A stretch of 64,000 nt of DNA, taken from contig JAHJTE010000001.1 of NCBI GenBank assembly GCA_018830005.1, positions 193,332 to 257,331 on the forward strand, in the 5' to 3' direction. Below the pieces are notes generated by a model. It had not been told where the DNA came from, did not search any database, and saw nothing but the letters and a program-made list of their open reading frames with translations. Of the stretch, positions 1-64,000 are shown one piece after another (position 1 is the stretch's first letter; each line of letters starts with the position of its first letter). The translations under genes were made by a program, and so were the position numbers. The stretch is from Candidatus Omnitrophota bacterium (GTDB taxonomy: Bacteria; Omnitrophota; Gorgyraeia; JAHJTE01).

Positions 1-238
1 TAAGGTTAACGATAAACTGCGTGAGTTCTTTTCTAATATAGGAATAGACTTGGTTGATTTTAAACTTGAATTTGGTAGATTTAAAGGAAAGATATTATTA
101 GCAGATGAGATTTCACCCGATACCTGTCGACTCTGGGAGAAAGGAACAGGCAGAAAAATGGATAAAGACAGGTTCAGGCGTGACCTGGGGAGAATCGAAG
201 AAACCTACCAGGAAGTGACAAAGCGAATTTTAGCTTGA
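1..238 (+). CDS. purC: SAICAR synthetase (PurC), 3' partial; ORF is open in frame 2 from window start (…[26 protein letters not shown]…)
   Basis: C-terminal PurC signature '[10 protein letters not shown]…[15 protein letters not shown]…[10 protein letters not shown]'; no stop in this frame back to position 2, so the gene continues upstream of the window. Confidence 0.8.
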
Positions 239-385
239 TATATTTACCTCAGATAATCCTATAGTTCTGTGTAATTCCGTAAGGAAATCCTATTTAGATA
301 TTCTGAATCTTTTTTATTCAGCATTGCGCCAACCCTATTTTTAGTAAACATTAAAGATTTGAGAATAGTATAATATGTTAGATAA

Positions 386-415
386 AGCCGCGAAGAAGCG
401 GCTAGATGTTTTAAG
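386..415 (+). terminator. Possible intrinsic terminator/hairpin after purC (stem agccgc/gcggct, loop gaagaa, then T-rich 'gatgtttt')
   Basis: 6-bp GC-rich inverted repeat 386-391/398-403 followed by a T tract 4 nt downstream; the U-run is not immediately adjacent. Confidence 0.25.
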
Positions 416-512
416 TTAATCTGTAAAGAGGCAGATACGCCAAGGATGGCCTCCAGGGAATAGTTTGTATTAGTACAGGTAAAGAAGCTTTTAAATTTGA
501 TTAAGGTAAATA

Positions 513-2741
513 ATGGAGGAATTTAAGATGTCTGAGAGTACAATTGTCATTACAAAAGAGATAATCGAAAAAGAAGGATTATCTTTAGAAGAATACGAGA
601 GGATAAAAGAGTTTATTGGTCGGGAGCCTAATTATACAGAGTTAGGGATGTTTTCGGCAATGTGGAGTGAACATTGTTCCTATAAAAATTCAAGGCCGGT
701 ATTAAAAATTTTTCCCACTAAGGGAAAACAAGTTCTTCAAGGCCCTGGTGAAAATGCAGGGATTGTTGATATCGGCGAGGGCTATGGTGTTGCTTTTAAG
801 ATGGAATCACATAACCATCCTTCTGCTGTTGAGCCTTATGAGGCTTCTGCTACGGGCGGAGGGGGTTGTATGAGAGATATTTTTACCATGGGCGCAAGGC
901 CGGTTGCCTTGTTGGGATCGATAAGATTAGGTGCTTTAGGTGATAAAAAGGTCCAATGGTTATTTAAGGAGATAGGAAGAGGCTTTAGTAGCTATGCTAA
1001 TGTCGTTGAAGTACCGGTTGTTGGAGGAGAAATATATTTCGATCAAAGCTATGAAGGCAACCCCTTAGTTAATGCAATGACAGTCGGCATCCTCAAGCAC
1101 GGTGAAATTACCAGGGCTAAAGCAGCCGGCATAGGTAATATTGTAGCAATGATTGGCGGCGATACTGGTAAAGACGGCGTAGGAGGAGCTGCTTTTGCAT
1201 CTGGAGGGCTGCAGGCCGGCGCTCAAGAGGATACATCTTCAGTTGCTATTGGAGATCCGCAAATGGGCAAAAATTTAAGGGAGGCCTCCTTAGAGCTTAT
1301 TAAATCAGGCATAGTTGTCGGTATGCAGGATATGGGAGCAGCCGGCTTAGTTTGTTCGACCTCGGAGACCGCATCAAAGGGCAATGTTGGAATAGAGATT
1401 GATATTAGTAAGGTTAGGAAGCGCGTTGCTAATATGAATGCCTATGAGATAATGCTTTCTGAAAGCCAGGAAAGAATGTTAGTTATTCTGGAGAAGGATA
1501 AAATAGCCCAGGCCAAGGAGATCTGCGATAAATACTGCGTTCCTCTAGATATTATTGGTTTGGTAAAAGAAGGGGATATGCTAACAGTTAGAGAAGGGGA
1601 TAATGTGGTAGCAGAGGTGCCGGCAAAGGCATTGACGGAGAAAGCGCCCGTTTATATTAGAGAAGAAAAAAAGCCGGATTTTTCTAAGTTTAAATTAGAC
1701 CTCAAAGAGATAAGTCAGCCAAAAGATTATAACCAGGTTTTAATTAAATTATTGAGCTCGCCGACAATAGCAGATAAAAATATAGCTTATAGCAAGAGTG
1801 ATGCGAGTTTATTCTCTAGGGTTATAATAAAGTCGGGCCAGGCAGATGCAGCGGTGATTAAGGTTACCGAAAGAAGAGGCGTTGCTGCCACTACTAACTG
1901 TAATGGGACCTATTGTAGGCTTAATCCTAGATTGGGAGGCCAAATTGCAGTAGCAGAATCAGCTAGGAATTTAGTTTGCGTGGGAGCAAAGCCCTTAGCT
2001 ATTACCGATTGTCTAAATTTCGGTAATCCAACAGATCCTGAAATATTTTGGGGCTTTAGAAAATGCTGCCAAGGAATAGCAGATGCCTGCAAGACTTTAG
2101 ATACTCCGGTGGTAAGCGGTAATGTGAGTTTCTATAATGAAAATCCGAAAGGTACTGTAGATCCTACTCCGGCTATTGGCATGGTCGGGGTTATCGAAGA
2201 TATTAATAAAGTGCAGACCCAAGATTTTAAAGAGGAAGGAGATGTCATTTTATTATTAGGCCAGACAAAAGAGGAAATTGGAGGCTCTGAGTATCTTAAG
2301 GTTATTCATAACTTAAAAAAGGGAGATGCCCCTTCTTTAGATTTAGAAAGAGAGAAGGCACTTTGTGAGGTTGTTCTTACTGCAATAAGGCAAGGGTTAG
2401 TTCAGTCTGCGCACGATTGTTCTGAAGGAGGTTTAGCTATCGCCTTAGCAGAGAGTTGTATAAGCAATCCAGTTAAGAAACTGGGGGCTAGGATTGATTC
2501 AGCCGGTCAAAACATCAGAACAGATGCACTTTTATTTGGAGAGACACAATCGCGTATAATACTAAGTGCAAAGCAGGAGAAGGTCCAAGAAATAATGCAG
2601 ATTGCCAAAGAGCATAAAATTCCAATTTCTATAATTGGCAAGGTGGGTGGCAATAGGCTCTTAATTAACCAATCAATAGATATATCTGTTGATGAGCTAA
2701 ATAAAGCTTGGCGCAATTCAATAGGAAATTACCTTAAATAA
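513..2741 (+). CDS. purL: Phosphoribosylformylglycinamidine synthase subunit PurL (FGAM synthase II); alternative start at 528 (MSEST) has a better SD (GGAGG at 515-519)
   Basis: 742 aa; two AIR-synthase-related domains with PurL motifs 'SAMWSEHCSYK', 'HNHPSAVEPY', 'DTGKDGVGGA'. Confidence 0.9.
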   Translation: MEEFKMSESTIVITKEIIEKEGLSLEEYERIKEFIGREPNYTELGMFSAMWSEHCSYKNSRPVLKIFPTKGKQVLQGPGENAGIVDIGEGYGVAFKMESHNHPSAVEPYEASATGGGGCMRDIFTMGARPVALLGSIRLGALGDKKVQWLFKEIGRGFSSYANVVEVPVVGGEIYFDQSYEGNPLVNAMTVGILKHGEITRAKAAGIGNIVAMIGGDTGKDGVGGAAFASGGLQAGAQEDTSSVAIGDPQMGKNLREASLELIKSGIVVGMQDMGAAGLVCSTSETASKGNVGIEIDISKVRKRVANMNAYEIMLSESQERMLVILEKDKIAQAKEICDKYCVPLDIIGLVKEGDMLTVREGDNVVAEVPAKALTEKAPVYIREEKKPDFSKFKLDLKEISQPKDYNQVLIKLLSSPTIADKNIAYSKSDASLFSRVIIKSGQADAAVIKVTERRGVAATTNCNGTYCRLNPRLGGQIAVAESARNLVCVGAKPLAITDCLNFGNPTDPEIFWGFRKCCQGIADACKTLDTPVVSGNVSFYNENPKGTVDPTPAIGMVGVIEDINKVQTQDFKEEGDVILLLGQTKEEIGGSEYLKVIHNLKKGDAPSLDLEREKALCEVVLTAIRQGLVQSAHDCSEGGLAIALAESCISNPVKKLGARIDSAGQNIRTDALLFGETQSRIILSAKQEKVQEIMQIAKEHKIPISIIGKVGGNRLLINQSIDISVDELNKAWRNSIGNYLK

Positions 2742-2765
2742 TATAAGGTAGAGAGGGGAAGGGTA

Positions 2766-3419
2766 ATGAGCAAGAAAAATTCCAAGAGTGGATTTATCTC
2801 TGAAGATCCTTGGCGAGTATTTCGCATTATGTCTGAGTTTGTGGAGGGGTTTGAGGTTATGTCCCAGATCGGTCCAGCCATGGCTATTTTTGGTTCATCG
2901 CGCACGAAGAGAGGCGATAAATATTACAAGATTGCCGAAAGAATAGCCTATTATTTAGCAAAGAGTGGTTACGCGATTATTACTGGCGGCGGGCCAGGTA
3001 TTATGGAGGCGGCTAATAAAGGTGCCAACATGGCAAAGGGGAAATCCGTCGGCTTTAATATCCATATTCCGAGTGAACAGAAGGCAAACTCCTATGTTAA
3101 AATCTTGCTTGATTTTAGATATTTCTTTGTGCGTAAGGTAATGTTTGCAAAATATGCCAAGGCATTTGTAATCTTGCCCGGGGGTTTTGGCACCTTGGAT
3201 GAATTATTTGAATCAATTACCTTAGTTCAGACAAAACGCATTGAACCCTTCCCCATTATTTTGGTAGGGAGTTCCTATTGGGCAGGACTGCTTGATTGGA
3301 TTAAGGTTTCGGTGTTAAAAAATAGTTGTATTTCTAGAAAAGATTTAGAGATTTTTAGCATTGCCGACAGCCCCAAAGAGGTAGCGCAGATAATAAAGAG
3401 ATTTTATAAGCACGGTTAA
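2766..3419 (+). CDS. LOG family protein (cytokinin riboside 5'-monophosphate phosphoribohydrolase-like / TIGR00730 Rossmann-fold nucleotide-binding protein)
   Basis: LOG motifs 'GGGPGIMEAANKGA' and 'PGGFGTLDELFE'; 217 aa. Confidence 0.8.
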   Translation: MSKKNSKSGFISEDPWRVFRIMSEFVEGFEVMSQIGPAMAIFGSSRTKRGDKYYKIAERIAYYLAKSGYAIITGGGPGIMEAANKGANMAKGKSVGFNIHIPSEQKANSYVKILLDFRYFFVRKVMFAKYAKAFVILPGGFGTLDELFESITLVQTKRIEPFPIILVGSSYWAGLLDWIKVSVLKNSCISRKDLEIFSIADSPKEVAQIIKRFYKHG

Positions 3420-3422
3420 AAT

Positions 3423-4847
3423 ATGCCTTTAGGTATTTATAGCCAAGAGAAGGATTATTATCCGAGAGAGCACTGCGGGCTTTTTGGTATATATGGTGCC
3501 AGAGAAGCAAGCTATTTGACATATTTAGGGTTGTATGCGCTCCAGCACCGGGGTGAGGAGTCAGCAGGAATTGTCAGCTCTGATAAAGGAATAATCTCTA
3601 TATACAAAAATATGGGCTTAGTTAATGAGGTCTTCACTCCTGCGAGGCTAAAGACTCTTAAAGGCAGCATTGCCTTTGGTCATATTCGTTATTCTACCAC
3701 TGGCTCAAGCTCAATAAAGAATGCCCAACCAATAGTGATTGACCATCTGGGCAGCTCTTTATCTATAGGTCATAATGGTAACTTGGTAAATAGTCTAAGC
3801 CTAAAGAAACAGCTAGAGGCGAAAGGCTCAATCTTTAGGACCGCTACTGATTCTGAGATTATCCTGCATCTTATGGCCAGGGCCAAGACTAGAAGCCTGA
3901 AAGGGATGCTGACGTATGCCCTTAGTAAGATTAAAGGAGCCTATTCTCTTATTTTAATGACTAATGATGCCTTAATTGGTGTGCGTGATCCTGGAGGTTT
4001 TAGGCCACTTTCTCTGGGCAAGAAAGGTAAAGGCCTTTGTTTAGCCTCTGAGACATGCGCCTTTGATTTAGTGGGTGCCCAGTTTATAAGAGACATCAGG
4101 CCAGGGGAGGTAGTTATCATTGACCGCAAGGGGCTGCATTCCTTTTTTCCTTTAAAAGTCAGACAGAAACCTTCTTATTGTATATTTGAACATATATATT
4201 TTTCCCGACCAGACTCATTTTTATTCGGGGAGTCGGTTCACGTTGTACGAGGGCGTCTAGGAGAGAATTTGGCAAAAGAACATCCTGTGGATGCAGATAT
4301 TGTGGCCAGTGTTCCTGATTCAGGAAATTCTGCCAGCTTAGGTTTTTCCCATGCCAGCGGCATACCCCTAGAGATGGCCATTATTCGTAATCACTACGTA
4401 GGTCGGACCTTTATCCAGCCACATCAGGAAATTCGCGATTTAAGGGTGAAGCTAAAGTTCAATTTAATAAAAGATATAATTAAGGGAAAGAGGGTGGTAA
4501 TTGTAGATGACTCTATTGTGCGGGGGACAACTTCACGTATCCGTGTCAATAGCCTTAAAGAAGCAGGAGCAAAAGAAGTGCATTTACGTATCTCTTGTCC
4601 GCCCCATAAATTTGCCTGTTTCTATGGTATAGATTTTCCTCGCTCTAGTGAGTTGATTGCCAATAGATTGAATTTACGAGAAAGAGAAAAGTTTTTAGGT
4701 GTGGATAGTTTAAGATATTTAAGTTTAGAAGGTTTACAAGTTTCAGTTGAATCGCCCAGCTGTAATTATTGCTTTGCCTGTTTTACTGGAACTTATCCAG
4801 TTGCCTTTGAGAACAAAGGTAAATATGACCTTGAGCCAAGATGTTAA
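3423..4847 (+). CDS. purF: Amidophosphoribosyltransferase (PurF), [4Fe-4S]-containing type with propeptide
   Basis: Ntn nucleophile 'CGLFGIYG' after a short propeptide; PRTase motif 'VVIVDDSIVRGTT'; C-terminal Cys ligands 'CFYGIDFP…CNYCFACFTG'. Confidence 0.9.
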   Translation: MPLGIYSQEKDYYPREHCGLFGIYGAREASYLTYLGLYALQHRGEESAGIVSSDKGIISIYKNMGLVNEVFTPARLKTLKGSIAFGHIRYSTTGSSSIKNAQPIVIDHLGSSLSIGHNGNLVNSLSLKKQLEAKGSIFRTATDSEIILHLMARAKTRSLKGMLTYALSKIKGAYSLILMTNDALIGVRDPGGFRPLSLGKKGKGLCLASETCAFDLVGAQFIRDIRPGEVVIIDRKGLHSFFPLKVRQKPSYCIFEHIYFSRPDSFLFGESVHVVRGRLGENLAKEHPVDADIVASVPDSGNSASLGFSHASGIPLEMAIIRNHYVGRTFIQPHQEIRDLRVKLKFNLIKDIIKGKRVVIVDDSIVRGTTSRIRVNSLKEAGAKEVHLRISCPPHKFACFYGIDFPRSSELIANRLNLREREKFLGVDSLRYLSLEGLQVSVESPSCNYCFACFTGTYPVAFENKGKYDLEPRC

Positions 4848-4884
4848 TTTAGGTGAGCTATTAATTTAAAAAGAAGAGGTATTT

Positions 4885-5904
4885 ATGATGAAAAAATTAA
4901 CCTATAAAAAAAGTGGCGTGGATACAAAGAAGGCAGCCAAGTTTATTAAAGACATTACCCCGTTGGTTAAACAGACTAAAAGGTTTGGAGTCTTAAAGGA
5001 TATTGGCAGTTTTGGAGGTTTTTTTTCTTTTTTAAAACCTAGTCTTAAGCATCCGGTCTTGGTCTCTTCTAGTGATGGAGTGGGCACCAAGATTAAAATT
5101 GCCATCTTGGCTAATATTCATGATAGCGTAGGCATTGACTTAGTAGCAATGAATGTTAATGATGTCCTTTGTTCAGGAGCCCAGCCTCTGTTTTTTCTTG
5201 ATTATATCTCTTGTTGTCAGATCCAGCCCAAGACTTTTAAGTCAATTATTAAAGGGATTGTTAACGGTTGCAAACAGGCTGACTGTGCTCTTTTAGGCGG
5301 AGAGACAGCCGAGATGCCCGGGATGTATAAAAAAGGCGATTATGACCTGGCGGGTTTCTGCGTAGGGGTGGTAGAAAGGGATAAAATAATTAGGCCAAAT
5401 AAAGTATCCACAGGAGATGTTGTATTAGGCATAGCCTCATCTGGACTTCATTCTAACGGATTTTCCTTAGTACGTAAGATATTTAATAAAGCGCAACTTT
5501 TGTCAAATAAAAGAGAGTTGCTTAAACCAACCCGTATCTATGTGCGGCCAGTATTAAAGTTACTTAAGGAGTTTAACCCTGGTACAGATTTTAAGATCAA
5601 AGGCATTGCCCATATCACCGGAGGCTCATTCTATGATAAGGCTAGCCGCATTGTTCCTAAAGGGAAAACCATTCTTATTAAAAAGGGCTCCTGGCCTATC
5701 CCAAAGATCTTTAAGGCAGTTGCCCAAAAGGGTAAGGTCCAGGAAAAAGAGATGTTTCATACCTTTAATATGGGCATAGGTATGGTTTTAATCCTGGATA
5801 AAAGAATTGCTAGGAAGGCATTAAATAGATTAAGATCTCTAAGGTTTAAAAGCTGGATTATTGGAGAGATTGTTAAGGGTAAGGGAAAGGTCACTATAGC
5901 CTAG
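4885..5904 (+). CDS. purM: Phosphoribosylformylglycinamidine cyclo-ligase (AIR synthetase, PurM)
   Basis: PurM motifs 'YKKSGVDT', 'GGFFSF', 'VSSSDGVGTK', 'HITGGSF'. Confidence 0.9.
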   Translation: MMKKLTYKKSGVDTKKAAKFIKDITPLVKQTKRFGVLKDIGSFGGFFSFLKPSLKHPVLVSSSDGVGTKIKIAILANIHDSVGIDLVAMNVNDVLCSGAQPLFFLDYISCCQIQPKTFKSIIKGIVNGCKQADCALLGGETAEMPGMYKKGDYDLAGFCVGVVERDKIIRPNKVSTGDVVLGIASSGLHSNGFSLVRKIFNKAQLLSNKRELLKPTRIYVRPVLKLLKEFNPGTDFKIKGIAHITGGSFYDKASRIVPKGKTILIKKGSWPIPKIFKAVAQKGKVQEKEMFHTFNMGIGMVLILDKRIARKALNRLRSLRFKSWIIGEIVKGKGKVTIA

Positions 5905-5907
5905 ACA

Positions 5908-7230
5908 ATGAAGATTCTAGTTTTAGGTAGCGGCGGAAGAGAACACACACTGGTTTATAAGATTGGCCAGTCTTCTTTGGTAGATAAGATATTTTGCATT
6001 CCGGGTAATGCTGGAATAGCTCAAGATGGCGCAGAGTGTGTTAATATTTCACTAGATGATCAGCAGGGATTAATTGAATTCGCAAAGCGTGAAGCAGTTG
6101 ATCTTACTGTTGTCGGACCTGAAGTTCCTCTGGCTGAGGGCATTGTAGATGCATTCGAGGCAGCTGGTTTAAAAATTTTTGGCCCGAGAAAACAAGCAGC
6201 TCAATTAGAATCAAGCAAGATATTCGCCAAGAATTTGCTTAGAAAATATAATGTTCCTACAGCTGATTTTAAAATATTCTCTGATCTTAAGCAGGCCCTT
6301 AGCTTCCTGCGCTCTAAGGATTTTCCTCAGGTGATAAAGGCCGATGGCCTAGCTGCTGGTAAAGGGGTGAGGATAGTAAATTCTTACCCTGAGGCTAAAG
6401 TAGCAGTCGAGGATATGATGCAGAAGAAGATCTTTCAGAAAGCAGGAGAAAGAATCCTGGTTGAGGAGTGTTTGATAGGCGATGAGGTTTCGATTATGGT
6501 CTTAACTGATTCTGAAACAATCCTGCCTCTTGTATCGAGTCAGGACCATAAGAGGGTATTTGATAATGATAGCGGCCCAAACACAGGTGGAATGGGCGCA
6601 TATTCTCCTGCAGCAATCGGAGGCGATTTATTTAAACAGATTATAGATTCTATCGTAGTTCCTGTCATCTCTGGTCTTAAAAAACAGGGCATTGTTTATA
6701 AGGGTGTACTTTATGTAGGTATTATGCTTACCTCAGAAGGTCCAAAGGTCTTAGAGTTTAATGTACGTTTTGGTGATCCGGAAACGCAGGTTATATTACC
6801 GCGTCTAAAAACAGATATAGTTAGAGTTTTTCAGGCTGTGGTAGAGGCGAGATTAAAAGATATAGAATTAGATTGGGATGAACGCAGTTGTGTCTGCGTT
6901 GTGTTAGCCTCTGGCGGATATCCTGGTCACTACGAAAAGAACAAGCCAATATCTGGTTTAGGCAATCTGGCTAAAGATAAAGATGTATTTGTTTTTCATG
7001 CTGGGACAAAATTTTATAACGGAGAATTGGTTACCTCAGGAGGCAGGGTATTAGGAATAAGTGCCTTGGGCCCTACTCTAGATGAAGCAATCACTCGTAT
7101 GTATGAGGCAGTATCACAGATTTCATTTAAGGCTATGCATTTTCGAAAGGACATTGCCCAGAGGGCATTGAAGCCGAGTGTTTCTGTGGGTTTTGATCCC
7201 GGGATAGAGTTAAAGAGAAACGTTAAATAG
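5908..7230 (+). CDS. purD: Phosphoribosylamine--glycine ligase (PurD)
   Basis: Starts 'MKILVLGSGGREH'; ATP-grasp region 'IKADGLAAGKGV'; 440 aa. Confidence 0.9.
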   Translation: MKILVLGSGGREHTLVYKIGQSSLVDKIFCIPGNAGIAQDGAECVNISLDDQQGLIEFAKREAVDLTVVGPEVPLAEGIVDAFEAAGLKIFGPRKQAAQLESSKIFAKNLLRKYNVPTADFKIFSDLKQALSFLRSKDFPQVIKADGLAAGKGVRIVNSYPEAKVAVEDMMQKKIFQKAGERILVEECLIGDEVSIMVLTDSETILPLVSSQDHKRVFDNDSGPNTGGMGAYSPAAIGGDLFKQIIDSIVVPVISGLKKQGIVYKGVLYVGIMLTSEGPKVLEFNVRFGDPETQVILPRLKTDIVRVFQAVVEARLKDIELDWDERSCVCVVLASGGYPGHYEKNKPISGLGNLAKDKDVFVFHAGTKFYNGELVTSGGRVLGISALGPTLDEAITRMYEAVSQISFKAMHFRKDIAQRALKPSVSVGFDPGIELKRNVK

Positions 7231-7241
7231 GAGGCTAATAA

Positions 7242-7742
7242 ATGGCAAAAGCAATAGTTAGTATTATTATGGGCAGCTCTTCTGATACACAGGTCTTGAA
7301 AGAAACAGAAATTATCTTGGAAAGATTTTCAGTGCCTTTTGAAAAGAGAGTTCTCTCGGCTCACCGCAGCCCGGAGGATTTAGTGGAATATGTTAAAAAG
7401 GCACAGGATAAAGGCACCAAGATTATTATTGCTGGCGCTGGTGGTGCAGCAGCATTAGCCGGAGTAGTTGCTGCCCATACAGTCTTACCAGTGATCGGCA
7501 TTCCTATGGAGACAAACAGTCTAAAAGGGCTTGATTCGCTTTTGTCTACTGTTCAGATGCCATCCGGCGTTCCTGTAGCAACAATGGCAGTTGGAAAGGC
7601 GGGAGCTAAAAATGCAGCTATCTTGACTTTGCAGATTCTGGCAATAACCGATAAAAAACTCCAGAGGAAATTAGCGGCCTATAAAAAAGAATTGGTTGAT
7701 ACAGTAAGAATTCAGAACAAGAAATTCAAGAATAAAAAATAG
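7242..7742 (+). CDS. purE: (N5-)carboxyaminoimidazole ribonucleotide mutase PurE
   Basis: PurE motifs 'IMGSSSD', 'SAHRSP', 'IAGAGGAAALAGVVAA'; 166 aa; class I vs II not resolvable here. Confidence 0.85.
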   Translation: MAKAIVSIIMGSSSDTQVLKETEIILERFSVPFEKRVLSAHRSPEDLVEYVKKAQDKGTKIIIAGAGGAAALAGVVAAHTVLPVIGIPMETNSLKGLDSLLSTVQMPSGVPVATMAVGKAGAKNAAILTLQILAITDKKLQRKLAAYKKELVDTVRIQNKKFKNKK

Positions 7743-7747
7743 AATAT

Positions 7748-8818
7748 ATGCAGACTAAGATTTTTAAGATGAGTGAGGAGTCTATTGATTATAAGGCATT
7801 GACTGATTGTGTCCAGATTATGGAAAAAGGAGGCATTGTTGCCTTTCCTACGGAAACAGTCTATGGTCTAGGCGTTAATCGCGATAGCAATCAAGCCTTA
7901 AGACGCCTATCTGAGATTAAGAAGCGGTCTTTAAATAAGCAGTTCAGCGTGCATATTGGACCATATCAGCGAATAGAAGATTTTACTTCTGATAATTCAA
8001 GCAGTATTTATAAACTCATCGATAAATTTTGGCCAGGACCCTTGACCTTAATTCTTAAAGCGAAAAGGCGAGGCGAAAAGGTAGGTTTACGTTGTCCTTC
8101 CAATAGAATAGCACAGGAATTAATTAATAGGGCAGTTAATGTGATTGCAGCAACCTCTGCCAATTCATCGGGTGAGGAGCCGGCAGTTGATCCCCGGAGA
8201 GTTTTAGATGAATTTAACGGCAATATTGATGCGTTGATAGATTCAGGTAGAACTGAACTGGCTAAGGAATCTTCTATCGTTGATTTATCAGAGGAAAGCC
8301 CTAAATTATTGAGAATCGCAGCCATAGGAAAAGAGAAAATAGAAAAGGTACTAAATACGAAAGTTGTGCTTTTTGTTTGTACTGGGAATTCATGTCGTTC
8401 TGTTATGGCAGCTGTCTTGTTAAAGGAAAAGCTTAAAAGTGATGCTAAAGATGATATTGAGGTTATTGACGCAGGTATTGCTACATTAGGTGGTATTTCA
8501 GCATCGCAACCTAGTATAGAACTCCTAGCGCGCGTTGGCATTGATGCCTCCAAACATCTTTCTACTCAATTGACGCGCAGAATGATTAGAAAGGCAGATT
8601 TGATTTTTGCTATGGCCAGAATTCATGAAAAGCATATCTTGTCTTTAGCGCCCGAGGCAAAAAATCGCCTGTATCTTTTAAAGGAGTTTGGCCAGGAAAA
8701 AGACGTCTCCAAGACAGATATAGACATAGTTGATCCGATAGGCAGGTCAATGGAGGTTTATGAGGATTGTTTCAATATAATAAAACAATCAATAGAAAGG
8801 GTGAGTGAGCTTATATGA
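7748..8818 (+). CDS. Fusion protein: L-threonylcarbamoyladenylate synthase TsaC/YrdC/YwlC-like domain + low-molecular-weight protein tyrosine (or arginine) phosphatase domain
   Basis: N-terminal YrdC-type motifs 'VAFPTETVYGLG', 'FWPGPLTLIL', 'ATSANSSG'; C-terminal LMW-PTP P-loop 'VLFVCTGNSCRS' (CX5R) and 'DIVDPIG' with catalytic Asp. Confidence 0.8.
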   Translation: MQTKIFKMSEESIDYKALTDCVQIMEKGGIVAFPTETVYGLGVNRDSNQALRRLSEIKKRSLNKQFSVHIGPYQRIEDFTSDNSSSIYKLIDKFWPGPLTLILKAKRRGEKVGLRCPSNRIAQELINRAVNVIAATSANSSGEEPAVDPRRVLDEFNGNIDALIDSGRTELAKESSIVDLSEESPKLLRIAAIGKEKIEKVLNTKVVLFVCTGNSCRSVMAAVLLKEKLKSDAKDDIEVIDAGIATLGGISASQPSIELLARVGIDASKHLSTQLTRRMIRKADLIFAMARIHEKHILSLAPEAKNRLYLLKEFGQEKDVSKTDIDIVDPIGRSMEVYEDCFNIIKQSIERVSELI

Positions 8819-9258
8819 TAAGAATAGCTATTGGTAGTGATCATAGAGGGTATTTTCTAAAAGGCAAGCTTAAGAATTTTTTAAGAAGCAATAAAGTGCC
8901 AGCTATTGATGTTGGTACGCATTCTCCTAAGTCTTGTGATTATCCGCTGTTTGCTAAAAGGGTTGCGCATCTGGTTTCTCAAGCAAGAGTAGATTACGGA
9001 ATTTTAATATGTAAGACTGGAATCGGAAGCGCAATAGCAGCAAATAAAATCAAGAATATACGCGCAGCACTTTGTTATAATATAAAGGCAGCTAGATTTT
9101 CTCGCCAGCACAACAACGCCAATATCTTGGTGTTGGGTTCAGATTTTGTTAGTGAGGATCGTGCTAAAAGGATAGTGCAAGAGTGGTTATCGACTAACTT
9201 CGGCGGCGGCCGGCACGAAAGAAGGTTAAAACAGATTACTAATATTGAGGAAGAATAG
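8815..9258 (+). CDS. rpiB: Ribose-5-phosphate isomerase B (RpiB/LacAB family)
   Basis: '[13 protein letters not shown]…[16 protein letters not shown]'; 147 aa; 4-nt overlap with upstream gene. Confidence 0.85.
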
Positions 9259-9272
9259 AGAGGCTACTTACG

Positions 9273-10523
9273 ATGCAGAATATAAAAAGACATGATCCAG
9301 TATTGTTCAAGTTAATTAAAAAAGAATTAGAACGGCAGAATGCAAATCTGGAATTGATTGCCAGCGAGAATTTTGCTCCGCCTATTATACTTGAGACCCA
9401 GGGAACTTGTCTTACGAATAAATATGCCGAAGGCTATCCGGGGAGGCGCTGGTATGGGGGCTGCGAGGATGTAGATAAGATTGAGGATCTGGCAATTGAG
9501 CGGGCAAAAAAACTTTTCGGTGCAGAACATGTTAATGTCCAGCCGCATTCAGGTTCTTCTGCGAATATGGCTGTTTATTTTAGCGCTTTAGAATTTGGAG
9601 ATACTGTACTTGCACTTGATCTAGCCTGCGGCGGACACCTTACTCACGGGCATGTGCATAACTTTTCCGGACTTTTTTATAATATCGTTACTTATGGTGT
9701 CAACAAAGACTCGGAAATGCTAGATTATGATGAGATACAATCTCTGGCTAAAAGATTTAAGCCAAAGATGATTATTGCAGGTGCCTGTGCCTACCCGCGT
9801 ATAATAGATTTTAAGAAATTTAGAAAAATTGCTGATAGTGTTGGCGCTTATCTATTTGTGGATATGGCTCATATTGCAGGACTGGTTGCAGCAGGCCTGC
9901 ATCCTTCGCCTTTGGCCCATGCTGAATTTGTTACCACGACTACTCATAAAACCTTGCGCGGTCCACGTTCTGGACTTATTATGTGTAAGAAGGAATTTGC
10001 TAAAAGAATCGATTTAATGGTCTTTCCTGGTATTCAGGGCGGACCCCTAATGCATGTCATTGCTGCCAAGGCAGCTGCGCTCAAGCTTGCTTCAACAAAA
10101 AAATTCAGAGATTATCAGCGTCAGACTTTAAATAATGCTAAGGCCCTAGCAGTCTCTTTGGCTGATTTTGGTTTTCGTATTGTTTCAGGCGGGACCGATA
10201 ATCATCTTTTGTTAGTAGATCTATCAAACCGTTCTATTACTGGCCGTGATGCATCAGCAATCTTAGATGAGGCAAATATTACCGTAAATAAAAATCTTAT
10301 ACCTTTTGATAAATTAAGTCCTTTTATCACAAGCGGTATCAGGTTAGGGACTCCTGCTGTTACCTCCAGAGGTATGAAAGAGCACCAGATGAGAAAGATA
10401 AGTGGTTTCATTGATTCTCTTTTGGTGTCTAGGGTTAATAGCGCGGCAATCTCGCATGTTAGGCGAGAGGTTAAAAAAATAACAGATAAATTTCCTCTAT
10501 ATACGGCATTGAGAAAGATATGA
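9273..10523 (+). CDS. glyA: Serine hydroxymethyltransferase
   Basis: SHMT motifs 'LIASENF', '[17 protein letters not shown]', PLP-lysine region '[15 protein letters not shown]'. Confidence 0.95.
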
Positions 10524-10999
10524 AGAAATCAATCTCGCAGCGAAAACGAGCTGATAGGAGACCTAGTTGGGATGAGTATTTTATGGATATTGCTAAACTG
10601 GTCGGAAAACGCTCTACCTGTTTAAGAAGACGCGTGGGCGCTATCATTGTTAAGAACAGAAGGATCTTGGCAACAGGCTACAATGGAACGCCTTGCGGGA
10701 TCAGACACTGTGATGAAGTTGGCTGTATAAGGATTAAATTAAAAGTTCCAAGTGGCCAGCGCCACGAACTCTGTCGTGGTTTGCATGCAGAACAAAATGT
10801 GCTCCTGCAGGCTGCGCTTTACGGTATCAGTGTTGAGAGTGCCTCTCTCTATATTACTAATCAGCCCTGTATTATTTGTGCCAAGATGATAATAAATGCA
10901 GGAATAGAGGAAGTTGTGATTGCTGATGGTTATCCCGATACTATGGCTAAAGAATTTTTGAAAGAAGCAAAGATAAAGATAAGACGATTTAAGAAATGA
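10520..10999 (+). CDS. dCMP deaminase (ComEB/cytidine-deoxycytidylate deaminase family)
   Basis: Zn-binding 'HAEQNVL' and 'PCIICAKMI'; 159 aa; 4-nt overlap with glyA stop. Confidence 0.8.
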
Positions 11000-11448
11000 A
11001 ATGTCCACATTGTGGATATAAGGAAGATAAGGTAGTGGATTCGCGCTCAACCGCAGATACTACTGCTGTGCGCCGTCGCAGAGAATGCCTTAAATGCGCC
11101 AATCGTTTTACAACCTATGAATATATAGAACTGACGCCCCTTTTGGTAATAAAAAAAGACAGCCGCAGGGAGCATTTTGAACGCCAGAAGATTATTAACG
11201 GACTTCTTAAGGCATGCGAGAAGCGGCCGATAGGCATTGAGCAGTTGGAAGAACTTGTTAGCCGCATAGAAAGGACGCTGCGGCGAAAATTTGATAAAGA
11301 GGTCGACTCTAAATATATTGGCGAGCTTGTAATGGAATATTTAGCAAAGACAGATGAAGTGGCATACGTCAGATTTGCTTCTGTGTATCGACAATTCAAG
11401 GATGTAGGTCAATTTATGAAGGAGTTGAAGGTATTTCTTAATAAATAA
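10996..11448 (+). CDS. nrdR: Transcriptional repressor NrdR
   Basis: N-terminal Zn ribbon '[17 protein letters not shown]…CLKC' followed by an ATP-cone; 150 aa. Confidence 0.9.
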
Positions 11449-11469
11449 CTTTTATATGAGGGCAACGAC

Positions 11470-11877
11470 ATGATCGAGATGGAATTAAATAAGATTATCA
11501 TTGATGAAAAAAGGCAGGAACAGGCCATAGTCTTAAAGGAAAAAAACGGAGAAAGGCTCCTGCCGATAATTATTGGATTAAATGAAGCCTCAAGCATTAA
11601 GATAAAGCTTGCGGGAGTCAACACGCCCCGGCCCATGACGCACGATTTGCTCAAAAACATTATTGAACAGCTAGGGGCGAAAGTAGTAAAGGTTGCCATA
11701 GATGCACTCCTTTCTAATACATTCCACGGTAAGATTTTTATAAACACAGAGGATGATAAACAGAAGATTATCGATGCCCGTCCTTCTGATAGTATTGCCT
11801 TGGCTGTTCGCACCAAATCCCCAATTTTTGTGGAGGAAGATGTTTTAAAAAAGGCGCAAGTCTTTAAGGGTATCTAA
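11470..11877 (+). CDS. Bifunctional nuclease (BFN/DUF151) domain protein
   Basis: 135 aa; 'PIIIGLNEASSI…RPMTHDLL…IDARPSDSIALAVR' typical of the bifunctional-nuclease family. Confidence 0.6.
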   Translation: MIEMELNKIIIDEKRQEQAIVLKEKNGERLLPIIIGLNEASSIKIKLAGVNTPRPMTHDLLKNIIEQLGAKVVKVAIDALLSNTFHGKIFINTEDDKQKIIDARPSDSIALAVRTKSPIFVEEDVLKKAQVFKGI

Positions 11878-11890
11878 ATAACCTGCCTCT

Positions 11891-13357
11891 ATGAAACTAC
11901 GTTTATCCGACCTAAAAAAGATAAAATTTCTAAAAGATATCTTACGTTTAGCAGATAATAGCCAGATACCCATCTATTTAGTAGGTGGCTGCCTGCGTGA
12001 CTGCTTATTGTCAAGAAATCGAGAGTACCTAGATTTTGATTTTGCTTTATCAAAAGGCTCTCTAAGGTTTGCCAGGAGAGTCTCTCATAAATTAAATGCA
12101 CCCTTTGTTTTGCTCGATGAGCCGCATGGTGTAGCGCGGGTAGTATTTAAAAATAAAGATTTAATAGCCAATCTTGATTTTTCAGATTTTCGCGCTGCTA
12201 GTATTGAAGATGATTTAGGCCTGCGGGATTTTACGGTCAATGCCTTAGCTATTAAGCTCTCTGATATCTTTTCAAAAAGGATCAAGCTAAAGCAGGCGAT
12301 AATTGACCCTTGCAACGGAGTGAGTGATCTTGCAAGAAAGATGATACGTCATCTGAGCAAGGTAAGTTTCAAAGATGACCCCTTGCGCATGCTGCGTACT
12401 TTTAGCCTTTCTGGCCGCTTAGGTTTTAGGATTAAGGAATCAACAATTGAGTTGATTAAAAAAGAAAATCGTCTAATTGAGAAAATCAGCCCAGAGCGCA
12501 TTCGGGAAGAGTTGTTTAAGATTTTTTCTCATAAACACTCTTCTAATTTTATTATATCCCTGGAGAAAAGCGGACTGCTTGTGAGATTGATTCCTGAGAT
12601 AAAATTAATGCATAGACTCAAAGGCGGTGCTTATCACCACCTTGATGTCTGGAGGCATAGCTTAGAAACCCTAAGACAGCTAGAGAATATAATAGATGTA
12701 TCAATCAAGAAGGCTGATGTTCGCAAATATCTTTATGAGGAGATATCTAGTTTTCATAAACGCTTCACTCTCCTTAAATTTGCCAGTTTAATGCATGATG
12801 TCGGAAAGCCTCAAACCTTTAGCAGTAAAGGTGAAGAGATTCATTTTTATGGACATGAACGTATCGGCGCAAAAATCGCAGAAAGAATCGGTGAGCGTTT
12901 GCGCTTATCTCTAAAAGAAATAAAGATGCTCAAAACATTAATCTATTGGCATCTGCGGCCTGGTTTTATGGCAGATATCCAAGATTTAAGCCGGCGGGCA
13001 TTATTCAGATATTTCCGCGATACTGGTACTGAGGCAGCAAGCGTTGCCTTGCTTTCTTTGGCAGATCAGCGTGCAACCAGAGGCAGGCTAAAGAGAGGTC
13101 CAGATAGAAAAAGTCACGAACAGCTTATAAGACTACTTCTGCGCCACTATTTTAGCAAGGCAAAAAAGAGAAATAAGCCGCCATTTATCAATGGTCATGA
13201 TGTTATACGCAGTCTGCGTTTAAAACCAGGGCCTTTAATTGGCAGGATTTTAAATGAGGTAAATGAGGCTCAGGCAGAAGGTGTATTAAGGAATAAACGC
13301 CAGGCGCTCTTATGGGCGAAGAAATTTTATAAAAAAATAAATAAACTCGAGGCATAA
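11891..13357 (+). CDS. cca: CCA-adding tRNA nucleotidyltransferase / poly(A) polymerase family protein with HD domain
   Basis: PolyA_pol head '[13 protein letters not shown]…DFDF…', 'RDFTVNALA'; HD domain '[12 protein letters not shown]…LMHDVGKP'; 488 aa. Confidence 0.85.
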
Positions 13358-13359
13358 TT

Positions 13360-14121
13360 ATGGATTTTAAATATAAGAATACTACTATAAAGATAGTCAA
13401 GGCCGATATTAGTACGTTAAAGGCAGAAAAAATTGTTAGGTTTGATATAGGTCAGGATGAAGTAAAAATTCGAAAAGATTGTTTTGCTGCATTAGATGCT
13501 GCCAATAAAAGCAAATTGAAGACACTTATATTTGCGCCGTCAAATTATAAGGCAGAAAGACATTGGTTTGAGATTAGCGCAAAGATTATGGCCCAGGAGA
13601 TATTTAAGCACATTAAAGATAGAGATGCTAGTTTAAGAGAAATCACATTTGCACTTAATGATGAGACCTGCTTTGCTTGTTTTAAAGACAACGCCCCAGG
13701 ATATATTAAATACATTACTTATAAACTTTCAAAAGGGCCATTTTCTACTATTGATATTATTATTAAAGTTAAAGGCGGCATTATTTTGATAGAAAGAAGC
13801 AATCCTCCCTTTGGCTGGGCATTGCCAGGTGGATTTCTTGATTATGGAGAGAGTTTAGAGGAGGCAGCAATACGCGAGGCAAAAGAAGAGACAGGTCTGG
13901 ACATATATGATCTGGCTCAGTTCCGCGCCTATTCTGAACCTGATAGAGATCCTCGTTTTCACACAGTTTCGAATGTGTTCACTGCCAAGGCCAAGGGTAA
14001 ACCTTGCGCTTCTTCTGACGCCAAGGCTGTGGGAATATTTGACTATAGCAAGATAAAGAATATGCAACTTGCCTTTGATCACAATAAGATTATATCGGAT
14101 TATTTTAATGCTCATAATTGA
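13360..14121 (+). CDS. Two-domain protein: N-terminal uncharacterised domain (possibly degenerate macro-like) + C-terminal NUDIX hydrolase
   Basis: NUDIX box '[29 protein letters not shown]'; N-terminal ~130 aa without a recognisable motif. Confidence 0.6.
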
Positions 14122-15160
14122 CGGGGATTACTCTGAGGGTGGCGGGCAAATCCTGCGTACTGCAGTTGCACTTTCTATAATTACCAGACAGCCCCTTAAG
14201 GTAATCAATATTAGAAAGCGAAGACCCAAGCCTGGTTTAAGACCTCAGCATTTAGCTGTTCTTAAGGCGTTAGCTGAAATTAGTAAGGCGACTACGAGTG
14301 GTTTTGATATCGGATCGCAAGAGATAGAATTTGAACCAACTTATTTTGCTAGCTTAGATTCTCAACTTGAAATAGACACCCAAACATCAGCTGCTATAGG
14401 TCTAGTATTACAGCCTTTATTGTTGGTAGCTGCTTTTGCAACGTCCGGACTTTTATGTCGTATTTATGGAGGCACATCTGGTTTGGGTGCCATGCCCGTT
14501 GATTATTACAAAGATATAATTTTACCTGTTTTAAGGCATATTGGTTTAAGAGTTGATTTAGAGATTATTCGTTATGGTTTTTATCCTAAAGGCGGTGGGC
14601 AAGTCAGTCTGTTTGTAGATGGCATCAAGAGCAGCAAACCTTTAATCAGAGAAACTCAAGGAAAAATCAAAAATATTAATGGTTTAAGTGTTGCCAGTAA
14701 AGAACTAGCAGACAAGGAGGTAGCTCAGCGACAGGCAAAGGCTGGCGAAGATTATCTTAAGAGAAGTTTTGATTGTCCGATTAAGATAGATTCACTTTAT
14801 GTAGATACTGAGTCTGTTGGTTCGCAGATTAGTCTTTTTGCCCATACTAATAAAGGCGTGCGTTTGGGCGCTGATGCAAGAGGTGAAAAGGGCAAGGCCT
14901 CAGAAAGCGTTGGAAGGGATGCAGCATGCCTCTTGGAAGAAGAGATAGCCAGCGGTGCTGCTGTAGATAGACATCTTGCAGATAACCTTATTCCTTGGCT
15001 TGCGCTTTTAGGCGGCAGACTAAAAATCGCAAGATTGACTAGCCACACAAAAACCAATATCTGGGTTTGTGAGCAATTTTTTGGTAAAATATTTAGGGTA
15101 GAAGAAAATGAGGTGTCAACAGGAGGATGTTATGCGGCCATTAAAAAAGCAAAAGTATAA
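14108..15160 (+). CDS. rtcA: RNA 3'-terminal phosphate cyclase (RtcA); real start at the ATG at 14108 ([19 protein letters not shown]); the track ORF begins at an upstream TTG
   Basis: Canonical N-terminus '[20 protein letters not shown]' and 'LRPQHLAVL'; overlaps the NUDIX gene by 14 nt. Confidence 0.85.
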
Positions 15161-15279
15161 ATTTGATATTAAAAGAATAAGTGCGGAGAATAAAGATGTA
15201 AAGAAGGATAAAGATTTAACGCCGCGTGAGCTTTTTGATGAGATTGTAAGAACAAAATCCAGAAGGAGACATAGGTAAG

Positions 15280-16215
15280 ATGGCTGAAAGGAAAGAACTT
15301 AAAGATATTTTAGAGAATTTCTATCAGCTGCTTTATCAGAGATTTGGTCCGCAGCACTGGTGGCCGGCAAAGACGCCATTTGAGGTTATTGTAGGCGCAA
15401 TCCTAACCCAGAATACTAACTGGGCAAATGTAGAAAAGGCGATTCTTAATTTGAAGAGGGCCAAGCTTATTTTTCCTCGCAAGCTACGTAAGGTCTCGAT
15501 AAAGAGATTAGCAAGATTAATAAGGCCGGCAGGCTACTTTAATATAAAGGCGCGCCGAGTTAAAAATTTTATCAATTTTCTTTTTAGTCGTTACGGAGGT
15601 AGTCTATCGAGGATGTTTAATGTTGATCCCTGGAGTCTGCGGGCAGAGCTCTTGACGGTTCCAGGTATTGGTCCTGAGACTGCAGATTCAATACTTCTTT
15701 ATGCAGGAGATAAACCTGTGTTTGTAATCGATGCCTATACGCGGCGCTTTCTCTCGAGGCATAATATTATTGAGGCAGATGCCACCTATTCGCAGGCACA
15801 GGATATATTCTTGGACAATCTGCAGATAGACGTAAATTTATTTAAAGAATTTCATGCCTTAATTGTTCGTTTGGCCAAGGAGTCTTGTAAGACTAATCCC
15901 CAGTGTCAGGGATGTGCACTGGAGGAGGCGATGAAGGATATAGAATATATCTGTGACTCTTGCGGTAGCGAGCTGAAACATCCGCGCCAGCGCTATAACT
16001 GTAAAATTCAATTGTATGCCTCGCCTAAGGTGGAATTGACCAAAGAAGATTTAAAGAAAGACACCCAGATTGAATTGCGTCGGCTACTTAGGCAGCTTGA
16101 AACTATGGATCCAAAGAGATTAGAGGAACAGGTATTCGTCTCTTATAAGTTAATACTTTGCAAAAAATGCCGCGATATATTCAATGAACGCATAAAACAT
16201 AAAGAGTTTGTCTAA
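15280..16215 (+). CDS. Endonuclease III-like HhH-GPD domain protein with ~100-aa C-terminal Cys4 zinc-ribbon-like extension
   Basis: HhH motif 'LLTVPGIGPETADSILLYA'; [4Fe-4S]-type Cys cluster 'CKTNPQCQGC'; extra 'CDSCGSEL…CKKC' tail. Confidence 0.65.
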   Translation: MAERKELKDILENFYQLLYQRFGPQHWWPAKTPFEVIVGAILTQNTNWANVEKAILNLKRAKLIFPRKLRKVSIKRLARLIRPAGYFNIKARRVKNFINFLFSRYGGSLSRMFNVDPWSLRAELLTVPGIGPETADSILLYAGDKPVFVIDAYTRRFLSRHNIIEADATYSQAQDIFLDNLQIDVNLFKEFHALIVRLAKESCKTNPQCQGCALEEAMKDIEYICDSCGSELKHPRQRYNCKIQLYASPKVELTKEDLKKDTQIELRRLLRQLETMDPKRLEEQVFVSYKLILCKKCRDIFNERIKHKEFV

Positions 16216-16230
16216 CAACTTAGGGTTAAG

Positions 16231-17301
16231 ATGAAGATTGGCATAATTGGTCTACCCCAAACTGGTAAGAAAACCCTCTTTGGTCTTTTGACTGAATCAA
16301 GGCACGATAAAGATGCTGATGTTAAACGGCCGCTTACTGGTATAGCCCGAATAAGAGAGCCTCGCCTTGATTTATTAGTAGACGTTTATAAGCCTAAGAA
16401 GTACCAGCAGGCCAGGATTGAGGTTGCACTCCTGGAGACGATTGAGAAAGATTCAATATCGAGTGGAAAAATCTTTAAGGATATTTTTGATATGGACGCC
16501 ATCTGTCATGTTGTAAGGGCGTTTGGCGATGATACCATATATCATGTAAACGGCGAAGTCAATCCTGAGCGCGATATCAAGACAATCAACGACGAGCTGA
16601 TTATGCACGATTCGATTTTTATTGAAAAGCGCTTAGAAAGGATTGAGAATGATAAGACCAAGAGCAATAGTGACATTTTGGCCAAAGAGAAAATCCTGCT
16701 TTTAAAATTAAAAGAGCATCTTGAGAAGGAATTGCCGCTTCGATTGTTTAAGCTAGAGCAAGAAGAGAAGAAGATCTTAACAAGTTATCCTTTGTTGAGT
16801 TTTAAAGAAGTGGTTACACTGCTTAATATTAACGAAAATGATTTGAAGGATGAGACCCTGCTTAAAAAACTACAAAATAAGTTTGCCTCTGATAAACAAT
16901 TGTTTATGCAGGCCTGTTTAAAGATCGAAGCAGAGATAGCCTCATTGGATTCAGATCAAGAAAGATCAGAGTTCCTTAGAGACTTAGGGATTGGTGAATC
17001 TGCGCTTGAGTGTTTAAGCCGCATATCTATACAGGCATTAGGCCTTATATCTTTTTTTACGGTGGTTTCCTCTGAAGTTAGGCAGTGGACTATTAAAGCA
17101 GGCTCCAATATTCTAGATGCAGCCGGAGCAATACATAAAGATATGCAACGCGGTTTTATCAGAGCCGAGATTATTAAATTTGCCGATTTAAAGCAATTGG
17201 GAAGTGAGGAGGCAGTTAAGGCTGCTGGAAAATTCTGCCTAAAGGGTAAGGATTATATAGTTGAAGACGGTGATATTATAAAAGTGAGATTCAGTGTTTA
17301 A
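16231..17301 (+). CDS. ychF: Redox-regulated ATPase YchF (Obg-family GTPase)
   Basis: P-loop 'GIIGLPQTGKKTLF'; C-terminal TGS-like 'EDGDIIKVRF'. Confidence 0.85.
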   Translation: MKIGIIGLPQTGKKTLFGLLTESRHDKDADVKRPLTGIARIREPRLDLLVDVYKPKKYQQARIEVALLETIEKDSISSGKIFKDIFDMDAICHVVRAFGDDTIYHVNGEVNPERDIKTINDELIMHDSIFIEKRLERIENDKTKSNSDILAKEKILLLKLKEHLEKELPLRLFKLEQEEKKILTSYPLLSFKEVVTLLNINENDLKDETLLKKLQNKFASDKQLFMQACLKIEAEIASLDSDQERSEFLRDLGIGESALECLSRISIQALGLISFFTVVSSEVRQWTIKAGSNILDAAGAIHKDMQRGFIRAEIIKFADLKQLGSEEAVKAAGKFCLKGKDYIVEDGDIIKVRFSV

Positions 17302-17303
17302 TT

Positions 17304-18263
17304 ATGATGTTAGTTAATCTTTTATTTCTATTAATCGGTTTGTTTTTACTGTTTAAAGGCGGGGAGCTCTTTGTTGATTCTAGTGTAGGCATATCCCGTA
17401 TTCTAAAGATGCCAAGACTCATTATCGGGGCAACAATTGTAAGCATTGCTACAACACTACCTGAGCTGACAGTATCCGCTCTTTCATCTTTTAAAGGGGA
17501 GCCTGGTCTTGCTATTGGCAACGCTGTTGGCTCCTGTATTGCCAATATTGGTCTGATTATTGGCCTTGTCTGCCTAGTAAAAGGTGCTCTTATTTTTAGG
17601 AAAGACGAAGTTATCTTTCCTTTGCGCGCCATGCTTTTAACTTCATCTATTATTTTTATCTTAACCCTGCCGTTAAAAATTCATCGAGTCTCTGGTTTTG
17701 TTCTTATTGCCTTTGCCATTGTCTTTCTTATTCTTAATATAAAAAAGCGTGCATCCGCCAATCAAGCTAAAGATCTTAGATTTTCTGATAGGAAAGAATC
17801 ACTGTCTCGATGTATTATTTTTTTCATAATTGGCATCTTGTTAATATTATTGGGAAGCCGCTTTCTTGTTTCTTCAGCAGTAGCCATTGCATATTTTTTT
17901 GGTATATCTCCTACTGTGATAGGCCTGACAATAGCTGCAGTGGGGACATCATTGCCAGAGCTTGTTACTGCCTTTGTCTCTGTCAGGAAGAATGAGACGG
18001 ATTTGTCTTTAGGTAATATTATCGGCGCAAATGTCTTGAATATGACTCTTGTTATTGGAGGGGCTGCCTGTATTAATCCCCTATATTTGAGCCGTTTTAC
18101 GCAAATTTACTCAATACCAGTAATGCTATTGATTAGTTCTGTTCTTGCGTTTTTTATTTTAAGGCGAAAGCAATTAACGCATAAAGAGGGTAAGATTATT
18201 CTTACTTTGTATGTTATATATATTTTTGGTTTAATTCTTGCTACATTGGCCGGGATCAGATAG
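17304..18263 (+). CDS. Na+/Ca2+ exchanger family membrane protein (CaCA/YrbG-like)
   Basis: Two alpha-repeats 'GATIVSIATTLPEL' and 'GLTIAAVGTSLPEL'; polytopic hydrophobic profile. Confidence 0.8.
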   Translation: MMLVNLLFLLIGLFLLFKGGELFVDSSVGISRILKMPRLIIGATIVSIATTLPELTVSALSSFKGEPGLAIGNAVGSCIANIGLIIGLVCLVKGALIFRKDEVIFPLRAMLLTSSIIFILTLPLKIHRVSGFVLIAFAIVFLILNIKKRASANQAKDLRFSDRKESLSRCIIFFIIGILLILLGSRFLVSSAVAIAYFFGISPTVIGLTIAAVGTSLPELVTAFVSVRKNETDLSLGNIIGANVLNMTLVIGGAACINPLYLSRFTQIYSIPVMLLISSVLAFFILRRKQLTHKEGKIILTLYVIYIFGLILATLAGIR

Positions 18264-18372
18264 GCCCTAGGAATACTTGATTATAAGTTAATAAAGGTAT
18301 AGAATAAAAGAAGCCATAATTTAGCGATCAGGAATTGTAAACTAAATTATCTGTTTATTAAAGGAGGATAAA

Positions 18373-19419
18373 ATGGATTCAATAATGGGATTTTTTCTTA
18401 ATATCTTTTCGCCTCAGATTTTCTGGCCTATTATTGGCGTTATTAGTATTGGCTTTATACTTGTAGTTGCCTTTTCAATTATTGGAGAGGGCAAGAGCAA
18501 AAAGAAAGATGAAGATATGACTAAGAGGCTAGAGTTGTTTGAAAAGGATATAACTGAGAAGGATGCTGAAACTAAAAATTTAAAAGATAAATACAAGGCT
18601 AAAGAAGGAGATTATTGTCGGCAGTTAACAAAATTGGAAGAGCAGATTAGTGAAAATGAAGCCAACAGGGCAAAGATTAATAGCCTGGAAGCTGAATTGA
18701 AGCAAAAAGATGCATCATCACAGAAAGATAGGGCGCTGCAAGAAGGTTTCGACAAGAAAACTAAAGAGGCTCAATTAGAAATAGAGAAGGCGAAGAAGGA
18801 AGCCACTTTAAAGCTTGAGATGTATAATGGTCTCAAAAGCCAGTATGACGAGTTAGAAACCCAGATGACGGCTAAGGTAAAGGAGTTAGAGGAAGCAATA
18901 GCGAAAAAAAATAGTTTTCAGGAAGAGGTTGCGAAACTAAAGAGTAAATTAAGCGAACAAGCTAAGGTTATTGAGCAGCATAAGAAAGAGCAGGCCCAAG
19001 TAAAAAAAGAAGTCAAGCCAGAAGCAGTACAGCCTGCGCCTAGTGAGAGTAAACAGCCTGCGAAGCAGGGTGAGGGCGTTTCAGTATCAGATGCCTTAAA
19101 GAAATCAGAGCCTGTTCCTAAGCAGGAGGAAAAGGAAAAGAAAGAGCAGGCCCAAGTAAAAAAAGAAGTCAAGCCAGAAGCAGTACAGCCTGCGCCTAGT
19201 GAGAGTAAGCAGCCTGAGGGTGCTTCAGTCTCTGATGCTTTAAAGAAGTCAAGGCCTGCTCCTAAAACTGAGGCGAAAGTAAGACTGGCCCAGGTCATGC
19301 AGGAGGCAGCAAAGGTTGCCATAAAAAGAGATGATAAGCTAAAGCAGGAAAAATCCAAAACGGAAGAAGAAAACAAGGCCAAAGAGCAAGAGAAAGATAA
19401 TAATCCCACCGGTCCTTAA
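18373..19419 (+). CDS. Membrane-anchored coiled-coil protein with internal tandem repeat (hypothetical)
   Basis: N-terminal TM 'FWPIIGVISIGFILVVAFSII' then K/E-rich heptad-like sequence; repeated block 'KKEQAQVKKEVKPEAVQPAPSESKQP…SVSDALKKS'. Confidence 0.5.
   Translation: MDSIMGFFLNIFSPQIFWPIIGVISIGFILVVAFSIIGEGKSKKKDEDMTKRLELFEKDITEKDAETKNLKDKYKAKEGDYCRQLTKLEEQISENEANRAKINSLEAELKQKDASSQKDRALQEGFDKKTKEAQLEIEKAKKEATLKLEMYNGLKSQYDELETQMTAKVKELEEAIAKKNSFQEEVAKLKSKLSEQAKVIEQHKKEQAQVKKEVKPEAVQPAPSESKQPAKQGEGVSVSDALKKSEPVPKQEEKEKKEQAQVKKEVKPEAVQPAPSESKQPEGASVSDALKKSRPAPKTEAKVRLAQVMQEAAKVAIKRDDKLKQEKSKTEEENKAKEQEKDNNPTGP
18983..19290 (+). repeat. Imperfect ~155-bp tandem duplication inside the coiled-coil CDS (71-bp perfect cores at 18983-19053 and 19138-19208)
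   Basis: Identical DNA 'aagaaagagcaggcccaagtaaaaaaagaagtcaagccagaagcagtacagcctgcgcctagtgagagtaa' occurs twice. Confidence 0.8.
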
Positions 19420-19452
19420 GGATCTAGGCAGTAAAATTTCTTTTATTTTTTT

Positions 19453-20178
19453 ATGCGTTTATATGGTAAGAATTCTATATTGGAGCGCTTAAAGAGTGCC
19501 CCCCAGACAATAAATAAGATTTATATAAAGAAAGGTCTTAATCTAGAGGCAATCGTAAAACTTGCGCGCGATAAGGAAATTGCCTTTATCCATATGCCGG
19601 ATAAGAAATTCTTTAATTTCACTAGCGGCATTCATTGTCAGGGAGTAGTGGCGGAGGTTGATAAGTTTGCCTATAACTTTTTGGAAGATTTCCTTAATCG
19701 TCCCAAGCAAGAACTGCTTTCACTTGTTTTCTTAGATAATGTATGTGATCCTCAGAATCTTGGTGGTATCTTGCGAACGCTGGCTTGTTTTGGAGGATTT
19801 GCTTTAGTCATACCTAGGCACAAGAGCGCTGCTGTTAATGATACTGTTTTGAAGGTTGCCTGCGGAGGAGAAAGCTTTGTACCTGTAGCACAAGTTTCTA
19901 ATCTTTCAGTTGCCATTGAGCTTGTAAAAAAAAGTGGTTATTGGGTTGCGGGTGCTGTAACTGAAGCAGGCAAGGATTTGTTAGATATGGAGTTGCCGTT
20001 TCCACTGGCAATAGTTATCGGTTCAGAAGGAAAAGGCATTCGTCCAGGTGTAGCTAATCATATTGATTTAGGCCTTACTCTTCCCATGCCTGGTACGCGG
20101 CTGTCTTTTAATGTAGCAACGGCCACAGCCATTTTTTGCTATGAAATCTTCAGGCAAAAGAGTAAAGGGAAAAGATAG
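19453..20178 (+). CDS. TrmH/SpoU-family RNA 2'-O-methyltransferase (RlmB-like 23S rRNA Gm methyltransferase)
   Basis: SPOUT motifs 'LVFLDNVCDPQNLGGILRT', 'AIVIGSEGKGIR', 'LPMPG…SFNVATATAI'. Confidence 0.8.
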   Translation: MRLYGKNSILERLKSAPQTINKIYIKKGLNLEAIVKLARDKEIAFIHMPDKKFFNFTSGIHCQGVVAEVDKFAYNFLEDFLNRPKQELLSLVFLDNVCDPQNLGGILRTLACFGGFALVIPRHKSAAVNDTVLKVACGGESFVPVAQVSNLSVAIELVKKSGYWVAGAVTEAGKDLLDMELPFPLAIVIGSEGKGIRPGVANHIDLGLTLPMPGTRLSFNVATATAIFCYEIFRQKSKGKR

Positions 20179-20200
20179 ATTTAGCAAAAGGAGGGTTGCC

Positions 20201-20437
20201 ATGTCTGCAAAAGGAATGGTTCTAGTAAAACTTGCTCCGGGAGAAGAGAAGCAGGCGATCGAAGGGATAAGAAAGGTGCCCGGCGTTAATGACGTTACTG
20301 GAGTTTTTGGGGCCTGGGATGCAGTTTGCCATGTTGAAGGTGTGGATTTAAAGACTCTGGCTTCAGTAGTGGTAGAGAGGATTCGCGGTCTGCGGGGAGT
20401 CGTCGAGACTGAGACGCTTATTGAAGTGAAATTGTAG
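20201..20437 (+). CDS. Stand-alone Lrp/AsnC ligand-binding (RAM) domain protein; start at ATG 20201 with SD 'AAAGGAGGG'
   Basis: 'VLVKLAPGEEKQAIEGIRKVPGVNDVTGVFGAWDAVCHVEGVDLKTLASVV' matches the Lrp C-terminal regulatory domain; no HTH. Confidence 0.6.
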   Translation: MSAKGMVLVKLAPGEEKQAIEGIRKVPGVNDVTGVFGAWDAVCHVEGVDLKTLASVVVERIRGLRGVVETETLIEVKL

Positions 20438-20493
20438 TATAGATACGAGATTATTAGTTTTGCCTCTTGGTTTTGGTAAGTTAAGGATAGACT

Positions 20494-21507
20494 ATGAATA
20501 TTTTGATAGGTGTAGGATTTTTTGTTGTCGTTTTAGCAATCGCTGTATTTTTAATGATAAAAAATACAAATACGATGAATACTCGCCTTGATTCAATAAT
20601 GAGCGGGGTGAATAAACAGTTGAATTCTTTGACATCACAGCTTAATGAACGTATTAAGGAAGTCAGTCATACAATTTCAGATACACATCGGACTGTGGGT
20701 GATCGGCTTGACAGTGCAACAGAGATTTTTGGTAATGTCAGGGAATCTTTAGGTAAACTGGAAGAGACGAATAAACAGATATATGAGATAGGTCGCGACA
20801 TAAGTAGTCTGGAGCATCTATTGCGCGCCCCTAAATTTAGAGGTGAATTGGGCGAGACCATGCTCGGGAATATCTTATCTCAGGTGTTGCCCAAAGAGCA
20901 TTATAAGCTCCAGCATACATTTGATTCAGGTGAGACCGTAGATGCTGCTATTTTTATTGGAGATAATATCCTAAGTATTGATGCAAAATTCCCATATGAG
21001 AATTTTAAGCGCATGCACAATGCTGAAAACGAAAATGAGAAGAAGCAATTTATGCGCTTCTTCATCAGAGATGTAAAGAACAGAATAACCGAGATATCTT
21101 CCAAGTATATACTCCCTGATGAGAAGACATTTGATTTTGGCCTGATGTATGTTCCTGCTGAGTCACTCTTTTCTGAGATTACACGCGATTCTACAATCAG
21201 CAATTTTGCTAAAGCAAAAAAAGTAATACCTGTCTCGCCGAATACCTTTTACGCATATCTGCAGGCAATATGTCATGGTCTAAAAGGACTAACCATCCAG
21301 CGCAATATCGTAAAGATTATGAGAGAATTAGGCAAGGTAACTGGCGAATTCTCTAAGTTTAAAGGAGAATTTTCTGTACTAGGCGGCCATATTCGCAATG
21401 CCAAACAGAAATTCGACGATGCCCAGTTACGCTTGGATAGATTCGGCGATAAATTAATTAGTACGCATAATATTAAGGCCATAAAAGATGAAGCAGACGG
21501 GGCCTAA
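20494..21507 (+). CDS. rmuC: DNA recombination protein RmuC
   Basis: N-terminal TM, long coiled-coil, conserved C-terminal 'GLMYVPAESLF…PNTFYAYLQA'. Confidence 0.75.
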   Translation: MNILIGVGFFVVVLAIAVFLMIKNTNTMNTRLDSIMSGVNKQLNSLTSQLNERIKEVSHTISDTHRTVGDRLDSATEIFGNVRESLGKLEETNKQIYEIGRDISSLEHLLRAPKFRGELGETMLGNILSQVLPKEHYKLQHTFDSGETVDAAIFIGDNILSIDAKFPYENFKRMHNAENENEKKQFMRFFIRDVKNRITEISSKYILPDEKTFDFGLMYVPAESLFSEITRDSTISNFAKAKKVIPVSPNTFYAYLQAICHGLKGLTIQRNIVKIMRELGKVTGEFSKFKGEFSVLGGHIRNAKQKFDDAQLRLDRFGDKLISTHNIKAIKDEADGA

Positions 21508-22246
21508 TTTTTCCTCCAGAGATAAGATTTTAGAAGAAATAGATGGCGGATATCAATTTAGATGCTTTAAAGACAACGGCGTTATTGGTTTATTTACGGC
21601 CGAGAGAAAAGACTATAGATTCTCAAAGCAAGCTATCTTGAATCGCCAGAGCCTGCTTGAAAAATTAAATTTAGATTCTTCAAGAGTAGTCCATTTTGAG
21701 CAAGAGCATTCTTCTGATGTAGTTTGTGTTGATGATTTCAGGTTGAGGCAAACAAGCGGGCATAGACTAGTATGCGCTGATGGCCTGATCAGTAGTCTAA
21801 AGAATTTAGCTTTAGCTGTTTTTATCGCAGATTGTCTGGCAGTTTATTTTTTGGATCCTCGCAAGAGAGTAATAGGTTTAGCGCACGCAGGTTGGCGGGG
21901 AACCCTGCAGGAGATTTGCAAAAATCTGATTCAGCTTTTATCTGTTCGCTTCCAATCCGCCAGTAAGGATTTAATCGTTACCTTTAGTCCTGCAATTCGC
22001 AGTTGTTGTTATGAGGTAGGTCCTGAGGTAGCTAAATTCTTTAAAGATAGCGTCAGAGAGAAAAATGATAAATCGTTTTTGGACTTGGCGGCTGAAAATA
22101 AAAGGCAGATTATAGAGGCTGGGGTGCAACCAGAAAACATCATTGATTCTGAAATATGCACTTGCTGTAAAGGGAAAGAGTTTTTTTCTTATAGGAAGGA
22201 AGGTAAAAAAGCAGGGCGGATGATGGCCCTGATGCTACTAGTTTAA
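21488..22246 (+). CDS. YfiH/PgeF/LACC1 family (purine nucleoside phosphorylase / polyphenol-oxidase-like) protein
   Basis: His/Cys metal site 'ADCLAVYF…GLAHAGWRGT' and 'CTCC'; 252 aa. Confidence 0.7.
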   Translation: MKQTGPNFSSRDKILEEIDGGYQFRCFKDNGVIGLFTAERKDYRFSKQAILNRQSLLEKLNLDSSRVVHFEQEHSSDVVCVDDFRLRQTSGHRLVCADGLISSLKNLALAVFIADCLAVYFLDPRKRVIGLAHAGWRGTLQEICKNLIQLLSVRFQSASKDLIVTFSPAIRSCCYEVGPEVAKFFKDSVREKNDKSFLDLAAENKRQIIEAGVQPENIIDSEICTCCKGKEFFSYRKEGKKAGRMMALMLLV

Positions 22247-22268
22247 GATGTAGATAAGAGGTGGATAA

Positions 22269-22742
22269 ATGTCTAAGGCATTGATAATTTATTATTCCCG
22301 TTCTGGTAATACGGCTAAGATGGCCCAAGAGATTGCAGCAGGAATAAAAGAAGAAGGGATTGAGGTAGATATAAAAAAGATTAACGAGGTAAAGCCAGAA
22401 ATGCTTTTTGATTATGATGCGATAATTATAGGTTCGCCGACTTACTATGGTTCTATGGCAGCACAGATAAAGAGCCTACTGGATGAAACTGTTAGATTTC
22501 ATGGCAAGCTCGATGCTAAGATAGGAGCAGCATTTTCCTCTGCAGCTAACATTGGTGGTGGCAACGAAACTACAATCCTGGATATATTACATGCCATGCT
22601 CATACACGGGATGATTATTCAAGGTGATCCTTCTGGTGATCACTATGGAACAGTTGCAATTAATAAGCCTGATAGCCGCAGTCAAAAGGGGTGTTTGCGT
22701 CAGGGAAAACGTATAGCAGGACTGATTAAACGTCTTAAATAG
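22269..22742 (+). CDS. Flavodoxin-like fold NAD(P)H-dependent FMN oxidoreductase (WrbA-like, short)
   Basis: 'ALIIYYSRSGNTAKMA' FMN-binding start, 'IIIGSPTYYGSMAAQ'. Confidence 0.7.
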   Translation: MSKALIIYYSRSGNTAKMAQEIAAGIKEEGIEVDIKKINEVKPEMLFDYDAIIIGSPTYYGSMAAQIKSLLDETVRFHGKLDAKIGAAFSSAANIGGGNETTILDILHAMLIHGMIIQGDPSGDHYGTVAINKPDSRSQKGCLRQGKRIAGLIKRLK

Positions 22743-22768
22743 TGTTAGCTAAAATAAAGGATGAGACA

Positions 22769-23095
22769 ATGAGTAAATACAGCCTTATTTTCGTAACAGT
22801 GCCAGACAAAAGGCATGCTAAAAAGATAGCTCGCGCCCTGCTTAAGGAAAGACTTGCTGCCTGCGTAAACATTATAAACAGCTTGGAATCTTTCTTCTGG
22901 TGGCAGGGTAAGATTGATAGGGCTTCTGAATCACTTTTGATTATCAAAACTAAGAAACAATTATTTTCGAAGATCTCTAAACTGGTAACTAAGTTACACC
23001 CTTATGATACACCGGAAGTAATTTCTCTTTCTCTAGAGAAGATTATTCCACGTTACCGTCGGTGGCTAGATGCAAGTATCTCTAAATCCTCTTAG
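22769..23095 (+). CDS. cutA: Divalent-cation tolerance protein CutA; start at MSKYS, ATG 22769, after a GGA SD
   Basis: 'LIFVTVPDKRHAKKIARALLKERLAACVNII…SFFWWQGKI' CutA1 signature. Confidence 0.8.
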   Translation: MSKYSLIFVTVPDKRHAKKIARALLKERLAACVNIINSLESFFWWQGKIDRASESLLIIKTKKQLFSKISKLVTKLHPYDTPEVISLSLEKIIPRYRRWLDASISKSS

Positions 23096-23753
23096 TTTCA
23101 TAACCGTATTTTTTTATGGGGTGCTAGTAAGTTTTTCTCCCTGTATTTATCCTTTTATCCCTATTACCCTTTCCTATATCGGAGCAAAAGGCTCTTCTTC
23201 TAAGATAAGAGGTTTTTACCTTAGTCTGGTCTATGCGATTGGGTTGGCCTTTGCCTTTTCTGTTTTAGGCACTCTAGCAGCATTGAGCGGAAAGGTCTTT
23301 GGCACCTTTACTCAAAGTGCCTATTTTTATTTACTTATTGCTAATATCTATATATTATTAGGACTAAGCCTACTTGGAGTTATAAATTTTCCCTCTAAGA
23401 ATATTGCCTTCTTTGGCAATATGGCCAATAAACTATCTGCAGCCAGAGGTCTGATTGGGATATTTCTGTTAGGCCTACTTTCAGGTGTAGTTGTTAGTCC
23501 TTGTGCTGTAGCATTTCTGGGAGCGATTCTCGCGTCTATAGCAAAAGAAAGGAGTATTTTTTTAGGAATTAGTTTGCTTTCTTGTTTTGCCCTGGGCATG
23601 AGTTCTTTATTGATCCTTGCCGGCACCTTTGGTAGTATCCTGTATTCCTTACCTAAGTCCGGCCTCTGGAATGAAAGATTGAAAAAAGCAGGCGGTCTTA
23701 TATTAATAGTCGGGGGAGAATATTTTTTAATAACTGCCGGCTTCTTACTATGA
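23070..23753 (+). CDS. ccdA: Cytochrome c-type biogenesis / thiol-disulfide transporter CcdA (DsbD beta-domain family)
   Basis: TM protein with paired Cys motifs 'SFSPCIYPFIP' and 'VVVSPCAVAFLG'. Confidence 0.8.
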   Translation: MQVSLNPLSFITVFFYGVLVSFSPCIYPFIPITLSYIGAKGSSSKIRGFYLSLVYAIGLAFAFSVLGTLAALSGKVFGTFTQSAYFYLLIANIYILLGLSLLGVINFPSKNIAFFGNMANKLSAARGLIGIFLLGLLSGVVVSPCAVAFLGAILASIAKERSIFLGISLLSCFALGMSSLLILAGTFGSILYSLPKSGLWNERLKKAGGLILIVGGEYFLITAGFLL

Positions 23754-24217
23754 AGGAGATAAATAAACCTATAATGAAAAAAGCCCAAATCTTATTTTTT
23801 GTTATTTTTTTCCTGTCTCTACCCTTAATTAAAATAGGTTATGCAGATACAGTTGCTGCACCTGATTTCACATTAGGAGATATGAATGGTCAAGATTTTA
23901 CTCTTTCTGATTTTAAAGGTAAACAGAAGGTGCTTCTTTTCTTCTGGGCAACATGGTGTTTTCATTGTCGCCAGGCCTTAAAAGAAATAAATCAGAAAAA
24001 ATCAGATTATAAGATAGTAACTATCAATATCGGCGAACCTAAAGACAGGGTTAAGGAATTTCTTGCGAAAAACAACTATGATGTTTACACATTGCTTGAT
24101 GAGAAGAATAAAGTGGCCTTTTCTTATTTTATCTTTGCAGTACCGACCTTTGTTTTAATTGATAAAGATCTTACAATCGAGTATATGGATCATGTCTTTC
24201 CACCCGATTTAGATTAG
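23750..24217 (+). CDS. Thioredoxin-like TlpA/ResA family thiol:disulfide oxidoreductase, secreted
   Basis: Signal peptide 'MKKAQILFFVIFFLSLPLIKIGYA'; CxxC 'WATWCFHCRQ'; ATGA overlap with ccdA stop. Confidence 0.8.
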   Translation: MKEINKPIMKKAQILFFVIFFLSLPLIKIGYADTVAAPDFTLGDMNGQDFTLSDFKGKQKVLLFFWATWCFHCRQALKEINQKKSDYKIVTINIGEPKDRVKEFLAKNNYDVYTLLDEKNKVAFSYFIFAVPTFVLIDKDLTIEYMDHVFPPDLD

Positions 24218-24244
24218 GGCTAGGTTCATAATTTATTAGCGCAA

Positions 24245-25297
24245 ATGAAAAAAGCCAAGTTAGATTTTTATCCTAAGTGTTCAGCTTCTGCTATTGGAAG
24301 TCTTCCCTTTATCAGCCCCCAAGAGGCAGTCGAGGCTGTGTTTGGCGCTGGTCTTGAGATTCCTTTTTGGCCTCAATTGCCAAAAAGAGACTTCCGAGAA
24401 GGTATGCTATTTCAATTTATCGAGAATTTAAGTTTTTTGAATATAAAAGATAAATCAATCGTACTTAGTGATGGTTATAACCGCAACCTGGAGCATGTTT
24501 TTGAAGCGATAATAAAGAAAGACTTAGATTTTTTTTCTATTAGTAATGAGTATGCAGCAGGCTTAGTTGAGTTTCTAGATTATCTAAAAAAGAAAAATCC
24601 GGATGTTGAATTTATCAAGGGTCAGATCACCGGTCCATTTACCCTTGCCTCGCAGATTAAGGCCCCAGATGGCAACAGCCTGCTTTTTGATGCACAACTC
24701 TTGGATGCCGTAGTTTCAGGGCTGGCAATGAAGGCAGCCTGGCAGATAAGGGAATTTAAGCGGCTGAAAAGACGTGGCATCATTTTTATTGATGAGCCCT
24801 ATCTTGCCTGTTTTGGTTCAGGTTTTACTCCTGTTAACCGCAAGGATGTGGTTGAAATTATAAACCGTCTTATCCAGACCATAGAAGAGCCAGAGTGTCT
24901 AATCGGCTTGCACTGTTGCTCTAATACAGACTGGTCACTTCTATTAGAGACAGATATTGATATTATAAGTTTTGATGCCTTTTCTTATTTTGAGCGCTTT
25001 AGTCTTTATCCTAGAGAGCTAAAAGACTTCTTAGGAAAGGGCGGCGCAATTGCCTGGGGTATTGTTCCGACATCGGAATTTAACTCTAATATTAGCAGCG
25101 AGGATCTAGTTGCTAAATTCGAAGAAGGCCTGACTAGTTTAGAAGCTAAGGGATTGGATAAGAAGGAGCTTATCAACAGCTCACTTATTACTCCCAGTTG
25201 CGGTATGGGTTCATTATCTGGCGGAGATTGCGAGTTAATATTGAAGCTACTTTGTCAAACCTCAAGGCGTCTGAAGGAGAGATTTTCTCTTTCTTAA
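24245..25297 (+). CDS. URO-D/MetE-fold protein (cobalamin-independent methionine synthase-like / methyltransferase MtaA-like)
   Basis: 350 aa; 'IIFIDEPYLA', 'GLHCCSNTDW' putative Zn-ligand region, terminal 'SCGMG'; family assignment tentative. Confidence 0.4.
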   Translation: MKKAKLDFYPKCSASAIGSLPFISPQEAVEAVFGAGLEIPFWPQLPKRDFREGMLFQFIENLSFLNIKDKSIVLSDGYNRNLEHVFEAIIKKDLDFFSISNEYAAGLVEFLDYLKKKNPDVEFIKGQITGPFTLASQIKAPDGNSLLFDAQLLDAVVSGLAMKAAWQIREFKRLKRRGIIFIDEPYLACFGSGFTPVNRKDVVEIINRLIQTIEEPECLIGLHCCSNTDWSLLLETDIDIISFDAFSYFERFSLYPRELKDFLGKGGAIAWGIVPTSEFNSNISSEDLVAKFEEGLTSLEAKGLDKKELINSSLITPSCGMGSLSGGDCELILKLLCQTSRRLKERFSLS

Positions 25298-25399
25298 TCA
25301 GCCTTGATGCCTTCCTATTCTGGACTAAATCGTTCTAAATTAATTAATGTTTACCTCTAAGTTGGTCGTCAAAATGGCAAAAAATAGCATAGAAAGTAA

Positions 25400-26407
25400 A
25401 TGAGAAGAGAAGAACAGCAGTTAAGGCAAGAGATCATCAAAATAGGCAAAAGGCTGTATGATTTGCGTCTGGTGGTAGCTAAGGGCGGTAACTTAAGCGC
25501 AAGCCTGGGTAGTGATTTAATTTTAATAACCGCAAGCGGCTGCTGTCTAGGCCAACTTAAAGAAAAGGATATTTTGAAGGTTAACCTTACTCAGGCTCGA
25601 AGTATCGAGGATAAGGCCTTGACTACAGAATTTTCTTTGCATAGTTTAATTTATAAAAATTTTAAATTTAAAACAGTAATCCATTGTCATCCACCTTTAA
25701 TTAATGCCTATTATTCAGTTAATGATAGCTTAGAGAATATAACCTTTGAGAGTAAATTGTTTTTAGGTAAAGTGCCTCAAGTCAAACAGGCTACGCCTAA
25801 TATAAGCCAGCCTCAAGATGTAATTGAGGTATTAAGGCTTAGCAATATCGTGGTTATTAAAAATCACGGAGTTGTTTGTATGCATGAGAGTTTTGATGAG
25901 GCATTTTATCTGATTGAAGAATTAGAAGAGGCTGTGAGAACAGCCGCAGTTGCTAGACTTTTTAAAAAAGAGAATTTGAATCTTCTCAACCAGCAGCTTA
26001 AACAGACATTATCACCCCCTAAGTCAAAATCTAGGTATGATATGTTTACTAGAGAGCACATAGAGGCAATCCTAGATCTAGTAAAGAATGACGAATTTAT
26101 CTTAAAGAAAGGTAAGGAGCTGGATTTGACCTTAGGGCTTGCTATGAAGGTTGAAGGAGAAGATGAAGTCTATAAATTTCATTTTGAACAGGGCAAGGTC
26201 AAGGGCCTAGAGTTTGATGATAATACACCTTTTGTAATCTCAGCACCACAAGAGGTCTGGAGATTGATATTTCAAGGCCAACTCGATCCCTTTGTTGCAA
26301 TTACGCAAGGCAAGATGAGGTTAAAGGGTGGCTTAGGCAGGCTTTCGCGCTGGTATGAACCTTTGAGTCGTCTGTTTGAATTATTTAAAGCGATAAGCCT
26401 TAAATAA
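25400..26407 (+). CDS. Class II aldolase/adducin-domain protein fused to C-terminal SCP2 sterol-carrier-like domain
   Basis: Aldolase_II N-term 'GGNLSASLGSDLILITASG', Zn-His 'HCHPP', C-terminal 'FVAITQGKMRLKGGLGRLSRW' SCP2-like. Confidence 0.6.
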   Translation: MRREEQQLRQEIIKIGKRLYDLRLVVAKGGNLSASLGSDLILITASGCCLGQLKEKDILKVNLTQARSIEDKALTTEFSLHSLIYKNFKFKTVIHCHPPLINAYYSVNDSLENITFESKLFLGKVPQVKQATPNISQPQDVIEVLRLSNIVVIKNHGVVCMHESFDEAFYLIEELEEAVRTAAVARLFKKENLNLLNQQLKQTLSPPKSKSRYDMFTREHIEAILDLVKNDEFILKKGKELDLTLGLAMKVEGEDEVYKFHFEQGKVKGLEFDDNTPFVISAPQEVWRLIFQGQLDPFVAITQGKMRLKGGLGRLSRWYEPLSRLFELFKAISLK

Positions 26408-26418
26408 TAGTTTTTTTC

Positions 26419-26447
26419 TTGACAAAAGAGGCAGGCACCCCTATATT
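26419..26447 (+). promoter_or_regulatory. Near-consensus sigma70-type promoter: TTGACA (26419-26424) - 17 nt - TATATT (26442-26447), upstream of the por operon
   Basis: Hexamers and spacing read directly from the sequence; about 60 nt upstream of porG start. Confidence 0.5.
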
Positions 26448-26508
26448 AATAACATTGTGCTAAGTTTAGTGCCCGTCTGATTTTTATCTTAACCCATAGA
26501 GAGATATA

Positions 26509-27054
26509 ATGAAAGAAATACGTATTCATGCCCGTGCCGGCCAAGGTGCAATAACTACTGCCACAATCCTAGGTCATGCCTATTTTGCTGAAGGCAAATT
26601 TCCCTATGCATTTCCTCATTTTGGTGCTGCAAGGATGGGGGCGCCGATGAATGCCTTTGTGCGCGTAGATGAAAAGAAGGTACGCTTGCGCTCTCAGGTT
26701 TATGAGCCAGACTTTTTAATTATTGCAGATGCTACTTTAATGCGCGGATTTAATTGTTTTACAGGATTTAAGCCCGGCGGTATAGCCGTCATTAATGAGC
26801 AAGAAAAATACGAGATTAAAGAGATAAAGGATGATCAGAAGGTCTTCTTTGTGCCGGCAAACAATATTGCCAGGGAGACTATAGGAAGGCCTATTGTCAA
26901 TACTACACTTTTAGGAGCCTTTGCTGCTGCCTCGGGTGAATTTAAATTAGAGTCTTTAATTGAAGCAATAAATAAACGTTTTAGCGACAAGTTAGCCGAA
27001 GTAAATATTGCTGCTGCCAAAAAAGGTTTTGAATACATAAAGAACAATTCCTGA
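26509..27054 (+). CDS. porG: Pyruvate (2-oxoacid):ferredoxin oxidoreductase gamma subunit
   Basis: 'IRIHARAGQGAITTATILGHA'; 181 aa; first gene of a four-gene G-D-A-B arrangement. Confidence 0.85.
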   Translation: MKEIRIHARAGQGAITTATILGHAYFAEGKFPYAFPHFGAARMGAPMNAFVRVDEKKVRLRSQVYEPDFLIIADATLMRGFNCFTGFKPGGIAVINEQEKYEIKEIKDDQKVFFVPANNIARETIGRPIVNTTLLGAFAAASGEFKLESLIEAINKRFSDKLAEVNIAAAKKGFEYIKNNS

Positions 27055-27083
27055 ATTGCAACTACTATTTTAGGTAAGGAGAA

Positions 27084-27350
27084 TTGATGTTTGGTCCAAG
27101 AGTAAGTAAAGCTGGCTCAGGCCTAAGGCATAAGACAGGTGCTTGGCGCACAGAAAAAAAACCGAAATTTCTCAAAAAAAATTGTATTGCCTGCAGGATG
27201 TGTGTGATGATTTGTCCTGAAGGCTGTATTACAGGTAAGGAAAAGAATACTTTTATTTGTGATTATAATTATTGCAAGGGTTGCGGAAACTGCGTAGCAA
27301 TCTGTCCTAAGAAAGACATTATTATGGTTAAGGAGGCGGAGAAACTCTGA
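27084..27350 (+). CDS. porD: 2-oxoacid:ferredoxin oxidoreductase delta subunit (2x[4Fe-4S] ferredoxin)
   Basis: 'CIACRMCVMICPEGC' and 'CKGCGNCVAICP'. Confidence 0.85.
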   Translation: MMFGPRVSKAGSGLRHKTGAWRTEKKPKFLKKNCIACRMCVMICPEGCITGKEKNTFICDYNYCKGCGNCVAICPKKDIIMVKEAEKL

Positions 27351-28531
27351 TGAGGCAGTTCCTGGAGGGTTCACAGGCAGTCGCTGAAAGCGTAAAATTG
27401 TGCAGACCAGGTGTTATATCTGCATATCCGATTACACCCCAGACACATATTGTCGAAGGCTTAGCGCAGATGGTTGCTGACGGAGATTTAAAAGCCCAAT
27501 TTATTAATGTCGAGAGCGAACATTCAGCGGCTAGTTTAGTTTTAGGTGCCAGCGCTACAGGTGCACGAGCCTTTACTGCGACTAGCTCTCAAGGTCTGCT
27601 TTTGATGGCTGAGGTATTGTTTAACATTGCTGGTATGCGTCTACCTTTAGTATTGACTTGTGCTAACCGTTCAGTGTCTGCGCCTATAAATATTTGGAAT
27701 GACCACCAGGATGCAGTAACTGTGCGTGACAGCGGTTGGATTCAGTTCTGGGCAGAGGATATACAGGATGTTATAGATCTACATATCCAGGCATACCGAT
27801 TGAGTGAGGATAGCCGCGTTTATTTGCCAGTTATGGTGAATATGGATGGTTACATTTTAACCCATGGCCTTGAGGTTGCAGATCTACCCAGCCAGAAAGA
27901 TGTGGATAAATTCCTGCCCGCTTATAATCCGTCCTATAAATTAGATGTAGAGAATCCTATGACCTTAGGATTTTTGGCTACTCCTGATTATTATATGGAG
28001 ACACGTTTTGCCATTGCTAAAACACTCTCAGATACCTTAGAGATAATCCCGGAAATTGCCAAAGGATTTAAGAAGGTATTTGGCAGAGAAAGCGGTGGAT
28101 TACTGCAGGCCTACAGATGTGAAGATGCTGAGGTAGTTCTTGTGGCCAAGGGTTCACTAATAGGCACGATTAAAGATACTGTTGATGATTTAAGAGCCGA
28201 AGGTAAAAAAGTAGGCGTCCTAAAACTGATTACCTACCGGCCTTTTCCAGCTAAGGCTATTTGTGATTGCCTGGCTAAAATTCCCAATATAGGCGTAGTT
28301 GAAAAATCTATTTCTCTGGGAGCAACCGGGCCATTGTATGCAGATATAACCTCAGTTCTTCCTAAAGAAACCAAACGCAATATTGGCGGTTTTGTTATTG
28401 GATTGGGTGGTAGAGATATTAAAAAGCGCGATATACGAGAGATTTTCGATAGATTAATCGAAAGTCCAAATCCCTGTCAGTTTATCGGCATAAAGGGAGA
28501 TTTACTAAAGGAAGATTCTAAGAATGAGTAA
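27350..28531 (+). CDS. porA: 2-oxoacid:ferredoxin oxidoreductase alpha subunit
   Basis: 393 aa; 'EGSQAVAESVKLCRPGVISAYPITPQT'; ATGA overlap with porD. Confidence 0.85.
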   Translation: MRQFLEGSQAVAESVKLCRPGVISAYPITPQTHIVEGLAQMVADGDLKAQFINVESEHSAASLVLGASATGARAFTATSSQGLLLMAEVLFNIAGMRLPLVLTCANRSVSAPINIWNDHQDAVTVRDSGWIQFWAEDIQDVIDLHIQAYRLSEDSRVYLPVMVNMDGYILTHGLEVADLPSQKDVDKFLPAYNPSYKLDVENPMTLGFLATPDYYMETRFAIAKTLSDTLEIIPEIAKGFKKVFGRESGGLLQAYRCEDAEVVLVAKGSLIGTIKDTVDDLRAEGKKVGVLKLITYRPFPAKAICDCLAKIPNIGVVEKSISLGATGPLYADITSVLPKETKRNIGGFVIGLGGRDIKKRDIREIFDRLIESPNPCQFIGIKGDLLKEDSKNE

Positions 28532-29396
28532 AGCCTTATTTACTTCAGGACATTCTGCTTGTGCTGGATGCGGCCAGGCAATAGCAGCGCGTTTAGTTGT
28601 TGAGGCCACAGGTGAGAATACTATTATTGCTAATAATACAGGATGTCTGGAAGTATTCTCCACTGCTTATCCCCAGAGCTGCTGGAATGTTCCTTGGATA
28701 CATTCTCTATTCGAGAATGCTGCTGCAGTCTCCAGCGGCATTGAGGCAGCATTAATATATTTAGGCAAAAAAGAAGGCACGACTGTAATCAGCCAGGCCG
28801 GAGACGGAGGAACAGCAGATATCGGCCTGCAGGCACTTTCAGGTATGTGGGAGAGAGGCCATGATATCTTAAGTATCTGCTATGACAATGAGGCCTACAT
28901 GAACACCGGTATACAACGCAGTGGCCTGACACCATTTGATAGTAATACTACAACCAGCCCTCCAGGTAAAGAGTCCTTTGGCAATCCTAAACCAAAAAAG
29001 AACGTCTTAGAAATTGCTGTTGCTCATGGAATTCCTTATGTCGCTACTGCCTCTATAGGATACCCTGCAGATTTGACTCGTAAGATTAAGAAGGCAAAAA
29101 CTATAACTGGACCTAAATATATTCAGATTCATGTGCCTTGTCCTTTAGGTTGGCGTCATGAGCCAGGCGCGACATATGAAATCGCAAAACTTGCAGTTGA
29201 AACTGGCCTTTATCCTTTGGTTGAATTTGAGAATGGAAAATTGACTGGTAAAAAAAGGCTTACTGCCCCAAAGCCAGTAGAAGAATATATGAAGCTACAA
29301 GGCAGGTTTAAACATATATTAAAGTCTACTGATGAAACAGCCAAGGTTCAGGCAATTGCTAATGCCAATATCGAAAGATATCAATTAAAAGATTAG
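28524..29396 (+). CDS. porB: 2-oxoacid:ferredoxin oxidoreductase beta subunit (TPP-binding)
   Basis: 'CAGCG', TPP motif 'GDGGTADIG'. Confidence 0.85.
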   Translation: MSKALFTSGHSACAGCGQAIAARLVVEATGENTIIANNTGCLEVFSTAYPQSCWNVPWIHSLFENAAAVSSGIEAALIYLGKKEGTTVISQAGDGGTADIGLQALSGMWERGHDILSICYDNEAYMNTGIQRSGLTPFDSNTTTSPPGKESFGNPKPKKNVLEIAVAHGIPYVATASIGYPADLTRKIKKAKTITGPKYIQIHVPCPLGWRHEPGATYEIAKLAVETGLYPLVEFENGKLTGKKRLTAPKPVEEYMKLQGRFKHILKSTDETAKVQAIANANIERYQLKD

Positions 29397-29437
29397 TCTC
29401 TTCCCGCCTATAAAACTTTTAACAAGGAGAACTTTTT

Positions 29438-30511
29438 ATGCAGGATTTAAGTTTTTTTAATATTGAAATTTCGCCCTGGATACTTGCTCCTGTTATCTAT
29501 TTTATCTGGGTCAGCTTGCTACTTATTCTTAAGAAGATAGCTTATGCTAGAATGCAGCAGTTAGCAGGCAGGACAGCTTCGGAGCTGGATGATGTATTTT
29601 TAAATGCACTCGATTTTCCGCTCCTGCTTTTGATATTTGTAAGTGGTGCAGTTATTGTGGAGAAGGTTGCGCCGCTTGCCTTAGAGCAAGAATTAACGCA
29701 AGGCTTTGTGATTGCATTTAAGGCCACAACCGTAGTTGCCATTGTCTTGTTTCTGGATAGACTTCTTAGAAATCTTATCCAGGCATATTCTTCAAAAATA
29801 AACATCTTGAAGACTTCCGGGGGTGTAGCCCAGACATTTGTCAGGATTATTGTTTTAGCGCTGGGCCTATTGATATTATTGGACAGCTTCGGTGTATCTA
29901 TTACGCCTGTATTAGCTTCTCTAGGCATAGGTTCTTTGGCAGTAGCCTTGGCCTTACAGCCTACTTTAGAAAACTTCTTTTCGGGAATTCAAATCGTTAT
30001 TGATAAATCTATTAAGGTAGGTCAGTTCATTAAACTTGACTCCGGAGAAGAAGGCTATGTGCAAAAAATCGGCTGGCGCTCTACTTGGGTGAGGATGCTT
30101 CCGAATAATATAGTGGTTATGCCGAATAAAACTCTAGTTAATTCCAAGATAGTTAATTATTATTACCCTGATCAGGAAATGGCTGTCCTAGTTCAAGTTG
30201 GCGTTCATTATGAATCAGATCTAAAGCACGTAGAAAAGGTAACGATGGAAGTTGGTGAGGAGATAATGAAGAAGGTCAAAGGCGGAGTGCCTGAGTTTAA
30301 ACCATTCATCAGATATCACACATTTAATGATTTTAGCATAGATTTTACGGTTATATTGCGCTGCAAAGAATTTGTAGATAATTATCTTATAAAGCATGAA
30401 TTCATAAAAAGGCTTCACGAACGCTACGCAAAAGAAGGTATAAATATACCTTATCCCATACGTGCAATCAATTACTCACAAGAGAAGGCACAGGGTCCTA
30501 TCAAGAAATAA
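29438..30511 (+). CDS. Small-conductance mechanosensitive channel (MscS family)
   Basis: N-terminal TM helices; conserved 'IVVMPNKTLVNSKIVNY' beta-domain. Confidence 0.8.
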   Translation: MQDLSFFNIEISPWILAPVIYFIWVSLLLILKKIAYARMQQLAGRTASELDDVFLNALDFPLLLLIFVSGAVIVEKVAPLALEQELTQGFVIAFKATTVVAIVLFLDRLLRNLIQAYSSKINILKTSGGVAQTFVRIIVLALGLLILLDSFGVSITPVLASLGIGSLAVALALQPTLENFFSGIQIVIDKSIKVGQFIKLDSGEEGYVQKIGWRSTWVRMLPNNIVVMPNKTLVNSKIVNYYYPDQEMAVLVQVGVHYESDLKHVEKVTMEVGEEIMKKVKGGVPEFKPFIRYHTFNDFSIDFTVILRCKEFVDNYLIKHEFIKRLHERYAKEGINIPYPIRAINYSQEKAQGPIKK

Positions 30512-30544
30512 TCACCTATATCCCTTAGAGCCAAGGTTATTGCC

Positions 30545-31564
30545 ATGTTTAAGAATATTCTCATAATTGGGCACTCCAATATTGGTGACGTCTGTTATAA
30601 TTTAACAGTGATTGCGCCATTGGAATCGGCATTCCCTGCGGCACGCATCAGTTTTCTGACTTCTTCTCGGGCAAGAGAGTTAGTTGAAAATTATCCCGGA
30701 ATAGACAGGATTATTACTTTTGATAAACATACAGAGGATAAAGGTATAATTGGACGCCTGCGTTTAATAAAGATATTAAGAGGTGAGAGATTTGATCTTG
30801 CAGTTGTTCTTAAAAAGAGTCTTTTCTTTGTTTTTGCCCGCATTCCTTGCGTCTGGAGGCTGAAGAGAGAAGATGTTTATGATTCTTCAGGTGAGCGGTT
30901 GCATATAGTTTTAGGATATCTCAATCTTTTGCGTTCTCACGGCGTTTCAGTTAAAGATAAACCCGAATTTAATTTTAAATTTAGAAAGCAAGAATTAGAT
31001 TTTGCCGATTCCTTTTTTAAAAAGAACGGAATAGGCAATACAGATACGCTGATAACAATATCACCTCTTTCAAATTGGTCTTTGAAATGTTGGCCCATCC
31101 AGAAGTGGAAGGAACTGATGAAAGCCTTGAGCAGTTTTAATAGAGTGAAAGTACTCATATTAGGTAAGGAGACTGATGATCCTTTCAGTAAAAAGGCAGC
31201 TAGAGAGATATCCGGCTTGGCTATTTCAGCTATTAATCAATGCAGTTTAAAGATGAGCATGGCACTTATAAGAATGAGCAAATTATTTATTTCTTCTGAT
31301 TCGAGCTTACTTCATATTGCAAGTTGTATGAAGATTCCCTCTATCGGTGTTTATGGCCCTACTGCTACAGGTAGCTATTATCCTTTTTTTCATTCTCAGG
31401 AAGTAATAATCGCAAAAAGCCTGCCACCCTGTGCGCCTTGTCTTTCTACTAAAAGATTTGCTCAATGCAGGGCCAAGGATGCCCAGGCGCCGTGTATGCA
31501 GGCAATCAGTGTTGTTGAAGTATTAGAGACGGCCTTAGAAAAGCTTAACCTGCAAAAGTCTTGA
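30545..31564 (+). CDS. Glycosyltransferase family 9 (heptosyltransferase-like)
   Basis: 'ILIIGHSNIGDVCYNLTVIAPL' and C-terminal 'SSDSSLLHIAS' GT9 signatures. Confidence 0.75.
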   Translation: MFKNILIIGHSNIGDVCYNLTVIAPLESAFPAARISFLTSSRARELVENYPGIDRIITFDKHTEDKGIIGRLRLIKILRGERFDLAVVLKKSLFFVFARIPCVWRLKREDVYDSSGERLHIVLGYLNLLRSHGVSVKDKPEFNFKFRKQELDFADSFFKKNGIGNTDTLITISPLSNWSLKCWPIQKWKELMKALSSFNRVKVLILGKETDDPFSKKAAREISGLAISAINQCSLKMSMALIRMSKLFISSDSSLLHIASCMKIPSIGVYGPTATGSYYPFFHSQEVIIAKSLPPCAPCLSTKRFAQCRAKDAQAPCMQAISVVEVLETALEKLNLQKS

Positions 31565-31638
31565 CAGTTTAAGGCTCTCTGATAGAATATCTTCTATTAT
31601 TTTTTTAAGTCCTTACGGACAAAAGAATGGGGGGTTAA

Positions 31639-31821
31639 ATGAAGATTGTTGTTGATGCTGAGACTTGTGTAGGTTGTGGCCTGTGCGAACAAAGTTGTCC
31701 GGATGTTTTTAAGATGGGAGATGATAATATTGCTCAGGTATTAAGGCATGAATGTTCAAGTTGCGATTTGAAAGAAGTTGCAAGTCAATGTCCGGTTGAA
31801 GCAATTAAGGTCGAGGATTAA
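31639..31821 (+). CDS. Small [4Fe-4S] ferredoxin
   Basis: 'CVGCGLCEQSCP' and distal 'CP'; 60 aa. Confidence 0.8.
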   Translation: MKIVVDAETCVGCGLCEQSCPDVFKMGDDNIAQVLRHECSSCDLKEVASQCPVEAIKVED

Positions 31822-31859
31822 GTCTTTAATACCTTAGGAGGGGATTGTTTTAACTGTTA

Positions 31860-33335
31860 TTATTGTTGGATAAGCTTTTTAGAAGAGCTAAGATTAGTTT
31901 TAAGCTTAGCTCTTTGTTTTAATTCCTGCAAGAAATTATAAAAAGATTCTTGTTCTTTTTGCGCTATTAATCTATCGTGATATTCTTCCTTTTTAAATTT
32001 TTTCTCATCTGCACCTTTAAACTCAACTAATCTTATTACATAGCTTGCCTTGGGGCTGCTTGCAATGGCTAACCTTTTGGGACTATCGGCCAAAGAAAAA
32101 GCAGCCTTTGAAAATTCATCCGAAATACCTATGTTTTCCAGATAGCCTCCGTGTTTAAAAAATGGCGTCTGGAGCAAATCAAGATCAAGATCATTAATAA
32201 GCCGTTTAAATTCTAGCTTGGGATTTTCTTCTAATTTCTTCTCTAGGAGATCTTTAATTTCATAGGCCTTTTTTAGCGCGAGTTCTTTGCTCTGCCTTAT
32301 TTTAAGGACATCCATAACCTTATCTTTTGCCTCTTGGAACTCAGGCAGATAGGGTTCTTTTATTTCGATTAATTCTGCTATATAGTAGCCTTGAGTTGTT
32401 TCGATGACCTCACTAATTTCTCCAGGTTTAAGACTAGAGATGGCATTAAGGAATTCCAGCGACCAACCAATATCTGGTATTGGTTGGTCAATACTGAATA
32501 GCCCAGTCTTATTATAAGACAGTGAATGTTCTTTACTTAGAGAGAGAAGATCGCTTTCTTTGGTTTGCTCTAATATTGAAAGCATGAGTTCACGTTTTTG
32601 TGTTTTCTTCTCTTGATTTTCTTCTTGATCAATAGTGATTCCGATATATTCGATGTTGATTTGAGACTGGGTGTAAAAATCGCCTTTATTTGTTTTAAAA
32701 TAATTATTTGCCTCTGAATCACTAATATTTATTCCTTTCTTGAAGGCCTCATTATTAAACGTGACGTAGGCCACCTTAATTTCTTCATTCTCTTTTTTAA
32801 ATTCACGCATTAAATCTGCATCATTTACAGTTACTTTTTTTGTCTTTTCTTTGAGTAATCCTTCGATTTCTAGAGACTCTCGAATATGGCGTTCAAAATC
32901 AGATGTCTTAATACGCAGGCCATAGAGTAGGACCTGTTGATATATCTCATTATTGAATTTTCCGTCTTTTTGAAAAAAGGGATATTCGGAAATTGTCTTT
33001 ACTATATCTTCGTTTGAGACCTTTATTTTTTCCTTGCGGACCTCATGCAGTAATATTAGTCTTTCCCAGGTGCGCTCTTGCAGATTAAGCATTGGTTCAA
33101 CCTGGGAGAAATTATCGCCAAAACGTATAAGCGCCTGAGTGCGCACAGCAATAAAGGCCTCGCGAAAATCATCAACAGAGATTTTCCTGCCGAAAATCTC
33201 ACCTGCGTGAGAAGGGTTCATCTTATCACGAATGAGCGAGCCTGAACCCCAGAGCACGAAGGCCGGTACGATAATTACTGCCAGAAAAAGAAATATTTTC
33301 TTTGCAGTTTTTTTATGTCTTAATTGTTTTAACAT
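31860..33335 (-). CDS. Periplasmic chaperone / peptidyl-prolyl isomerase PpiD-like (SurA N-domain + parvulin)
   Basis: N-terminal TM 'IFLFLAVIIVPAFVLWGS', SurA_N-like region, parvulin-like 'ISEVIETTQGYYIAEL'. Confidence 0.65.
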   Translation of the reverse strand: MLKQLRHKKTAKKIFLFLAVIIVPAFVLWGSGSLIRDKMNPSHAGEIFGRKISVDDFREAFIAVRTQALIRFGDNFSQVEPMLNLQERTWERLILLHEVRKEKIKVSNEDIVKTISEYPFFQKDGKFNNEIYQQVLLYGLRIKTSDFERHIRESLEIEGLLKEKTKKVTVNDADLMREFKKENEEIKVAYVTFNNEAFKKGINISDSEANNYFKTNKGDFYTQSQINIEYIGITIDQEENQEKKTQKRELMLSILEQTKESDLLSLSKEHSLSYNKTGLFSIDQPIPDIGWSLEFLNAISSLKPGEISEVIETTQGYYIAELIEIKEPYLPEFQEAKDKVMDVLKIRQSKELALKKAYEIKDLLEKKLEENPKLEFKRLINDLDLDLLQTPFFKHGGYLENIGISDEFSKAAFSLADSPKRLAIASSPKASYVIRLVEFKGADEKKFKKEEYHDRLIAQKEQESFYNFLQELKQRAKLKTNLSSSKKLIQQ

Positions 33336-33402
33336 AATTTAATCCTTCCCTCAATTAATCTCAAGAGCTAATCTTAACTAATCTTCATTTTTAAGTCAAG
33401 CT

Positions 33403-34737
33403 CTAATTGGCTCGCGGGCAAGATAATCTTTTTATTATTTTAAACTTATCTTTTAATGCAGGAGATTTATAATGATAATATGTGGAAAAGATATCCGGGT
33501 ATTTAATGATAAGCCCTTTCATATCTTTTGTATTTATTAGAAGAGGGCTTGAATCCGGGATTGCGGCCTCAGAAAATCTCAATATTTTTTTATAATAATT
33601 ATAAATCTGTGTATTCGGTAATGGGCATAAGAGGTAAAGTTGCAATTTTATTTTCATAGATTGCAGGTAGGCTATATACGTAATAGTATCCAGGAAATCA
33701 TTTTTGCTTTCAAAAGGGAATCCGTAAATAAAACTTGTACGTACTTCTTTAAAGTATTTTTTTGAAAGTAGTAAAATTCTTGTTGCCTCTTCTATTGTGA
33801 ATCTTTTTTTGATCTTTTTAAGTATAACATTTGAGCCAGATTCAATTCCGTAAGCAATTGCGCCGAAGTTATTCCTGGATAGATCTTTTATTATTTTTTC
33901 ACTCATAAAGTTGATTCTTCCATAGCAGCGGAATTCTATTTTCCTTTTGAATCTCATCTGCCCAGAAAAACTCAAAAAATCATATAGCCTTGATTTATCT
34001 GATAAGAATGTGTCATCTCGAAGATATAATATCTTCGGGCAATTTTTCTGTTTGGATAGATATAAAATTTCGTCTTTAACTATGTTTAGGTTACGTTTTT
34101 CATGTTGCTTAAAATATTCTGGGATACAACAGAAACTACATCTAAAAGGACATCCCTGCCCAGTTAATATCATAATTTTCTTATAAGATTTAAGATTTAT
34201 ATTTTTGTATGCCTCAATAAAGCTATCAGACATAATGTGAGAATGCGTCCTTTTTGGGGTAAATATGACAGAGGGGCCTAATCTAAAGCCGATTCCTTTT
34301 ACTGATAAGTAATTTTTGTTGTGTTTAATTACTTTTAATAATTCCGGTAAGGTTTCTGTACCATCGCCAATAACGATAATATCTATGCAAGGGAAATTAT
34401 CTAGTATTTTTCCTGCCACTAGGCTTGGCCCAATGCCACCTAATATTATTATTTTTTCAGGGGTCTCTTTTTTTATAATCTGGACAATCTCTATAACATA
34501 AGGCAACATATACGAAAAACAGCTTATAGCGATAATATCCGCCGCATTTTTAAAAAAAGAAGCCATATCTTTCAGTGTGTGTTTTTTTCTTGGTTTAAAG
34601 AGTTGGTAATCGCGGAAGTCAACAGTAAAATTATTCTTTGAAAGGGATGCTATCAAGGAAAGACAGCCTAAGGGAAGACTGAGGTGTGCATCTATGCCGT
34701 CAATAAAATTTATTAATGTGATATCTTTATTACTCAT
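33403..34737 (-). CDS. B12-binding-domain radical SAM protein
   Basis: N-terminal cobalamin-binding-like Rossmann region; rSAM cluster 'GCPFRCSFC'. Confidence 0.7.
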   Translation of the reverse strand: MSNKDITLINFIDGIDAHLSLPLGCLSLIASLSKNNFTVDFRDYQLFKPRKKHTLKDMASFFKNAADIIAISCFSYMLPYVIEIVQIIKKETPEKIIILGGIGPSLVAGKILDNFPCIDIIVIGDGTETLPELLKVIKHNKNYLSVKGIGFRLGPSVIFTPKRTHSHIMSDSFIEAYKNINLKSYKKIMILTGQGCPFRCSFCCIPEYFKQHEKRNLNIVKDEILYLSKQKNCPKILYLRDDTFLSDKSRLYDFLSFSGQMRFKRKIEFRCYGRINFMSEKIIKDLSRNNFGAIAYGIESGSNVILKKIKKRFTIEEATRILLLSKKYFKEVRTSFIYGFPFESKNDFLDTITYIAYLQSMKIKLQLYLLCPLPNTQIYNYYKKILRFSEAAIPDSSPLLINTKDMKGLIIKYPDIFSTYYHYKSPALKDKFKIIKRLSCPRAN

Positions 34738-34953
34738 ATAATACCTATAATTTTAGCATAAGATCTTGCAATTAAAAGATAATTGTTGAAAGATAATAAT
34801 CGTTATAACCTATTTTAATTACTACAGTTGCGCTCCCTAGATTATATCTGAGCGCCTGCCTTGATTCAAAAAGAGCTGATTAAAAAATTATTTAATATAT
34901 TTATAAATGCGTTATAATATTGATGTTAATTAAGTTTTATCCCTTATCAATTT

Positions 34954-36234
34954 ATGAAACTATTACCTAAAGAAAATAAACTGTCCCTAATAGCTATTTA
35001 TTCTATTCTTTTTTTCCTGGCAGTCGGCTCTCTTTTTTATGGGTTTTTCGGACACAGGCTCATTGAAGCGATGTATAAGGGCGAGTCGATTGAATTCTTG
35101 AATAAAATCATTGTAGGTCAGGCCAGGCGGCCATTAGAGCATTATTTAAGGACAGCTAATCGGCTCTTCTTTTATTTTTTCTCTTTGTCAGCTTTGCTTA
35201 TAGTATTTATTATGCTTTTTACCTTTGTTGTTAATTATCTAAAAGCACGCAGAAATAAGTTCCTAGCTGATATTTCGCTTGTTTGTCTTACGCTGCTTTT
35301 TCTATTTCTAACCTTAGAGGTTATAGTTAGGACATATTATTTTTTCCAGGGAGAACATAAATTTTATATGTTGGTGGAATCCTTTTATGATTCGAAACTT
35401 GGCTGGAAAGGCAAGCAGATCTTCGGAGATCCAGAAAGCGAAAAATATAAAATCTTTTTTATTGGGGATTCTTTTACCCATGGCTGTGTGCTTAGTGAAG
35501 AACATATGTATTATACAGTCCTTGCAGATAGTCTGGATGCTGAAATATTTGCCTATGGCGCAGGCGGATATGGTACTCTCCAGGAATACCTTATACTCGA
35601 TAAATTCTTCGATGAGATTAAGCCTGATTTAGTTATGCTCCAGGTCTGTGATAATGATTTTGTTAATAATTCCTGGGAACTTGAAAGCAGGAGTTTTTAT
35701 AACAACCATCTCATGATGCGACCTTATTTAAGAGAGGGAAAAATCGAGTATCGCTTTCCCAGGTCCCTGGGAAATATTAGGGTATTCCTTTGCCTTCATT
35801 CAAATCTTTTTTATCTATCATTCAACAGGATAGATAGAATTCTTGCAATTCTGGCCAAAAAAGGCTTACTGCATAGCGTTGAGGAAGATATCAGTAAAAA
35901 AGAATTGGATTTTGTTCCTTTTAAAAGAGCAGTCTTTACTACTAACAGCATAATAGCAAAGATGAAACAGAGAGTTGGTAATACTCCAATAGTTGCCTTT
36001 TCTGTTGATAATAGGCAACCTTATTTTAAACACTTTAGGAGAATCTTTAAGAAAAATAATATTGAATTTATTGAGGCTGTGCCGAAGTTAATAGGAGAAA
36101 GTGAGGAAAAGGGTCTTGGCTTAAGGCTAGAAGAGCCCAGTCCTTTTGCCGGACATTTTAACGGACTCGGCAATAGAATTTGCGCAGAGACCTTGATAAA
36201 GGCAATGGGAGACCTTGGGCTTATACGCAAGTAA
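34954..36234 (+). CDS. Polytopic membrane protein with SGNH/GDSL-hydrolase-like domain (AlgX/AlgJ- or acyltransferase-associated-like)
   Basis: Three N-terminal TM helices; 'IFFIGDSFTHG' GDS(L)-type block. Confidence 0.45.
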   Translation: MKLLPKENKLSLIAIYSILFFLAVGSLFYGFFGHRLIEAMYKGESIEFLNKIIVGQARRPLEHYLRTANRLFFYFFSLSALLIVFIMLFTFVVNYLKARRNKFLADISLVCLTLLFLFLTLEVIVRTYYFFQGEHKFYMLVESFYDSKLGWKGKQIFGDPESEKYKIFFIGDSFTHGCVLSEEHMYYTVLADSLDAEIFAYGAGGYGTLQEYLILDKFFDEIKPDLVMLQVCDNDFVNNSWELESRSFYNNHLMMRPYLREGKIEYRFPRSLGNIRVFLCLHSNLFYLSFNRIDRILAILAKKGLLHSVEEDISKKELDFVPFKRAVFTTNSIIAKMKQRVGNTPIVAFSVDNRQPYFKHFRRIFKKNNIEFIEAVPKLIGESEEKGLGLRLEEPSPFAGHFNGLGNRICAETLIKAMGDLGLIRK

Positions 36235-36279
36235 GGCATTAGAAAATGCTCAATATTATTTAGTTGTCTCCTCAAAAAA

Positions 36280-36288
36280 TGGTATAAT
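36280..36288 (+). promoter_or_regulatory. Extended -10 element TGgTATAAT ~85 nt upstream of the first rSAM gene of the island
   Basis: 'tggtataat' at 36280-36288 in an AT-rich 140-nt intergenic gap. Confidence 0.35.
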
Positions 36289-36373
36289 AGAATCGAAAGC
36301 TTAAAATATCAATTTTAAAGAGTTGTTTTCTCCCCTGATAAAAAAATATAATTTATAGACACCTAGACCAAAC

Positions 36374-37456
36374 GTGAAGCCTCATCTCATAAAGACCAAA
36401 GAAAAAGACAATTATATCCAGCAGCTTGAAGCAAAGCTCCTACCCCGCGGCCGTCCGCTTGCCGGGCAGATTGATGTTACATACCGCTGTAATCTAGCCT
36501 GCCAACATTGTTTTATTGTCCCTGAAGAAAACACTGAGGAACTTAAATTTAGCCAAATAATATCTATTATAGATCAGCTCTATGAGGCAGGCTGCCTTTT
36601 TCTTTACTTTAGCGGAGGAGAACCTTTTTTAAGAGAAGATTTTTTGGATATCTATACTTATGCCAGAAACAAAGGCTTTTTAGTCAGCATATTCACAAAC
36701 GGTACTCTTATAAGCGAGGAGATTCTAGATTACTTAGTTAAACTTCCTCCCTATTCTATCGAGATTACATTAAACGGAATAACCCAAGATGTGTATGAAC
36801 AAATAACCCAAGTTAAAGGTTCTTTTTCAAAAGTGATGAAGGCAATAGAGTTGATTAAAGATAAGAATCTGCCTCTTGTTCTTAAATGTAATGGCATGAA
36901 GATAAATTACGATCAGATTTTGAAGATAGAAGAGTTCTCACAAGATTTATTAGGCAAAAAATACTTCCGCTGTAACCTTTCACTTGATCCTGCAATGGAT
37001 GGTTCAAAGAGGCCGTGTGCTCTTAGGCTTAGTCCTGAAGAGACATTAAATATAGTGCATTCTGATGAGGATATGTTTTCACTCTGCCGAGAAGAATTCC
37101 TGCATCACAAAGATAATTCACGCTTAAAAGATGGCTATCTATTTCCTTGCGGCTTGAGTTATTTTAATATTGACGCTTACGGTAAGATGAGACTTTGTTT
37201 ATTTATCAGAGAGGCCTACAGCGACTTGAAGAAAGAAAAATTCTTAAGAGGCTTTGCAAGAATTTATGAAAATCTTTCCGGACTTAAATTCAAGACTAAC
37301 AGCAAATGTCGAAATTGCAATATAAGTTATCTCTGTCGGCAGTGTCCGGGCAGGGCCTTAGCAGAGAATGTTGATATGGAGGCTCCGGTTGAGTTTTTCT
37401 GCGAACTTGCGCATAAAGAGGCGCAGAGGATGGAAGAGGTTTTAGTTAAAAAGTAA
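36374..37456 (+). CDS. Radical SAM/SPASM-domain peptide-modifying enzyme #1 (GTG start)
   Basis: rSAM 'CNLACQHC' (CX3CX2C); 'FSGGEP'; C-terminal SPASM-like 'CGLSYFNIDAYGKMRLC…CRNCNISYLCRQCP'. Confidence 0.8.
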   Translation: MKPHLIKTKEKDNYIQQLEAKLLPRGRPLAGQIDVTYRCNLACQHCFIVPEENTEELKFSQIISIIDQLYEAGCLFLYFSGGEPFLREDFLDIYTYARNKGFLVSIFTNGTLISEEILDYLVKLPPYSIEITLNGITQDVYEQITQVKGSFSKVMKAIELIKDKNLPLVLKCNGMKINYDQILKIEEFSQDLLGKKYFRCNLSLDPAMDGSKRPCALRLSPEETLNIVHSDEDMFSLCREEFLHHKDNSRLKDGYLFPCGLSYFNIDAYGKMRLCLFIREAYSDLKKEKFLRGFARIYENLSGLKFKTNSKCRNCNISYLCRQCPGRALAENVDMEAPVEFFCELAHKEAQRMEEVLVKK

Positions 37457-37479
37457 AAAATTTAAAGGGAGGTGAACAA

Positions 37480-38007
37480 ATGCTTAAGTTAGATGAAGTT
37501 TATGTAAAAGAGCAAGATTCCTGGGTAAGCAGACATATTTTGGATGAGGTAGTGATTATGCCTTTATGTAGAAGCGCTGATGACATGCAGTATATCTATT
37601 CAATTTCCAATGAGACTGGTTCAAGGATTTGGCAGCTTCTGGATGGTGATAATTCGACCTGGGATATCCAGGAGACAATAAAGTCAGAGTATCAAGGTCA
37701 GTTCGAGGTAATAGAGCGAGAAGTGTTGGGATTCTTGAAAGATCTTTCTGAGGCAGGGCTTATTCGCAAGGCCAGAATTAAACCGAAAACCGAAAACCTA
37801 AACCCGAAACCCGAGATAAAAAAGAAACCCTACAAGAGCCCAGAGATTGCCAAGGTAAAGTTACAGCCTGAGCAGGCAGTCTTAAGTTGCTGTACAATCA
37901 ACGGCGGTTATAAAGGAACCACTGTAAATAGATGCGCTGGTCTATGTCCAATTGATGCTTCATGCAACGCATTATCGGATCAATCCCGTGATGCGCTTGC
38001 CACTTAA
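37480..38007 (+). CDS. PqqD/RRE-like domain protein with Lys/Pro-rich linker and Cys-rich C-terminal tail
   Basis: N-terminal PqqD-like 'ISNETGSRIWQLLDGDNSTWDIQETI…EVLGFLKDLSEAGLI'; tail 'AVLSCCTINGGYKGTTVNRCAGLCPIDASCNAL' (5 Cys in 30 aa); SD 'AAAGGGAGGTG'. Confidence 0.65.
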   Translation: MLKLDEVYVKEQDSWVSRHILDEVVIMPLCRSADDMQYIYSISNETGSRIWQLLDGDNSTWDIQETIKSEYQGQFEVIEREVLGFLKDLSEAGLIRKARIKPKTENLNPKPEIKKKPYKSPEIAKVKLQPEQAVLSCCTINGGYKGTTVNRCAGLCPIDASCNALSDQSRDALAT

Positions 38008-38175
38008 ATAGTGCAACTTGATTATACATGTCTATCCGCTGTAGGTACAGATCAATACAGATTAATCCGCCTAGATCAATAAAGAGCTCTTACATCGCCT
38101 TCCTCATCCTAGCATCTATCTGTCGTTGATATAGAATGAGGTTACGGCAGATAGAGACTAATCAGTGAAAGAAAC

Positions 38176-39285
38176 ATGATAAACCAAGGTGATTACGATA
38201 AATTTCAAGCAAGATTAATCAAGAAGGCAAGGAACAAGGCCTTTCCTCTTAAGGCAATGTTTGAACTTACCTATAGGTGTAACCTTAAATGCCGACACTG
38301 CTATGTGTGCGATGGCGAGAATAGAAAAGAATTACAAACCCAGGAGGTCTTTTCTATTCTTGATCAGTTGGCAGAGGCAGGATGTCTAAATTTAGGTTTT
38401 ACAGGAGGAGAGCCTTTCCTGCGAAAGGATATATTTGATATTTTAAGATATGCTAAGAATAAGGGATTTAATACCGTACTTTTGACCAATGCGACTTTGA
38501 TTGAAGAAGCTGATGCAGACAGGTTAAAAGAGTTGGGTCTAAATAAGATTGATGTATCTTTTCATACTAGGAAGCAAGAGGTTTTTGATTGGTTTACTCA
38601 AAGGCCTGGTACATATAAAAGAGTCTCAGAGGCAGTCAGGCTCTTAAGAAAAAAAGGCATTGATGTTTTTCTTAAAACGACTGCAATGACTATAAATAAG
38701 GATGAGATTTTAGCCTTGAGGCATCTTGCAGTAGAGAAATTTGGCGCACATTTTCGCTGGAGTTCGATAATAACTCCAGACCTAGAGGCTAATAAGGAGA
38801 ATTTGAGGTTTCGTTTAACAGCAGAGGATGTTAATTGTCTAGAGAAGCAGATTAGAGATGATAGTGTAATAGAATTTGAAAAACTAGACACCTTGGAAAA
38901 AATAAATAGAAAGTCAGCGAAAAGGCAAAGGCCTATTAGAAAGATAAATCATAACCAGCTGTTTCATTGTGGTGCAGGCAAAACAGAGGTTGTAATAGAC
39001 CCCTATGGCCAGATGAGATTATGTCTGGATATACCATTCCCAAAATACGATATTTTAAAGAGTAATTTCTCCCAAAGCTGGAAGATGTTAACTGATTTTG
39101 TAAGAGATACAGCTGGCGGGTCTAGTTATCAATGTCAAGACTGTGAACTTATTCAATATTGTAAGTCTTGTCCTGCGTATGCATGGCTTGAGTGCGGTGA
39201 CATCAGTGCTTGCCCGCCATATTTTAGAGAGCTGGCGCGTCTGGCAAAGATGGAATCCGAAACAGAGGATATAAAGATTGCATGA
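38176..39285 (+). CDS. Radical SAM/SPASM-domain enzyme #2
   Basis: 'CNLKCRHC'; 'FTGGEP'; SPASM-like 'CGAGKTEVVIDPYGQMRLC…CQDCELIQYCKSCP'. Confidence 0.8.
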   Translation: MINQGDYDKFQARLIKKARNKAFPLKAMFELTYRCNLKCRHCYVCDGENRKELQTQEVFSILDQLAEAGCLNLGFTGGEPFLRKDIFDILRYAKNKGFNTVLLTNATLIEEADADRLKELGLNKIDVSFHTRKQEVFDWFTQRPGTYKRVSEAVRLLRKKGIDVFLKTTAMTINKDEILALRHLAVEKFGAHFRWSSIITPDLEANKENLRFRLTAEDVNCLEKQIRDDSVIEFEKLDTLEKINRKSAKRQRPIRKINHNQLFHCGAGKTEVVIDPYGQMRLCLDIPFPKYDILKSNFSQSWKMLTDFVRDTAGGSSYQCQDCELIQYCKSCPAYAWLECGDISACPPYFRELARLAKMESETEDIKIA

Positions 39286-40193
39286 GGAAAGAACTTAGAT
39301 TAGAAATTGCCGGGATTGGATTTTTATTTCGTTATAATAATTGTCAGATTAAAGAAGGCAGATATAGTCCAGCATACCTTGAGGATTTTATTAAACCGGG
39401 TAATAATAGTGATTTCATTATTGATCTTGACGTGGGATCTCTTCCTGCAATTCCTAGGGGGAGGCTGTTGTTTGAATCAAAGGAGAATTGGCGTTCCTTT
39501 GCGCATAACGGAAGTTTCCTAATCGAGACTTACTATGGTAAGTCAGAGATAACCAGGGTTTGTGTAATAAATAAAGATCTAAGTAAGGCAAAGGTATATA
39601 TCTCACCCTGGACAGACGAATTTGATAAAAAGAAAAGACTTAAAAACAATCCTCCCAAGAACTGGTCACTGGAGACATTTTTTTCTGTTTTAGGCCAGCT
39701 TATTTTAATCAACCTATTACATAAATATCAGGGGCTTCTTTTGCATGCCTGTGGTGTAGTTGTTGATGGTGCGGGATTAGTTTTTCCCGGGATATCAGGC
39801 GCAGGCAAGACGACTCTGACAAGGTTATGGCAGAAGAGGGGTGGCCTTGGCCTATTAAGCGATGATCGGGTAATTATTCGAAAGATAAATAAAGAATATT
39901 TTGTTTCTGGAAGCCCTTGGCCAGGCGAGGCCAGGATTGCCTCTGGTAAATCAGCGCCGCTTAGTAAAATCCTGTTTCTTTCCAAGGCCAATCAAAATAA
40001 ACTCAAAGCCCTAGGAAAAAGAGAAAGTCTATATCTGCTTATGAGGCAGTGTTTTCCTCCTATATGGGATAGACAGGCGATTGATTTTTTTCTTAAGTTT
40101 TGCGCAAGTCTAGTCGAAGATGTCCCCTGTTTTTCATTTGGTTTTGTTCCGGATGAAAGCGCGCTAGATTTTATTTTAAAAAACCACTCATGA
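39282..40193 (+). CDS. HPr kinase C-terminal-domain-like (HprK-related) P-loop protein #1
   Basis: 'LLLHACGVVVDGAGLVFPGISGAGKTTL' and 'LLSDDRVII' resemble HprK/P catalytic core; ATGA overlap with upstream rSAM. Confidence 0.65.
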   Translation: MRKELRLEIAGIGFLFRYNNCQIKEGRYSPAYLEDFIKPGNNSDFIIDLDVGSLPAIPRGRLLFESKENWRSFAHNGSFLIETYYGKSEITRVCVINKDLSKAKVYISPWTDEFDKKKRLKNNPPKNWSLETFFSVLGQLILINLLHKYQGLLLHACGVVVDGAGLVFPGISGAGKTTLTRLWQKRGGLGLLSDDRVIIRKINKEYFVSGSPWPGEARIASGKSAPLSKILFLSKANQNKLKALGKRESLYLLMRQCFPPIWDRQAIDFFLKFCASLVEDVPCFSFGFVPDESALDFILKNHS

Positions 40194-41293
40194 TTAAAGA
40201 GTTAAGATTTAGGAAAGAATTTACAGAAAGGCTGGAGCGAAAGCGCGATAAGATGGATTTTCCCCGCAATGTAATTTTTGAGATTACACATCAATGCAAT
40301 CTGCGTTGTCGGCATTGCTATGTAGTGCCAGATTCCAGAAAAAAAGAATTAACGACTTCGCAGGTTAAATCAGTTTTTAAGCAATTAGTTGATGTAGGTT
40401 GTCTTCATCTGACCTTAACTGGTGGTGAGCCTTTAGTGCGGCCGGATATCATTTCCTTGATTGACTATGCCCGCAGGCTAGGGCTTTTTATCCATCTTTT
40501 TACCAATGCCACCCTTATAAATCTTGAGATTGCTGATAAATTAGGAGAGCTTAGCCTTACATCCTTAGAGATATCTTTTCACAGTCTTAAGCCTAAACGT
40601 TTTGATTCCTTTACTAGAGTGGAAGGTTCTTTTGATTCGGTGATGAAGGCAATCAGGCTTGTTAAAGAGAGAAAAGAAAGCATTGCCTTAAAGATAAACA
40701 TAACCAAGGCAAACCTTGATGAGATTGATGATTTCAAAGAGTTTGCGAATGATTTAGACGCGGTCATTGAATGGGGAACTATTCTTAGACCAAGGAATGA
40801 TGGTTCACAGGATAATCTATCTTTACGTCTTGAGCCAGAAGAGGCATTAAAGCTAGGCTATATGCTTGGTCTTGAATCTATTCTTGATGAGCCAATACAT
40901 AATAATAAAGAATGTCATCCTCCAGAAAATAAACTCACCAAGCCAAATAGAAATAGGATAGAGAGCGAGTTATTTCGTTGTGGGATCGGCAGTGAAGGTT
41001 TAGTTATTGACCCCTACGGAGAATTAAAGCCTTGTCTTGTGCTTGGCCTTTTAGGCTATTCTATTTTTGATAGCAGTCTAAAGCAGGCATGGATAAATTT
41101 AAGAGCTGATTTGAATTCAATGAAACCGACAGCTGATTATAAATGTCTTGATTGTAATCTAGGGCATTATTGTTCATCTTGTCCAGCAAGAGCGAAACTT
41201 GAATGTAATGATATGAACTCATGTCCTGATTATTATCGTCGGCTGGCAGAATTAAGGTGTCAAAATAATGGCTATAAGAATTCAAGAATATAA
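40190..41293 (+). CDS. Radical SAM/SPASM-domain enzyme #3
   Basis: 'CNLRCRHC'; 'LTGGEP'; 'CGIGSEGLVIDPYGELKPC…CLDCNLGHYCSSCP'. Confidence 0.8.
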   Translation: MIKELRFRKEFTERLERKRDKMDFPRNVIFEITHQCNLRCRHCYVVPDSRKKELTTSQVKSVFKQLVDVGCLHLTLTGGEPLVRPDIISLIDYARRLGLFIHLFTNATLINLEIADKLGELSLTSLEISFHSLKPKRFDSFTRVEGSFDSVMKAIRLVKERKESIALKINITKANLDEIDDFKEFANDLDAVIEWGTILRPRNDGSQDNLSLRLEPEEALKLGYMLGLESILDEPIHNNKECHPPENKLTKPNRNRIESELFRCGIGSEGLVIDPYGELKPCLVLGLLGYSIFDSSLKQAWINLRADLNSMKPTADYKCLDCNLGHYCSSCPARAKLECNDMNSCPDYYRRLAELRCQNNGYKNSRI

Positions 41294-42389
41294 GGACTTT
41301 AGCTTGAGGCTTCATGATAAAGGTTCAAGAAAGCCGATTCTGGGACAATTTGAGCTCACCCATAACTGCAATCTTGCTTGTCAGCATTGTTATGTTGTAA
41401 ATGAACCCCAAAGGCAGGAACTTTCTTACAGTGAGCTTTGCCGTATCTTTGATGAAGTTTATGAACAAGGATGTTTCTGGCTCTGTTTTACTGGAGGCGA
41501 GCCCCTGTTGCGGAAAGATTTTCTTGATATTTACTCATATGCCTACAAAAAAGGATTTCTTATTAGTATCTTTACTAATGCGACACTTTTTAATGAGAAT
41601 ATAGCAGGACACCTTAAGGATTTTCCGCCCTTTTGCATTGAGGTAACCTTGAATGGCATTACTAAAAAAACATACGAATTAATTAGCCAAAGGCCGGGTT
41701 CTTTTGAGCTAGCAATGCGCGGCATTGAACTTATCCGAAAGTTTAAGCTCCCCTTAAAGTTAAAATGCCAGATAATGACTTTAAATATAGATGAGATCGA
41801 TTTGATGCGTAAATTTTATGATAAGATGAACATGGCTTTTCTTTGCAGTCTGATAATTAACCCACGCTTAGACGGTTCGACTCAGACCACTTCTTTGCGT
41901 TTGCCGATTGAGAAAATATTGGAACTTAGAAGGCAAAAAGAAGGACTAGCTGAATGTAGTGATTCTTCAAGGGATATCTTAGGTATGTTGATGCTTCCAG
42001 ATAAGAAAGAAGACATTTTTTTAGAGGAAGATTCATCATTTGACGGGGATAATGAATTAAACCTTGCCTCTGATGCGCTGTTTCGTTGTCCAGGAGGAAC
42101 ATGGGCATTCTATGTTAATCCTTATGGTGAACTTTGTTTTTGTAATTCGCTAAGAGAGCCAGCGTGGGATTTGCGCAAGAATTCATTCAAGCAAGGTTTT
42201 TATGAATTTTTTCCAAAGATTCGCTCAGAGAAGTTTAAAACCGATTCTAAATGCCGAGATTGCGATATCAAGTCAGACTGCCTTAGTTGTCCGGCAAGGG
42301 CTTATTTAGAGACAGGTGATAGAGAGGCCCCTTTGCCCTATTATTGTGAGTTGGCTCAAAAAAACAGGAAGAAAGAAATCAGGACTTAA
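41268..42389 (+). CDS. Radical SAM/SPASM-domain enzyme #4
   Basis: 'CNLACQHC'; 'FTGGEP'; 'CPGGTWAFYVNPYGELCFC…CRDCDIKSDCLSCP'. Confidence 0.8.
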   Translation: MAIRIQEYKDFSLRLHDKGSRKPILGQFELTHNCNLACQHCYVVNEPQRQELSYSELCRIFDEVYEQGCFWLCFTGGEPLLRKDFLDIYSYAYKKGFLISIFTNATLFNENIAGHLKDFPPFCIEVTLNGITKKTYELISQRPGSFELAMRGIELIRKFKLPLKLKCQIMTLNIDEIDLMRKFYDKMNMAFLCSLIINPRLDGSTQTTSLRLPIEKILELRRQKEGLAECSDSSRDILGMLMLPDKKEDIFLEEDSSFDGDNELNLASDALFRCPGGTWAFYVNPYGELCFCNSLREPAWDLRKNSFKQGFYEFFPKIRSEKFKTDSKCRDCDIKSDCLSCPARAYLETGDREAPLPYYCELAQKNRKKEIRT

Positions 42390-42398
42390 ATTGTAATT

Positions 42399-44009
42399 AT
42401 GAATAGTAGGCGTTTACGTGTCGGCATAATATCACGAAAGAATTTAGGTTCATTAAACAGCCTAAGCTGTAGGGTGCTTTTTAAAAACGCCTTAAAGATC
42501 GTTGAGAGTAGATTCAATGCGTGCTGTTGCTTCCTGAATAGCTCTACTAACTCAAACAAGAAGGAGATAGCACTTAAGAAGCTTACCTCTTCTTGCGATG
42601 TGATTTTGGAATTAGCTCCAGGGCAAATGTTTGATATAAAGGCCAAATCAATACCTAGAGTCTTTTTTGCACTTGGTTTTATGTCAAATCCTTTCAATCT
42701 CATGGCTAGCTTTAACAGAAAACTCATGACAGCCAATTCCGTTCTTTTCTCATGCAAAGCGGATTTGGAAATGTTTAATAAAATATTTGGCAAGACAGGA
42801 CGCAGTATGGGCTATATTGTGCCTTTCCCTCTAGAAGTTAATGAATTCAAACCACAAAGTGAGCTTGAAAATAAACGCATGCGAGAAAGATTTGGTATTG
42901 GAGGAGATGTCTTTCTTATCTTGTATGCGGGAAGAATTAACGTGCAGAAGAATATACACACATTACTTAAGATATTTAGAGAGGCCATTAAGAGATTTCC
43001 GCAAACAAGACTTTGTATAGCCGGCGAAGAAGACAGGGGTGGCTTTGAAGAGTTTGGTATTAGTAATAATGGATATACCGGCTATATTAGGAGGAAATGC
43101 CTTGAATACGGGATTGCCGATAAAGTAATATTTACTGGAAAATTAAAAAGAGAAGACCTTATATCTTTATATTCAAGTGCTGATGTTTTCATGAATTGTA
43201 CTATCAGCCAGTATGAAAATTTTGGCTATTCCCAGGTTGAGGCTATGGCCTGCGGCACGCCGGTTATTTGTTCGCATTGGGGTGGATTGAAAGATACAGT
43301 TATTCATGGTAAGTGCGGTTATCATATGCCAACCATACTTAGCAATAACGGCGTAAAGGTTGACTGGCAAAGTGGCTTAAGGCAGTTGATAGGTCTCTTA
43401 GAAGATAAGGATAGACTCAAAGAAATGTCAAGACAGGCAAGAGAACACGCAAAGCTAAACTTCTCTTTCGATAGATTTGCTAAGATGTTAGAATTCGTAC
43501 TTTTAGATACAATGAAGCGCAATAATAAGAATAAAAAACACCACTATTTGCTAAAGATTAAAAAAGAAAATCCTCATTTTATGAATTTATTCATGGAGTA
43601 TCTGTATGTAAACCGTAAAAATTACAAGAAGGGGCCGGTCTGTGTGAATAGCCCCAAAAGCCTCTTCTTTAGGCGAAATTATAGTCACTATAAATCTTTT
43701 ATAAAAGCCTACAGTTCTCTATCTGGTTCTGAAATGCTTAAAAGAAATGGCTCCATACCCTACTTTCTACAGGATGTCAGACTTATGTATAAAGGGCAGC
43801 GCCTTTATATCCAAGATCCTCTCTGGCCAGCAAGATACAGATTAGAGGATTGGCAATTTAGAATTGCCTCAGTTATTGATGGCAATAGAAGCCTGGAGGA
43901 TATTAATTCTAATTTTATACACAGGGGTTTTAAAAAAAGGAGAGATTCGCTTAAGAGGTTCTATAAGCATCTTGCTGAAGAGGGCGTAGTATCATTTCTT
44001 AGTAATTAG
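42399..44009 (+). CDS. GT4-family (GT-B) glycosyltransferase with C-terminal PqqD/RRE-like domain
   Basis: GT4 C-domain 'FLILYAGRINVQKNIHTLL…CIAGEED…NFGYSQVEAMACGTPVICSHWGGL'; C-terminal ~70 aa 'RIASVIDGNRSLEDINSNF…SLKRFYKHLAEEGVVSFL' resembles PqqD. Confidence 0.6.
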   Translation: MNSRRLRVGIISRKNLGSLNSLSCRVLFKNALKIVESRFNACCCFLNSSTNSNKKEIALKKLTSSCDVILELAPGQMFDIKAKSIPRVFFALGFMSNPFNLMASFNRKLMTANSVLFSCKADLEMFNKIFGKTGRSMGYIVPFPLEVNEFKPQSELENKRMRERFGIGGDVFLILYAGRINVQKNIHTLLKIFREAIKRFPQTRLCIAGEEDRGGFEEFGISNNGYTGYIRRKCLEYGIADKVIFTGKLKREDLISLYSSADVFMNCTISQYENFGYSQVEAMACGTPVICSHWGGLKDTVIHGKCGYHMPTILSNNGVKVDWQSGLRQLIGLLEDKDRLKEMSRQAREHAKLNFSFDRFAKMLEFVLLDTMKRNNKNKKHHYLLKIKKENPHFMNLFMEYLYVNRKNYKKGPVCVNSPKSLFFRRNYSHYKSFIKAYSSLSGSEMLKRNGSIPYFLQDVRLMYKGQRLYIQDPLWPARYRLEDWQFRIASVIDGNRSLEDINSNFIHRGFKKRRDSLKRFYKHLAEEGVVSFLSN

Positions 44010-44033
44010 TTTAAGAGCATTTGAAAGAAATAT

Positions 44034-45113
44034 ATGAGCAGAAAAACTTATTTTGATTTACTTTACAGACTAAAGGATAATATCTTTCCTTTAAGGGCAC
44101 AGATAGCATTAACCTATAGGTGTAACTTAAACTGCGTTCATTGTTTCGAGAATAAGGACAGTCGAGATGAGTTAACCCTTTCAGAAATAAAAGATATATT
44201 AAATCAGCTAAAAGATCTGGGTTGTTTGCGGCTAAATTTTACAGGAGGAGAGTTATTTTTAAGAAAAGATGTATTAGAGATTTTCGAGCTTGCGCGCAGG
44301 ATGAATTTTGACTTTAGCCTAATAACTAACGCTACGCTCCTAACAGAAGGCCTAGTCAGGAATATTAAAAAATTTAATCCTTCAACGATACAGATTAGTC
44401 TCTATGGGGCAACTAAGAAGGTCTATGAATCTATTAGCAATGTTTCTGGCTCTTTTAAGAAAACATTAGATGCAATTTCACTTTTAAAGGTGCATAATCT
44501 AAAATTAAGAATAGCTACAGTTGTAATGCGCCAGAATTTTCACGAAATAAAAATTATAAGACAGATGGCCAGAATTAATAAATGGAATTTGATAACAGAT
44601 TATTGCATATCGCCAGGATATAATGGTTCAAGAGTTCCTTTAAAATGCAGAATGACTCAAAATCAGCTTAAGAAAGCTGTTACTGAACTTAAGTCAGAAG
44701 GCAGGTATTTAAAAAAAATGAACACTATCTCTAAAGAAAGGCTTTTCTGTCTTTTATCTTTTTGTCAGCATGAGTGTTATATTTCAGCACAGGCAGATGT
44801 GTTTCCATCATGTACTTTAAGAATGAAACTAGGCAGCCTAAGAGAAAAATCCTTTGAAGAAATCTGGAGAGATTCCCAAGTTGCCAAGACCTTAAGGGGC
44901 TTGAAAAAAGAGGAGTTATATTGTCTGCGTTGTAGGCTTTTTTTCTACTGTTGTTTTGACAAAGGCATGGCCTGGTTGGAGCATGGAGATTTTAGGCTTC
45001 CAGCAAAAGAGATATGCAGGGTAATGAAGGCAGGAATAAGGAGAGATGGTAAGCTCTTGCCGCCAGGATTAGTGTCAAAGGTTAAATTCCCGTCCACTAT
45101 TTCGTTTTCTTAG
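44034..45113 (+). CDS. Radical SAM/SPASM-domain enzyme #5 (divergent C-terminus)
   Basis: 'CNLNCVHC'; 'FTGGEL'; Cys-rich C-term 'CLLSFCQHECY…FPSC…CLRCRLFFYCCF'. Confidence 0.75.
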   Translation: MSRKTYFDLLYRLKDNIFPLRAQIALTYRCNLNCVHCFENKDSRDELTLSEIKDILNQLKDLGCLRLNFTGGELFLRKDVLEIFELARRMNFDFSLITNATLLTEGLVRNIKKFNPSTIQISLYGATKKVYESISNVSGSFKKTLDAISLLKVHNLKLRIATVVMRQNFHEIKIIRQMARINKWNLITDYCISPGYNGSRVPLKCRMTQNQLKKAVTELKSEGRYLKKMNTISKERLFCLLSFCQHECYISAQADVFPSCTLRMKLGSLREKSFEEIWRDSQVAKTLRGLKKEELYCLRCRLFFYCCFDKGMAWLEHGDFRLPAKEICRVMKAGIRRDGKLLPPGLVSKVKFPSTISFS

Positions 45114-45155
45114 CAAAACGAAACAGGACTATTGGGGGAGATTAAAGGGGGTGTA

Positions 45156-45290
45156 ATGATGAGAAAGGATTCCAAAAAAATTTCAAAGACAAGAAATGCT
45201 AAGGACAAATATGAGAAGCCAAAACTTTTCAAATACAGAATGGTAGATGTTGCCAGTGCTTTAGTAGCTGGACAGATAGAACCTTTATGA
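45156..45290 (+). CDS. Unannotated small ORF, 44 aa: MMRKDSKKISKTRNAKDKYEKPKLFKYRMVDVASALVAGQIEPL; candidate precursor peptide
   Basis: Not in the six-frame track (<60 aa). Strong SD 'AAAGGGGG' at 45145-45152; tandem ATGs at 45156 and 45159; lies in the 284-nt gap between rSAM #5 and the stand-alone PqqD gene; Lys-rich N-terminal half, hydrophobic small-residue C-terminal half. Confidence 0.45.
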   Translation: MMRKDSKKISKTRNAKDKYEKPKLFKYRMVDVASALVAGQIEPL

Positions 45291-45408
45291 ATAGAGCAGA
45301 TGTTTGCTTGATATCCTATGGCTTGAATTAGTTTTTCTAATGGGTAGATTATATATTTACTGAAGGAAAAATCTATCTGTTAACTAATAAATAAACTTGG
45401 AGGTAGAT

Positions 45409-45699
45409 ATGGCCTTAAGGGAAGGATGCAATCGTTTTAAAATCCAGAAGGATAAAATTGCCCACCGCTTAATTAATAATGAAGTGGTAATTTTGCATTT
45501 AGAGCGTGGTCTTTATTTCAGTCTTAATAAAACCGCTACTTTTATCTGGAAACTTATAGAGCAAGGCAGGGATTTAGGCCAGATGTCAGAGGCGTTCGCT
45601 AAAAGGTTTGAATGCAAAGAGGCAGAGGCAATAAAGGATGTCAATGTCTTAATAGGCGATTTAGAAAAAGAAGGACTCATAGATAAGATTAAGAAATAA
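45409..45699 (+). CDS. Stand-alone PqqD-family (RRE) protein; start at ATG 45409 with GGAGG at 45399-45403 (track ORF starts at an upstream TTG)
   Basis: 96 aa; 'INNEVVILHLERGLYFSLNKTATFIWKLIEQGRDLGQM…KDVNVLIGDLEKEGLI' typical PqqD. Confidence 0.75.
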   Translation: MALREGCNRFKIQKDKIAHRLINNEVVILHLERGLYFSLNKTATFIWKLIEQGRDLGQMSEAFAKRFECKEAEAIKDVNVLIGDLEKEGLIDKIKK

Positions 45700-45776
45700 T
45701 GAACTGTTTTGAGATTATTGAAAAATATTAAATTAAAAAACACGCAAACCAAAGTATTAAAGCTCAACTTCAGCCT

Positions 45777-46982
45777 ATGAATATTGCTATTATTGCTCAT
45801 TCCTATTTGCCTGATGTTGGTGGTAGCCAGGAAACAATCAGGGGATTAGCTAAAGAATTTTCAAAGCAAGCTCATGAAGTAATTATTTTGGTACTTACTC
45901 CTGGCCCAGGCGGAGAATTCAAGAATGCAACAGAAAACCATTTTTTTAGATTTAAGGCATTCGAGGTTATTGAGGGGATAGATGTTCATAGACTACGCGT
46001 TCCTTTTCTAGGAGTTCCCCGCATAGGAATAAAAGGACTGATTGACACCTTAAGACTCCTTGTTTTTTTACCGGGTGTATTAATAAAATCAGCCAAGATA
46101 ATAAAAGACAATAAGATTCAGATAATTAATGTCCATTATGCAGGCATAAATGCATTTTGTACTTGGCTGCTTTCCTACCCACTCTCCTTAAAATACATAG
46201 TTACATTGCAGGGTTTTAATGTGCAGGTACTCCCATTTTTAAAAGGTTTGAGAGGATTTATTATTCGTTTTGTTTTTAAGTCTATATTGCAGCGCGCCAG
46301 TTTTGTTACTGCCTGTTCTGAGTATCTACTTAATGATGCAAAAGAAAGAGTCCCCCAGATAAGAAATAAGTCTTGTGTTATCCCCAATGGCATAGATTTG
46401 GATGAGTTTAAGCATAACGGCCGAAGTTTAATAGATTATCCCTACATCCTTTGCCTGGGAAGACTGCATGCACCCTTTAAAGGTTTTGATATTGCCCTGC
46501 TTGCACTCAAGGATATCCTAGATTCAGGCCTTGATATAAATCTGGTTCTAGCCGGAGACGGGCCAGATAGCGCTGAATATAAAAAACTTGCAGAATCTTT
46601 AAGCATAGAGAAAAATGTGCATTTCTTTGGTCTGGCCAACCGCGTAGAGGCAGTATATTTTATTAAAAACTGCCAATTCTTTGTGATGCCTTCACGCGTT
46701 GAACCTCTAGGTATTGTAAACTTAGAGGCCATGGCCTGTTCTAAGGCAGTCATTGCCTCAAGAGTAGGCGGTATACCAGAGGTAGTTGAGCACGGTGTAA
46801 ATGGGTTATTAGTTGAGCCTGCGGATGTCAAGGTGCTTGCTAGAGCCATAAAAAGATTATTAGTTGATAAGGACTTAAGAGTTAAACTCGGCAGAAACGG
46901 CAGGCGCATGCTAGAGGCTGGAGAATTTTCTTGGCAGAGGCTATCTCGTAGATACCTAAAACTGTATAGAGAATTTTTATAA
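45777..46982 (+). CDS. GT4-family glycosyltransferase (paralog a)
   Basis: 'YLPDVGGSQE'; 'LGRLHAPFKGFDIALLAL…LVLAGDGP', 'FVMPSRVEPLGIVNLEAMACSKAVIASRVGGIPEVV'. Confidence 0.8.
   Translation: MNIAIIAHSYLPDVGGSQETIRGLAKEFSKQAHEVIILVLTPGPGGEFKNATENHFFRFKAFEVIEGIDVHRLRVPFLGVPRIGIKGLIDTLRLLVFLPGVLIKSAKIIKDNKIQIINVHYAGINAFCTWLLSYPLSLKYIVTLQGFNVQVLPFLKGLRGFIIRFVFKSILQRASFVTACSEYLLNDAKERVPQIRNKSCVIPNGIDLDEFKHNGRSLIDYPYILCLGRLHAPFKGFDIALLALKDILDSGLDINLVLAGDGPDSAEYKKLAESLSIEKNVHFFGLANRVEAVYFIKNCQFFVMPSRVEPLGIVNLEAMACSKAVIASRVGGIPEVVEHGVNGLLVEPADVKVLARAIKRLLVDKDLRVKLGRNGRRMLEAGEFSWQRLSRRYLKLYREFL
46268..46793 (+). repeat. Copy A of duplicated GT4 segments, >98% DNA identity with 48599-49124 at a constant 2331-bp offset; identical blocks 46268-46566 and 46668-46793 separated by diverged sequence
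   Basis: Direct comparison of both copies; only about 3 mismatches in the 299-bp block. Confidence 0.85.
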
Positions 46983-46985
46983 ATA

Positions 46986-48122
46986 ATGCAGAATAATTCC
47001 TTCGACTTTAATTTAGCTTCAAAGATAAAGAACAAAGAGGCAGGCATAAGAGATATACGCAATAGGAATGGAATATGTGAAGGCTTGCCTGCGGTTTTAA
47101 CCATCGTTGATACTACAAGATGTAATTTAGACTGCATAATGTGTGTAAGAAATAAAGGCTACTTACAAACTGCTTTAAGGTCTTTTAAGCGCTATAGTCG
47201 GCGTAGAGATGAGACTGTCATGAATTTTAATCTGTTTAAAAAAATAGCCAGCGAGATGTTTCCTCATATTAGCCGAGTTTGCTTAAGCGTAGCAGGGGAG
47301 CCTTTTATTAATCCAAATTTTCCTAGACAGCTAGAGCTAATTGAATCCTATAAGGTTTGGCTAGACCTCTTTACTAACGCTACTCTCATACCCAAGGATG
47401 AGCTTTTGAGGAGATTAGTTAATAGGCTATCGCGCATGGTAGTTTCTATTGATGGCGCCAGCAAGAAGACTTACGAGAGCATAAGAAAAGGAGCTAGATT
47501 CCAGGAGGTTATAGATAATATTAAGCGTCTTAATACAGAAAGAATGAAGATAGATAAAGAAATAAGGCCTAAGCTCGTCTTCTGGTTTGTATTGATGAGA
47601 AGGAATATCGAGGAATTGCCAGAATATGTGCGCTTAGCCCATAGCCTGGGGGCAGACGGGATAGGTGCGGCGCATGTTACTATATTCAAGAAAAGCTTAG
47701 AGAAAGAATCGTTGGTTTATCACAAACAGTTAGCCAACCGCTATTTAAAACAGGCAAGAGATTTAATTGACAAATTGGGCCTGGAGACTTTTGATTTTCC
47801 TCCTTTGTTTTCGCAGGTTCCTGTTTCGCAAGATAAAGTTGATACTCCAATGCCTAATTCGCCGTGCAAATTTCTCTGGAGAGAGGCGGTCATTGAATTA
47901 AATGGAGATGTTTATCCTTGTTGTGCTCCCGAGAAAACCGGTTTACTGATGGGAAATGTCAGCAAGCAATCTTTCAGAGAAATCTGGAGTGGTAAGCGCT
48001 ATCAGATATTAAGGGCAAGTTTTGAGGATGGCTATTTATATCCACCTTGCAAGAATTGTTATCAACGATTAAAAGATCGTACCTCAGATAACAGCGGTAT
48101 CTATTTTTTCGAAAACGTATAG
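46986..48122 (+). CDS. Radical SAM/SPASM-domain enzyme #6
   Basis: 'CNLDCIMC'; 'VAGEPF'; C-term 'CKFLWREAVIELNGDVYPCCAP…CKNCYQRL'. Confidence 0.75.
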   Translation: MQNNSFDFNLASKIKNKEAGIRDIRNRNGICEGLPAVLTIVDTTRCNLDCIMCVRNKGYLQTALRSFKRYSRRRDETVMNFNLFKKIASEMFPHISRVCLSVAGEPFINPNFPRQLELIESYKVWLDLFTNATLIPKDELLRRLVNRLSRMVVSIDGASKKTYESIRKGARFQEVIDNIKRLNTERMKIDKEIRPKLVFWFVLMRRNIEELPEYVRLAHSLGADGIGAAHVTIFKKSLEKESLVYHKQLANRYLKQARDLIDKLGLETFDFPPLFSQVPVSQDKVDTPMPNSPCKFLWREAVIELNGDVYPCCAPEKTGLLMGNVSKQSFREIWSGKRYQILRASFEDGYLYPPCKNCYQRLKDRTSDNSGIYFFENV

Positions 48123-48143
48123 TTAGGCCTTAAGAAAGTAATT

Positions 48144-49325
48144 ATGAATATAACAATTTTTCCTCATGCCTATTTGCCTAGCGTAGGGGGCGTAGAAGAG
48201 GTAGTCAGAAATCTAGCCAGAGAATTTAAGGCAAAAGGCCATCGTGTAGGACTAATAGTATTTGTTCCACTTAGAAGATTCAGGGCACGTGAGATTATTG
48301 AAGGAATAGAAGTTAGAAGATTCTATGTTCCCTTTGTAATATTGCCCTATAGAGTGAGCTGGCGAGCTTTTCTTGATGTAGTTGAAATGCTTGTTTGTTT
48401 GCCTCTTGCCCTGGTTAGAATAGCGCGCATACTCAAAGAAAATAATAGCCAAATAATACACATACATTATATTGGCGTAAATGCATTTTATATTTGGTTG
48501 CTTTCCTATTTTCTCTCCTTAAAATACATCGTAAGTTTGCACGGCTTTAATTTACAAGTAATACCTTTCCTGAAAGGCGCAAGCAGAGCTGTTCTTAATT
48601 TTGTTTTTAAGTCTATATTGCAGCGCGCCAGTTTTGTTACTGCCTGTTCTGAGTATCTACTTGATGATGCAAAAGAAAGAGTCCCCCAGATAAGAAATAA
48701 GTCTTGTGTTATCCCCAATGGCATAGATTTGGATGAGTTTAAGCATAACGGCCGCAGTTTAATAGATTATCCCTACATCCTTTGCCTGGGAAGACTGCAT
48801 GCACCCTTTAAAGGTTTTGATATTGCCCTGCTTGCACTCAAGGATATACTAGATTCAGGCCTTGATATAAATCTGGTTCTAGCCGGAGACGGGCCAGCCC
48901 GCACTTCTTATGAGAGATTGATAAGATTATTAAAGATAGAGAAAAATGTGCATTTATTTGGTTTGGCAAATAGAAAAGATGCAGTAAATTTAATCAGAAA
49001 CTGCCAATTCTTTGTGATGCCTTCACGCGTTGAACCTCTAGGTATTGTAAACTTAGAGGCCATGGCCTGTTCTAAGGCAGTCATTGCTTCCAGAGTAGGC
49101 GGTATACCAGAGGTAGTTGAGCATGGCCTAACCGGATTATTAGTTGAGTCATGCAGCGAGAAAGCACTGGCTGCAGCGATAAAGCGACTTATGGAAGATA
49201 AGAATTTAAGAATCAGACTTGGCAGAAACGGCAGGCTTAAGGCTGAGCAACGTGGATTTTCTTGGGAGTTTATAGCCGATAAACATCTGGAGATATCAAA
49301 AGGATTTTTGAATTATGAAGATTGA
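48144..49325 (+). CDS. GT4-family glycosyltransferase (paralog b; divergent N-terminal half, near-identical C-terminal half to paralog a)
   Basis: 'YLPSVGGVEEVV'; C-terminal half identical at protein level over 'FKSILQRASFVTACSEYLL…GIDLDEFKHNGRSLIDYPYILCLGRLHAPFKGFDIALLALKDILDSGLDINLVLAGDGP'. Confidence 0.8.
   Translation: MNITIFPHAYLPSVGGVEEVVRNLAREFKAKGHRVGLIVFVPLRRFRAREIIEGIEVRRFYVPFVILPYRVSWRAFLDVVEMLVCLPLALVRIARILKENNSQIIHIHYIGVNAFYIWLLSYFLSLKYIVSLHGFNLQVIPFLKGASRAVLNFVFKSILQRASFVTACSEYLLDDAKERVPQIRNKSCVIPNGIDLDEFKHNGRSLIDYPYILCLGRLHAPFKGFDIALLALKDILDSGLDINLVLAGDGPARTSYERLIRLLKIEKNVHLFGLANRKDAVNLIRNCQFFVMPSRVEPLGIVNLEAMACSKAVIASRVGGIPEVVEHGLTGLLVESCSEKALAAAIKRLMEDKNLRIRLGRNGRLKAEQRGFSWEFIADKHLEISKGFLNYED
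48599..49124 (+). repeat. Copy B of duplicated GT4 segments (see 46268-46793)
   Basis: Same as copy A; tandem duplication unit of 2331 bp comprising GT4 + rSAM. Confidence 0.85.
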
Positions 49326-50427
49326 CCCCTTTGATTATACAATAGGCTTAAAGATAAAAAATATAGAGGCGGCCTTAAGGGATAGGGAATTTCAAAATAG
49401 CACCTGTGAATCTTTCCCTGCATCTTTAACCATTGCAGATACTACAAGATGTAATCTAGACTGTATAATGTGTCATCACCATTTGGCCAAGACATATACA
49501 AAGTCTGCAAGCAATATTAATATGGATTTTAATCTATTTTCGAAGATTGCCAAAGAGACATTTCCCCATATTAACCTTGTTAGTTTAAGTGTATCTGGAG
49601 AACCTTTCATTAATCCAAATTTTTCTAAAGAGTTAGAGTTAATCGCTTTCCACAAGGTTAAGTTAGGTATTATTACTAACGCCACACTCATGCCAAAAGG
49701 CGATAGCCTAAGGAGACTTGTTAATAATCTCTCTAGTATAATTGTTTCTATTGATGCTGCTAGCAAGAAAACTTACGAGGCTATAAGAAAAGGCGCTAGA
49801 TTCCAACAGGTTATCGATAACGTCAAGCGGCTTAATAGGGCAAGACTAAAATTCAGTAAAAGTTTTAGACCCAAGCTTATCTTCTGGCTAGTTTTGATGA
49901 GGAAAAATATTGAAGAGTTATCAGAATATGTGCGCTTAGCTCATGCTCTTAAGGCAGACGGGATAGGACTGGTCCACATGTCAATACATCATGAGAAATT
50001 AAAAAAAGAATCATTGATTTACCACAAGCGATTGACGAATCGCTGCTTAAAGGCAGCAAGAAAGCTAATAGATAGTTTTGGCATTGAAGTCTATAATATT
50101 GCACCTTTGTTTTCTTTTGGTAGGACACCCATTAAAAAGAGCTATTATACTTTAAACAAGAGACCTTGTAAATTTCCTTGGCGGGAGGCATTTATTGAAG
50201 TAAATGGTGATGTTTATCCTTGTTGTGCTCCGGACAAAAGTGGTTTATTGATGGGTAATGTTAGAGAGCAGACGTTTAGACAGATTTGGAATGGCAGGCG
50301 CTATCGATTATTGCGAACCAGCTTTAAAAACGGCAATCTATTTGCTCCTTGCAAGAACTGTTACCAAAGATTAAAAGATTATACCTCAGATATCAGCGGT
50401 ATCTATTTCCCGCCGCCTATTGCATGA
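49315..50427 (+). CDS. Radical SAM/SPASM-domain enzyme #7 (paralog of #6, ~55-60% aa identity)
   Basis: Same 'TTRCNLDCIMC' block; 'VSGEPF'; 'CKFPWREAFIEVNGDVYPCCAP…CKNCYQRL'. Confidence 0.75.
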   Translation: MKIDPFDYTIGLKIKNIEAALRDREFQNSTCESFPASLTIADTTRCNLDCIMCHHHLAKTYTKSASNINMDFNLFSKIAKETFPHINLVSLSVSGEPFINPNFSKELELIAFHKVKLGIITNATLMPKGDSLRRLVNNLSSIIVSIDAASKKTYEAIRKGARFQQVIDNVKRLNRARLKFSKSFRPKLIFWLVLMRKNIEELSEYVRLAHALKADGIGLVHMSIHHEKLKKESLIYHKRLTNRCLKAARKLIDSFGIEVYNIAPLFSFGRTPIKKSYYTLNKRPCKFPWREAFIEVNGDVYPCCAPDKSGLLMGNVREQTFRQIWNGRRYRLLRTSFKNGNLFAPCKNCYQRLKDYTSDISGIYFPPPIA

Positions 50428-52205
50428 AAATGTCAGAACAAATCCACAAAGAACAAGTCGCTAAAGACCTCCTTTATGAATCTATAAAAGATGGCAGGAA
50501 GCGATCTCTAAAGGTAATAGGTAGTTGTATGCATCCAGTGATACAGCCAGGGGATGAAGTATTTTTTGGAAAAAGAGAGAAGTTTAGATTCGGTGATTTA
50601 GTGGTTTACAGGCAAAGTCAGGGCTTTATTGTCCATAGGTTTATTAGAAAGGCAAAGGTTAATAACAAACTAGTTTTTATATTAAAGGCAGATAATCCCT
50701 CTGAACTTGAGGAATTCATCGGGCAGGATGAGATTATCGGCGTAGTTACTAAACTGAGACGTAACGGCAGGATTTTAATTATTGATACATTTGCAGGCAG
50801 ACTTACGAGTTTATTTTATTTCTGTCTGGCTAATTTAAATCTTGCTCAAAGTAGGCTAAAACAAAGGCATGAGCTCTTAGCTATTAAGGCACTGCCTGCT
50901 AGATTAAAGAGTATAATTTCTACTAAAGTCTTCAACCTAAAAGACGTTTTTGCCTTTGGGATAGTAGAGACTGAGCAAGATTCATTTTTGAAAGAAAGGA
51001 AGACATTAAAACTAGTCGCTAAAGATTCGCTTTGTAAGGATGAGGAAACGCAATTAATAGATTTATTGAAAAATGGCCTTGATTGGCAATACGTCCTAGA
51101 GAGAATTAAATGGAATTTTATCATACCTTTTTATATTCAAAAGCTAAAGAGTTTCGGCTGGGAGGAAGATTTATATAGAAGGAATCACTGTTTAGATTTA
51201 GAGAATATCCATAGACTTCAGCTTATACAGGATACAAAAACTAGGCTTATTCTAGACGGGGTATTAGGGGAATTTAATAAACATGGTATTAAGGTGCTCG
51301 TACTTAAAGGAGCTCATTTAGGAATAGAGGTTTATGAGGACAGTTCCCAGCGCTGGATGGGAGATATTGATTTAATCTTGAGAATAGAAGATTGGTCTAA
51401 GGCATGCAAGATCTTAAATGATTTGGGTTTTGTGCTTGATTGGTTTTGTAAAGACTATAATATTTGGAGCATAAGATATCTAGATAATCATATTGACTTT
51501 CGCAAGCAAGGTATAAAATTAGAATTAAAAACAGGCATTTGGGCCATAGATTTTCCTTATTTCAATTATAGTCTTTGGCAAGATGCCAGATTAAAGAGGA
51601 TAGGAAAAGCAGATATATATTTTCCTTCCTATGAGGATACTCTTCTGATAGCCTGCGTTAATCTCGTTCGCCATAATTTCTCAGGATTAATCTGGTTCCT
51701 GGACACAAAAAAGATCGTTGATAAATTTAAAGACTCATTAGATTGGGATGTATTTTTAGATAAAGTCTCTAGATACGATTTAGGAACCGCAGTTTATTAC
51801 GGACTTTATTTAACTGATAAGTTATTTTCTTTAACATTACCCCCTGATTTGTTAGCTAAATTTAAGCCGCCTAGATTGGTGGATAAATTATTCAATTTCT
51901 TCTGGGATAGGAAAGCGATATTACTTGAAAAGGAAGGCCTTGTATTTAAGAACAAGGTGCCTTTTGAGTGCGCTTTTGTTTTATTCTGCGGCAAGTTTAG
52001 TTTTAGGCCTGAAAAATTTGTAAGATATGTAGTATATTTATTAAAGCTGATTTTTCCTCCCCAAGACTTTATCAGAGATAAATACAAGATTAAAGTCAAT
52101 CTAGTTAGCCTATCAAGATGTTATTTAGTTAGATTGTTTAGTTTTTTATCTACGTTGTTTAGTTTGCTCTTTGACTTATTTGCGGATAAAGACAGGCGAG
52201 CCTAA
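50424..52205 (+). CDS. Two-domain protein: N-terminal S24/S26 (LexA/signal-peptidase-like) Ser-Lys peptidase domain + C-terminal nucleotidyltransferase-family domain (PF14907-like); start at ATG 50424 (ATGA overlap with rSAM #7 stop)
   Basis: 'VIGSCMHPVIQPGDEVFF…GDLVVYRQSQGFIVHRFIRK' resembles the S26/S24 Ser…Lys fold; C-term 'LKGAHLGIEVYEDSSQRWMGDIDLILRIEDW' typical of the uncharacterised NTase family. Confidence 0.55.
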   Translation: MKMSEQIHKEQVAKDLLYESIKDGRKRSLKVIGSCMHPVIQPGDEVFFGKREKFRFGDLVVYRQSQGFIVHRFIRKAKVNNKLVFILKADNPSELEEFIGQDEIIGVVTKLRRNGRILIIDTFAGRLTSLFYFCLANLNLAQSRLKQRHELLAIKALPARLKSIISTKVFNLKDVFAFGIVETEQDSFLKERKTLKLVAKDSLCKDEETQLIDLLKNGLDWQYVLERIKWNFIIPFYIQKLKSFGWEEDLYRRNHCLDLENIHRLQLIQDTKTRLILDGVLGEFNKHGIKVLVLKGAHLGIEVYEDSSQRWMGDIDLILRIEDWSKACKILNDLGFVLDWFCKDYNIWSIRYLDNHIDFRKQGIKLELKTGIWAIDFPYFNYSLWQDARLKRIGKADIYFPSYEDTLLIACVNLVRHNFSGLIWFLDTKKIVDKFKDSLDWDVFLDKVSRYDLGTAVYYGLYLTDKLFSLTLPPDLLAKFKPPRLVDKLFNFFWDRKAILLEKEGLVFKNKVPFECAFVLFCGKFSFRPEKFVRYVVYLLKLIFPPQDFIRDKYKIKVNLVSLSRCYLVRLFSFLSTLFSLLFDLFADKDRRA

Positions 52206-52206
52206 T

Positions 52207-53127
52207 TTATAGCAATTTGCCTAGAAGCCTGGGGATTTCTCTAATCTGATCTAGGCTATAAGAAAGGGCATAGGATCTTGCCTGGTAGGCGAGTCGACAG
52301 AGATTCTGTATTTGGTGTTGGCGGATAATTATGTTTTTTTCCTCAGGAAGACTATTTACCTTATCATAGGCTAAAATAGTAAAACTTTCTTTTGTCTTCA
52401 ACTTTTTTAATTCAGGCGGCCGCAGGGGATTGTCAGATTGACAAATGAATAGTATTACGCCTAAGCATGCGCGTTCAGCCGGCTTAGCCGGGAAATACTC
52501 TTGTGCATAAAAAGAGGTAGCAATTTTTCTTCCTTCATTTAATGTAAGGAATTTTAGAGATTGTTTATCTAATTTCATTTTAAGAGGAAAGGAGAGTATT
52601 CTATCTTCGTGCAGGATAGCAAATTCATCTGAAAGAAAATTATAACCTTTATCTATAAGGGCTGCGGCTAAGGTGCTTTTGCCCATACCGGGACCGCCAC
52701 AGATAAGCAGGGCCTTATTCTTTTTAGATACTACTGCCGAATGTATTAAGGATATATTGTGATATGCCAATATTCGCCGTAAGGGCGAGATTATTGTTAA
52801 GTGCAGCAGGTTTTCTATTGTTAAACTGGAGGGGTAGAGCAGCTTGGCGTTGATTTTATTCTCTTTGGGATTGGCCTCAAGCGATATATTTTTTATCCAA
52901 CAATCAAGAGAAAAGTTCTCATCTTTTAGGCCAGCAACGTCAGAACGCCCATTTTTAAACGCCTTATTTTTAACAGAGAGATTTAGATCAATTTCTATAT
53001 ATTTGTTATAACTGCGGAATTTTGGAAATTTCAGTTCTTCGCAAAAGGCGTTAAACAGAGATTGGCAGTCAGACTTAAAATTTAATTTGATGTTATGTAG
53101 ATATATATTTTTTGAATAGGTTTGCAT
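52207..53127 (-). CDS. HprK-related P-loop kinase-like protein #2
   Basis: 'IHSAVVSKKNKALLICGGPGMGKSTLAAALIDKGYNFLSDEFAIL' parallels HprK/P C-domain; 306 aa. Confidence 0.6.
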   Translation of the reverse strand: MQTYSKNIYLHNIKLNFKSDCQSLFNAFCEELKFPKFRSYNKYIEIDLNLSVKNKAFKNGRSDVAGLKDENFSLDCWIKNISLEANPKENKINAKLLYPSSLTIENLLHLTIISPLRRILAYHNISLIHSAVVSKKNKALLICGGPGMGKSTLAAALIDKGYNFLSDEFAILHEDRILSFPLKMKLDKQSLKFLTLNEGRKIATSFYAQEYFPAKPAERACLGVILFICQSDNPLRPPELKKLKTKESFTILAYDKVNSLPEEKNIIIRQHQIQNLCRLAYQARSYALSYSLDQIREIPRLLGKLL

Positions 53128-53434
53128 AGCTTAAATTGGTAATTAATTTTAACTTTTTTAATTGCCGCAAGAGTGTTAAGTAATCAGCCCCTGCCTTTTT
53201 GTAGCTTGTTTTGTGTTTTTTCATTAGGCATTTTATAATTTTTTCCGGAGATTTTTTTAATAGAAGGCCTTCTAGTATATCAAGGGAGGATTTTGTAGTA
53301 AAATTAAGTGATTTTAGGATGTCGGCGAAAGAATATTTGCTTTCATCTATGACTACAAAGACAAATTCATTGCATAGTTTTGCCCAGACAATTTTTTCAT
53401 GTTTTAGCTCGTATCTCTTTTTTAGCTCGTCCAT
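53093..53434 (-). CDS. PqqD-family (RRE) protein
   Basis: 113 aa; 'IVWAKLCNEFVFVVIDESKYSFADILKSLNFTTKSSLDILEGLLLK…' PqqD-like; overlaps downstream kinase gene by 35 nt. Confidence 0.6.
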   Translation of the reverse strand: MDELKKRYELKHEKIVWAKLCNEFVFVVIDESKYSFADILKSLNFTTKSSLDILEGLLLKKSPEKIIKCLMKKHKTSYKKAGADYLTLLRQLKKLKLITNLSYANLFKKYIST

Positions 53435-53513
53435 TTTTACACCCCTGTTGATAGCTAAATATTAACACAGTCAAAACCATAGGTCAATTGTTTAAGAAAT
53501 TTAGCAAAAGATT

Positions 53514-55286
53514 ATGTTTGATTCAGGCATAAACCAAGACAGGCTTAAATTAAAAGATGTAAAAGAAGGATTTAGGTTTTTTCTTCGTTTCAATAAATAT
53601 ATATTACGTTACTGGAAGATACAGCTGCCCATTCTGATTATAGGAAATGCAACAATGATGCTGGGTCTTGTTAATCCTTATATCGGGAAATTGATATTGG
53701 ATAAGGGCATCCTCGCCAGAAATTTTAATGTATTTATTCTCTTTACCATTATCTCTGTAACGATCTTTTTCATTTCTATTCTTTCAAACATTGCCTATGA
53801 TTATTTGAAAAATTATGCACTGGTTAATATTTCTATTGATCTTAATCGGGATGTATTTAGGAGGCTAAAAAAATATTCCTTGAGCCAATTGCAGATGAGC
53901 TCAACCGGTGTGCGTATCTTTCGTATAGTCAATGATATCGGCAATGCCTCCGAGGTTATCAATGTTACACTTGTACACATTATAAATTCAATTATTAAGA
54001 TGATTTTTATAACCGCTATCATAATATTTATTAACCCTCTTTTTTTGTTGATTATTATTGTTTATCAGTTTTTGGTTATTATCAGGATGAGATTTTTTGT
54101 TAAGTCTTTTGAGGAATTGAAAAAGATGAAGTTAAAAGCCGTTGAGAGGCTTTTTCATAGTCTTAATAATTTCTTCTCACATCTTTATCTTAGTAAGACC
54201 TTCGGCACCATGGGTAGGGAGATAGGAAGGTATATGCATAGCTTCTTTGAGCATATAAGGTTGCACATGAGAGGCGTACGTTTGGGGGCGATTGCTGGAT
54301 TTATATCCAGCATTTCTGATAAATTCTTCTTTGGGGCCTTAGCTTTTTACGGAGCATATCTTGTGATAAAGGGCGAGATAACCTTGGGCACAATGGGTGC
54401 GATGCTTGCCTATATTAGTCAGGGAGTAGGGGCATATACAGAGCTTACTAGTTTGTGCGAAAAACTGGTGTTTAACAAGATTTCTTTAGAGAGGGTAGCA
54501 AAGGTATTGGATGAACCACTTCCTGAAAATCTTCCTCAGAGAGGTGGAGTTAGGCCGCAAGATTTAAGGAGGATTGAATTTAGGCAGGTGAGTTTTGGAT
54601 ATCAAGCCAATAAAGAAATAATAAAAGGTTTAAATTTTAGTATCGAGGCTGGGTCTCATATTGGCCTGGTTGGCCATTCTGGTTGCGGCAAGACAACGCT
54701 GCTTAGCCTTATTTTAGGGCTTTATCCTGTTGAGAACGGTAAGATATTATTGGCTGATAGCCAGCTAGAGGCAATAGATTCTGCCTATCTTCTTTACAAT
54801 ATTGGCATAGTTTTGCAGGAGCCGTTTCTTTTTGATGACACTATCGCTTATAATATTTCCTATGCCTTAAATGAGGCTAGAGATAAAGATATTATTGAAG
54901 CAGCGAGGCTTTCTGATATCTATAGTTTCGTTAATTCTCTGCCTAAAAAATTTGATACAACTGTGGGAGAGAATGCCTACAGGCTTTCTCAAGGCCAAAA
55001 GCAGCGGATTGCTATCGCGCGTGCATTAATAAAAAGGCCGCAAATTTTAATTTTAGATGAAGCGATGTCTTCTCTTGATTCAGAAACAGAAAGCAAGATA
55101 ATCGCTAATATAAAAAACAAATTTTCCGATTCTACGATTATCTTGGTATCGCATAGATTGTCAGCTGTAAAGACAATGGATACAATTTATTATTTTAAAG
55201 GGCCGCATATTATGCACATAGGCTCGCATGATAAATTACTTGATGAGCTCTCTGATTATAGAGAATTCTTTAGAGAACAGATTTAA
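53514..55286 (+). CDS. ABC transporter, fused permease/ATPase exporter (no C39 peptidase domain)
   Basis: 6-TM N-domain; Walker A 'GHSGCGKTTL', signature 'LSQGQKQRIAIARAL', Walker B 'ILILDEA'. Confidence 0.85.
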   Translation: MFDSGINQDRLKLKDVKEGFRFFLRFNKYILRYWKIQLPILIIGNATMMLGLVNPYIGKLILDKGILARNFNVFILFTIISVTIFFISILSNIAYDYLKNYALVNISIDLNRDVFRRLKKYSLSQLQMSSTGVRIFRIVNDIGNASEVINVTLVHIINSIIKMIFITAIIIFINPLFLLIIIVYQFLVIIRMRFFVKSFEELKKMKLKAVERLFHSLNNFFSHLYLSKTFGTMGREIGRYMHSFFEHIRLHMRGVRLGAIAGFISSISDKFFFGALAFYGAYLVIKGEITLGTMGAMLAYISQGVGAYTELTSLCEKLVFNKISLERVAKVLDEPLPENLPQRGGVRPQDLRRIEFRQVSFGYQANKEIIKGLNFSIEAGSHIGLVGHSGCGKTTLLSLILGLYPVENGKILLADSQLEAIDSAYLLYNIGIVLQEPFLFDDTIAYNISYALNEARDKDIIEAARLSDIYSFVNSLPKKFDTTVGENAYRLSQGQKQRIAIARALIKRPQILILDEAMSSLDSETESKIIANIKNKFSDSTIILVSHRLSAVKTMDTIYYFKGPHIMHIGSHDKLLDELSDYREFFREQI

Positions 55287-55304
55287 AAAGGTAGTTTTAA
55301 GATT

Positions 55305-56102
55305 ATGAAAATACGCTTATACATCGGATTATTACTTTTGAAAATTACCGAAACGTTCAATCTCATGGGCAGGATATTTAAAAATATTTTACTAGTAGTT
55401 CTCCTGCCTCAGGATCTAAGCAGCCTTAATAAATTAGCTTATAATAATAAGGGTAATCTAAATGCGCTCTCAAGTTTGGCAACGCGAGGGCTAAATGAAG
55501 GAGAGAAGGAATTAATTTCTAAATATTGTCTTAAGCCGGGTAAGTTTCTAGTCTTAGGCTGCGGTGCAGGCAGGGAAACTTATGCATTGGCAAAGATGGG
55601 TTTTGTTGTTACGGGTATTGATTTCGTAGAGACCTTGTTAGGAAAGGCAAGAGCTGTAGCAGAAGAAGAACAGTTGAGGATAGAATACATTAATAAAGAT
55701 ATTCTTTTATGGGCCGAGGAAGAGAGAAAAGAAAAATACGATTATATCCTTGTTTCAAATAATGTCTATCTGCAGATTCCTTCAAAAAAAATACGGATTA
55801 ATTTTCTTAATAGGGCGCTTAATAAATTATCTGATGATGGCCTTTTTATTGTAATTAATAACTGCATATCTGATCTTAAATACTCTAAAATTCAGTTTAA
55901 ATTAAAAAGGCTCTTGGCAAGAATCATGTTCGCAAATGTCGGAATAGAAGCAGGCGACTGGATACCAATTCGTCAATTCTTTCACCGGCCGCAAAATAAG
56001 AATGAATTTTTAACTGAATTTCAAGATAGCGAAGCCTTAATCTATGAGGTTAGAGAAGATAAGAATCTTATTTCGGTTTTGCTAAAACATTCAAATGGAT
56101 AA
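55305..56102 (+). CDS. Class I SAM-dependent methyltransferase
   Basis: Motif I 'FLVLGCGAGRETYAL', motif II 'YDYILVSNNV'. Confidence 0.7.
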   Translation: MKIRLYIGLLLLKITETFNLMGRIFKNILLVVLLPQDLSSLNKLAYNNKGNLNALSSLATRGLNEGEKELISKYCLKPGKFLVLGCGAGRETYALAKMGFVVTGIDFVETLLGKARAVAEEEQLRIEYINKDILLWAEEERKEKYDYILVSNNVYLQIPSKKIRINFLNRALNKLSDDGLFIVINNCISDLKYSKIQFKLKRLLARIMFANVGIEAGDWIPIRQFFHRPQNKNEFLTEFQDSEALIYEVREDKNLISVLLKHSNG

Positions 56103-58347
56103 GAAGTTAAAAGAAGACATTGAAGTTAATGAGAGAGGGCTAGAGGTCCCTTGTCAGGATAGCAAGCTTTCACAACTATGCTGTGAGTATTCTGATTTAC
56201 TGCCCTGTTGTAATGCCCTTATCCCAAGGGGAAAACGTTTTAGGGACCGGGCTAAAATATTATGGGGTAAGGTGAGTTTTCTAGACCTTTTTGAACTAAA
56301 GAAGGAACTTCTAAAAACAGATTATTTTAAATTTAAAACAACAAGTTGGTGCATGTTTCCAGTCTTAAAAAAAGGCGATACGTTAAAGATTGAATCTTGT
56401 AGTTTGAATGATTTAAAAATAGGTGAAATACCAGTTTATCGTAGAAATAATAGATTATATTCACATCGAATTGTGGATAAGCATATTCTAGAAGGAAAGG
56501 AGCGGATAATAACAAGACCAGATACAGCTAAGGTCAGGAAGGGCCTCTTGCAAGAAGAGCTAGAAGAGGAGGATTTATTAGGCAAAGTAAGGGAAGTAGA
56601 AAGAGACAAAAAGAGATTTCCTCTAGAAAAAAGGGAAGCTAATTTTTGGGAGAAATTCTTATACACCAGACATAAACTCTCCTTGGCTTTATTGAAATTA
56701 TTGTCTCGTGTTTCTATGAAAACTTTAACATGCATTCAATCTCTTTGGATTTATAGATGGTTAGGAAAAAAGCTAATTAAAAGATTGGAACCCAATATAG
56801 ATTTCCAACTCGCCACACCCTCAAGGCACAAGTTAGAAATATATGAATATACACCATTAGAAAAAAGAGATAATTTTCGACCAAGAGAATATAAAAATTT
56901 TCATATTATTATGAAATCAAAAGATACGCCTATAGGATGCATTACATTCTTGAACAGAGATAAGAATTGTCCATATACAGGTTTTTGGTTAGCTGAGCTG
57001 TGGATCAGGCTTAGATATAGAGGGCTGGGCCTGGAGTCGTTTTTAGTCAACAGAGCGCAAGATTTTTTAAGAGAACGCGACCTAGAGCACATTTCTTATC
57101 CAAGGCCTCCTGTTGTGCTAAAGCGTTCTTTTTTGAGGGCTCCGCTTTATTTTAACAGCCAGGAGTTATTGATTGTTTTATCCAAGGATAAAACAGATGA
57201 AGATCTGACTAAGAGGGCACTTAGCCTTATCAGGGCCGGAATTGATTGGGATGTATTTTACAAGTTAGTTATAGCCAGTGGCAAACCCGCGGCTATAATG
57301 AAACATATAAAGTTTTTAAGTGGTCTTGAGGCGGTTGGTCATTCTGCAATTGACAGATTAAAGGGAGCCTTCTTTGATACGATTGACTCTACTACACGAA
57401 ATCACAGGCAGTTATTGGATATACTCAAGGAGTTCTCAAAAGCAAAAATTAGCGTTATTCCTTTAAAAGGTACATATTTATCCCAAAGACTCTACGGAGA
57501 TATCTCACTGCGAGGAAAGAATCTAGATATTGATTTGTTGATAAAAGAGCAGGATATAGAGAGGGCAACGGCTTTATTGAAAGGATTAGGCTATAAAGAA
57601 AGACCAGAAGAAGAAATTAGCATCTGGCGTTGGCAGAAGACATTCTCTAAAGAAGGTTTTGCCTTTCTAGAGTTACAGTGGGATATTACAATGATGCTTA
57701 GAGACAGCCAGAGGATAGAAGGGTTATGGCAAAGCGCTGATAATGTCAAGATTCATTTAGAAGGAGTAGACTTGAATATTTGTCAATGGGACAATGAAGC
57801 GCTCCTTCTTTATCTTTGCGTAACTTTAATTAATAGTAGTGGTTATAGAGATTTAAGATATTTCTTTGATATTTTTCAATTGCTAGAGAACACAAGCACA
57901 TCTTTTGACTGGGGTGCTTTTATTAAAAAGGCTAGAAGATACAAGATTAATAATTCTGTATTTGCCAGCTTGCTAAAAGCAAATGAAATCCTGAATGCAA
58001 AAGTTCCCAAGCCTGTGTTAGAGGAGTTAAAGCCGTCTTTCTTAAAAGGAATATTAATACGTATTTTCTTAAGCCGGAGTGTGATATTTACTGATAATCT
58101 AAGAAGAAGGTTTATGGATAATTTTTTAAGTTATATCTTTTTTGAGCTGCTTGAGGCAAATTCAGCTAGAGATTACCTAAGGATCGTAAAAAGAGTAATG
58201 TTTCCGCCTCGGGAGCTTCTAGAGATTCGCTTTGATAATCCAGCTTCGGCAAGAATTAGTATTTCCTCAAATTGGCAATATTCTCTCTGCGTCCTAAAGA
58301 GGCTTTGTAAGTCTTTCAGTCTCATAGGGAGAATTCTTGTAAGATAA
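56095..58347 (+). CDS. Three-domain protein: Cys-rich N-terminal segment + S24/S26-like peptidase + GNAT-like acetyltransferase + nucleotidyltransferase-family (PF14907-like) domain
   Basis: 'PCQDSKLSQLCCEYSDLLPCCNAL'; 'TTSWCMFPVLKKGDTLKI…YSHRIVDK' (S26-like); 'RLRYRGLGLESFLVNRA' (GNAT motif A-like); C-terminal 'GKNLDIDLLIKEQD' NTase-like; 8-nt overlap with MTase gene. Confidence 0.5.
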   Translation: MDKKLKEDIEVNERGLEVPCQDSKLSQLCCEYSDLLPCCNALIPRGKRFRDRAKILWGKVSFLDLFELKKELLKTDYFKFKTTSWCMFPVLKKGDTLKIESCSLNDLKIGEIPVYRRNNRLYSHRIVDKHILEGKERIITRPDTAKVRKGLLQEELEEEDLLGKVREVERDKKRFPLEKREANFWEKFLYTRHKLSLALLKLLSRVSMKTLTCIQSLWIYRWLGKKLIKRLEPNIDFQLATPSRHKLEIYEYTPLEKRDNFRPREYKNFHIIMKSKDTPIGCITFLNRDKNCPYTGFWLAELWIRLRYRGLGLESFLVNRAQDFLRERDLEHISYPRPPVVLKRSFLRAPLYFNSQELLIVLSKDKTDEDLTKRALSLIRAGIDWDVFYKLVIASGKPAAIMKHIKFLSGLEAVGHSAIDRLKGAFFDTIDSTTRNHRQLLDILKEFSKAKISVIPLKGTYLSQRLYGDISLRGKNLDIDLLIKEQDIERATALLKGLGYKERPEEEISIWRWQKTFSKEGFAFLELQWDITMMLRDSQRIEGLWQSADNVKIHLEGVDLNICQWDNEALLLYLCVTLINSSGYRDLRYFFDIFQLLENTSTSFDWGAFIKKARRYKINNSVFASLLKANEILNAKVPKPVLEELKPSFLKGILIRIFLSRSVIFTDNLRRRFMDNFLSYIFFELLEANSARDYLRIVKRVMFPPRELLEIRFDNPASARISISSNWQYSLCVLKRLCKSFSLIGRILVR

Positions 58348-58471
58348 AAAGCCCAGCCCTCAAGACAGCTCTAAGATAAAAATGCTTTAATCTTCCTTGT
58401 TTTTAAGCAATGGGAGTTGTCAATAACCTATTATCTTGCCAAAGTTTGCGACAGAAAAACCTTGACACTTC

Positions 58472-58500
58472 TTGATAGCTAGATTAAACTTAAATATAAT
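58472..58500 (+). promoter_or_regulatory. sigma70-type promoter TTGATA (58472-58477) - 17 nt - TATAAT (58495-58500) upstream of the ExeA-like gene
   Basis: Consensus hexamers with 17-nt spacer; about 50 nt upstream of ATG 58550. Confidence 0.5.
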
Positions 58501-58549
58501 AGTGTAAGTATATTCAGGCCATTGAATATAAGTGAGGCTAGGAGCGCTA

Positions 58550-59395
58550 ATGTATACAGAATATTGGTCAATTAAAGACAAGCCGTTTGAAAATACTCCT
58601 GACCCGCGTTTTATCTACTATTCCTCTAAACACGAAGAGGCATTAAGCCGTATGCTTTATTGCATTAGAGAGAAGAAGGGTGCGGGTATGCTTACAGGAG
58701 ATTATGGCTCAGGTAAAACTCTTCTTTCTCGAGTTTTACTTAAAGAGTTGAAGACGGAAAGATATACCGATGTATTAATTTTTAATCCAGTCCTAAGCCC
58801 TATTGAATTTTTGAAAGAGATAGCCTATCAGTTGGGCCAGGATTCTGTTCCGGATAATAAGGTGGATATTATTCACGTTCTAAACGGTCTTCTTTATGAA
58901 AATTACACTAAGGGTAAAGATACAATAATTTTGATTGATGAGGCACAGACAATTGTAAGTGATGAGGTGTTTGAGGAATTACGTCTTATATTGAATTTTC
59001 AGCTTAATAACGCCTTTTTATTGACGCTGATTCTTATTGGACAGCCAGAGTTGGTTAAAAAGATAAATAAGATACCCCAACTAAGTCAACGCATAGCAAT
59101 AAGGTATTTTCTCTCTAGTCTTGAGGAAACAGAGACATATGAATATATAAAGCATAGGTTAAACGTTGTCGGAAGAGAAAAGAATATATTTGACGAGTCT
59201 GCCTTAAGGTTAATTTTTAGGGTCTCACGCGGGATACCGCGGGTCGTCAATAATATCTGTGATATGTCGTTGTTGGTTGGTTTTGGCGCAAAGAAAGAAT
59301 TGATTGATGAGGTAGTTGTGCGCGAAGTCATCAGAGATATGGAGGATGGCCACAGTAAAGAGGCAAACCCCACTCCTTTACATCGATTGTATTAG
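58550..59395 (+). CDS. ExeA-like AAA ATPase (general secretion pathway protein A / PEP-CTERM-locus-type ATPase); start at MYTEYW with SD TAGGAG
   Basis: 'FIYYSSKHEEALSRMLYCIREKKGAGMLTGDYGSGKTLL', Walker B 'ILIDEAQ'. Confidence 0.75.
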   Translation: MYTEYWSIKDKPFENTPDPRFIYYSSKHEEALSRMLYCIREKKGAGMLTGDYGSGKTLLSRVLLKELKTERYTDVLIFNPVLSPIEFLKEIAYQLGQDSVPDNKVDIIHVLNGLLYENYTKGKDTIILIDEAQTIVSDEVFEELRLILNFQLNNAFLLTLILIGQPELVKKINKIPQLSQRIAIRYFLSSLEETETYEYIKHRLNVVGREKNIFDESALRLIFRVSRGIPRVVNNICDMSLLVGFGAKKELIDEVVVREVIRDMEDGHSKEANPTPLHRLY

Positions 59396-59427
59396 AACAT
59401 TAGCTAACCCAGGATAAGACGAAGCTT

Positions 59428-60564
59428 ATGATTAGAATAGCAGATATACTCGGAAATTCTTCGGAAGAAGATAAGCCAAGAAAAGAGAAACAAGAACAAG
59501 GAAAACAAAAAGACGCAACTCCACCTCCAAATGTTGAACTTATTAAAGGCAAATCCCAAACCCCGCCTTTTCCGTCTAAACCATACTCCCCTTTAAAACA
59601 GGAACAAGAAGAACCTTCCCTAATAGAGCTATCTAAGTCAATGCTGGATAAAGTGAAGTTAGAAGGCCTCGAGGAATCCAGAGGTCTATATAATAAATTA
59701 GCTACTTCTCTAAAGGGCGTATGTGACACTTTGGCTTCTGGAGGAGATATTGATTTAACTACAGCTAATGATAACTTGAGTGCACTTATTGATCAGCTTG
59801 CCCTAGGCAATGAAGAATTCAAGACTTTAACTAATTCGCCTTACGAAGGTGAATATTTGTATGCTCATATGGTTAACGTTAGTATACTTTCTATCTTAAT
59901 AGGTGTGCAGGCAGGTTTTAACAAATCCCGATTATTAGAGTTATCTTCGGGTGCGCTTTTACATGATGTAGGTTTAATTAAATTCCGAGAGATAATTAAT
60001 GCTCCGCGAAAATTGACAAAGGAAGAATACGAACAGATTAAACAACACACTATTCTTGGGGCCGAGATTTTGAAAGACTGCAAAGGCATCTCTAAAGGGA
60101 TCCTCTCTATTATATCAGGCCACCATGAGCGCTTGGACGGGTCAGGTTATCCTAAGAGACTTAAGGCCCAGGATATCGAAGATAATGCTCAGATTGTAGC
60201 CCTTGTTAATGCCTATGAATCTTTAACCCATAAGCGGCCTTTTAGGGATAGGATTTTAAATAGCAAGGCTATGCGTCTAATGGTTGAGCAAAAGAAAACG
60301 TTCAGATCTGACTTTCTAAAATTATTTATTGAAGCGATTTCCATTTATCCTTTGAATTGCTGGGTAAGGTTAAGCTCGGATGAAATAGCTAAAGTTGTTG
60401 GTATCAATAGGGCCTTCCTCTTAAAACCCAAGGTAGAAATTTTCTTTGATAAGAAGAATAAGAGGCTGGATTCGACAAAGATTATTGATTTGAGTAAACA
60501 GCCTAACATCTATGTTAAAGAAGAGATCCCGCAAGAGGCTGTTGAATTTAAGTTAGAGGATTAG
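59428..60564 (+). CDS. HD-GYP domain protein (putative c-di-GMP phosphodiesterase) with low-complexity N-terminus
   Basis: 'LLHDVGLIKF' HD motif and 'GHHERLDGSGYP' GYP motif. Confidence 0.8.
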   Translation: MIRIADILGNSSEEDKPRKEKQEQGKQKDATPPPNVELIKGKSQTPPFPSKPYSPLKQEQEEPSLIELSKSMLDKVKLEGLEESRGLYNKLATSLKGVCDTLASGGDIDLTTANDNLSALIDQLALGNEEFKTLTNSPYEGEYLYAHMVNVSILSILIGVQAGFNKSRLLELSSGALLHDVGLIKFREIINAPRKLTKEEYEQIKQHTILGAEILKDCKGISKGILSIISGHHERLDGSGYPKRLKAQDIEDNAQIVALVNAYESLTHKRPFRDRILNSKAMRLMVEQKKTFRSDFLKLFIEAISIYPLNCWVRLSSDEIAKVVGINRAFLLKPKVEIFFDKKNKRLDSTKIIDLSKQPNIYVKEEIPQEAVEFKLED

Positions 60565-60566
60565 TT

Positions 60567-61613
60567 ATGTATAAAATATTTACAGTTTCAATCCTTATTT
60601 TGGGAGTGAGTTTATTTATTGGTTGTGCCGGATTCAACGATCAGTTAAGGCAATCTAGCCTTGGGGACTTGCCTGATATTGATATATCAGAAGAGATATC
60701 GAATAATTTTGAATACACTATAGGAGATTTCGATGTTTTACAAATTAAAGTCTGGCAAGGCATAACCAAGCCCAAGAGAAAAACGAATAAGCAGGCTTTG
60801 GGCGATAGCGAATATCTGATAGCTAAAGGTGATACGCTTAATATCTATGTATGGCAGTGGGCAGAACTTTACCGGGATGTTATCGTACGTCCTGATGGCA
60901 GGATTTCTTTTCCTTTGGTTGGGGATATAATTGTTGAAGGTATAACCTTAACCGAGCTTGACGAGATAATTACTGAGCTGCTTAAAGAATATATTAGATA
61001 TCCTGAGGTTTCTATTATGATTATTGGTTTTGGTCAGAGCAGTTTTGGCACAAAGAATATATTCGAAGATATTCCGGGAGAGGTAATCGTGCGGCCTGAT
61101 GGCAGGATTTCTTTTCCTTTTGTAGGCGAGGTTATGGCCAGAGGCATGACCTTACGTGAATTGGACGATAGACTTACACAAGAGTTAAGTACTTTTATAG
61201 ATTCTCCTGAAGTCTATGTTAATTTGTCGGGGATTGGAGGCAAGAGAGTCATTGTCTTAGGCGAAGTAACTAATCCTGGCGTATTTAAACCAAAGGACAA
61301 TGCAAGACTTCTTGATGTTATTGCTATGGCAGAAGGATATACCGATGATGCTGCTTTAAATAGCGTTATCTTAATCAGGGGCGGGTTAGATAAACCTCAA
61401 GCAAAGAGGATCAATTTAGTTAATATTATCAAGAAGGGTAATTTAAAAGATAATATCTATATCCAGGCAGAGGATATTATTTATATACCAAAGACCTTTA
61501 TTTCTGATCTTAATTATGCCCTTGAGCAACTCATAGGTCCATTGGTGAGTTCGGGATCAGCAGTTACTAGTATTAAGACAATTAGAGGACGAACAACGCC
61601 TGATGTGAATTAA
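60567..61613 (+). CDS. Polysaccharide export lipoprotein (Wza/Poly_export + SLBB family) with internally duplicated export domain
   Basis: Lipobox 'LFIGCAG'; two copies of 'V(I)VRPDGRISFP(L/F)VG(D/E)…G(I/M)TL(T/R)ELD'; DNA repeat 60885-60926 vs 61089-61130. Confidence 0.8.
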   Translation: MYKIFTVSILILGVSLFIGCAGFNDQLRQSSLGDLPDIDISEEISNNFEYTIGDFDVLQIKVWQGITKPKRKTNKQALGDSEYLIAKGDTLNIYVWQWAELYRDVIVRPDGRISFPLVGDIIVEGITLTELDEIITELLKEYIRYPEVSIMIIGFGQSSFGTKNIFEDIPGEVIVRPDGRISFPFVGEVMARGMTLRELDDRLTQELSTFIDSPEVYVNLSGIGGKRVIVLGEVTNPGVFKPKDNARLLDVIAMAEGYTDDAALNSVILIRGGLDKPQAKRINLVNIIKKGNLKDNIYIQAEDIIYIPKTFISDLNYALEQLIGPLVSSGSAVTSIKTIRGRTTPDVN

Positions 61614-61624
61614 GTTAAAAGTTT

Positions 61625-63541
61625 ATGCCTACATACGAATTAAATTTTAGAGATTATTTACGCATTTTACATAAAAGATACTGGATAATCTTAGTCTCTG
61701 TTATTGTTTCCACTCTAGTAGTAATAATAAAATCCGGTAAGCAAATACCTTTTTACCGTGCAGAGGCTACGGTGCGTATCGAAGAACGCAAGACCCTTGT
61801 AGGTACAATACTTGATAGGCCATTTTATTATGGCAGTCGTACAGATTATTTATCTTCTGAGATGAGGGTTATTAAGAGCCGGACAGTTGCCGAAGAGGTA
61901 GCTAGACGCCTGGGAAAGATTAAGGAAGATATGAGCAAGGAGCAAGTTGATGCAGTTGTATCAAGAATACAAGGCGGAATTTCAGTAGAACAAGTTTCCG
62001 AAGGGGATATGGAGACTGACCTGGCTAAGATTGTAGTAATAACAGCTGATGCAAAATTATCAGCGCAGATTGCCAATAAAACCGCTGAAGTTTATCAAGA
62101 GGAAAATCTCAAGCAAAAAAACAAAGAGATACGCCAAAGCAAGGAATTTGTGGAAAAGCAACTTGCTACAATCGAGGAAAAGTTAAGGGCGTCTGAAGAT
62201 GCACTTGCGAGGTTTAAACAAGAGGAACCGGCAAGCGAGATGGGGATGGATTTATCTCAAAGATTGACTACTTTGCAAGTGGAACTTACTGATCTTTTGA
62301 CCAGAGCTACTGAGAAACACCCAAACGTATTAAGATATAAAGAGGAGATTGAACGTATTCAGCAGCAGATGAAGAATTTGCCAGAAGGTGAAATTGAATT
62401 TTTACGTTTAAGGCGCGACGTAGAAGTTAATGATCAAATCTATAGAATGCTTCGGGACAGAGTTGAAGAAGCGAGGATTACAGAGGCAGGAAAGGTTTCA
62501 GATGTTACTGTAGTCAGCCTTGCAGGAGGAATGGGTTATGAGGTCGGGCCTGATAAAAAAAGGAACATATTAGTTGGTTTTATGTTGGGTGCCGTAATCG
62601 GACTTGTTTTAATGTTTACTATGGAAAATCTCGATACCTCCATTTCTACTATTGAAGATGTAGAATCCTACATAAAGTTACGTGTATTAGGGGTTATACC
62701 TTCTTTGAAAACAGAAAGAGACAGAAAACAGGAGGACAAAAATCGAGGCAAATTAAATGAGAGATCTTCTAATGTTTTTACAATATGTGATAATACTTCC
62801 TCTCCTTTTACTGAGGCATTTAGAATACTAAGGACGAATTTAAAAGTAGAAGAAAGTAAAAAACGGACAATCTTGGTTACTTCCACTGGACCACGCGAGG
62901 GAAAAACTACTGTTTTGATAGGGCTAGGCTTAGTTCTGTCACAGGTAGGTTTAAGGACGCTATTAATAGATACTGATTTAAGAAGGCCTGCTGTTTCGAA
63001 AGTCTTTGGCATAGAACGAGAACCAGGGATAAATGAGCTATTGGTTGGTACATCCAAAGGCATAGATAGTGTTGCCAAAAATTTTACGGACCTTCTGATT
63101 GGGGGATTGGGTTTTGATTATATTAGACATCAGCCAGGCCTGGAGAACCTTAATATTCTTACCAGCGGCTCTTTGACTAGCAATTCCTCTGAGCTTATAA
63201 GTTCGCCTAAGATGGAACGGTTAATTGGAGAATTCAAGGAAAGATACGATGTTGTTATTTTTGATTCTCCGCCAGCTTTATCAGTGACAGATGCTTCTAT
63301 TCTTTCCCGATACGTGGATGGAGTGGTTGTTGTTTATGAGATGGGCAGAACTAGCCGTGATGCATTACTGCGTACTAAAATTCAACTTGAATCTGTAGGA
63401 GCAAAAATTTTGGGCGTTGTCTTAAATCATACCCGACCGCAAACAGAATTTCAGACTAGTTATTACCCTTATTATCAGTCTTACAAGTATAAATATTATT
63501 ATACAGACAAGGAAAAACAAGAAAAGACCAAAGAAGGATGA
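61625..63541 (+). CDS. Fused chain-length determinant (Wzz-like) / tyrosine autokinase (Wzc/BY-kinase) with C-terminal tyrosine cluster
   Basis: TM 'YWIILVSVIVSTLVVII', coiled-coil periplasmic region, second TM, P-loop 'VTSTGPREGKTT', 'LLIDTDLRRP', 'VVIFDSPPA', Tyr tail 'YYPYYQSYKYKYYYT'. Confidence 0.8.
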   Translation: MPTYELNFRDYLRILHKRYWIILVSVIVSTLVVIIKSGKQIPFYRAEATVRIEERKTLVGTILDRPFYYGSRTDYLSSEMRVIKSRTVAEEVARRLGKIKEDMSKEQVDAVVSRIQGGISVEQVSEGDMETDLAKIVVITADAKLSAQIANKTAEVYQEENLKQKNKEIRQSKEFVEKQLATIEEKLRASEDALARFKQEEPASEMGMDLSQRLTTLQVELTDLLTRATEKHPNVLRYKEEIERIQQQMKNLPEGEIEFLRLRRDVEVNDQIYRMLRDRVEEARITEAGKVSDVTVVSLAGGMGYEVGPDKKRNILVGFMLGAVIGLVLMFTMENLDTSISTIEDVESYIKLRVLGVIPSLKTERDRKQEDKNRGKLNERSSNVFTICDNTSSPFTEAFRILRTNLKVEESKKRTILVTSTGPREGKTTVLIGLGLVLSQVGLRTLLIDTDLRRPAVSKVFGIEREPGINELLVGTSKGIDSVAKNFTDLLIGGLGFDYIRHQPGLENLNILTSGSLTSNSSELISSPKMERLIGEFKERYDVVIFDSPPALSVTDASILSRYVDGVVVVYEMGRTSRDALLRTKIQLESVGAKILGVVLNHTRPQTEFQTSYYPYYQSYKYKYYYTDKEKQEKTKEG

Positions 63542-63637
63542 TTTTATAGCTTACTAATAGAACAGATTGAAGGTATAAGAGTTTCGCTAATTAAAAAGAA
63601 GAGGGGATATAACCCTCTTTATTTTTAGGTTGTTCAA

Positions 63638-64000
63638 ATGATGCCGAAGGGTCTTGGTCAGGTCAATGTCACCGTATTAATTATCCTCGCCGTAGTCATC
63701 TTTTTATTCTTCTCCCTCTTTAATTCCTTTTTAGGTTTTAGTCCAGAGAATATGCTTCTATGGGTTTTAGTAATAGCCGTGTTACTCGTAACCCTTGTCA
63801 ATATCAATATCAGTTTGATAATCTTGATATTTTCTATGCTTCTTTCTCCAGAATTTGTTTTAGGCGAGCTAGGCGTAGCACGTCGTATCGTTATTCGTGT
63901 TGATGATATATTGTTATTGGTAGTTTGTTTTACTTGGTTAGTAAAGATGGCGATGAACAAACAACTAGGTCTATTAAAATTTACACCACTTCAAGTGCCT
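63638..64000 (+). CDS. Polytopic membrane protein, 5' partial (runs off window end); possibly O-antigen-ligase/exosortase-type EPS locus component
   Basis: ATG at 63638 after the Wzc stop; 121 codons of highly hydrophobic sequence 'VLIILAVVIFLFFSLF…LLWVLVIAVLLVTLV…' open to the window end; the reverse-strand ORF 63658-63960 is therefore probably spurious. Confidence 0.45.
   Translation, partial: MMPKGLGQVNVTVLIILAVVIFLFFSLFNSFLGFSPENMLLWVLVIAVLLVTLVNINISLIILIFSMLLSPEFVLGELGVARRIVIRVDDILLLVVCFTWLVKMAMNKQLGLLKFTPLQVP

Follow-up and report, generated by a model that had tools for sequence, protein, structure and literature searches.

The window analysed here, a 64,000-nucleotide stretch of an Omnitrophota contig, carries on its + strand an open reading frame (37480..38007; ATG start, TAA stop) for a protein of 175 amino acids (aa), MBU2540514.1. 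As the original prediction had stated, this gene lies between two radical SAM (rSAM) genes (36374..37456 and 38176..39285) and has a strong Shine-Dalgarno sequence, read as GGGAGGTG (37467..37474, + strand), 5 nt 5' of the ATG. The protein consists of four segments, all encoded on the + strand: i) a PqqD/RRE domain (residues 1-97; 37480..37770), supported by Pfam, AF2, Foldseek and phmmer; ii) a variable basic linker (residues 98-113; 37771..37818), supported by column entropy and pLDDT; iii) a leader-like recognition motif, KKKPYKSPEIAKVKLQPEQAVLS (residues 114-136; 37819..37887), supported by entropy, AF2 and stand-alone peptides; and iv) a core-like segment, CCTINGGYKGTTVNRCAGLCPIDASCNALSDQSRDALAT (residues 137-175; 37888..38004), supported by entropy and pLDDT. 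The tail reads ...AVLSCCTINGGYKGTTVNRCAGLCPIDASCNALSDQSRDALAT, and the five Cys predicted for it are present. What had been described as a 40-aa Lys/Pro-rich linker does have that composition (10 Lys and 6 Pro in residues 97-136, read from the sequence), but is really a variable linker of ~16 aa plus a conserved motif of 23 aa. The architecture is RRE-linker-leader-core, not RRE-linker-core. No terminator-like site was found on the + strand 3' of the gene (38008-38175), where the intergenic fold had a z of -0.58; a terminator or attenuator at this place was thus rejected.

The N-terminal ~100 aa had been taken for a PqqD leader-binding domain, and the domain-wise profile check bore this out: Pfam PqqD (PF05402) matched residues 44-95 at 44.7 bits, above its gathering threshold (cutoff 23.4). 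AF2 folded residues 1-97 (pLDDT ~90) into strands 15-20, 23-28 and 38-43 followed by helices 45-53, 60-70 and 75-91, and by AF2 and Foldseek the domain meets the criterion of a βββ-ααα winged-helix-like RRE fold. The best Foldseek matches were to the lasso RRE TbiB1 (5v1v/5v1u; target TM-score 0.83), which phmmer also retrieved (E 8e-6), while the second-best PDB sequence match was LppB (PDB 9x8z; 9x8z_B, E 2.7e-4). The N-terminal domain is an RRE. Beyond it, AF2 models of two targets (43% mutual identity) placed a β-strand in the leader motif at residues 122-127 or 123-127 (pLDDT 82-87), with a pLDDT of 56-57 in linker 98-113 and mostly 35-55 (largely below 50) in the core; the structure-prediction check proposed for the tail thus gave a disordered core in both targets. 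A strand at 122-127 needs a partner strand in the domain, and this partner was not identified in the models. Docking of the leader on the RRE as a β-strand is predicted by modelling, without binding data, and because the partner strand was not read, its placement in the β3/α3 cleft is only drawn from TbiB1 by analogy, with no binding experiment behind it.

Homologs of the fusion protein form 52 clusters at 90% identity, typically 175-202 aa long, from independent metagenomes (NCBI, JGI, ENA and Logan assemblies), all with the same continuous architecture in a single frame and with linkers that differ in length and sequence. Mean column entropy was 0.75 bits in the leader motif, 1.08 in the PqqD domain, 2.65 in the core and 2.90 in the linker, whose length (residues 98-113 here) varies among homologs. 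The 23-aa leader motif is the most conserved part of the protein, with the consensus KKKPYKxPEIAKVKMQPEQAVL (YxxPxI, then KVK[ML]QPEQAVL) and with P121 and E131-L135 invariant. Conservation in the core (39-63 aa, 5-6 Cys) is limited to C137, C138, K145, N150, C152, C156, C162 and a C-terminal Ser/Thr (47 of 48 fusion homologs: Ser in 38, Thr in nine, Phe in one); the other positions are hypervariable (>3 bits each), as are the sequence and spacing from Cys to Cys. Moreover, two fusion paralogs of one related locus (L003; related loci are given L numbers) are near-identical up to 'AVLSCC' and unrelated beyond it. The criterion of a RiPP precursor, a conserved leader followed by a variable core, is met (0.75 vs 2.65 bits per column). 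An invariant tail folded as a Zn-ribbon or Fe-S site would have refuted a precursor; the opposite was found, with a tail that is hypervariable between conserved Cys and predicted to be disordered.

The tail and four stand-alone relatives matched no NCBIfam or Pfam family at E<=10, and a PDB sequence search with the tail returned noise only (a zinc-finger linker 'KPYKCPE' at E 0.36, ferredoxin at E 6.5). SCIFF or any other curated precursor family was rejected on the lack of a Pfam/NCBIfam match. The label of a SCIFF-like substrate, offered in the original prediction, is unsupported as to membership even at E = 10, and the tail has five Cys, against six in about 45 aa for SCIFF, and a different leader.

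The same module also occurs free of the RRE. More than 400 stand-alone Omnitrophota peptides of 55-98 aa carry the leader motif, followed by variable cores that end in Ser/Thr: a search with a profile built from the C-terminal module retrieved 452 proteins at E<=0.01, and 115 of the best 120 of these matches were <=100 aa with the motif. The leader of the 115 peptides reads KPKF[KRN]P[EV]ITRVKLNPEQAVL[AST]CxC (also written KPKFxPxITRVKLNPEQAVL-x-CxC), their cores have 3-5 Cys, their C-terminal residue is Ser (109) or Thr (6), and the pattern of conserved leader and variable core recurs in this family. Their genes adjoin those for a discrete 94-aa PqqD, rSAMs, a ScmC-like kinase, a glycosyltransferase (GT), a signal-peptidase-I (SpI)-like peptidase, NTP_transf_5 and an ABC exporter. 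Fusion-only loci (L001/2/8, L004, L007, L010 and L011) are without a further PqqD or a free peptide, whereas split loci have both; the comparison covered ±10 kb, or less where a contig ended sooner (L010 lies on one of 4.1 kb). L003 holds three fusion paralogs and one split pair. As far as sequence comparison can tell, this split form is the decisive evidence for reading the fusion protein as a putative precursor.

Six-frame motif scanning and an HMM search of the window for further copies of the leader returned the fusion gene alone, and a second copy was rejected. The short reading frame at 45156..45290, which contains a YxxPxL motif and is preceded by a strong Shine-Dalgarno sequence, was considered as a second precursor; a search of 1.84 billion representatives gave it no relatives at E<=0.001, so that it stays an orphan candidate.

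Four rSAM/SPASM enzymes are encoded around the fusion gene on the + strand: enzyme 1 (36374..37456; Pfam Radical_SAM, CX3CX2C from residue 39, SPASM-type Cys motifs), enzyme 2 (38176..39285), enzyme 3 (40190..41293; a paralog of enzyme 2, 38% identity) and enzyme 4 (41268..42389; a paralog of enzyme 1, 40% identity). Because CX3CX2C begins at residues 34-39 in the four enzymes, they are without an N-terminal RRE. Their motifs (CX3CX2C, Cx(n)Gx4C, Cx2Cx5Cx2C and a later Cys) meet the criterion of a SPASM auxiliary cluster, and they aligned nearly full-length, below cutoff, to the SPASM-type models NirJ2 and AhbD. No curated family cutoff was reached by the rSAMs of the window (at best 110-142 bits vs 500, for NirJ2 and AhbD-type models), including those of the AlbA, StsB, PapB, SkfB and CcpM models. 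Each of the four has its own syntenic ortholog in L001, L003 and L011 (56-69% identity); orthologs of enzyme 1 (63-69%) hold the same position in fusion loci L001, L003, L007 and L011, and syntenic orthologs of enzyme 2 (60-64%) occur in L001, L003 and L007, while no clear counterpart of enzyme 3 was seen in L007. All fusion loci examined show the unit rSAM / fusion / rSAM / ScmC / rSAM / rSAM in synteny, and in split loci a single rSAM from each paralog pair is retained beside the peptide. The numbers of core Cys and of rSAMs suggest a relation, with 3-5 Cys beside two rSAMs and 5-6 Cys beside four.

Between enzymes 2 and 3 lies the gene for an HprK-like / ScmC-family P-loop kinase homolog (39282..40193, + strand; GISGAGKTT ... 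LSDD), which matched HprK_rel_B (35 bits) and HprK_rel_A (29 bits) below cutoff; its syntenic homologs are annotated PF27840 ScmC, and the L001 ortholog matches TIGR04249 at 29 bits. Further along the + strand are a 536-aa GT4 glycosyltransferase (42399..44009; Pfam Glycos_transf_1, 111.8 bits), with a 550-aa counterpart in split cluster L006 (11506-13158), and an MsbA-like ABC exporter without a peptidase domain (53514..55286; Pfam ABC_membrane and ABC_tran; 271 bits to TIGR02203 MsbA, below cutoff), a gene type found also in L001, L004, L005 and L006. The C-terminal extension of the glycosyltransferase looks PqqD-like by eye; it was rejected as an RRE, being undetected by Pfam at E<=1 or by a custom PqqD HMM.

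An archaeal-type SpI-like domain is fused to NTP_transf_5 in the product of 50349..52205 (+ strand; PF14907, 137.7 bits; Peptidase_S24, 27 bits), our candidate for both the leader peptidase and a PsmN/LppN-like transferase. Its match to TIGR02228 (38 bits) is below cutoff; the same fusion occurs in L004 and L005 (in L005 above that cutoff, at 53.5 bits), and in L006 the two parts lie in separate genes, with the stand-alone SpI-like peptidase, again above the TIGR02228 cutoff, directly adjoining the peptide gene. A second protein of this kind (56095..58347, + strand) joins SpI-like, GNAT and NTP_transf_5 domains behind a Cys-rich N-terminus with 'CNAL'. In both SpI-like domains of the window a Cys, in a 'CMxP' box, stands at the position of the nucleophile Ser of homologs, and their activity is therefore uncertain. 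The recurrence of 'CNAL' in the fusion protein, raised in the original prediction as a possible shared recognition site, is a matter of chance and was rejected as such a site: the two proteins share 3 four-mers vs 1.8 expected from shuffles, and P(>=1) is 0.80. The surroundings of the cluster are those of a polysaccharide locus, with numerous GTs and with Wza- and Wzz-like genes. The cluster meets the RiPP criterion of a precursor gene near modifying enzymes, a peptidase and an exporter, with paralogs that carry different cores.

The nearest described systems are the linear polyphosphorylated peptides (LPP; Popov et al., Nat Commun 2026, PMC13381572) and the paeninodin-type lasso peptides, not SCIFF. 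LPP systems share with the fusion system a lasso-B1-like RRE, a [Y/W]xxPx[L/V/I] leader motif (YxxPx[V/L] in the LPP leader; PMC13381572), an HprK-like kinase, an archaeal-type SpI-like leader peptidase, an uncharacterised NTP transferase, an MsbA-like exporter, a setting in polysaccharide loci and precursors with a conserved N-terminus and a variable C-terminus. All five members of the LPP core set (SpI-like peptidase, RRE, HprK-like kinase, NTP transferase and MsbA-like transporter) are present in the window and related loci, the LPP-type SpI and kinase matches being below curated cutoffs in the window and above them in L005 and L006. However, LPP systems are from Bacillota and have a discrete RRE and no rSAM enzymes, whereas here the precursor carries the RRE, the SpI-like domain and NTP_transf_5 form one protein and four rSAM/SPASM enzymes belong to the core set, so that the LPP criterion of no cyclising or cross-linking enzyme is not met. 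Nor is the LPP precursor motif YxxPxVLxHQxIxFETxxS: only YxxPxI is common, the LPP leader continuing ...VLxHQxIxFETxxS and the fusion leader KVKMQPEQAVL (the rest being AKVKMQPEQAVL), and the Cys framework conserved in fusion cores is absent from LPP. In the sole LPP member tested, LppK phosphorylates core Ser3, not the C-terminus (PMC13381572). In lasso precursors, the C-terminal Ser is phosphorylated by HprK-family kinases, and PsmN then attaches hexose to this phosphate (PMC6993621).

The likeness to lasso systems of the paeninodin/pseudomycoidin type lies in the best RRE matches, which are leader-bound crystallised B1 proteins (TbiB1 5v1v/5v1u and 6jx3_B), in the YxxPxL-type motif and in the conserved C-terminal Ser, which PadeK/PsmK phosphorylate and which is hexosylated via PsmN in lasso peptides. 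Unlike lasso cores, those of the fusion are 39-63 aa, Cys-rich and accompanied by rSAM enzymes, and neither a lasso cyclase (asparagine-synthetase-like C) nor a B2 transglutaminase-like cysteine peptidase was seen at 29.4-64 kb of the window or in L001-L006. SynChlorMet has the same four component types (ScmC, PqqD-like ScmD, rSAM/SPASM ScmE/ScmF), and the syntenic kinase-like genes annotated PF27840 ScmC and weak ScmC/D/E/F matches point the same way; yet the cutoffs of its models (TIGR04248-04251) are not met (ScmD 20.4 vs 100, ScmE 74-89 vs 400, ScmF 62-82 vs 400), the ScmC model gave no match to 39282..40193 and 23.8 vs 125 for 52207..53127, and the ScmD model describes an 84-aa discrete protein. 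To our knowledge no precursor has been identified for SynChlorMet, which no paper in the literature searched mentions. Sacti- and ranthipeptides, SCIFF included, resemble the fusion system in rSAM/SPASM enzymes adjoining a Cys-bearing variable core and in RRE dependence, but there the maturase usually carries the RRE at its N-terminus and a single rSAM forms all the links, whereas here four RRE-less rSAMs accompany a substrate that carries the RRE, and no thioether has been demonstrated. NHLP and Nif11 leaders and borosins (OphMA) likewise place a protein-sized N-terminal part before a short modified core, with the biosynthetic machinery partly encoded in the substrate chain; however, NHLP and Nif11 leaders are not RREs, and borosins fuse a catalytic methyltransferase, not a recognition adaptor.

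On this evidence the 175-aa protein is probably a RiPP-type precursor that holds its own recognition element in one chain: RRE, linker, leader and core. The original prediction of a self-recognising precursor, an RRE-core fusion, is supported by the hypervariable and disordered tail, the homology to free peptides, the fused/split complementarity and the paralogs that swap cores; it needs correction in that a leader lies between linker and core. A leader and its Cys-rich peptide are normally a molecule separate from the adaptor that binds them, and in the literature searched we came across no account of an RRE joined in one chain to the leader and core that belong to it.

That separate PqqD and peptide genes were merely joined by a frameshift or read-through, as an artefact of assembly or annotation, is next to impossible, and nothing in its favour was seen: three fusion paralogs stand within one cluster, the fused leader (YKxPEIAKVKMQ) is consistently unlike the split one (KFxPxITRVKLN), and a chance ORF or mis-fusion is excluded because 52 clusters from independent metagenomes keep the same architecture, in a continuous frame with varied linkers. 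The conserved order of the five Cys, together with the small ORF at 45156..45290 and its YxxPxL motif, could be read as a structural or metal-binding tail (Zn, Fe-S, disulfide) on a PqqD chaperone, with the true precursor being another small ORF. We regard this as very improbable, since the sequence and spacing between the Cys are hypervariable, disorder is predicted in two targets, free peptides are homologs of the tail, different cores follow one identical leader in the paralogs, no other peptide in the window has the same leader and the 45156 ORF is without relatives.

The fusion protein might be a small protein that is modified and never cleaved, in which the RRE stays and the cross-linked and/or phospho-glycosylated tail functions in place, as in a QhpC-like cross-linked subunit or as a primer or anchor for glycan. 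The polysaccharide locus with its Wza- and Wzz-like genes and many GTs, the Cys at the nucleophile position in both SpI-like domains, the exporter without a peptidase domain and the likewise unknown final product of LPP would suit this. We nevertheless think it rather unlikely, given that the split homologs, 55-98 aa long, exist as free peptides and have a leader of the usual short kind, that the L006 SpI-like peptidase above the TIGR02228 cutoff adjoins the peptide gene, that LppS is an RRE-dependent leader peptidase and that the invariant PEQAVL[AST] right before the first Cys resembles a processing site. Alternatively, the fusion may serve only the LPP-like enzymes (kinase, NTP transferase, GTs and peptidase) while the rSAM/SPASM enzymes act elsewhere, on a sugar or another peptide: LPP systems function without any rSAM, no rSAM of the window reaches the cutoff of a peptide-maturase family, and the locus is rich in sugar-modifying genes. 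The synteny of the rSAM-fusion-ScmC unit in all fusion loci examined, the retention of one rSAM per paralog pair beside the peptide in split loci and the Cys as the only invariant core side chains, the usual rSAM/SPASM target, make it quite unlikely. Moreover, the pairing of a PqqD with rSAM/SPASM enzymes that lack an RRE is the one long known from PqqD/PqqE.

For a precursor with its own recognition element, we lean with limited assurance toward a natural single-chain system, in which the RRE would bind its own leader in cis, recruit the RRE-less rSAM/SPASM enzymes, the kinase and the signal-peptidase-like protease, and be discarded with the leader. The leader motif (YxxPxI...KVK) is predicted to fold back onto the RRE and extend its sheet by a β-strand, in the manner of lasso and LPP leaders on discrete RREs, and the resulting RRE:leader unit would be the docking platform for enzymes without an RRE of their own. 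The four conserved rSAM/SPASM enzymes may then act on the Cys-bearing core, Cys-derived thioether cross-links being the likeliest product; thioether formation is an inference, with no experimental data for any member. By analogy with PadeK and PsmK, the HprK-like kinase would phosphorylate Ser/Thr, most likely the conserved C-terminal one, Thr175 here, and NTP_transf_5 and the glycosyltransferases, again by analogy, may extend the phosphate with sugars. The SpI-like domain is inferred to remove RRE and leader, plausibly at AVL[S/A/T]|C, here after Ser136, and the MsbA-like transporter would export a product of ~39 aa; cleavage site and chemistry of the fusion protein are inferred, not shown. 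One RRE would be consumed for each substrate. The window also encodes a discrete PqqD (45397..45699), and recognition in trans is therefore not excluded. On this model, the split system is by far the larger one in Omnitrophota, and the fused form derives from it as a minority.

RREs are regarded either as parts of enzymes or as free adaptors that serve one substrate after another. A substrate carrying its own RRE would, if true, make the RRE stoichiometric and cis-acting, a natural test of RRE function and a natural counterpart of the leader-enzyme fusions from RiPP engineering. The fused/split complementarity acts as a 'Rosetta stone' that pairs a leader motif with its RRE with no experiment needed, and the finding exposes a large uncurated precursor family (>450 clusters) in Omnitrophota, for which we know of no cultured natural-product chemistry. 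The system is also a possible evolutionary bridge from the accessory machinery of the newly described LPP and of lasso peptides to rSAM/SPASM chemistry and to Haft's orphan SynChlorMet cassette. Together with its >400 split relatives, the fusion would, if this reading is true, define a new RiPP class of Omnitrophota, Cys cross-linked, with phosphate or glycan on a C-terminal Ser/Thr and tied to polysaccharide loci.

The fusion gene (37480..38007, forward strand) starts with ATG, 5 nt behind the Shine-Dalgarno sequence GGGAGGTG, encodes 175 aa and has radical SAM (rSAM) genes on both sides, in line with the original prediction of a gene with a strong Shine-Dalgarno between rSAM1 and rSAM2. The PqqD domain proposed for its N-terminus was confirmed by Pfam (PF05402 on residues 44-95, 44.7 bits versus a cutoff of 23.4); the best NCBIfam matches, all below cutoff, were lasso-type PqqD chaperones, PqqD itself, ScmD and GeoRSP PqqD. 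A Lys/Pro-rich stretch occupies residues 97-136, and the five Cys ascribed to the C-terminal tail indeed lie within the final 39 residues. An identical protein, GenBank MBU2540514.1 (“PqqD family protein”), is on an 848-kb Candidatus Omnitrophota MAG contig. The 168-nt spacer from the fusion gene to rSAM2 contains a 12-bp inverted repeat (38121..38163; one G-U pair, loop of ~19 nt) without a T-tract; the whole spacer folded no better than shuffles (z = -0.58).

Among 5.8 billion protein clusters, 52 homologs of the fusion protein were found, nearly all of 175-202 aa, and the few with names were Omnitrophica. In an alignment of 48 of the 52, mean entropy per column was 1.08 bits in the RiPP recognition element (RRE; residues 1-97), 2.90 bits in a basic linker of variable length (98-113), 0.75 bits in a conserved motif (114-136) and 2.65 bits in the tail (137-175). 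Therefore the “40-aa Lys/Pro linker” first described is composite: residues 98-113 are a true linker, but 114-136 are a leader-like motif. This most conserved stretch of the family, KKKPYKxPEIAKVKMQPEQAVL[S/A/T], has invariant P121 and E131-L135, and its Y118-x-x-P121-x-I123 element keeps Y in 47 and P in all 48 sequences. Along the tails (39-63 aa, 5-6 Cys), only C137, C138, K145, N150, C152, C156 and C162 are kept, all other positions exceeding 3 bits; the C-terminal residue is Ser in 38, Thr in nine and Phe in one of the 48. At locus L003, two adjacent fusion paralogs (13874..14422 and 14616..15155) are near-identical in RRE, linker and leader, and their cores (43-45 aa) are unrelated past “AVLSCC”. 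Judged from sequence, this is classic precursor diversification, and it suggests core swapping or fast divergence behind a fixed leader.

Decisive for the precursor reading, at the level of sequence comparison, is the split form, i.e., a discrete PqqD plus a separate short peptide. In L003 a 67-aa ORF, MPRKPKFRPRITRVKLNPEQAVLFCSCSTLG...GVIAS, comes after a free PqqD of 93 aa. A search with the A3 profile, built from the C-terminal modules, returned 452 proteins at E<=0.01, and 115 of the best 120 of these 452 had the motif and a length of <=100 aa. These 115 free peptides (55-98 aa, median 69) share the leader K-P-K-F-[KRN]-P-[EV]-I-T-R-V-K-L-N-P-E-Q-A-V-L-[AST]-C-x-C, carry hypervariable cores with 3-5 Cys and end in Ser (109) or Thr (six); no Pfam or NCBIfam model exists for the free peptides. 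Two split-form gene contexts were inspected: i) L005 holds a PqqD (94 aa), several rSAMs, the peptide, two further rSAMs, an ABC exporter and a fusion of a signal-peptidase-I-like (SpI-like) domain to NTP_transf_5; ii) L006 reads NTP_transf_5, PqqD (94 aa), SpI-like peptidase (145 aa; 68.4 bits against TIGR02228, above the cutoff of 51.85), peptide, two rSAMs, ScmC-like gene, glycosyltransferase (GT; 550 aa), rSAM and ABC exporter. Based on an HMM scan of all loci and Pfam annotations, the fused and split forms are complementary: split loci have both the discrete PqqD and the free peptide; fusion-only loci (L001/2/8, L004, L007, L010 and L011) contain neither a further PqqD nor a free peptide within ±10 kb where the contig allows; and L003/L009/L012 have three fusions and one split pair. 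The window has one copy only of the leader motif. The RRE-core precursor originally envisaged is thus supported by the leader/core conservation pattern, the homology of the tail to free peptides and the fused/split complementarity, all computed directly, as were the RRE identity and the synteny with RRE-less rSAMs.

AlphaFold2, run on the window protein with the 48-homolog alignment, gave an RRE (pLDDT ~90) of strands 15-20, 23-28 and 38-43 and then helices 45-53, 60-70 and 75-91, a linker at pLDDT 57, residues 111-130 at 82-87, including a β-strand assigned by DSSP to 122-127 (EIAKVK), and a core at ~35-55. A second run, on the most divergent homolog (P0046, 43% identical), gave the same picture (strand 123-127, core <50). 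Since DSSP assigns a strand only when it is paired, and all other strands belong to the RRE, residues 122-127 are predicted to dock in cis on their own domain, with the pairing strand not identified; the core, whose possible disorder had been raised for structure prediction, is predicted to be disordered. The top-ranked PDB folds (Foldseek) were lasso B1 RREs from co-crystals with their leaders, led by TbiB1 (5v1v/5v1u; target TM-score 0.83, 29-32% identity) and then 6jx3_B, and phmmer matched the fusion RRE to TbiB1 (E 8e-6) and 9x8z_B (E 2.7e-4), which is LppB (PMC13381572). Lasso and LPP leaders bind TbiB1/LppB-type RREs by the motif [Y/W]xxPx[L/V/I] (PMC13381572 among sources).

As to the distribution of the PqqD plus Cys-tail architecture, also raised originally, the fused form occurred at six loci among 185,579 species-representative genomes, four labelled as Omnitrophota/Omnitrophica MAGs and two generically (“uncultured Planctomycetia”, “uncultured delta proteobacterium”). 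The fused RREs are mutually at least 43% identical and only 29-33% identical to discrete RREs of the same clusters, which is consistent with one fusion event and then spread.

In the four rSAM/SPASM enzymes (rSAM1-4: 36374..37456, 38176..39285, 40190..41293 and 41268..42389, all forward), CX3CX2C begins at residues 34-39, so that there is no N-terminal RRE, and SPASM-type Cys motifs are present. They form two paralog pairs (rSAM1/rSAM4, 40% identity; rSAM2/rSAM3, 38%), one member of each being kept in split loci. For every one of the four there is a separate syntenic ortholog in L001, L003 and L011 (56-69% identity); in L007 only rSAM1, 2 and 4 have one. None reached any cutoff of the curated families, so the enzyme chemistry is left undetermined. 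Fused precursors (5-6 Cys, cores starting “CC”) go with four rSAMs in two paralog pairs, and free peptides (3-5 Cys, mostly “CxC” starts) with one rSAM per pair (rSAM1-4 versus L005 and L006); rSAM number may track cross-link number, without a statistical test. Further along, a GT4 plus rSAM/SPASM two-gene module is tandemly duplicated (45777..50427; period ~2.3 kb, 74-83% nucleotide identity); its two rSAMs (61% identical as proteins) are unlike rSAM1-4 in type and best match a tungsten-cofactor maturase model. A B12-binding rSAM (33403..34737, reverse strand) best matches ApyD, a RiPP C-methyltransferase-type model (140 bits, below cutoff); B12-rSAMs likewise adjoin the peptide in L005 and sit at the L001 edge.

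The kinase homolog at 39282..40193 has a P-loop, an LSDD motif and weak HprK_rel_A and HprK_rel_B matches, and its orthologs carry the Pfam label ScmC. The SpI-like/NTP_transf_5 fusion recurs in L004 and L005; in the window an MsbA-like ABC exporter lies downstream of the SpI-like/NTP_transf_5 gene, and Wza- and Wzz-like polysaccharide export genes lie at the locus end. In both window SpI-like domains (50349..52205, residues ~52-135; 56095..58347, residues ~82-167), the box-B nucleophile Ser of the L004, L005 and L006 homologs is replaced by Cys (“GSCMHP” and “SWCMFP” versus “G[TIG]SM[YF]P”), and the archaeal-type box His-Arg is invariant in the domains compared; the window domains could be a Cys-His peptidase variant, or inactive. 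On the reverse strand, a second HprK-like kinase (52207..53127; HprK_rel_A 61 bits, below cutoff) and a degenerate 113-aa PqqD-like protein (53093..53434; PF05402 15 bits, custom PqqD HMM E 1e-5) form a pair that resembles the NCBIfam “HPr-rel-A system”. Polysaccharide export/chain-length genes (Wza-like; Wzz/GNVR plus AAA_31) flank the peptide cluster in the window (60567..63541) and L005 (13911..15824), as they do LPP clusters of Bacillota (PMC13381572), and PMT_2, Bac_transf and sulfotransferase genes occur in several related loci. The GT4 protein at 42399..44009 has a C-terminal extension of ~170 aa, whose length is kept in the 550-aa L006 protein; its last ~100 aa, taken by eye for an RRE (“...VIDGNRSLEDINSNF...LAEEGVV”), were not detected as such by Pfam or the custom PqqD HMM. 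Upstream of the discrete PqqD at 45397..45699, a 44-aa ORF (45156..45290, forward) reads MMRKDSKKISKTRNAKDKYEKPKLFKYRMVDVASALVAGQIEPL, with a strong Shine-Dalgarno (GGGGGG run just upstream), a YxxPxL lasso/LPP-type motif and no Cys; a search of 1.84 billion representative proteins gave it no relative at E<=0.001, leaving it an orphan candidate second precursor.

The window gene set matches the components of the LPP family, described in 2026 with a discrete RRE (LppB), an HprK-like kinase (LppK) that phosphorylates core Ser3 and not the C-terminus, an NTP transferase (LppN), an RRE-requiring SpI-like leader peptidase (LppS), an MsbA-like pump, a leader motif YxxPxVL... and genes inside capsule loci (PMC13381572). 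The gene set likewise matches the enzymes accessory to paeninodin-type lasso systems, in which the C-terminal Ser is phosphorylated by an HprK kinase and PsmN then attaches hexose to this phosphate (PMC6993621). Neither a lasso cyclase nor a B2 peptidase turned up among the ORFs annotated at 29.4-64 kb of the window or in L001-L006. Unlike the LPP and lasso systems, the fusion system has its RRE fused to the precursor, four rSAM/SPASM enzymes as core members, a core with a conserved Cys framework and a leader that differs in its remainder. The SynChlorMet cassette (NCBIfam) is made up of the same component types, but all scores were far below cutoff, and the SCIFF-like substrate suggested as an alternative in the original prediction was not borne out, as the protein does not qualify as a SCIFF. 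The full-text literature searched described neither a precursor that carries its own RRE, nor a free-peptide family with a KPKF...PEQAVL leader, nor HprK, rSAM and PqqD systems together; these absences hold within that literature and are no proof. The LPP paper makes no mention of rSAMs or RRE-precursor fusions (PMC13381572), and a 2025 RRE survey called unexplored the 21% of PF05402 proteins that exceed discrete-RRE length without other annotation.

At the proposed cleavage site, AVL[S/A/T]/C, position -3 is V and position -1 is a small residue, as the type I signal peptidase rule allows. We propose that, with leader strand 122-127 docked on the RRE as predicted, the rSAMs would cross-link the core Cys, probably as thioethers; the kinase would act on the conserved terminal Ser/Thr (LppK uses core Ser3 instead), which NTP_transf_5 and GTs may then extend; the SpI-like domain, despite Cys at the nucleophile position in both window copies, would cleave near AVL[S/A/T]/C; and the ABC transporter would export the product, all these steps being inferred. 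We rate the fusion system as RRE-dependent, rSAM-associated RiPP-like biosynthesis.

Follow-up and report, generated by a model that had tools for sequence, protein, structure and literature searches.

To our knowledge, only few glycosyltransferases of RiPP pathways have been characterised, and most of them are GT2 enzymes of glycocin pathways without a RiPP recognition element (RRE). Ribosomal peptides are glycosylated by the S-/O-glycosyltransferases of glycocin pathways (SunS/ThuS type, GT2) and, in lasso pathways, by IgtG, a deacetylase/GT2 membrane protein. IgtG takes the mature lasso peptide as its substrate and recognises no leader; it was reported to be the sole glycosyltransferase co-occurring with lasso genes (PMC11912497). 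Fusions of an RRE to a glycosyltransferase were listed by RRE-Finder in 2020, with 56 exploratory and 20 precision matches (e.g. Hassallia byssoidea KIF29242.1), and the 2025 update added RRE fusions to PF00535 (GT2); the experimental characterisation of any such fusion is absent from the RRE-Finder literature. A GT4 enzyme travelling with radical SAM peptide maturases is represented by TIGR04157 (glyco_rSAM_CFB), the glycosyltransferase of a Bacteroidetes radical-SAM peptide system. Linear polyphosphorylated peptide (LPP) clusters and paeninodin-type lasso tailoring modules have been described by Popov et al. 2026, and the YxxPx motif of lasso and LPP leaders is an experimentally established RRE-binding motif (PMC13381572).

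Here, we analysed a window of 64,000 nucleotides (the whole stretch of DNA, to which all coordinates refer) from an Omnitrophota bacterium, with a focus on a GT4 gene whose product is extended at its C-terminus. Its most likely function is the leader-guided priming glycosylation of a peptide.

Results

The gene and the parts of its product are as follows.

42399..44009, + strand: GT4 glycosyltransferase with C-terminal extension, 536 aa (ORF, Pfam, NCBIfam, AlphaFold)
42873..43445, + strand: GT4 donor-binding C-domain, aa 159-349, with R179/K184 and E273-x7-E281 (Pfam PF00534)
43515..43745, + strand: helical linker of the tail, aa ~373-449 (~75 aa; AlphaFold helices 383-390, 392-410, 425-438 and 443-449)
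43749..44003, + strand: RRE-like domain, aa 451-535 (~85 aa), with four beta-strands, three helices and one terminal strand (domain model, Foldseek, hhalign)

With 708 homologs, among them full-length ones at 52-53% identity, the reading frame is not a chance ORF. The donor-binding motifs pointed out in the initial annotation were borne out by a match to Pfam PF00534 (Glycos_transf_1) over aa 159-349 (E 3e-32, 111.8 bits, cut-off 26.4). The EX7E motif (E273...E281) reads 'YENFGYSQVEAMACGTPVI', and R179, K184, E273 and E281 are invariant across 105 aligned homologs; by the general features of GT4 enzymes, E273/E281 would be the EX7E pair, and R179/K184 the Arg/Lys pair for binding of the nucleotide diphosphate. 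The full-length protein was modelled by AlphaFold with a pLDDT of 91.4 and a pTM of 0.92, and its two Rossmann-like domains form a GT-B fold that Foldseek matched to MshA, HepE, PimB' and BshA (E 1e-16 to 1e-18, TMt 0.69-0.76). Given the intact motifs, a catalytically competent, retaining GT4 enzyme is the best explanation for this part of the sequence. The best NCBIfam match of the glycosyltransferase domain was TIGR04157, at E 7e-30 and 104.3 bits, far under the 400-bit cut-off; it covers the C-domain only (aa 154-365, profile positions 210-403), and the 406-position model is without the tail.

The gene is flanked by radical SAM genes on both sides, with gaps of only 9-24 nt. Judged from gene content, its setting is best explained as a RiPP cluster of ~25 kb that combines an LPP-like core with at least seven radical SAM enzymes and three GT4s.

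33403..34737, - strand: B12-binding radical SAM enzyme (Pfam; best NCBIfam match, sub-threshold, the RiPP enzyme ApyD)
36374..37456, + strand: radical SAM enzyme (Pfam)
37480..38007, + strand: PqqD domain, leader-like segment (KKPYKSPEIAKVKLQPEQAVLSCC) and Cys-containing variable core, 175 aa (Pfam)
38176..39285, + strand: radical SAM enzyme (Pfam)
39282..40193, + strand: HPr-kinase-related protein (Pfam and NCBIfam HprK_rel_B/A, sub-threshold)
40190..41293, + strand: radical SAM enzyme (Pfam)
41268..42389, + strand: radical SAM enzyme directly upstream of the extended GT4 (Pfam)
44034..45113, + strand: radical SAM/SPASM enzyme directly downstream of the extended GT4 (Pfam; placement kept in loci L001, L087 and L089)
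45156..45290, + strand: candidate precursor peptide MMRKDSKKISKTRNAKDKYEKPKLFKYRMVDVASALVAGQIEPL, 44 aa, two genes downstream of the extended GT4 (alternative TTG start 45132)
45397..45699, + strand: discrete PqqD/RRE protein, 100 aa (Pfam PqqD, E 2e-17; lasso_PqqD models)
45777..46982, + strand: canonical GT4 without tail, 401 aa (Pfam)
46986..48122, + strand: radical SAM/SPASM enzyme, paired with the GT4 at 45777 (Pfam, NCBIfam)
48144..49325, + strand: canonical tail-less GT4, 393 aa, sharing long identical stretches with its near-duplicate at 45777 (Pfam)
49315..50427, + strand: radical SAM/SPASM enzyme, paired with the GT4 at 48144 (Pfam, NCBIfam)
50349..52205, + strand: archaeal-type signal-peptidase-like (S24) domain fused to an NTP_transf_5 nucleotidyltransferase (Pfam; TIGR02228 sub-threshold)
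52207..53127, - strand: HprK-related kinase A-like protein (Pfam, NCBIfam)
53093..53434, - strand: 113-aa protein, possible third discrete RRE (aligns with PqqD proteins; weak PqqD match for its positional ortholog in L001; Pfam gives no match for the window protein)
53514..55286, + strand: MsbA/HlyB-like ABC exporter (Pfam, NCBIfam)
55305..56102, + strand: SAM-dependent methyltransferase (Pfam)
56095..58347, + strand: second signal-peptidase-like, GNAT and NTP_transf_5 protein, 750 aa (Pfam, NCBIfam)

The defining set of LPP clusters is found in the window as well, namely an archaeal-type signal-peptidase-like protease and an NTP-transferase (50349 and 56095, S24/TIGR02228-like plus NTP_transf_5), an HprK-like kinase (52207 on the minus strand and 39282, both HprK-related), a discrete RRE (45397, PqqD) and an MsbA-like exporter (53514, ABC), several of them at scores below curated cut-offs. 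In contrast to the LPP clusters, this one lies in Omnitrophota rather than Bacillota, its peptidase and NTP-transferase are fused, and the LPP set is supplemented by at least seven radical SAM enzymes and three GT4s, together with a methyltransferase and a probable fusion of PqqD to a precursor. Two further GT4 paralogs had been noted downstream; both exist (45777-46982 and 48144-49325), but they are ordinary proteins of ~400 aa that resemble each other rather than the extended enzyme, and the tail is present in only one of the three GT4s of the cluster. Asn_synthase and Transglut_core were absent from the 25 named ORFs scanned between 33.4 and 58.3 kb, and the window was rejected as a lasso cluster, being without cyclase and B2 protease. 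Polysaccharide export genes are located at 60.5-63.5 kb of the window, with AAA and HD genes between them and the cluster.

The candidate precursor at 45156 is preceded by a Shine-Dalgarno-like 'aaagggggtg'. Small ORFs of this type lie 3' of the adjacent rSAM-SPASM gene and combine 'Y-x-[KR]-P-x-L-x-[KS]-Y' with a hypervariable core containing Ser/Thr; in the positional orthologs from L001, L087 and L089, the YxxPxL leader recurs with Ser/Thr cores that vary, and the lasso precursors of L006 share a leader motif of the YxxPxL type. The 45156 peptide and its orthologs show the LPP precursor trait of an N-terminal YxxPx(V/L) and a variable C-terminus, but they do not match the extended LPP consensus YxxPxVLxHQxIxFETxxS. 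Judging by its sequence, the 37480 protein is a probable second precursor fused to its own RRE; in its ~50 homologs of 177-190 aa, the leader-like segment is invariant and the Cys conserved.

Around 170 residues lie C-terminal of the GT4 domain. The extension reported in the initial annotation is therefore real, albeit longer than the ~150 residues given there. The final ~70 residues had been likened to a PqqD/RRE fold; the segment quoted for this, 'RIASVIDGNRSLEDINSNF...RFYKHLAEEGVVSFL', is present, and in the AlphaFold model it supplies all three helices of a domain that also has a beta-sheet. This domain starts ~35 residues earlier than estimated and spans aa ~451-535, i.e. ~85 rather than 70 residues. 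In the full-length model, the tail (pLDDT >90) comprises strands 451-456, 460-463, 468-471 and 478-481, helices 484-491, 499-508 and 515-527, and strand 531-535. A model of the domain only (pLDDT 92.4, pTM 0.80) has the same arrangement, in its own numbering strands 9-12, 16-19, 24-27 and 34-37, helices 40-47, 55-64 and 68-83, and strand 87-90. The predicted topology, βββ(β)-ααα-β, is that of an RRE-type fold. The domain carries a conserved 'DPxWPxxYxL' motif, and the preceding linker, with a disordered loop at aa 413-419 in the AlphaFold model, is conserved family-wide.

Foldseek superposed the tail over the whole domain length on TbiB1 with its leader (5v1v; prob 0.97, TMq 0.70/TMt 0.73, 87 columns), and further full-domain matches were TfuB1 (6jx3), PqqD (5sxy), MadB, SuiB and CteB, at weak E-values of 0.2-1. 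No Foldseek match of the tail reached E<=1e-3, and non-RiPP proteins (the carbamoyltransferase GdmN and the methyltransferase Rv2067c) were on top. Many false positives of Foldseek are known for domains of RRE size (PMC12710340).

In the Pfam and NCBIfam scans, a PqqD match was absent at E<=10 for the tail and for 12 homologous tails, with scattered insignificant matches to winged-helix families; a faint NCBIfam match of the protein to the RRE protein ApyI (NF050149) had E 0.062 and 12.6 bits against a cut-off of 200. A profile-to-profile comparison by hhalign of the tails of the close clade with PqqD profiles built from the clusters' own PqqD proteins gave a probability of 59% (P 9e-5). A larger profile raised it to 82% (P 1e-5, score 34.8), a modest match but above the shuffled controls of this comparison (scores <=15.2) and above 71 shuffled or reversed controls in total (scores <=15.7), over 51 columns that are the three helices only, which are also common to generic winged-helix proteins. 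With a profile dominated by the ~550-aa clade (see below), the probability was only 12%, and single PqqD sequences gave weak values of 2% and 28%, higher ones being obtained only with PqqD alignments. The HMM search of the tail profile against PDB sequences returned nothing below E 0.16, with winged-helix regulators on top and PqqCD at 0.41, and the profile search of 1.84 billion proteins did not link the tail to the PqqD family. The proposed PqqD resemblance is seen in the predicted fold and, at modest strength, in the TbiB1 superposition and hhalign, but not in Pfam and NCBIfam. The tail is best explained as a sequence-divergent RRE-like domain that current PqqD models miss.

The tail is present family-wide among the homologs of the enzyme and not confined to it. 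Whether it is a common extension of EPS GT4 enzymes, a doubt raised with the initial annotation, receives a divided answer: the tail does occur throughout the family, with a sister clade outside RiPP contexts, but with 138 representatives in 1.84 billion proteins (profile search) it is rare and thus not a common extension of this kind. In the clade of our enzyme, whose proteins end at the RRE-like domain, all seven sampled genes lie in RiPP clusters. Four of these (the window, L001, L087 and L089) are syntenic rSAM/PqqD clusters, two (L006 and L091) are lasso clusters in which both an Asn-synthetase-like lasso cyclase and a transglutaminase-like leader peptidase are present, and one (L005) is a PqqD/transglutaminase cluster. 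The sister clade of ~550 aa, which has a homologous tail and makes up the majority of the family, adjoins NRPS, sugar-metabolism or unrelated genes, with no RiPP genes nearby. A scan of genome contigs with the full-length alignment was driven by generic GT4 core patterns; it yielded 80 loci with ordinary GT4 genes, of which a single one is partially similar to the tail, and is useless for context statistics. A tail-bearing ORF of 298 aa in L004 was rejected as an independent tail module, since, judged by its sequence, it is probably what a frameshift has left of a further GT4-tail copy.

Discussion

The enzyme shares with the fusions listed by RRE-Finder the presumed logic of leader-guided tailoring. 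The initial description as an undescribed architecture was too strong: RRE-glycosyltransferase fusions had already been flagged bioinformatically. It differs from them in that its domain is C-terminal, lies behind a helical linker of ~75 aa and has diverged too far to be recognised by the PqqD models of Pfam and NCBIfam; the enzyme is a GT4 (PF00534), whereas the fusions named in 2025 are GT2 (PF00535). A relative of the Hassallia RRE-glycosyltransferase was not found in the homolog searches. SunS/ThuS and IgtG are GT-A/GT2 enzymes without RRE, in contrast to the GT-B/GT4 enzyme with its RRE-like tail. In predicted topology and size, the tail matches the discrete RREs of lasso and LPP pathways (TbiB1, TfuB1/FusB1, LppB, PbaB1; PqqD PF05402), and the YxxPx(L/I/V) recognition motif of their precursors is also found in the precursors that accompany our enzyme. 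Unlike these RREs, it is fused to an enzyme instead of free-standing, is predicted to have an extra N-terminal and a C-terminal strand, and reveals its sequence likeness only in profile-to-profile comparison over the helices.

The enzyme probably glycosylates a ribosomal peptide directly. That it consists of a GT4, a linker and a divergent RRE-like domain whose role in the RiPP cluster is to bind the leader for glycosylation of the core is the reading we favour, at slightly better than an even chance. The RRE-like domain would grip the Y-x-x-P-x-L/I leader, either of the 44-aa peptide at 45156 or of the leader-like segment at 37480, and the GT-B domains would thereby receive the variable core in their cleft. 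A sugar would then be transferred from an NDP-sugar to a core residue, probably Ser/Thr, and the glycan might be extended by the two tail-less GT4s. The occurrence of the tail in one of the three GT4s of the cluster fits a role in peptide priming. In this scheme, it is inferred that the tail binds a peptide, which residue accepts the sugar, which sugar is donated and in what order the steps proceed. A counterpoint to leader binding by the tail is that all enzymes of the cluster could rely on its discrete PqqD proteins, of which there are two or three.

That such proteins are encoded in the cluster itself is one reason to consider that the RiPP-pathway enzyme uses its tail to dock on a partner, i.e. 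a discrete PqqD protein, the PqqD domain of 37480 or a radical SAM enzyme, or reads a core that is already modified, like IgtG, which modifies the mature lasso peptide without leader recognition (PMC11912497). We regard this as unlikely, though deserving of attention. The pTM of 0.92 suggests a tail packed rigidly on the glycosyltransferase body rather than a free adaptor, the best-conserved feature of the tail, a 'DPxWPxxY' turn, is not PqqD-like, and the tail is retained in NRPS-adjacent relatives without leader peptides. However, this reading is at variance with the topology and with the best full-length structural matches, which are leader-bound RREs, and a conserved YxxPxL leader was found in every cluster with RiPP context.

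That the enzyme is instead an ordinary GT4 for the building of glycans (exopolysaccharide, LPS or cell wall), its tail being a lineage-specific structural or oligomerisation extension and its RiPP setting and RRE-like shape a coincidence, appears improbable. This would agree with the family-wide tail and the sugar-metabolism or unrelated neighbours of most members (the ~550-aa clade), with homologs annotated as 'glycosyltransferase involved in cell wall biosynthesis', with the weak sequence and Foldseek statistics behind the RRE assignment and with the polysaccharide export genes in the window. Yet the latter are set apart from the cluster by the AAA and HD genes, the tight position between radical SAM genes is accompanied by conserved synteny with the precursor and the PqqD gene, and the RiPP clusters in which all seven sampled members of the clade lie are of three different kinds. 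Far less probable still is a winged-helix DNA-binding domain that confers a regulatory role on the enzyme. YdzF, PerR and Lrp-type regulators were the best sequence-profile matches in the PDB (E 0.16-0.4), winged-helix families also appeared among the scattered Pfam matches, and the alpha2-alpha3 segment of the window protein is basic. However, every such match is insignificant, the basic residues are not conserved among homologs, the strands precede the helices as in RREs with no wing following them, and a precedent for a GT4 fused to a DNA-binding domain was not found.

Leader binding by the tail being the favoured reading, the enzyme would be a divergent GT4-type RRE-glycosyltransferase fusion, of a type that is unannotated and uncharacterised. 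A GT-B/GT4 enzyme that itself carries a domain for leader binding would offer genome mining a new handle, as the PqqD and RRE models now in use overlook the tail domain, and it could be a modular catalyst with which engineered peptides are glycosylated under the direction of a leader. More tentatively, and at a little less than even chance, the tail represents a new divergent RRE branch that, together with the GT4, forms a self-contained leader-guided peptide glycosyltransferase, recruited into at least three kinds of pathway (LPP-like/radical-SAM, lasso and possibly NRPS-linked). If this is true, the enzyme would be the first RiPP glycosyltransferase of the GT4 type to have its recognition element built in, and a portable tool for glycosylating peptides by way of their leaders. 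In contrast to the report of IgtG as the sole lasso-linked glycosyltransferase, the lasso clusters L006 and L091 both contain a GT4-tail gene, which would widen the range of known tailoring reactions of lasso peptides. The LPP-like biosynthetic core, described so far in Bacillota, is now placed in the uncultured phylum Omnitrophota.

GT4 enzyme and its C-terminal extension

The ORF at 42399-44009 (+) is real and encodes a protein of 536 aa, here called the GT4-tail protein, with a Pfam match to Glycos_transf_1 that covers aa 159-349 (E 3e-32). Several GT4-type NCBIfam models hit the same stretch, the best being TIGR04157 (glyco_rSAM_CFB), far under its cut-off. G178, R179, K184 and E273-x7-E281, the latter located in 'YENFGYSQVEAMACGTPVI', are the residues expected in an active GT4 and are invariant across 105 aligned homologs. 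Beyond the catalytic domain the protein continues for about 170 residues, which confirms the initial annotation of a GT4 enzyme with a C-terminal extension. The public gene call for an identical protein (P0001) comprises 511 aa; it starts at 42474 instead of the ATG at 42399 and so omits the first 25 codons. Because the homologs P0002 and P0003 align across 100% of the 536-aa version, sequence comparison favours the longer ORF starting at 42399. The two further GT4 genes noticed downstream are present (45777 and 48144), but they encode ordinary, tail-less enzymes of ~400 aa that are near-duplicates of each other.

The GT4-tail protein has 708 detectable homologs, and an HMM iterated from the tail identified a homologous region of ~143 aa in 111 of the 120 best matches, which makes it a family trait and not an accident of this single gene. 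When the final ~90-130 residues served as the profile in an exhaustive search of 1.84 billion representative proteins, just 138 proteins were retrieved at E<=1e-3; in nearly all of them the region forms the C-terminal end of a protein of ~550 aa, and the large PqqD family was not reached. Judged by these profiles, the extension is not common. The source annotations of family members go no further than 'glycosyltransferase family 4' or 'cell wall biosynthesis'.

Fold of the extension and its resemblance to RREs

The full-length AlphaFold2 model, based on a 105-sequence alignment (pLDDT 91.4, pTM 0.92), consists of a GT-B body, helices at 383-449 with a disordered loop at 413-419, and a small domain of four strands (451-456, 460-463, 468-471, 478-481), three helices (484-491, 499-508, 515-527) and a final strand (531-535). 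The same arrangement was obtained when aa 445-536 were modelled alone (pLDDT 92.4, pTM 0.80). In Foldseek searches of the PDB, the full-length model matched GT4 enzymes only, with TMq <= 0.55, and therefore no solved structure contains the tail. The small domain matched nothing in the PDB at E<=1e-3, and its top-ranked matches were GdmN carbamoyltransferase and Rv2067c methyltransferase. Solved RiPP recognition elements (RREs) were found among the whole-domain matches, namely TbiB1 with bound leader (5v1v; prob 0.97, TMq 0.70 / TMt 0.73, rmsd 3.2, 87 columns), TbiB1 5v1u, TfuB1 6jx3, PqqD 5sxy, MadB, SuiB and CteB.

Neither Pfam nor NCBIfam assigned the tail to PqqD, even with the threshold relaxed to E<=10 and with 12 homologs included; the sole related NCBIfam match was the RRE protein ApyI (E 0.06), and the tail profile retrieved winged-helix regulators and PqqCD from the PDB sequences, all at E 0.16-0.41. 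In profile-profile comparisons, which were more informative, the tail of the close clade matched eight PqqD proteins of these same clusters with 59% probability (P 9e-5, score 29.2) and 28 PqqD sequences with 82% probability (P 1e-5, score 34.8), while the reversed and 70 column-shuffled controls all scored <= 15.7. The aligned region runs in register through helix 3, beginning at the end of the last strand or, with the larger profile, at helix 1. It covers helices only, and an alignment dominated by the ~550-aa clade reached only 8-12% probability. The resemblance to PqqD and RREs proposed initially is partly supported, by the profile-profile and structural matches and not by the domain databases. 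We regard an RRE-like fold of the tail as highly probable; homology to PqqD is plausible from the profiles, although not proven.

Gene neighbourhoods

The window contains a large RiPP-type cluster at 33.4-58.3 kb. Its early part starts with a B12-rSAM and a GDSL protein, after which a 175-aa PqqD protein and an HprK-related protein are interspersed among four radical SAM enzymes; the middle holds the GT4-tail gene, an rSAM-SPASM gene, a small ORF, a PqqD gene and two GT4/rSAM-SPASM pairs. The later part encodes an S24/archaeal-signal-peptidase-like domain fused to NTP_transf_5, an HprK-related kinase and a 113-aa RRE-like ORF, and the last part an MsbA-like ABC exporter, a methyltransferase and a second peptidase-GNAT-NTP_transf_5 protein. 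The B12-binding radical SAM protein at the cluster edge (33403-34737, -) has the RiPP enzyme ApyD as its best NCBIfam match (E 9e-41, under cut-off); ApyD and ApyI belong to the same pathway. The GT4 + rSAM-SPASM pair is tandemly duplicated at 45777-50427, and since the two GT4s share long identical amino-acid stretches and the duplication extends to antisense ORFs, the sequences suggest a recent duplication or gene conversion.

Eleven homologs were sampled in addition to the window, giving 12 contexts. Three of them (P0003, P0004 and P0005; 43-52% identity) belong to rSAM/PqqD clusters with conserved synteny, where two loci (L001, L089) share the gene order GT4-tail, rSAM-SPASM, small ORF and PqqD, followed by a further GT4 and/or rSAM genes, a peptidase-NTP_transf_5 gene, an HprK-like gene and ABC genes. 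P0014 adjoins PqqD, transglutaminase-core, phosphoribosyltransferase and rSAM-SPASM genes, and P0045 and P0118 each belong to a lasso cluster that encodes an Asn-synthetase-like cyclase and Transglut_core3, the two clusters being independent of each other. The C-termini of these six proteins coincide with that of the RRE-like domain or lie within ~20 residues of it, and the clade of the window protein, window included, has RiPP contexts in 7/7 cases. The two lasso loci are candidates for glycosylated lasso peptides:

Lasso clusters with a GT4-tail gene
L006 8455-14277 (GCA_022823085.1, JAJDXV010000098.1): four tandem precursors (e.g. MRKMLKPEKKTYEAPRLVSYGNATVLVKSGGSPLYDGSCTRRNHNC), GT4-tail gene between these and the B1 PqqD gene, then Transglut_core3 and cyclase
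L091 3246-11647: additionally two JmjC-type enzymes

A sister clade of ~550 aa carries ~35 additional C-terminal residues. Of its members, P0030 adjoins PMT_2/GT4/UDP-galactopyranose mutase genes, P0083 and P0262 adjoin NRPS genes, and P0036 lies among unrelated genes. The ambiguous P0074 has a tail like that of P0045 but longer, and its neighbours on a short contig are ABC transporters. In two sister-clade loci (L004 1-9665, L092 1-11662), the genes are situated at the end of large NRPS genes or close to it, which hints that this clade may glycosylate nonribosomal peptides. In L092 the GT4-tail start overlaps an Asp/Glu racemase gene located after the NRPS, and L004 harbours two tandem GT4-tail genes and a frameshifted third copy. 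The sampled neighbourhoods therefore argue against a common extension of EPS GT4 enzymes, a possibility raised in the initial annotation, for the clade of the window gene, although the tail is not RiPP-specific family-wide.

Candidate peptide substrates

A small ORF and its positional orthologs are always found just 3' of the rSAM-SPASM gene that comes after the GT4-tail gene:

Small ORF and positional orthologs
45156-45290 (alternative start 45132), +: encodes MMRKDSKKISKTRNAKDKYEKPKLFKYRMVDVASALVAGQIEPL; 'aaagggggtg' upstream
L001 4343-4531: ...KKYEKPRLTKYKKLKAFSLGPNVVVSPFTGPG
L089 3047-3241: ...TYQKPKLVKYKTLSGGSVTGPSVQTDA
L087 12729-12851: ...KKYKRPVLISYGKLRKLTAQP

All four peptides have a basic N-terminus and the motif Y-x-[KR]-P-x-L-x-[KS]-Y, and the core of the family is hypervariable, ~10-20 residues long, and contains Ser/Thr. 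From its sequences, this family shows the pattern of RiPP precursors. The lasso precursors of L006 carry TYEAPRLVSYG, and the 175-aa PqqD protein of the window contains 'KKPYKSPEIAKVKLQPEQAVLSCC', which is related to the peptide motif.

This latter protein (37480-38007, +) combines a PqqD/RRE domain, a variable basic linker and an invariant leader-like segment (KKPYKxPEIAKVKMQPEQAVLSCC) with a hypervariable stretch that has conserved Cys (C137/138, C152, C156, C162) and N150. About 50 homologs of 177-190 aa have this layout, the source-named ones all from Candidatus Omnitrophica, and a Candidatus Omnitrophica genome contains an annotated identical copy, by which the window is assigned to that phylum. 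The protein resembles a RiPP precursor joined to a recognition element of its own, a kind of fusion for which no description was found in the literature searched.

Proposed function and alternatives

Considering fold, catalytic motifs, context and precursor family together, we favour leader-guided peptide glycosylation as the most likely reading, to which we give somewhat better than even chances. The RRE-like tail would bind the YxxPxL/I leader and thereby present the core of the precursor to the GT-B cleft, where a first sugar from a presumed donor would be transferred, with Ser/Thr as the probable acceptor; glycan elongation would then fall to the two tail-less GT4s. Fold, motifs, context and precursor family are observed, whereas leader binding, acceptor, donor and the sequence of steps are inferred. 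The main rival, clearly less probable but to be taken seriously, also places the enzyme in the pathway, but with a tail that docks onto a partner protein or onto the already modified core. It would be consistent with the rigid packing of the tail implied by the modelled pTM, with the discrete PqqD proteins in the cluster, with the persistence of the tail in NRPS-adjacent relatives and with the precedent of IgtG, which acts on a mature lasso peptide (PMC11912497).

A plain glycan GT4 with a structural extension is unlikely, given the tight synteny and the consistently RiPP-type contexts of the clade, and the strand order of the small domain makes a DNA-binding winged helix highly improbable. 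Polysaccharide export genes occur just past the RiPP cluster (60567-63541, +; a Poly_export/SLBB Wza-like protein and a Wzz-GNVR-ParA-type chain-length/tyrosine-kinase protein), with genes for an AAA_22 ATPase and an HD-domain protein in between.

Relation to known systems

It is established that RREs can be fused to tailoring enzymes. RRE-Finder catalogued fusions with glycosyltransferases in 2020 (56 exploratory and 20 precision matches, one example being from Hassallia), and a 2025 listing named GT2 (PF00535) as a fusion partner, both times without experimental follow-up; the initial description of the architecture as undescribed was therefore overstated. In contrast to the GT2 fusions of 2025, the partner here is a GT4 (GT-B) enzyme; the C-terminal placement behind a helical linker, an RRE-like domain so divergent that current PqqD models miss it, and the presence in lasso clusters are also new. 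IgtG, a GT2, was reported in 2025 as the only glycosyltransferase co-occurring with lasso genes (PMC11912497), whereas GT4-tail genes are found in such clusters as well (L006, L091).

The window cluster further resembles the clusters for linear polyphosphorylated peptides (LPP) described in 2026, in which precursors with a YxxPx(V/L) leader motif are bound by a discrete RRE (PMC13381572). Peptidase, NTP-transferase, kinase, RRE and exporter constitute the LPP core gene set, and the window shows an LPP-like core (Popov et al. 2026) outside Bacillota:

LPP-like core
50349-55286 and 56095-58347: two signal-peptidase-like/NTP_transf_5 fusions (one + GNAT), HprK-related kinase, 113-aa RRE-like ORF, MsbA-like exporter

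Follow-up and report, generated by a model that had tools for sequence, protein, structure and literature searches.

A conserved small gene with a lasso-type leader motif beside a PqqD-family gene is a likely RiPP-type precursor gene in a radical SAM cluster of Omnitrophota

Lasso precursors carry Thr (rarely Ile or Val) at position -2 and a core of about 15 to 24 residues, which begins with Gly, Ala, Ser or Cys and has Asp or Glu at positions 7 to 9. Cofactor precursors keep an invariant C-terminal motif, E-x3-Y in PqqA and a C-terminal VY in MftA. The usual label for large radical SAM (rSAM) clusters of uncultured phyla is "RRE-containing, substrate unknown." The lasso leader is recognized through a YxxPxL motif at positions -17 to -12 (PMC6784204; PMC10368454), and HPrK homologues and NTP_transf-type enzymes are lasso tailoring enzymes, the latter being sometimes fused to the leader peptidase (PMC8498205). 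Here, a cluster comprising seven rSAM/SPASM enzymes, with a B12-dependent one nearby, was analyzed in a 64,000-nucleotide stretch of DNA from a Candidatus Omnitrophota bacterium (the window, meaning the whole stretch) and compared with related genomic regions (loci labeled L003 and so on). All features lie on the + strand unless stated otherwise.

Lasso systems with split B1 and B2 proteins, especially the phosphorylated and glycosylated ones (paeninodin, pseudomycoidin and the Bsf cluster), resemble this locus in their Lys-rich YxxPxL leader and TbiB1/TfuB1-like stand-alone RRE. They also share with it an HPr-kinase homologue, an ABC exporter and a nucleotidyltransferase of the NTP_transf_5 type, which in this locus, too, is fused to a peptidase. 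In contrast to lasso systems, the locus showed no lasso cyclase or transglutaminase-like B2 among the ORFs and gene tables scanned (see below), its peptidase is signal-peptidase-like (S24/S26), and several rSAM/SPASM enzymes and GT4/GT2 glycosyltransferases are found instead. Moreover, the peptide has no Thr at -2, and its C-terminal part is too short and, in most members of its family, without an Asp/Glu acceptor. The RRE-dependent rSAM/SPASM RiPPs (sactipeptides, ranthipeptides, streptide-type RaS-RiPPs, tryglysin/WgkB, PQQ and mycofactocin) likewise have a small precursor adjoining a SPASM rSAM and a PqqD-type element, with a conserved leader, a variable core and multi-copy precursors. Sactipeptides and ranthipeptides use core Cys residues as thioether donors, whereas the peptide described here has no Cys in its core and is thus neither. 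Its core also differs from those of rSAM/SPASM RiPPs in lacking a conserved aromatic/Lys/Arg crosslink motif, and the peptide differs from PqqA and MftA in lacking invariant C-terminal residues.

Haft's SynChlorMet cassette (ScmC/D/E/F) and the HprK-related kinase A system also combine an HPrK-like P-loop protein and a PqqD-like protein with at least two PqqE-like rSAM/SPASM enzymes, and the Pfam model ScmC (PF27840) matches the HPrK-like proteins of L003, L128 and L131. However, all components from the window and the related loci score far below the cut-offs (61 to 74 bits versus 200 for HprK_rel_A, 26 versus 100 for ScmD and about 80 to 100 versus 400 for ScmE). Judged by these scores, they are relatives of these systems and not members; the open-access literature yielded nothing on SynChlorMet or HprK-related kinase. 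The TIGR04157 glycosyltransferase/TIGR04148 rSAM maturase system, known from Bacteroidota and associated with GG-motif peptides, similarly places a GT4 beside an rSAM maturase and a small precursor. In contrast, the 536-aa GT4 of the window (42399 to 44009), whose best match is TIGR04157, reaches only 104 bits versus a cut-off of 400, the phylum and the leader are different, and the peptide does not match the GG-type target family.

The small ORF lies between an upstream rSAM/SPASM gene, which ends at 45113 with its stop codon included, and the ATG of a PqqD-family gene at 45409. This gap measures 295 nt and not the 284 nt initially given, a value that is approached only by counting to an in-frame TTG at 45397; the PqqD gene has a GGAGG at 45399 to 45403 before its ATG. 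As described in the sequence-only reading, a Shine-Dalgarno (SD) sequence (AAAGGGGG, 45144 to 45151) precedes a pair of ATG codons (45156 to 45161), with spacings of 4 nt to the first and 7 nt to the second, and the frame runs over 44 codons plus a stop (45156 to 45290, with TGA at 45288 to 45290). Translation of the product, MMRKDSKKISKTRNAKDKYEKPKLFKYRMVDVASALVAGQIEPL, confirmed the reported absence of Cys; the N-terminal half, which had been called basic and leader-like, is indeed rich in Lys/Arg and also carries the YxxPxL RRE-docking motif. Since homologues begin with MRK or MKK, the second ATG (45159) may be the true start, which would yield a 43-aa product. The description of the ORF as unannotated did not hold: the exact 44-aa product is already deposited as MFH1493071.1 ("hypothetical protein ABIE81_07050") from one NCBI Omnitrophota MAG, and the ENA and JGI pipelines called versions of 43 aa (second ATG) and 52 aa (TTG). 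The ORF was skipped in the annotation of the MAG carrying MBU2540520/21, one of two NCBI MAG annotations of this organism. Taken alone, without comparison, it is weak evidence and mildly unusual: an ATG ORF of 43 or more codons on the + strand appeared in 5.3% of dinucleotide-preserving shuffles of the gap (n = 5000) and was accompanied by an SD-like site in 0.6% of the same 5000 shuffles. It counts as a gene because it is conserved in related loci.

Homologous small ORFs, amounting to 16 distinct sequences in 17 gene copies, were found at 11 loci from Omnitrophota and other metagenomes. They occupy the equivalent position in all syntenic loci (L003 to L006 and L008), where an equivalent ATTAAAGG(A/G)GG element precedes the ATG, and they are also present in the more distant loci L007, L041, L127, L128 and L130. 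Every distinct copy starts with ATG, and an SD sequence is present in 14 of the 16. Across the 16 sequences (alignment A6), Y19, K21, P22 and L24 are invariant, with synonymous codon changes at these invariant residues. Differences among the peptide genes amount to 0.29, 0.26 and 0.53 at the first, second and third codon positions, and different codons are used in 143 of the 319 codon pairs that encode identical residues. The flanking enzymes are only about 50% identical between loci, yet the peptide is conserved as a protein. Tandem paralogues that share a common leader and differ in their tails were observed in L003, L007 and L130 (two copies each) and in L041 (three copies), and L128 carries two identical copies. 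The ORF is thus conserved as a protein next to PqqD, as anticipated from the sequence-only reading, and is almost certainly a real protein-coding gene.

These homologues were reached by fetching syntenic loci via the neighboring rSAM enzyme; a word-indexed search that used the 44-aa peptide as its only query returned no sequence other than the peptide itself. Scanning genome contigs with the rSAM protein revealed two distant loci only (29 to 30% identity). When metagenomes were searched with the peptide alignment, 55 pattern stretches matched and none passed tblastn, the query being too short, and a scan with a degenerate DNA pattern returned 118 stretches, nearly all of them chance or unrelated matches, with L041 as the sole clear new member. 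Among 1.84 billion representatives, six proteins matched the family at E < 1e-3, one of them spuriously. A 1700-aa match from this search (P0088) probably sums weak repeats, like the PDB matches of the peptide profile, which were designer PPR repeat proteins only and were rejected as spurious. Searches of Pfam and NCBIfam placed the peptide in no family; a faint match to NF033528 (lasso_cyano) came from the YxxPxL stretch of the L006 member. Other peptides with a similar YxKPKLxKYG leader are carried by L057, L094 and L099. No paper on the family was found in the open-access literature. The family is tiny and rare, and the loci that document its conservation number about 11 and belong mostly to one phylum.

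The YxxPxL motif is contained in a conserved block, K-Y-x-K-P-x-L-x-K-Y. In the window it reads Y19-E-K-P-K-L24 (45210 to 45227), in agreement with the leader of lasso precursors, and is the putative RRE docking site. The C-terminal region, M29 to L44 (MVDVASALVAGQIEPL, 45240 to 45287), would comprise the core with its modification sites, the leader/core boundary being a putative one. This region varies in length and sequence both between loci and between tandem paralogues, and it contains a semi-conserved [A/S/G]-G-x-[V/I/L] motif. The C-termini of the family are all different (IEPL, SVP, NVT, QLA, GGG, TDA, PGT and EIE in alignment A6). No single modification site can be named, since no residue is invariant in the C-terminal part and the L008 member has no Ser/Thr there. 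None of the tails in the family contains Cys, which is confined to the leaders of L004, L007b and L130. In the lasso register, several members would have a core of 4 to 9 residues, which is unusually short. As in RiPP precursors generally, the peptide gene has its own ribosome-binding site and is co-directional with the adjoining maturase and RRE genes, in the window as well as in L003 to L006 and L008, and a conserved leader is combined with a variable core and paralogous copies (L003, L007, L041, L128 and L130).

The adjacent gene (45409 to 45699) encodes a stand-alone PqqD-family protein of 96 aa (Pfam PqqD, E = 1.8e-17), which is predicted to be a lasso-B1-like RRE and the leader-binding chaperone. 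Its best NCBIfam matches are lasso_PqqD_Strm/Bac, both below cut-off (43.0 bits versus 70 for NF033530 and 38.9 versus 80 for NF033536). A profile built from six orthologues and compared with solved structures matched TbiB1 (5v1u) with E = 8e-13 as well as other lasso RREs (9x90_B, TfuB1 and 9x8z_B), and matched true PqqD only at E = 0.03 to 0.7. By this profile comparison, the protein is closest to lasso B1 RREs among solved structures. The proposal that the ORF encodes a candidate precursor peptide is thus supported by its conservation, its YxxPxL motif and its lasso-RRE-like PqqD neighbor.

The candidate maturase directly upstream (44034 to 45113, the fifth rSAM/SPASM enzyme) contains Radical_SAM at residues 26 to 175 plus SPASM, with no N-terminal RRE. 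Its orthologues (49 to 56% identity) are located directly upstream of the peptide gene, or separated from it by one GNAT, in L003 to L006, and more distant relatives (39 to 42% identity) are likewise upstream of it in L128 and L130. All rSAM domains of the cluster begin at residues 26 to 43, so these enzymes carry no fused RRE. The better NCBIfam matches of the upstream rSAM include MftC and PqqE, both with 99 bits and far below cut-offs, and none of the rSAM enzymes comes near the cut-off of any curated maturase family. Since the PqqD, HPrK-like and rSAM proteins all fall below the curated NCBIfam cut-offs, they are not assignable to a characterized system.

The PqqD gene is followed by four candidate tailoring enzymes, namely, a GT4 (45777 to 46982), an rSAM/SPASM (46986 to 48122), a second GT4 (48144 to 49325) and a second rSAM/SPASM (49315 to 50427), and the same order is found after the PqqD gene in L004, L005 and L006. 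Further downstream, a signal-peptidase-I-like (S24/S26) domain is fused to NTP_transf_5 (50349 to 52205; Pfam Peptidase_S24 and NTP_transf_5; sigpep_I_arch, E = 1.4e-9), making this protein a candidate for both leader removal and (phospho)glycosyl-type transfer. In its peptidase-like domain, His and Asp are invariant, and Cys takes the nucleophile position that is occupied by Ser in homologues; the fusion is conserved in L004, L006 and L128. An HPr-kinase-like P-loop protein (52207 to 53127, - strand) is closest to HprK-related kinase A, at 61 bits versus a cut-off of 200, and has equivalents in L004, L006, L007, L128 and L130. It is followed by an ABC exporter (permease plus ATPase, 53514 to 55286), which covers only positions 127 to 692 of a HlyB-type profile, has no C39 peptidase and is the candidate product exporter, and by a second fusion consisting of a signal-peptidase-like domain, a GNAT and NTP_transf_5 (56095 to 58347). 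In L003, L004 and L008, a stand-alone GNAT gene directly precedes the peptide gene, and the occurrence of GT2-PqqD fusions in L128 and L130 implies that glycosylation in the peptide family depends on the leader. The conserved partners of the family are RRE-less rSAM/SPASM enzymes, glycosyltransferases, GNAT and HPr-kinase-like proteins, signal-peptidase-like/NTP_transf_5 fusions and the ABC exporter.

The upstream half of the cluster (36374 to 44009) ends with the 536-aa GT4 and contains four rSAM genes (36374 to 37456, 38176 to 39285, 40190 to 41293 and 41268 to 42389), an HPrK-like gene (39282 to 40193) and a PqqD gene with a fused Cys-rich peptide tail (37480 to 38007), which was overlooked in the sequence-only reading. 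This fusion is a second, Cys-rich candidate precursor, translationally joined to its own PqqD/RRE, and the upstream half probably serves this substrate. With such a second candidate present, not all seven rSAM enzymes need to act on the 44-aa peptide.

Could the ORF be a chance frame in a regulatory spacer (an attenuator, a processing site or a promoter), or could an antisense ORF at 45110 to 45232 be the real feature? ORFs of such length do appear in 5% of the gap shuffles, and the Lys-rich sequence keeps the antisense frame open in many loci, with wobble positions common to both frames. Codon-position and dN/dS tests do not separate the sense frame from an antisense frame that shares its wobble positions (dN/dS of the motif block, 0.22 in sense and 0.30 in antisense), and the start-codon/SD test was used for this distinction. 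The antisense frame has an SD sequence in 0 of 16 copies and a start that is absent or variable, in contrast to the ATG and SD frequencies of the + strand given above; the strand assignment follows from this test together with the operon orientation and the motif. A chance frame is also at odds with the protein-level conservation of the peptide, with synonymous changes, in loci whose flanking enzymes have diverged to about 50% identity. A structured RNA in place of the gene, which the sequence-only reading had named as refuting evidence, was not detected: folding of the gap gave no structure signal (z = 0.13), and no Rfam match, terminator or promoter was found in it. These alternatives are effectively refuted, and none of the refuting conditions set in the sequence-only reading applies. 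A genuine small protein might nevertheless act as a regulatory, immunity or scaffold/adaptor peptide that binds PqqD or the enzymes unmodified, as conservation shows selection on the protein and not modification, and the C-terminal part holds no invariant residue. However, tandem copies with a common leader and divergent tails are typical of substrates and not of adaptors, and YxxPxL is a known RRE-docking motif. Moreover, the RRE-fused glycosyltransferases of L128 and L130 need a leader-bearing substrate, for which the peptide is the only candidate found there, in one contig region of 12.8 and 7.5 kb, respectively. We thus regard a nonsubstrate role as unlikely.

The parallels to cofactor and lasso pathways raise two other possibilities. 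Like the mycofactocin pathway, the locus combines a peptide with a PqqD-type chaperone, an rSAM/SPASM enzyme, a peptidase and a glycosyltransferase, and the MftC and PqqE matches of the upstream rSAM are consistent with a cofactor scaffold like PqqA or MftA, of which only one or two residues at the C-terminus would be converted, cut out and glycosylated. This is very unlikely, since those matches stay far below the MftC and PqqE cut-offs, the C-termini differ even between paralogues within one locus instead of keeping invariant converted residues, and the peptide matches no NCBIfam or Pfam family. A true lasso precursor, with its cyclase and B2 protease encoded at another site, would account for the YxxPxL leader motif, the B1-like RRE, the HPrK-like and NTP_transf_5 genes known from phosphorylated or glycosylated lasso clusters and the Gly that follows the Tyr by 17 residues in three members of 38 aa (L003, L004 and L008; alignment A6). 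However, no Asn-synthetase-like cyclase or transglutaminase-like B2 was found in the gene tables of L003 to L008, L128 and L130 or in the scanned window ORFs, a scan that left aside about ten ORFs of 250 to 350 aa and smaller ones at 1 to 29 kb. With the Tyr at -17, the cores would have only 4 to 9 residues (GSVP, GNVT, GQLA and LVAGQIEPL), too short for a macrolactam of 7 to 9 residues plus a tail, and position -2 is not Thr, the window peptide having Ser there before its 9-aa core LVAGQIEPL. Together with the score of the PqqD protein against the lasso PqqD model (43 bits versus 70), this makes a lasso precursor extremely unlikely, and the product would not be a lasso peptide.

We therefore favor, with a probability of roughly 80%, the reading in which the ORF encodes a RiPP-type precursor that would be recognized by the adjacent RRE. 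From its sequence and context, the product is most likely the precursor of a modified peptide, with a lasso-style docking motif for the adjoining chaperone. The Lys-rich N-terminal part of about 28 residues would be the leader, whose YxxPxL stretch would dock as a beta-strand on the stand-alone RRE. The RRE would present the short, variable C-terminal part, which spans about 4 to 20 residues and includes the small-Gly-x-aliphatic motif, to the RRE-less enzymes. These would be the rSAM/SPASM directly upstream, probably the two downstream rSAM/SPASM enzymes and, further, the GT4 glycosyltransferases, a GNAT, the NTP_transf_5 transferase and the HPr-kinase-like protein. Leader removal would fall to the signal-peptidase-like domain of the NTP_transf_5 fusion, and the C39-less ABC transporter would export the product. 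Each of these downstream steps is less certain than the precursor assignment. The product would probably be a short, radical-SAM-modified, glycosylated (possibly phospho-glycosylated) peptide. The chemistry suggested in the sequence-only reading, in which the absence of Cys points to C-C, C-N or C-O crosslinking, epimerization or methylation, is a reasonable guess.

More tentatively, the cluster might represent a new RiPP class, a possibility to which we give a little less than even odds. In such a class, a lasso-type leader/B1-RRE pair would be uncoupled from cyclization and would deliver a very short core of about 4 to 20 residues to several rSAM/SPASM enzymes, RRE-dependent glycosyltransferases, an HPr-kinase-like enzyme and a signal-peptidase-like/nucleotidyltransferase fusion, yielding a heavily decorated (glyco- or phospho-glyco-) rSAM-modified mini-peptide, with a second Cys-rich substrate fused to its own RRE; its distribution would so far comprise Omnitrophota and a few other uncultured lineages. 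The assignment gives a cluster of seven rSAM/SPASM enzymes a concrete substrate gene and a defined docking motif, making the pathway testable by co-expression and mass spectrometry. A search for K-Y-x-K-P-x-[LIV] in small ORFs adjoining PqqD genes can reveal precursors missed in gene calling. The lasso-type leader/RRE module (YxxPxL plus B1) would here be used outside lasso biosynthesis, with a kinase and nucleotidyltransferase tailoring set that, to our knowledge, is so far known from lasso clusters only, which bears on the evolution of RiPP pathways through the exchange of recognition and catalytic modules.

Around the start of the ORF at 45156-45290 (+), the window has the sequence ...ATTAAAGGGGGTGTA ATG ATG AGA AAG..., with a Shine-Dalgarno (SD) site, AAAGGGGG, at 45144-45151, 5' of two adjacent ATG codons (45156 and 45159). 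The 44 codons of the ORF end with a TGA stop at 45288-45290 and encode MMRKDSKKISKTRNAKDKYEKPKLFKYRMVDVASALVAGQIEPL, confirming the SD, start, stop and peptide of the sequence-only reading. The ORF is flanked on its 5' side by a radical SAM (rSAM)/SPASM gene (44034-45113, +) and on its 3' side by the gene for a 96-aa PqqD protein (45409-45699, +), whose ATG at 45409 is preceded by GGAGG at 45399-45403; the spacer between these genes is 295 nt. The ORF had been described as unannotated. This holds for one of two NCBI annotations of the locus, where it was skipped, but not everywhere: the exact 44-aa product is on deposit as a "hypothetical protein" (MFH1493071.1), and versions of 43 aa and 52 aa were predicted by other pipelines. 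Taken alone, the 44-codon ORF is unremarkable: when the spacer was shuffled with its dinucleotide composition preserved, 5.3% of the shuffles held an ATG ORF of 43 codons or more on the + strand, and 0.6% held one that also had an SD.

A homologue search with the 44-aa peptide alone returned only itself, and we thus sought homologues via the neighbouring rSAM enzyme. Relatives of this enzyme (49-56% identity) were found on four contigs of the same gene order (L003-L006). In all four, a small + strand ORF lay immediately 5' of the PqqD gene, and the encoded peptides had a clear motif in common: MRKEKKSNQETRGIKEKYQKPKLLRYKMKEAVLSGSVP in L003 (with a second copy ending ...KMKSIILSGSVP), MKKDRKNCKEVRKSPEKYEKPKLIKYKLLDIAVGGNVT in L004, MKKKSKRDSKSNNTKEKYFKPHLYKYNMIDVVSGFVPSAAQIAPESGGG in L005 and MKMKKDFRKASKPKDMKETYQKPKLVKYKTLSGGSVTGPSVQTDA in L006. 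Profile searches and additional genome contexts added members in L007, L008, L041, L127, L128 and L130. Two tandem peptide copies were observed in L130 and in L007, followed in the latter by HPr-kinase-like (HPrK-like), ABC and NTP_transf_5 genes, while L041 carries three (269-364, 448-555 and 573-674) with near-identical leaders and different tails. In L128 the rSAM/SPASM-plus-peptide unit is duplicated, and its peptide genes (3005-3145 and 4823-4963) are identical, including 25 nt upstream.

Alignment of the 16 distinct sequences showed Y19, K21, P22 and L24 to be invariant, with near-invariance at K/T23, K/R26 and Y/H27. Synonymous codons vary at the invariant residues (TAT/TAC, CCA/CCT/CCC, CTT/TTG/TTA), and differences at codon positions 1, 2 and 3 amounted to 0.29, 0.26 and 0.53. 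Thus, the conserved small ORFs beside PqqD homologues, which the sequence-only reading had named as a check, were indeed found. An antisense 40-codon ORF (45110-45232, −) overlaps the peptide gene; since this frame is open and uses the same wobble positions, the two strands were tested separately. The ATG was present in 16/16 copies on the + strand and an SD in 14 of them, compared to an antisense SD in 0/16 and no conserved antisense start. Similar open antisense frames, without conserved start or SD, occur in most homologous loci, and we rejected the antisense ORF as a real feature, regarding it as a by-product of Lys-rich coding sequence. A structured RNA in place of the ORF had also been considered, but the gap showed no excess RNA structure (fold z = 0.13), no match to Rfam families and no terminator or promoter. 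Taken together, peptide conservation, codon variation, the + strand ATG and SD and the lack of an RNA element in the gap indicate that the 44-codon ORF is a real protein-coding gene.

The family combines a conserved N-terminal block with a C-terminal tail variable in length and sequence, and its tandem paralogues differ mainly in the tail; as judged from sequence, this pattern is that of a precursor of a ribosomally synthesised modified peptide (RiPP). Neither Cys nor any invariant residue is present in the tail. Y-x-x-P-x-L falls within the conserved block. In lasso peptides, YxxPxL is a leader motif at positions -17 to -12 that is recognised by the B1/RRE protein (PMC6784204; PMC10368454), the RRE being a PqqD-fold leader-recognition domain. 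Searched against the PDB, a profile of six orthologues of the 96-aa PqqD protein matched lasso RREs (TbiB1, E=8e-13; 9x90_B, E=1e-9; TfuB1, E=1.6e-7; 9x8z_B, E=1.4e-6), whereas genuine PqqD reached only E=0.03-0.7. The top NCBIfam matches of the 96-aa protein were two lasso PqqD chaperone models, both below cut-off, and the YQKPKL stretch of one member faintly matched a cyanobacterial lasso precursor model (E=0.07). The 96-aa protein thus fits a lasso-type leader-recognition reading of YxxPxL, and the earlier proposal of a candidate precursor peptide gains support from the leader, the tail and this neighbour.

The accessory HPrK-like and NTP_transf-type genes of the window cluster echo decorated lasso clusters, in which precursors are phosphorylated by HPr-kinase homologues and the phosphate is glycosylated by an NTP_transf-type enzyme, at times fused to the leader protease (PMC8498205). 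However, neither an Asn-synthetase-like cyclase nor a transglutaminase-like B2 protease was found in any related locus or in the scanned window ORFs, a scan that left aside about ten 250-350-aa ORFs in the housekeeping region at 1-29 kb. In the lasso register, moreover, several cores would be only 4-9 residues long (GSVP, GNVT, GQLA, LVAGQIEPL), with neither ring acceptor nor Thr(-2). We therefore rejected a lasso-peptide identity. Unlike lasso clusters, the peptide-family loci pair with rSAM/SPASM enzymes, GNAT, glycosyltransferases and a signal-peptidase-like/NTP_transf_5 fusion. The reading supported by these comparisons is that of an RRE-dependent rSAM RiPP precursor, with a putative lasso-type leader/RRE pair used without lasso cyclisation.

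The ORF lies at the middle of a gene run of ~25 kb, almost entirely on the + strand and bordered by housekeeping genes upstream and polysaccharide-export genes downstream. The 5' part encodes a B12-binding rSAM enzyme (33403-34737, −) and, on the + strand, a GDSL-like protein (34954-36234), an rSAM enzyme (36374-37456), a 175-aa PqqD protein (37480-38007), an rSAM enzyme (38176-39285), an HPrK-like protein (39282-40193), two rSAM enzymes (40190-41293 and 41268-42389) and a GT4 glycosyltransferase (42399-44009). The 96-aa PqqD gene is followed, again on the + strand, by GT4 (45777-46982), rSAM/SPASM (46986-48122), GT4 (48144-49325), rSAM/SPASM (49315-50427) and signal-peptidase-like/NTP_transf_5 (50349-52205) genes. 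For the last of these, the annotated TTG start (50349) creates a 78-nt overlap with the gene before it and may have been placed too far 5'. A second HPrK-like gene (52207-53127, −) and a 113-aa ORF (53093-53434, −) precede an ABC exporter without a C39 domain (53514-55286, +), a methyltransferase (55305-56102, +) and a signal-peptidase-like/GNAT/NTP_transf_5 fusion (56095-58347, +). Immediately 3' of the cluster, 58532-63541 (+) encodes an AAA_22 ATPase, an HD-domain protein, a Wza-type polysaccharide export protein and a Wzz/tyrosine-kinase-like protein; a ScmC-PqqD-rSAM unit in L131 is likewise flanked by AAA_22 and HD_5 proteins.

In every rSAM enzyme of the cluster the rSAM domain starts at residues 26-43, leaving no space for a fused RRE, and all of them scored far below every cut-off of the curated maturase families. 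The 113-aa ORF, immediately upstream of the second HPrK-like gene, had no family match and may encode a highly diverged third RRE: it aligned with the PqqD profile over its full length, but weakly (hhalign probability 6%, E=0.006).

The partners kept across loci are the rSAM/SPASM enzyme, GNAT (stand-alone in L003, L004 and L008, fused in the window), glycosyltransferases, HPrK-like protein, signal-peptidase-like/NTP_transf_5 fusion and ABC exporter. GT2 glycosyltransferases fused to PqqD occur beside family members in L128 (693-1961) and L130 (1406-2674 and 2664-3929), and this fusion implies leader-guided peptide glycosylation in these loci. The signal-peptidase-like domain has an invariant His (VHRF) and Asp (KADN), and its GxSMxP box has Ser in homologues (L004, L006, L128) and Cys in both window copies, which may represent a Ser-to-Cys nucleophile swap.

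The 175-aa PqqD ORF joins an RRE (residues ~1-100) in frame with a C-terminal tail that is rich in Cys and resembles a precursor, ...KKKPYKSPEIAKVKLQPEQAVLSCCTINGGYKGTTVNRCAGLCPIDASCNALS... Free-standing small genes beside rSAM enzymes in L004 (2603-2797, 64 aa) and L001 (5250-5393, 47 aa) align with this tail, with KP..PEI....L.PE.A...C invariant. The fusion recurs in independent assemblies, and a 96%-identical variant (MFH1492434.1) keeps it in frame, with differences clustered in the tail. The tail is likely a second substrate, translationally fused to its own recognition element; given the alignment and the recurrence, two precursors are probably encoded in the cluster. Of the rSAM enzymes, the four at the upstream end may act on the Cys-rich precursor, and the downstream set may act on the 44-aa peptide.

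We propose that the YxxPxL strand of the leader docks onto the stand-alone RRE. The RRE would then bring the short C-terminal part to the rSAM/SPASM enzyme(s), which lack an RRE, and to tailoring enzymes of the glycosyl, acetyl and phospho types. The signal-peptidase-like domain would then cut off the leader, possibly close to a semi-conserved [A/S/G]-G-x-[V/I/L] motif, before export of the product by the ABC transporter.

The family is rare: no Pfam or NCBIfam model matched the 44-aa peptide, a profile search of 1.84 billion representative proteins gave only six at E<1e-3 (one of them spurious), a metagenome pattern scan gained one locus, and our search of the open-access literature found no description. 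Other small ORFs with [Y/W]xxPx[I/V] lie beside related rSAM and PqqD genes in L001 (5250-5393, MKKPYKKPEIKK...), L129 (523-660, ...KNWVNPKIKG...) and L131 (11013-11156, MKRKRKKYQKPEVV...); their tails mostly contain Cys, and their rSAM/SPASM enzymes are more distant relatives (about 30-42% identity). The recognition module thus appears to extend beyond the 44-aa peptide family. Small ORFs on three unrelated metagenome contigs, L057 (~6457-6645, −), L094 (~175-405, −) and L099 (~5023-5277, −), begin MKKTYEKPKLTKYGQLKDIT..., MKDYQKPKLTKYGELRSVT... and MKYEKPKLMKYG..., carrying the same leader motif on quite different cores, one of them Cys-rich. Uncharacterised rSAM-RiPP families are many. With the proposed assignment, an orphan multi-rSAM cluster from an uncultured phylum becomes a testable pathway, in which the lasso recognition system would be reused as a module.
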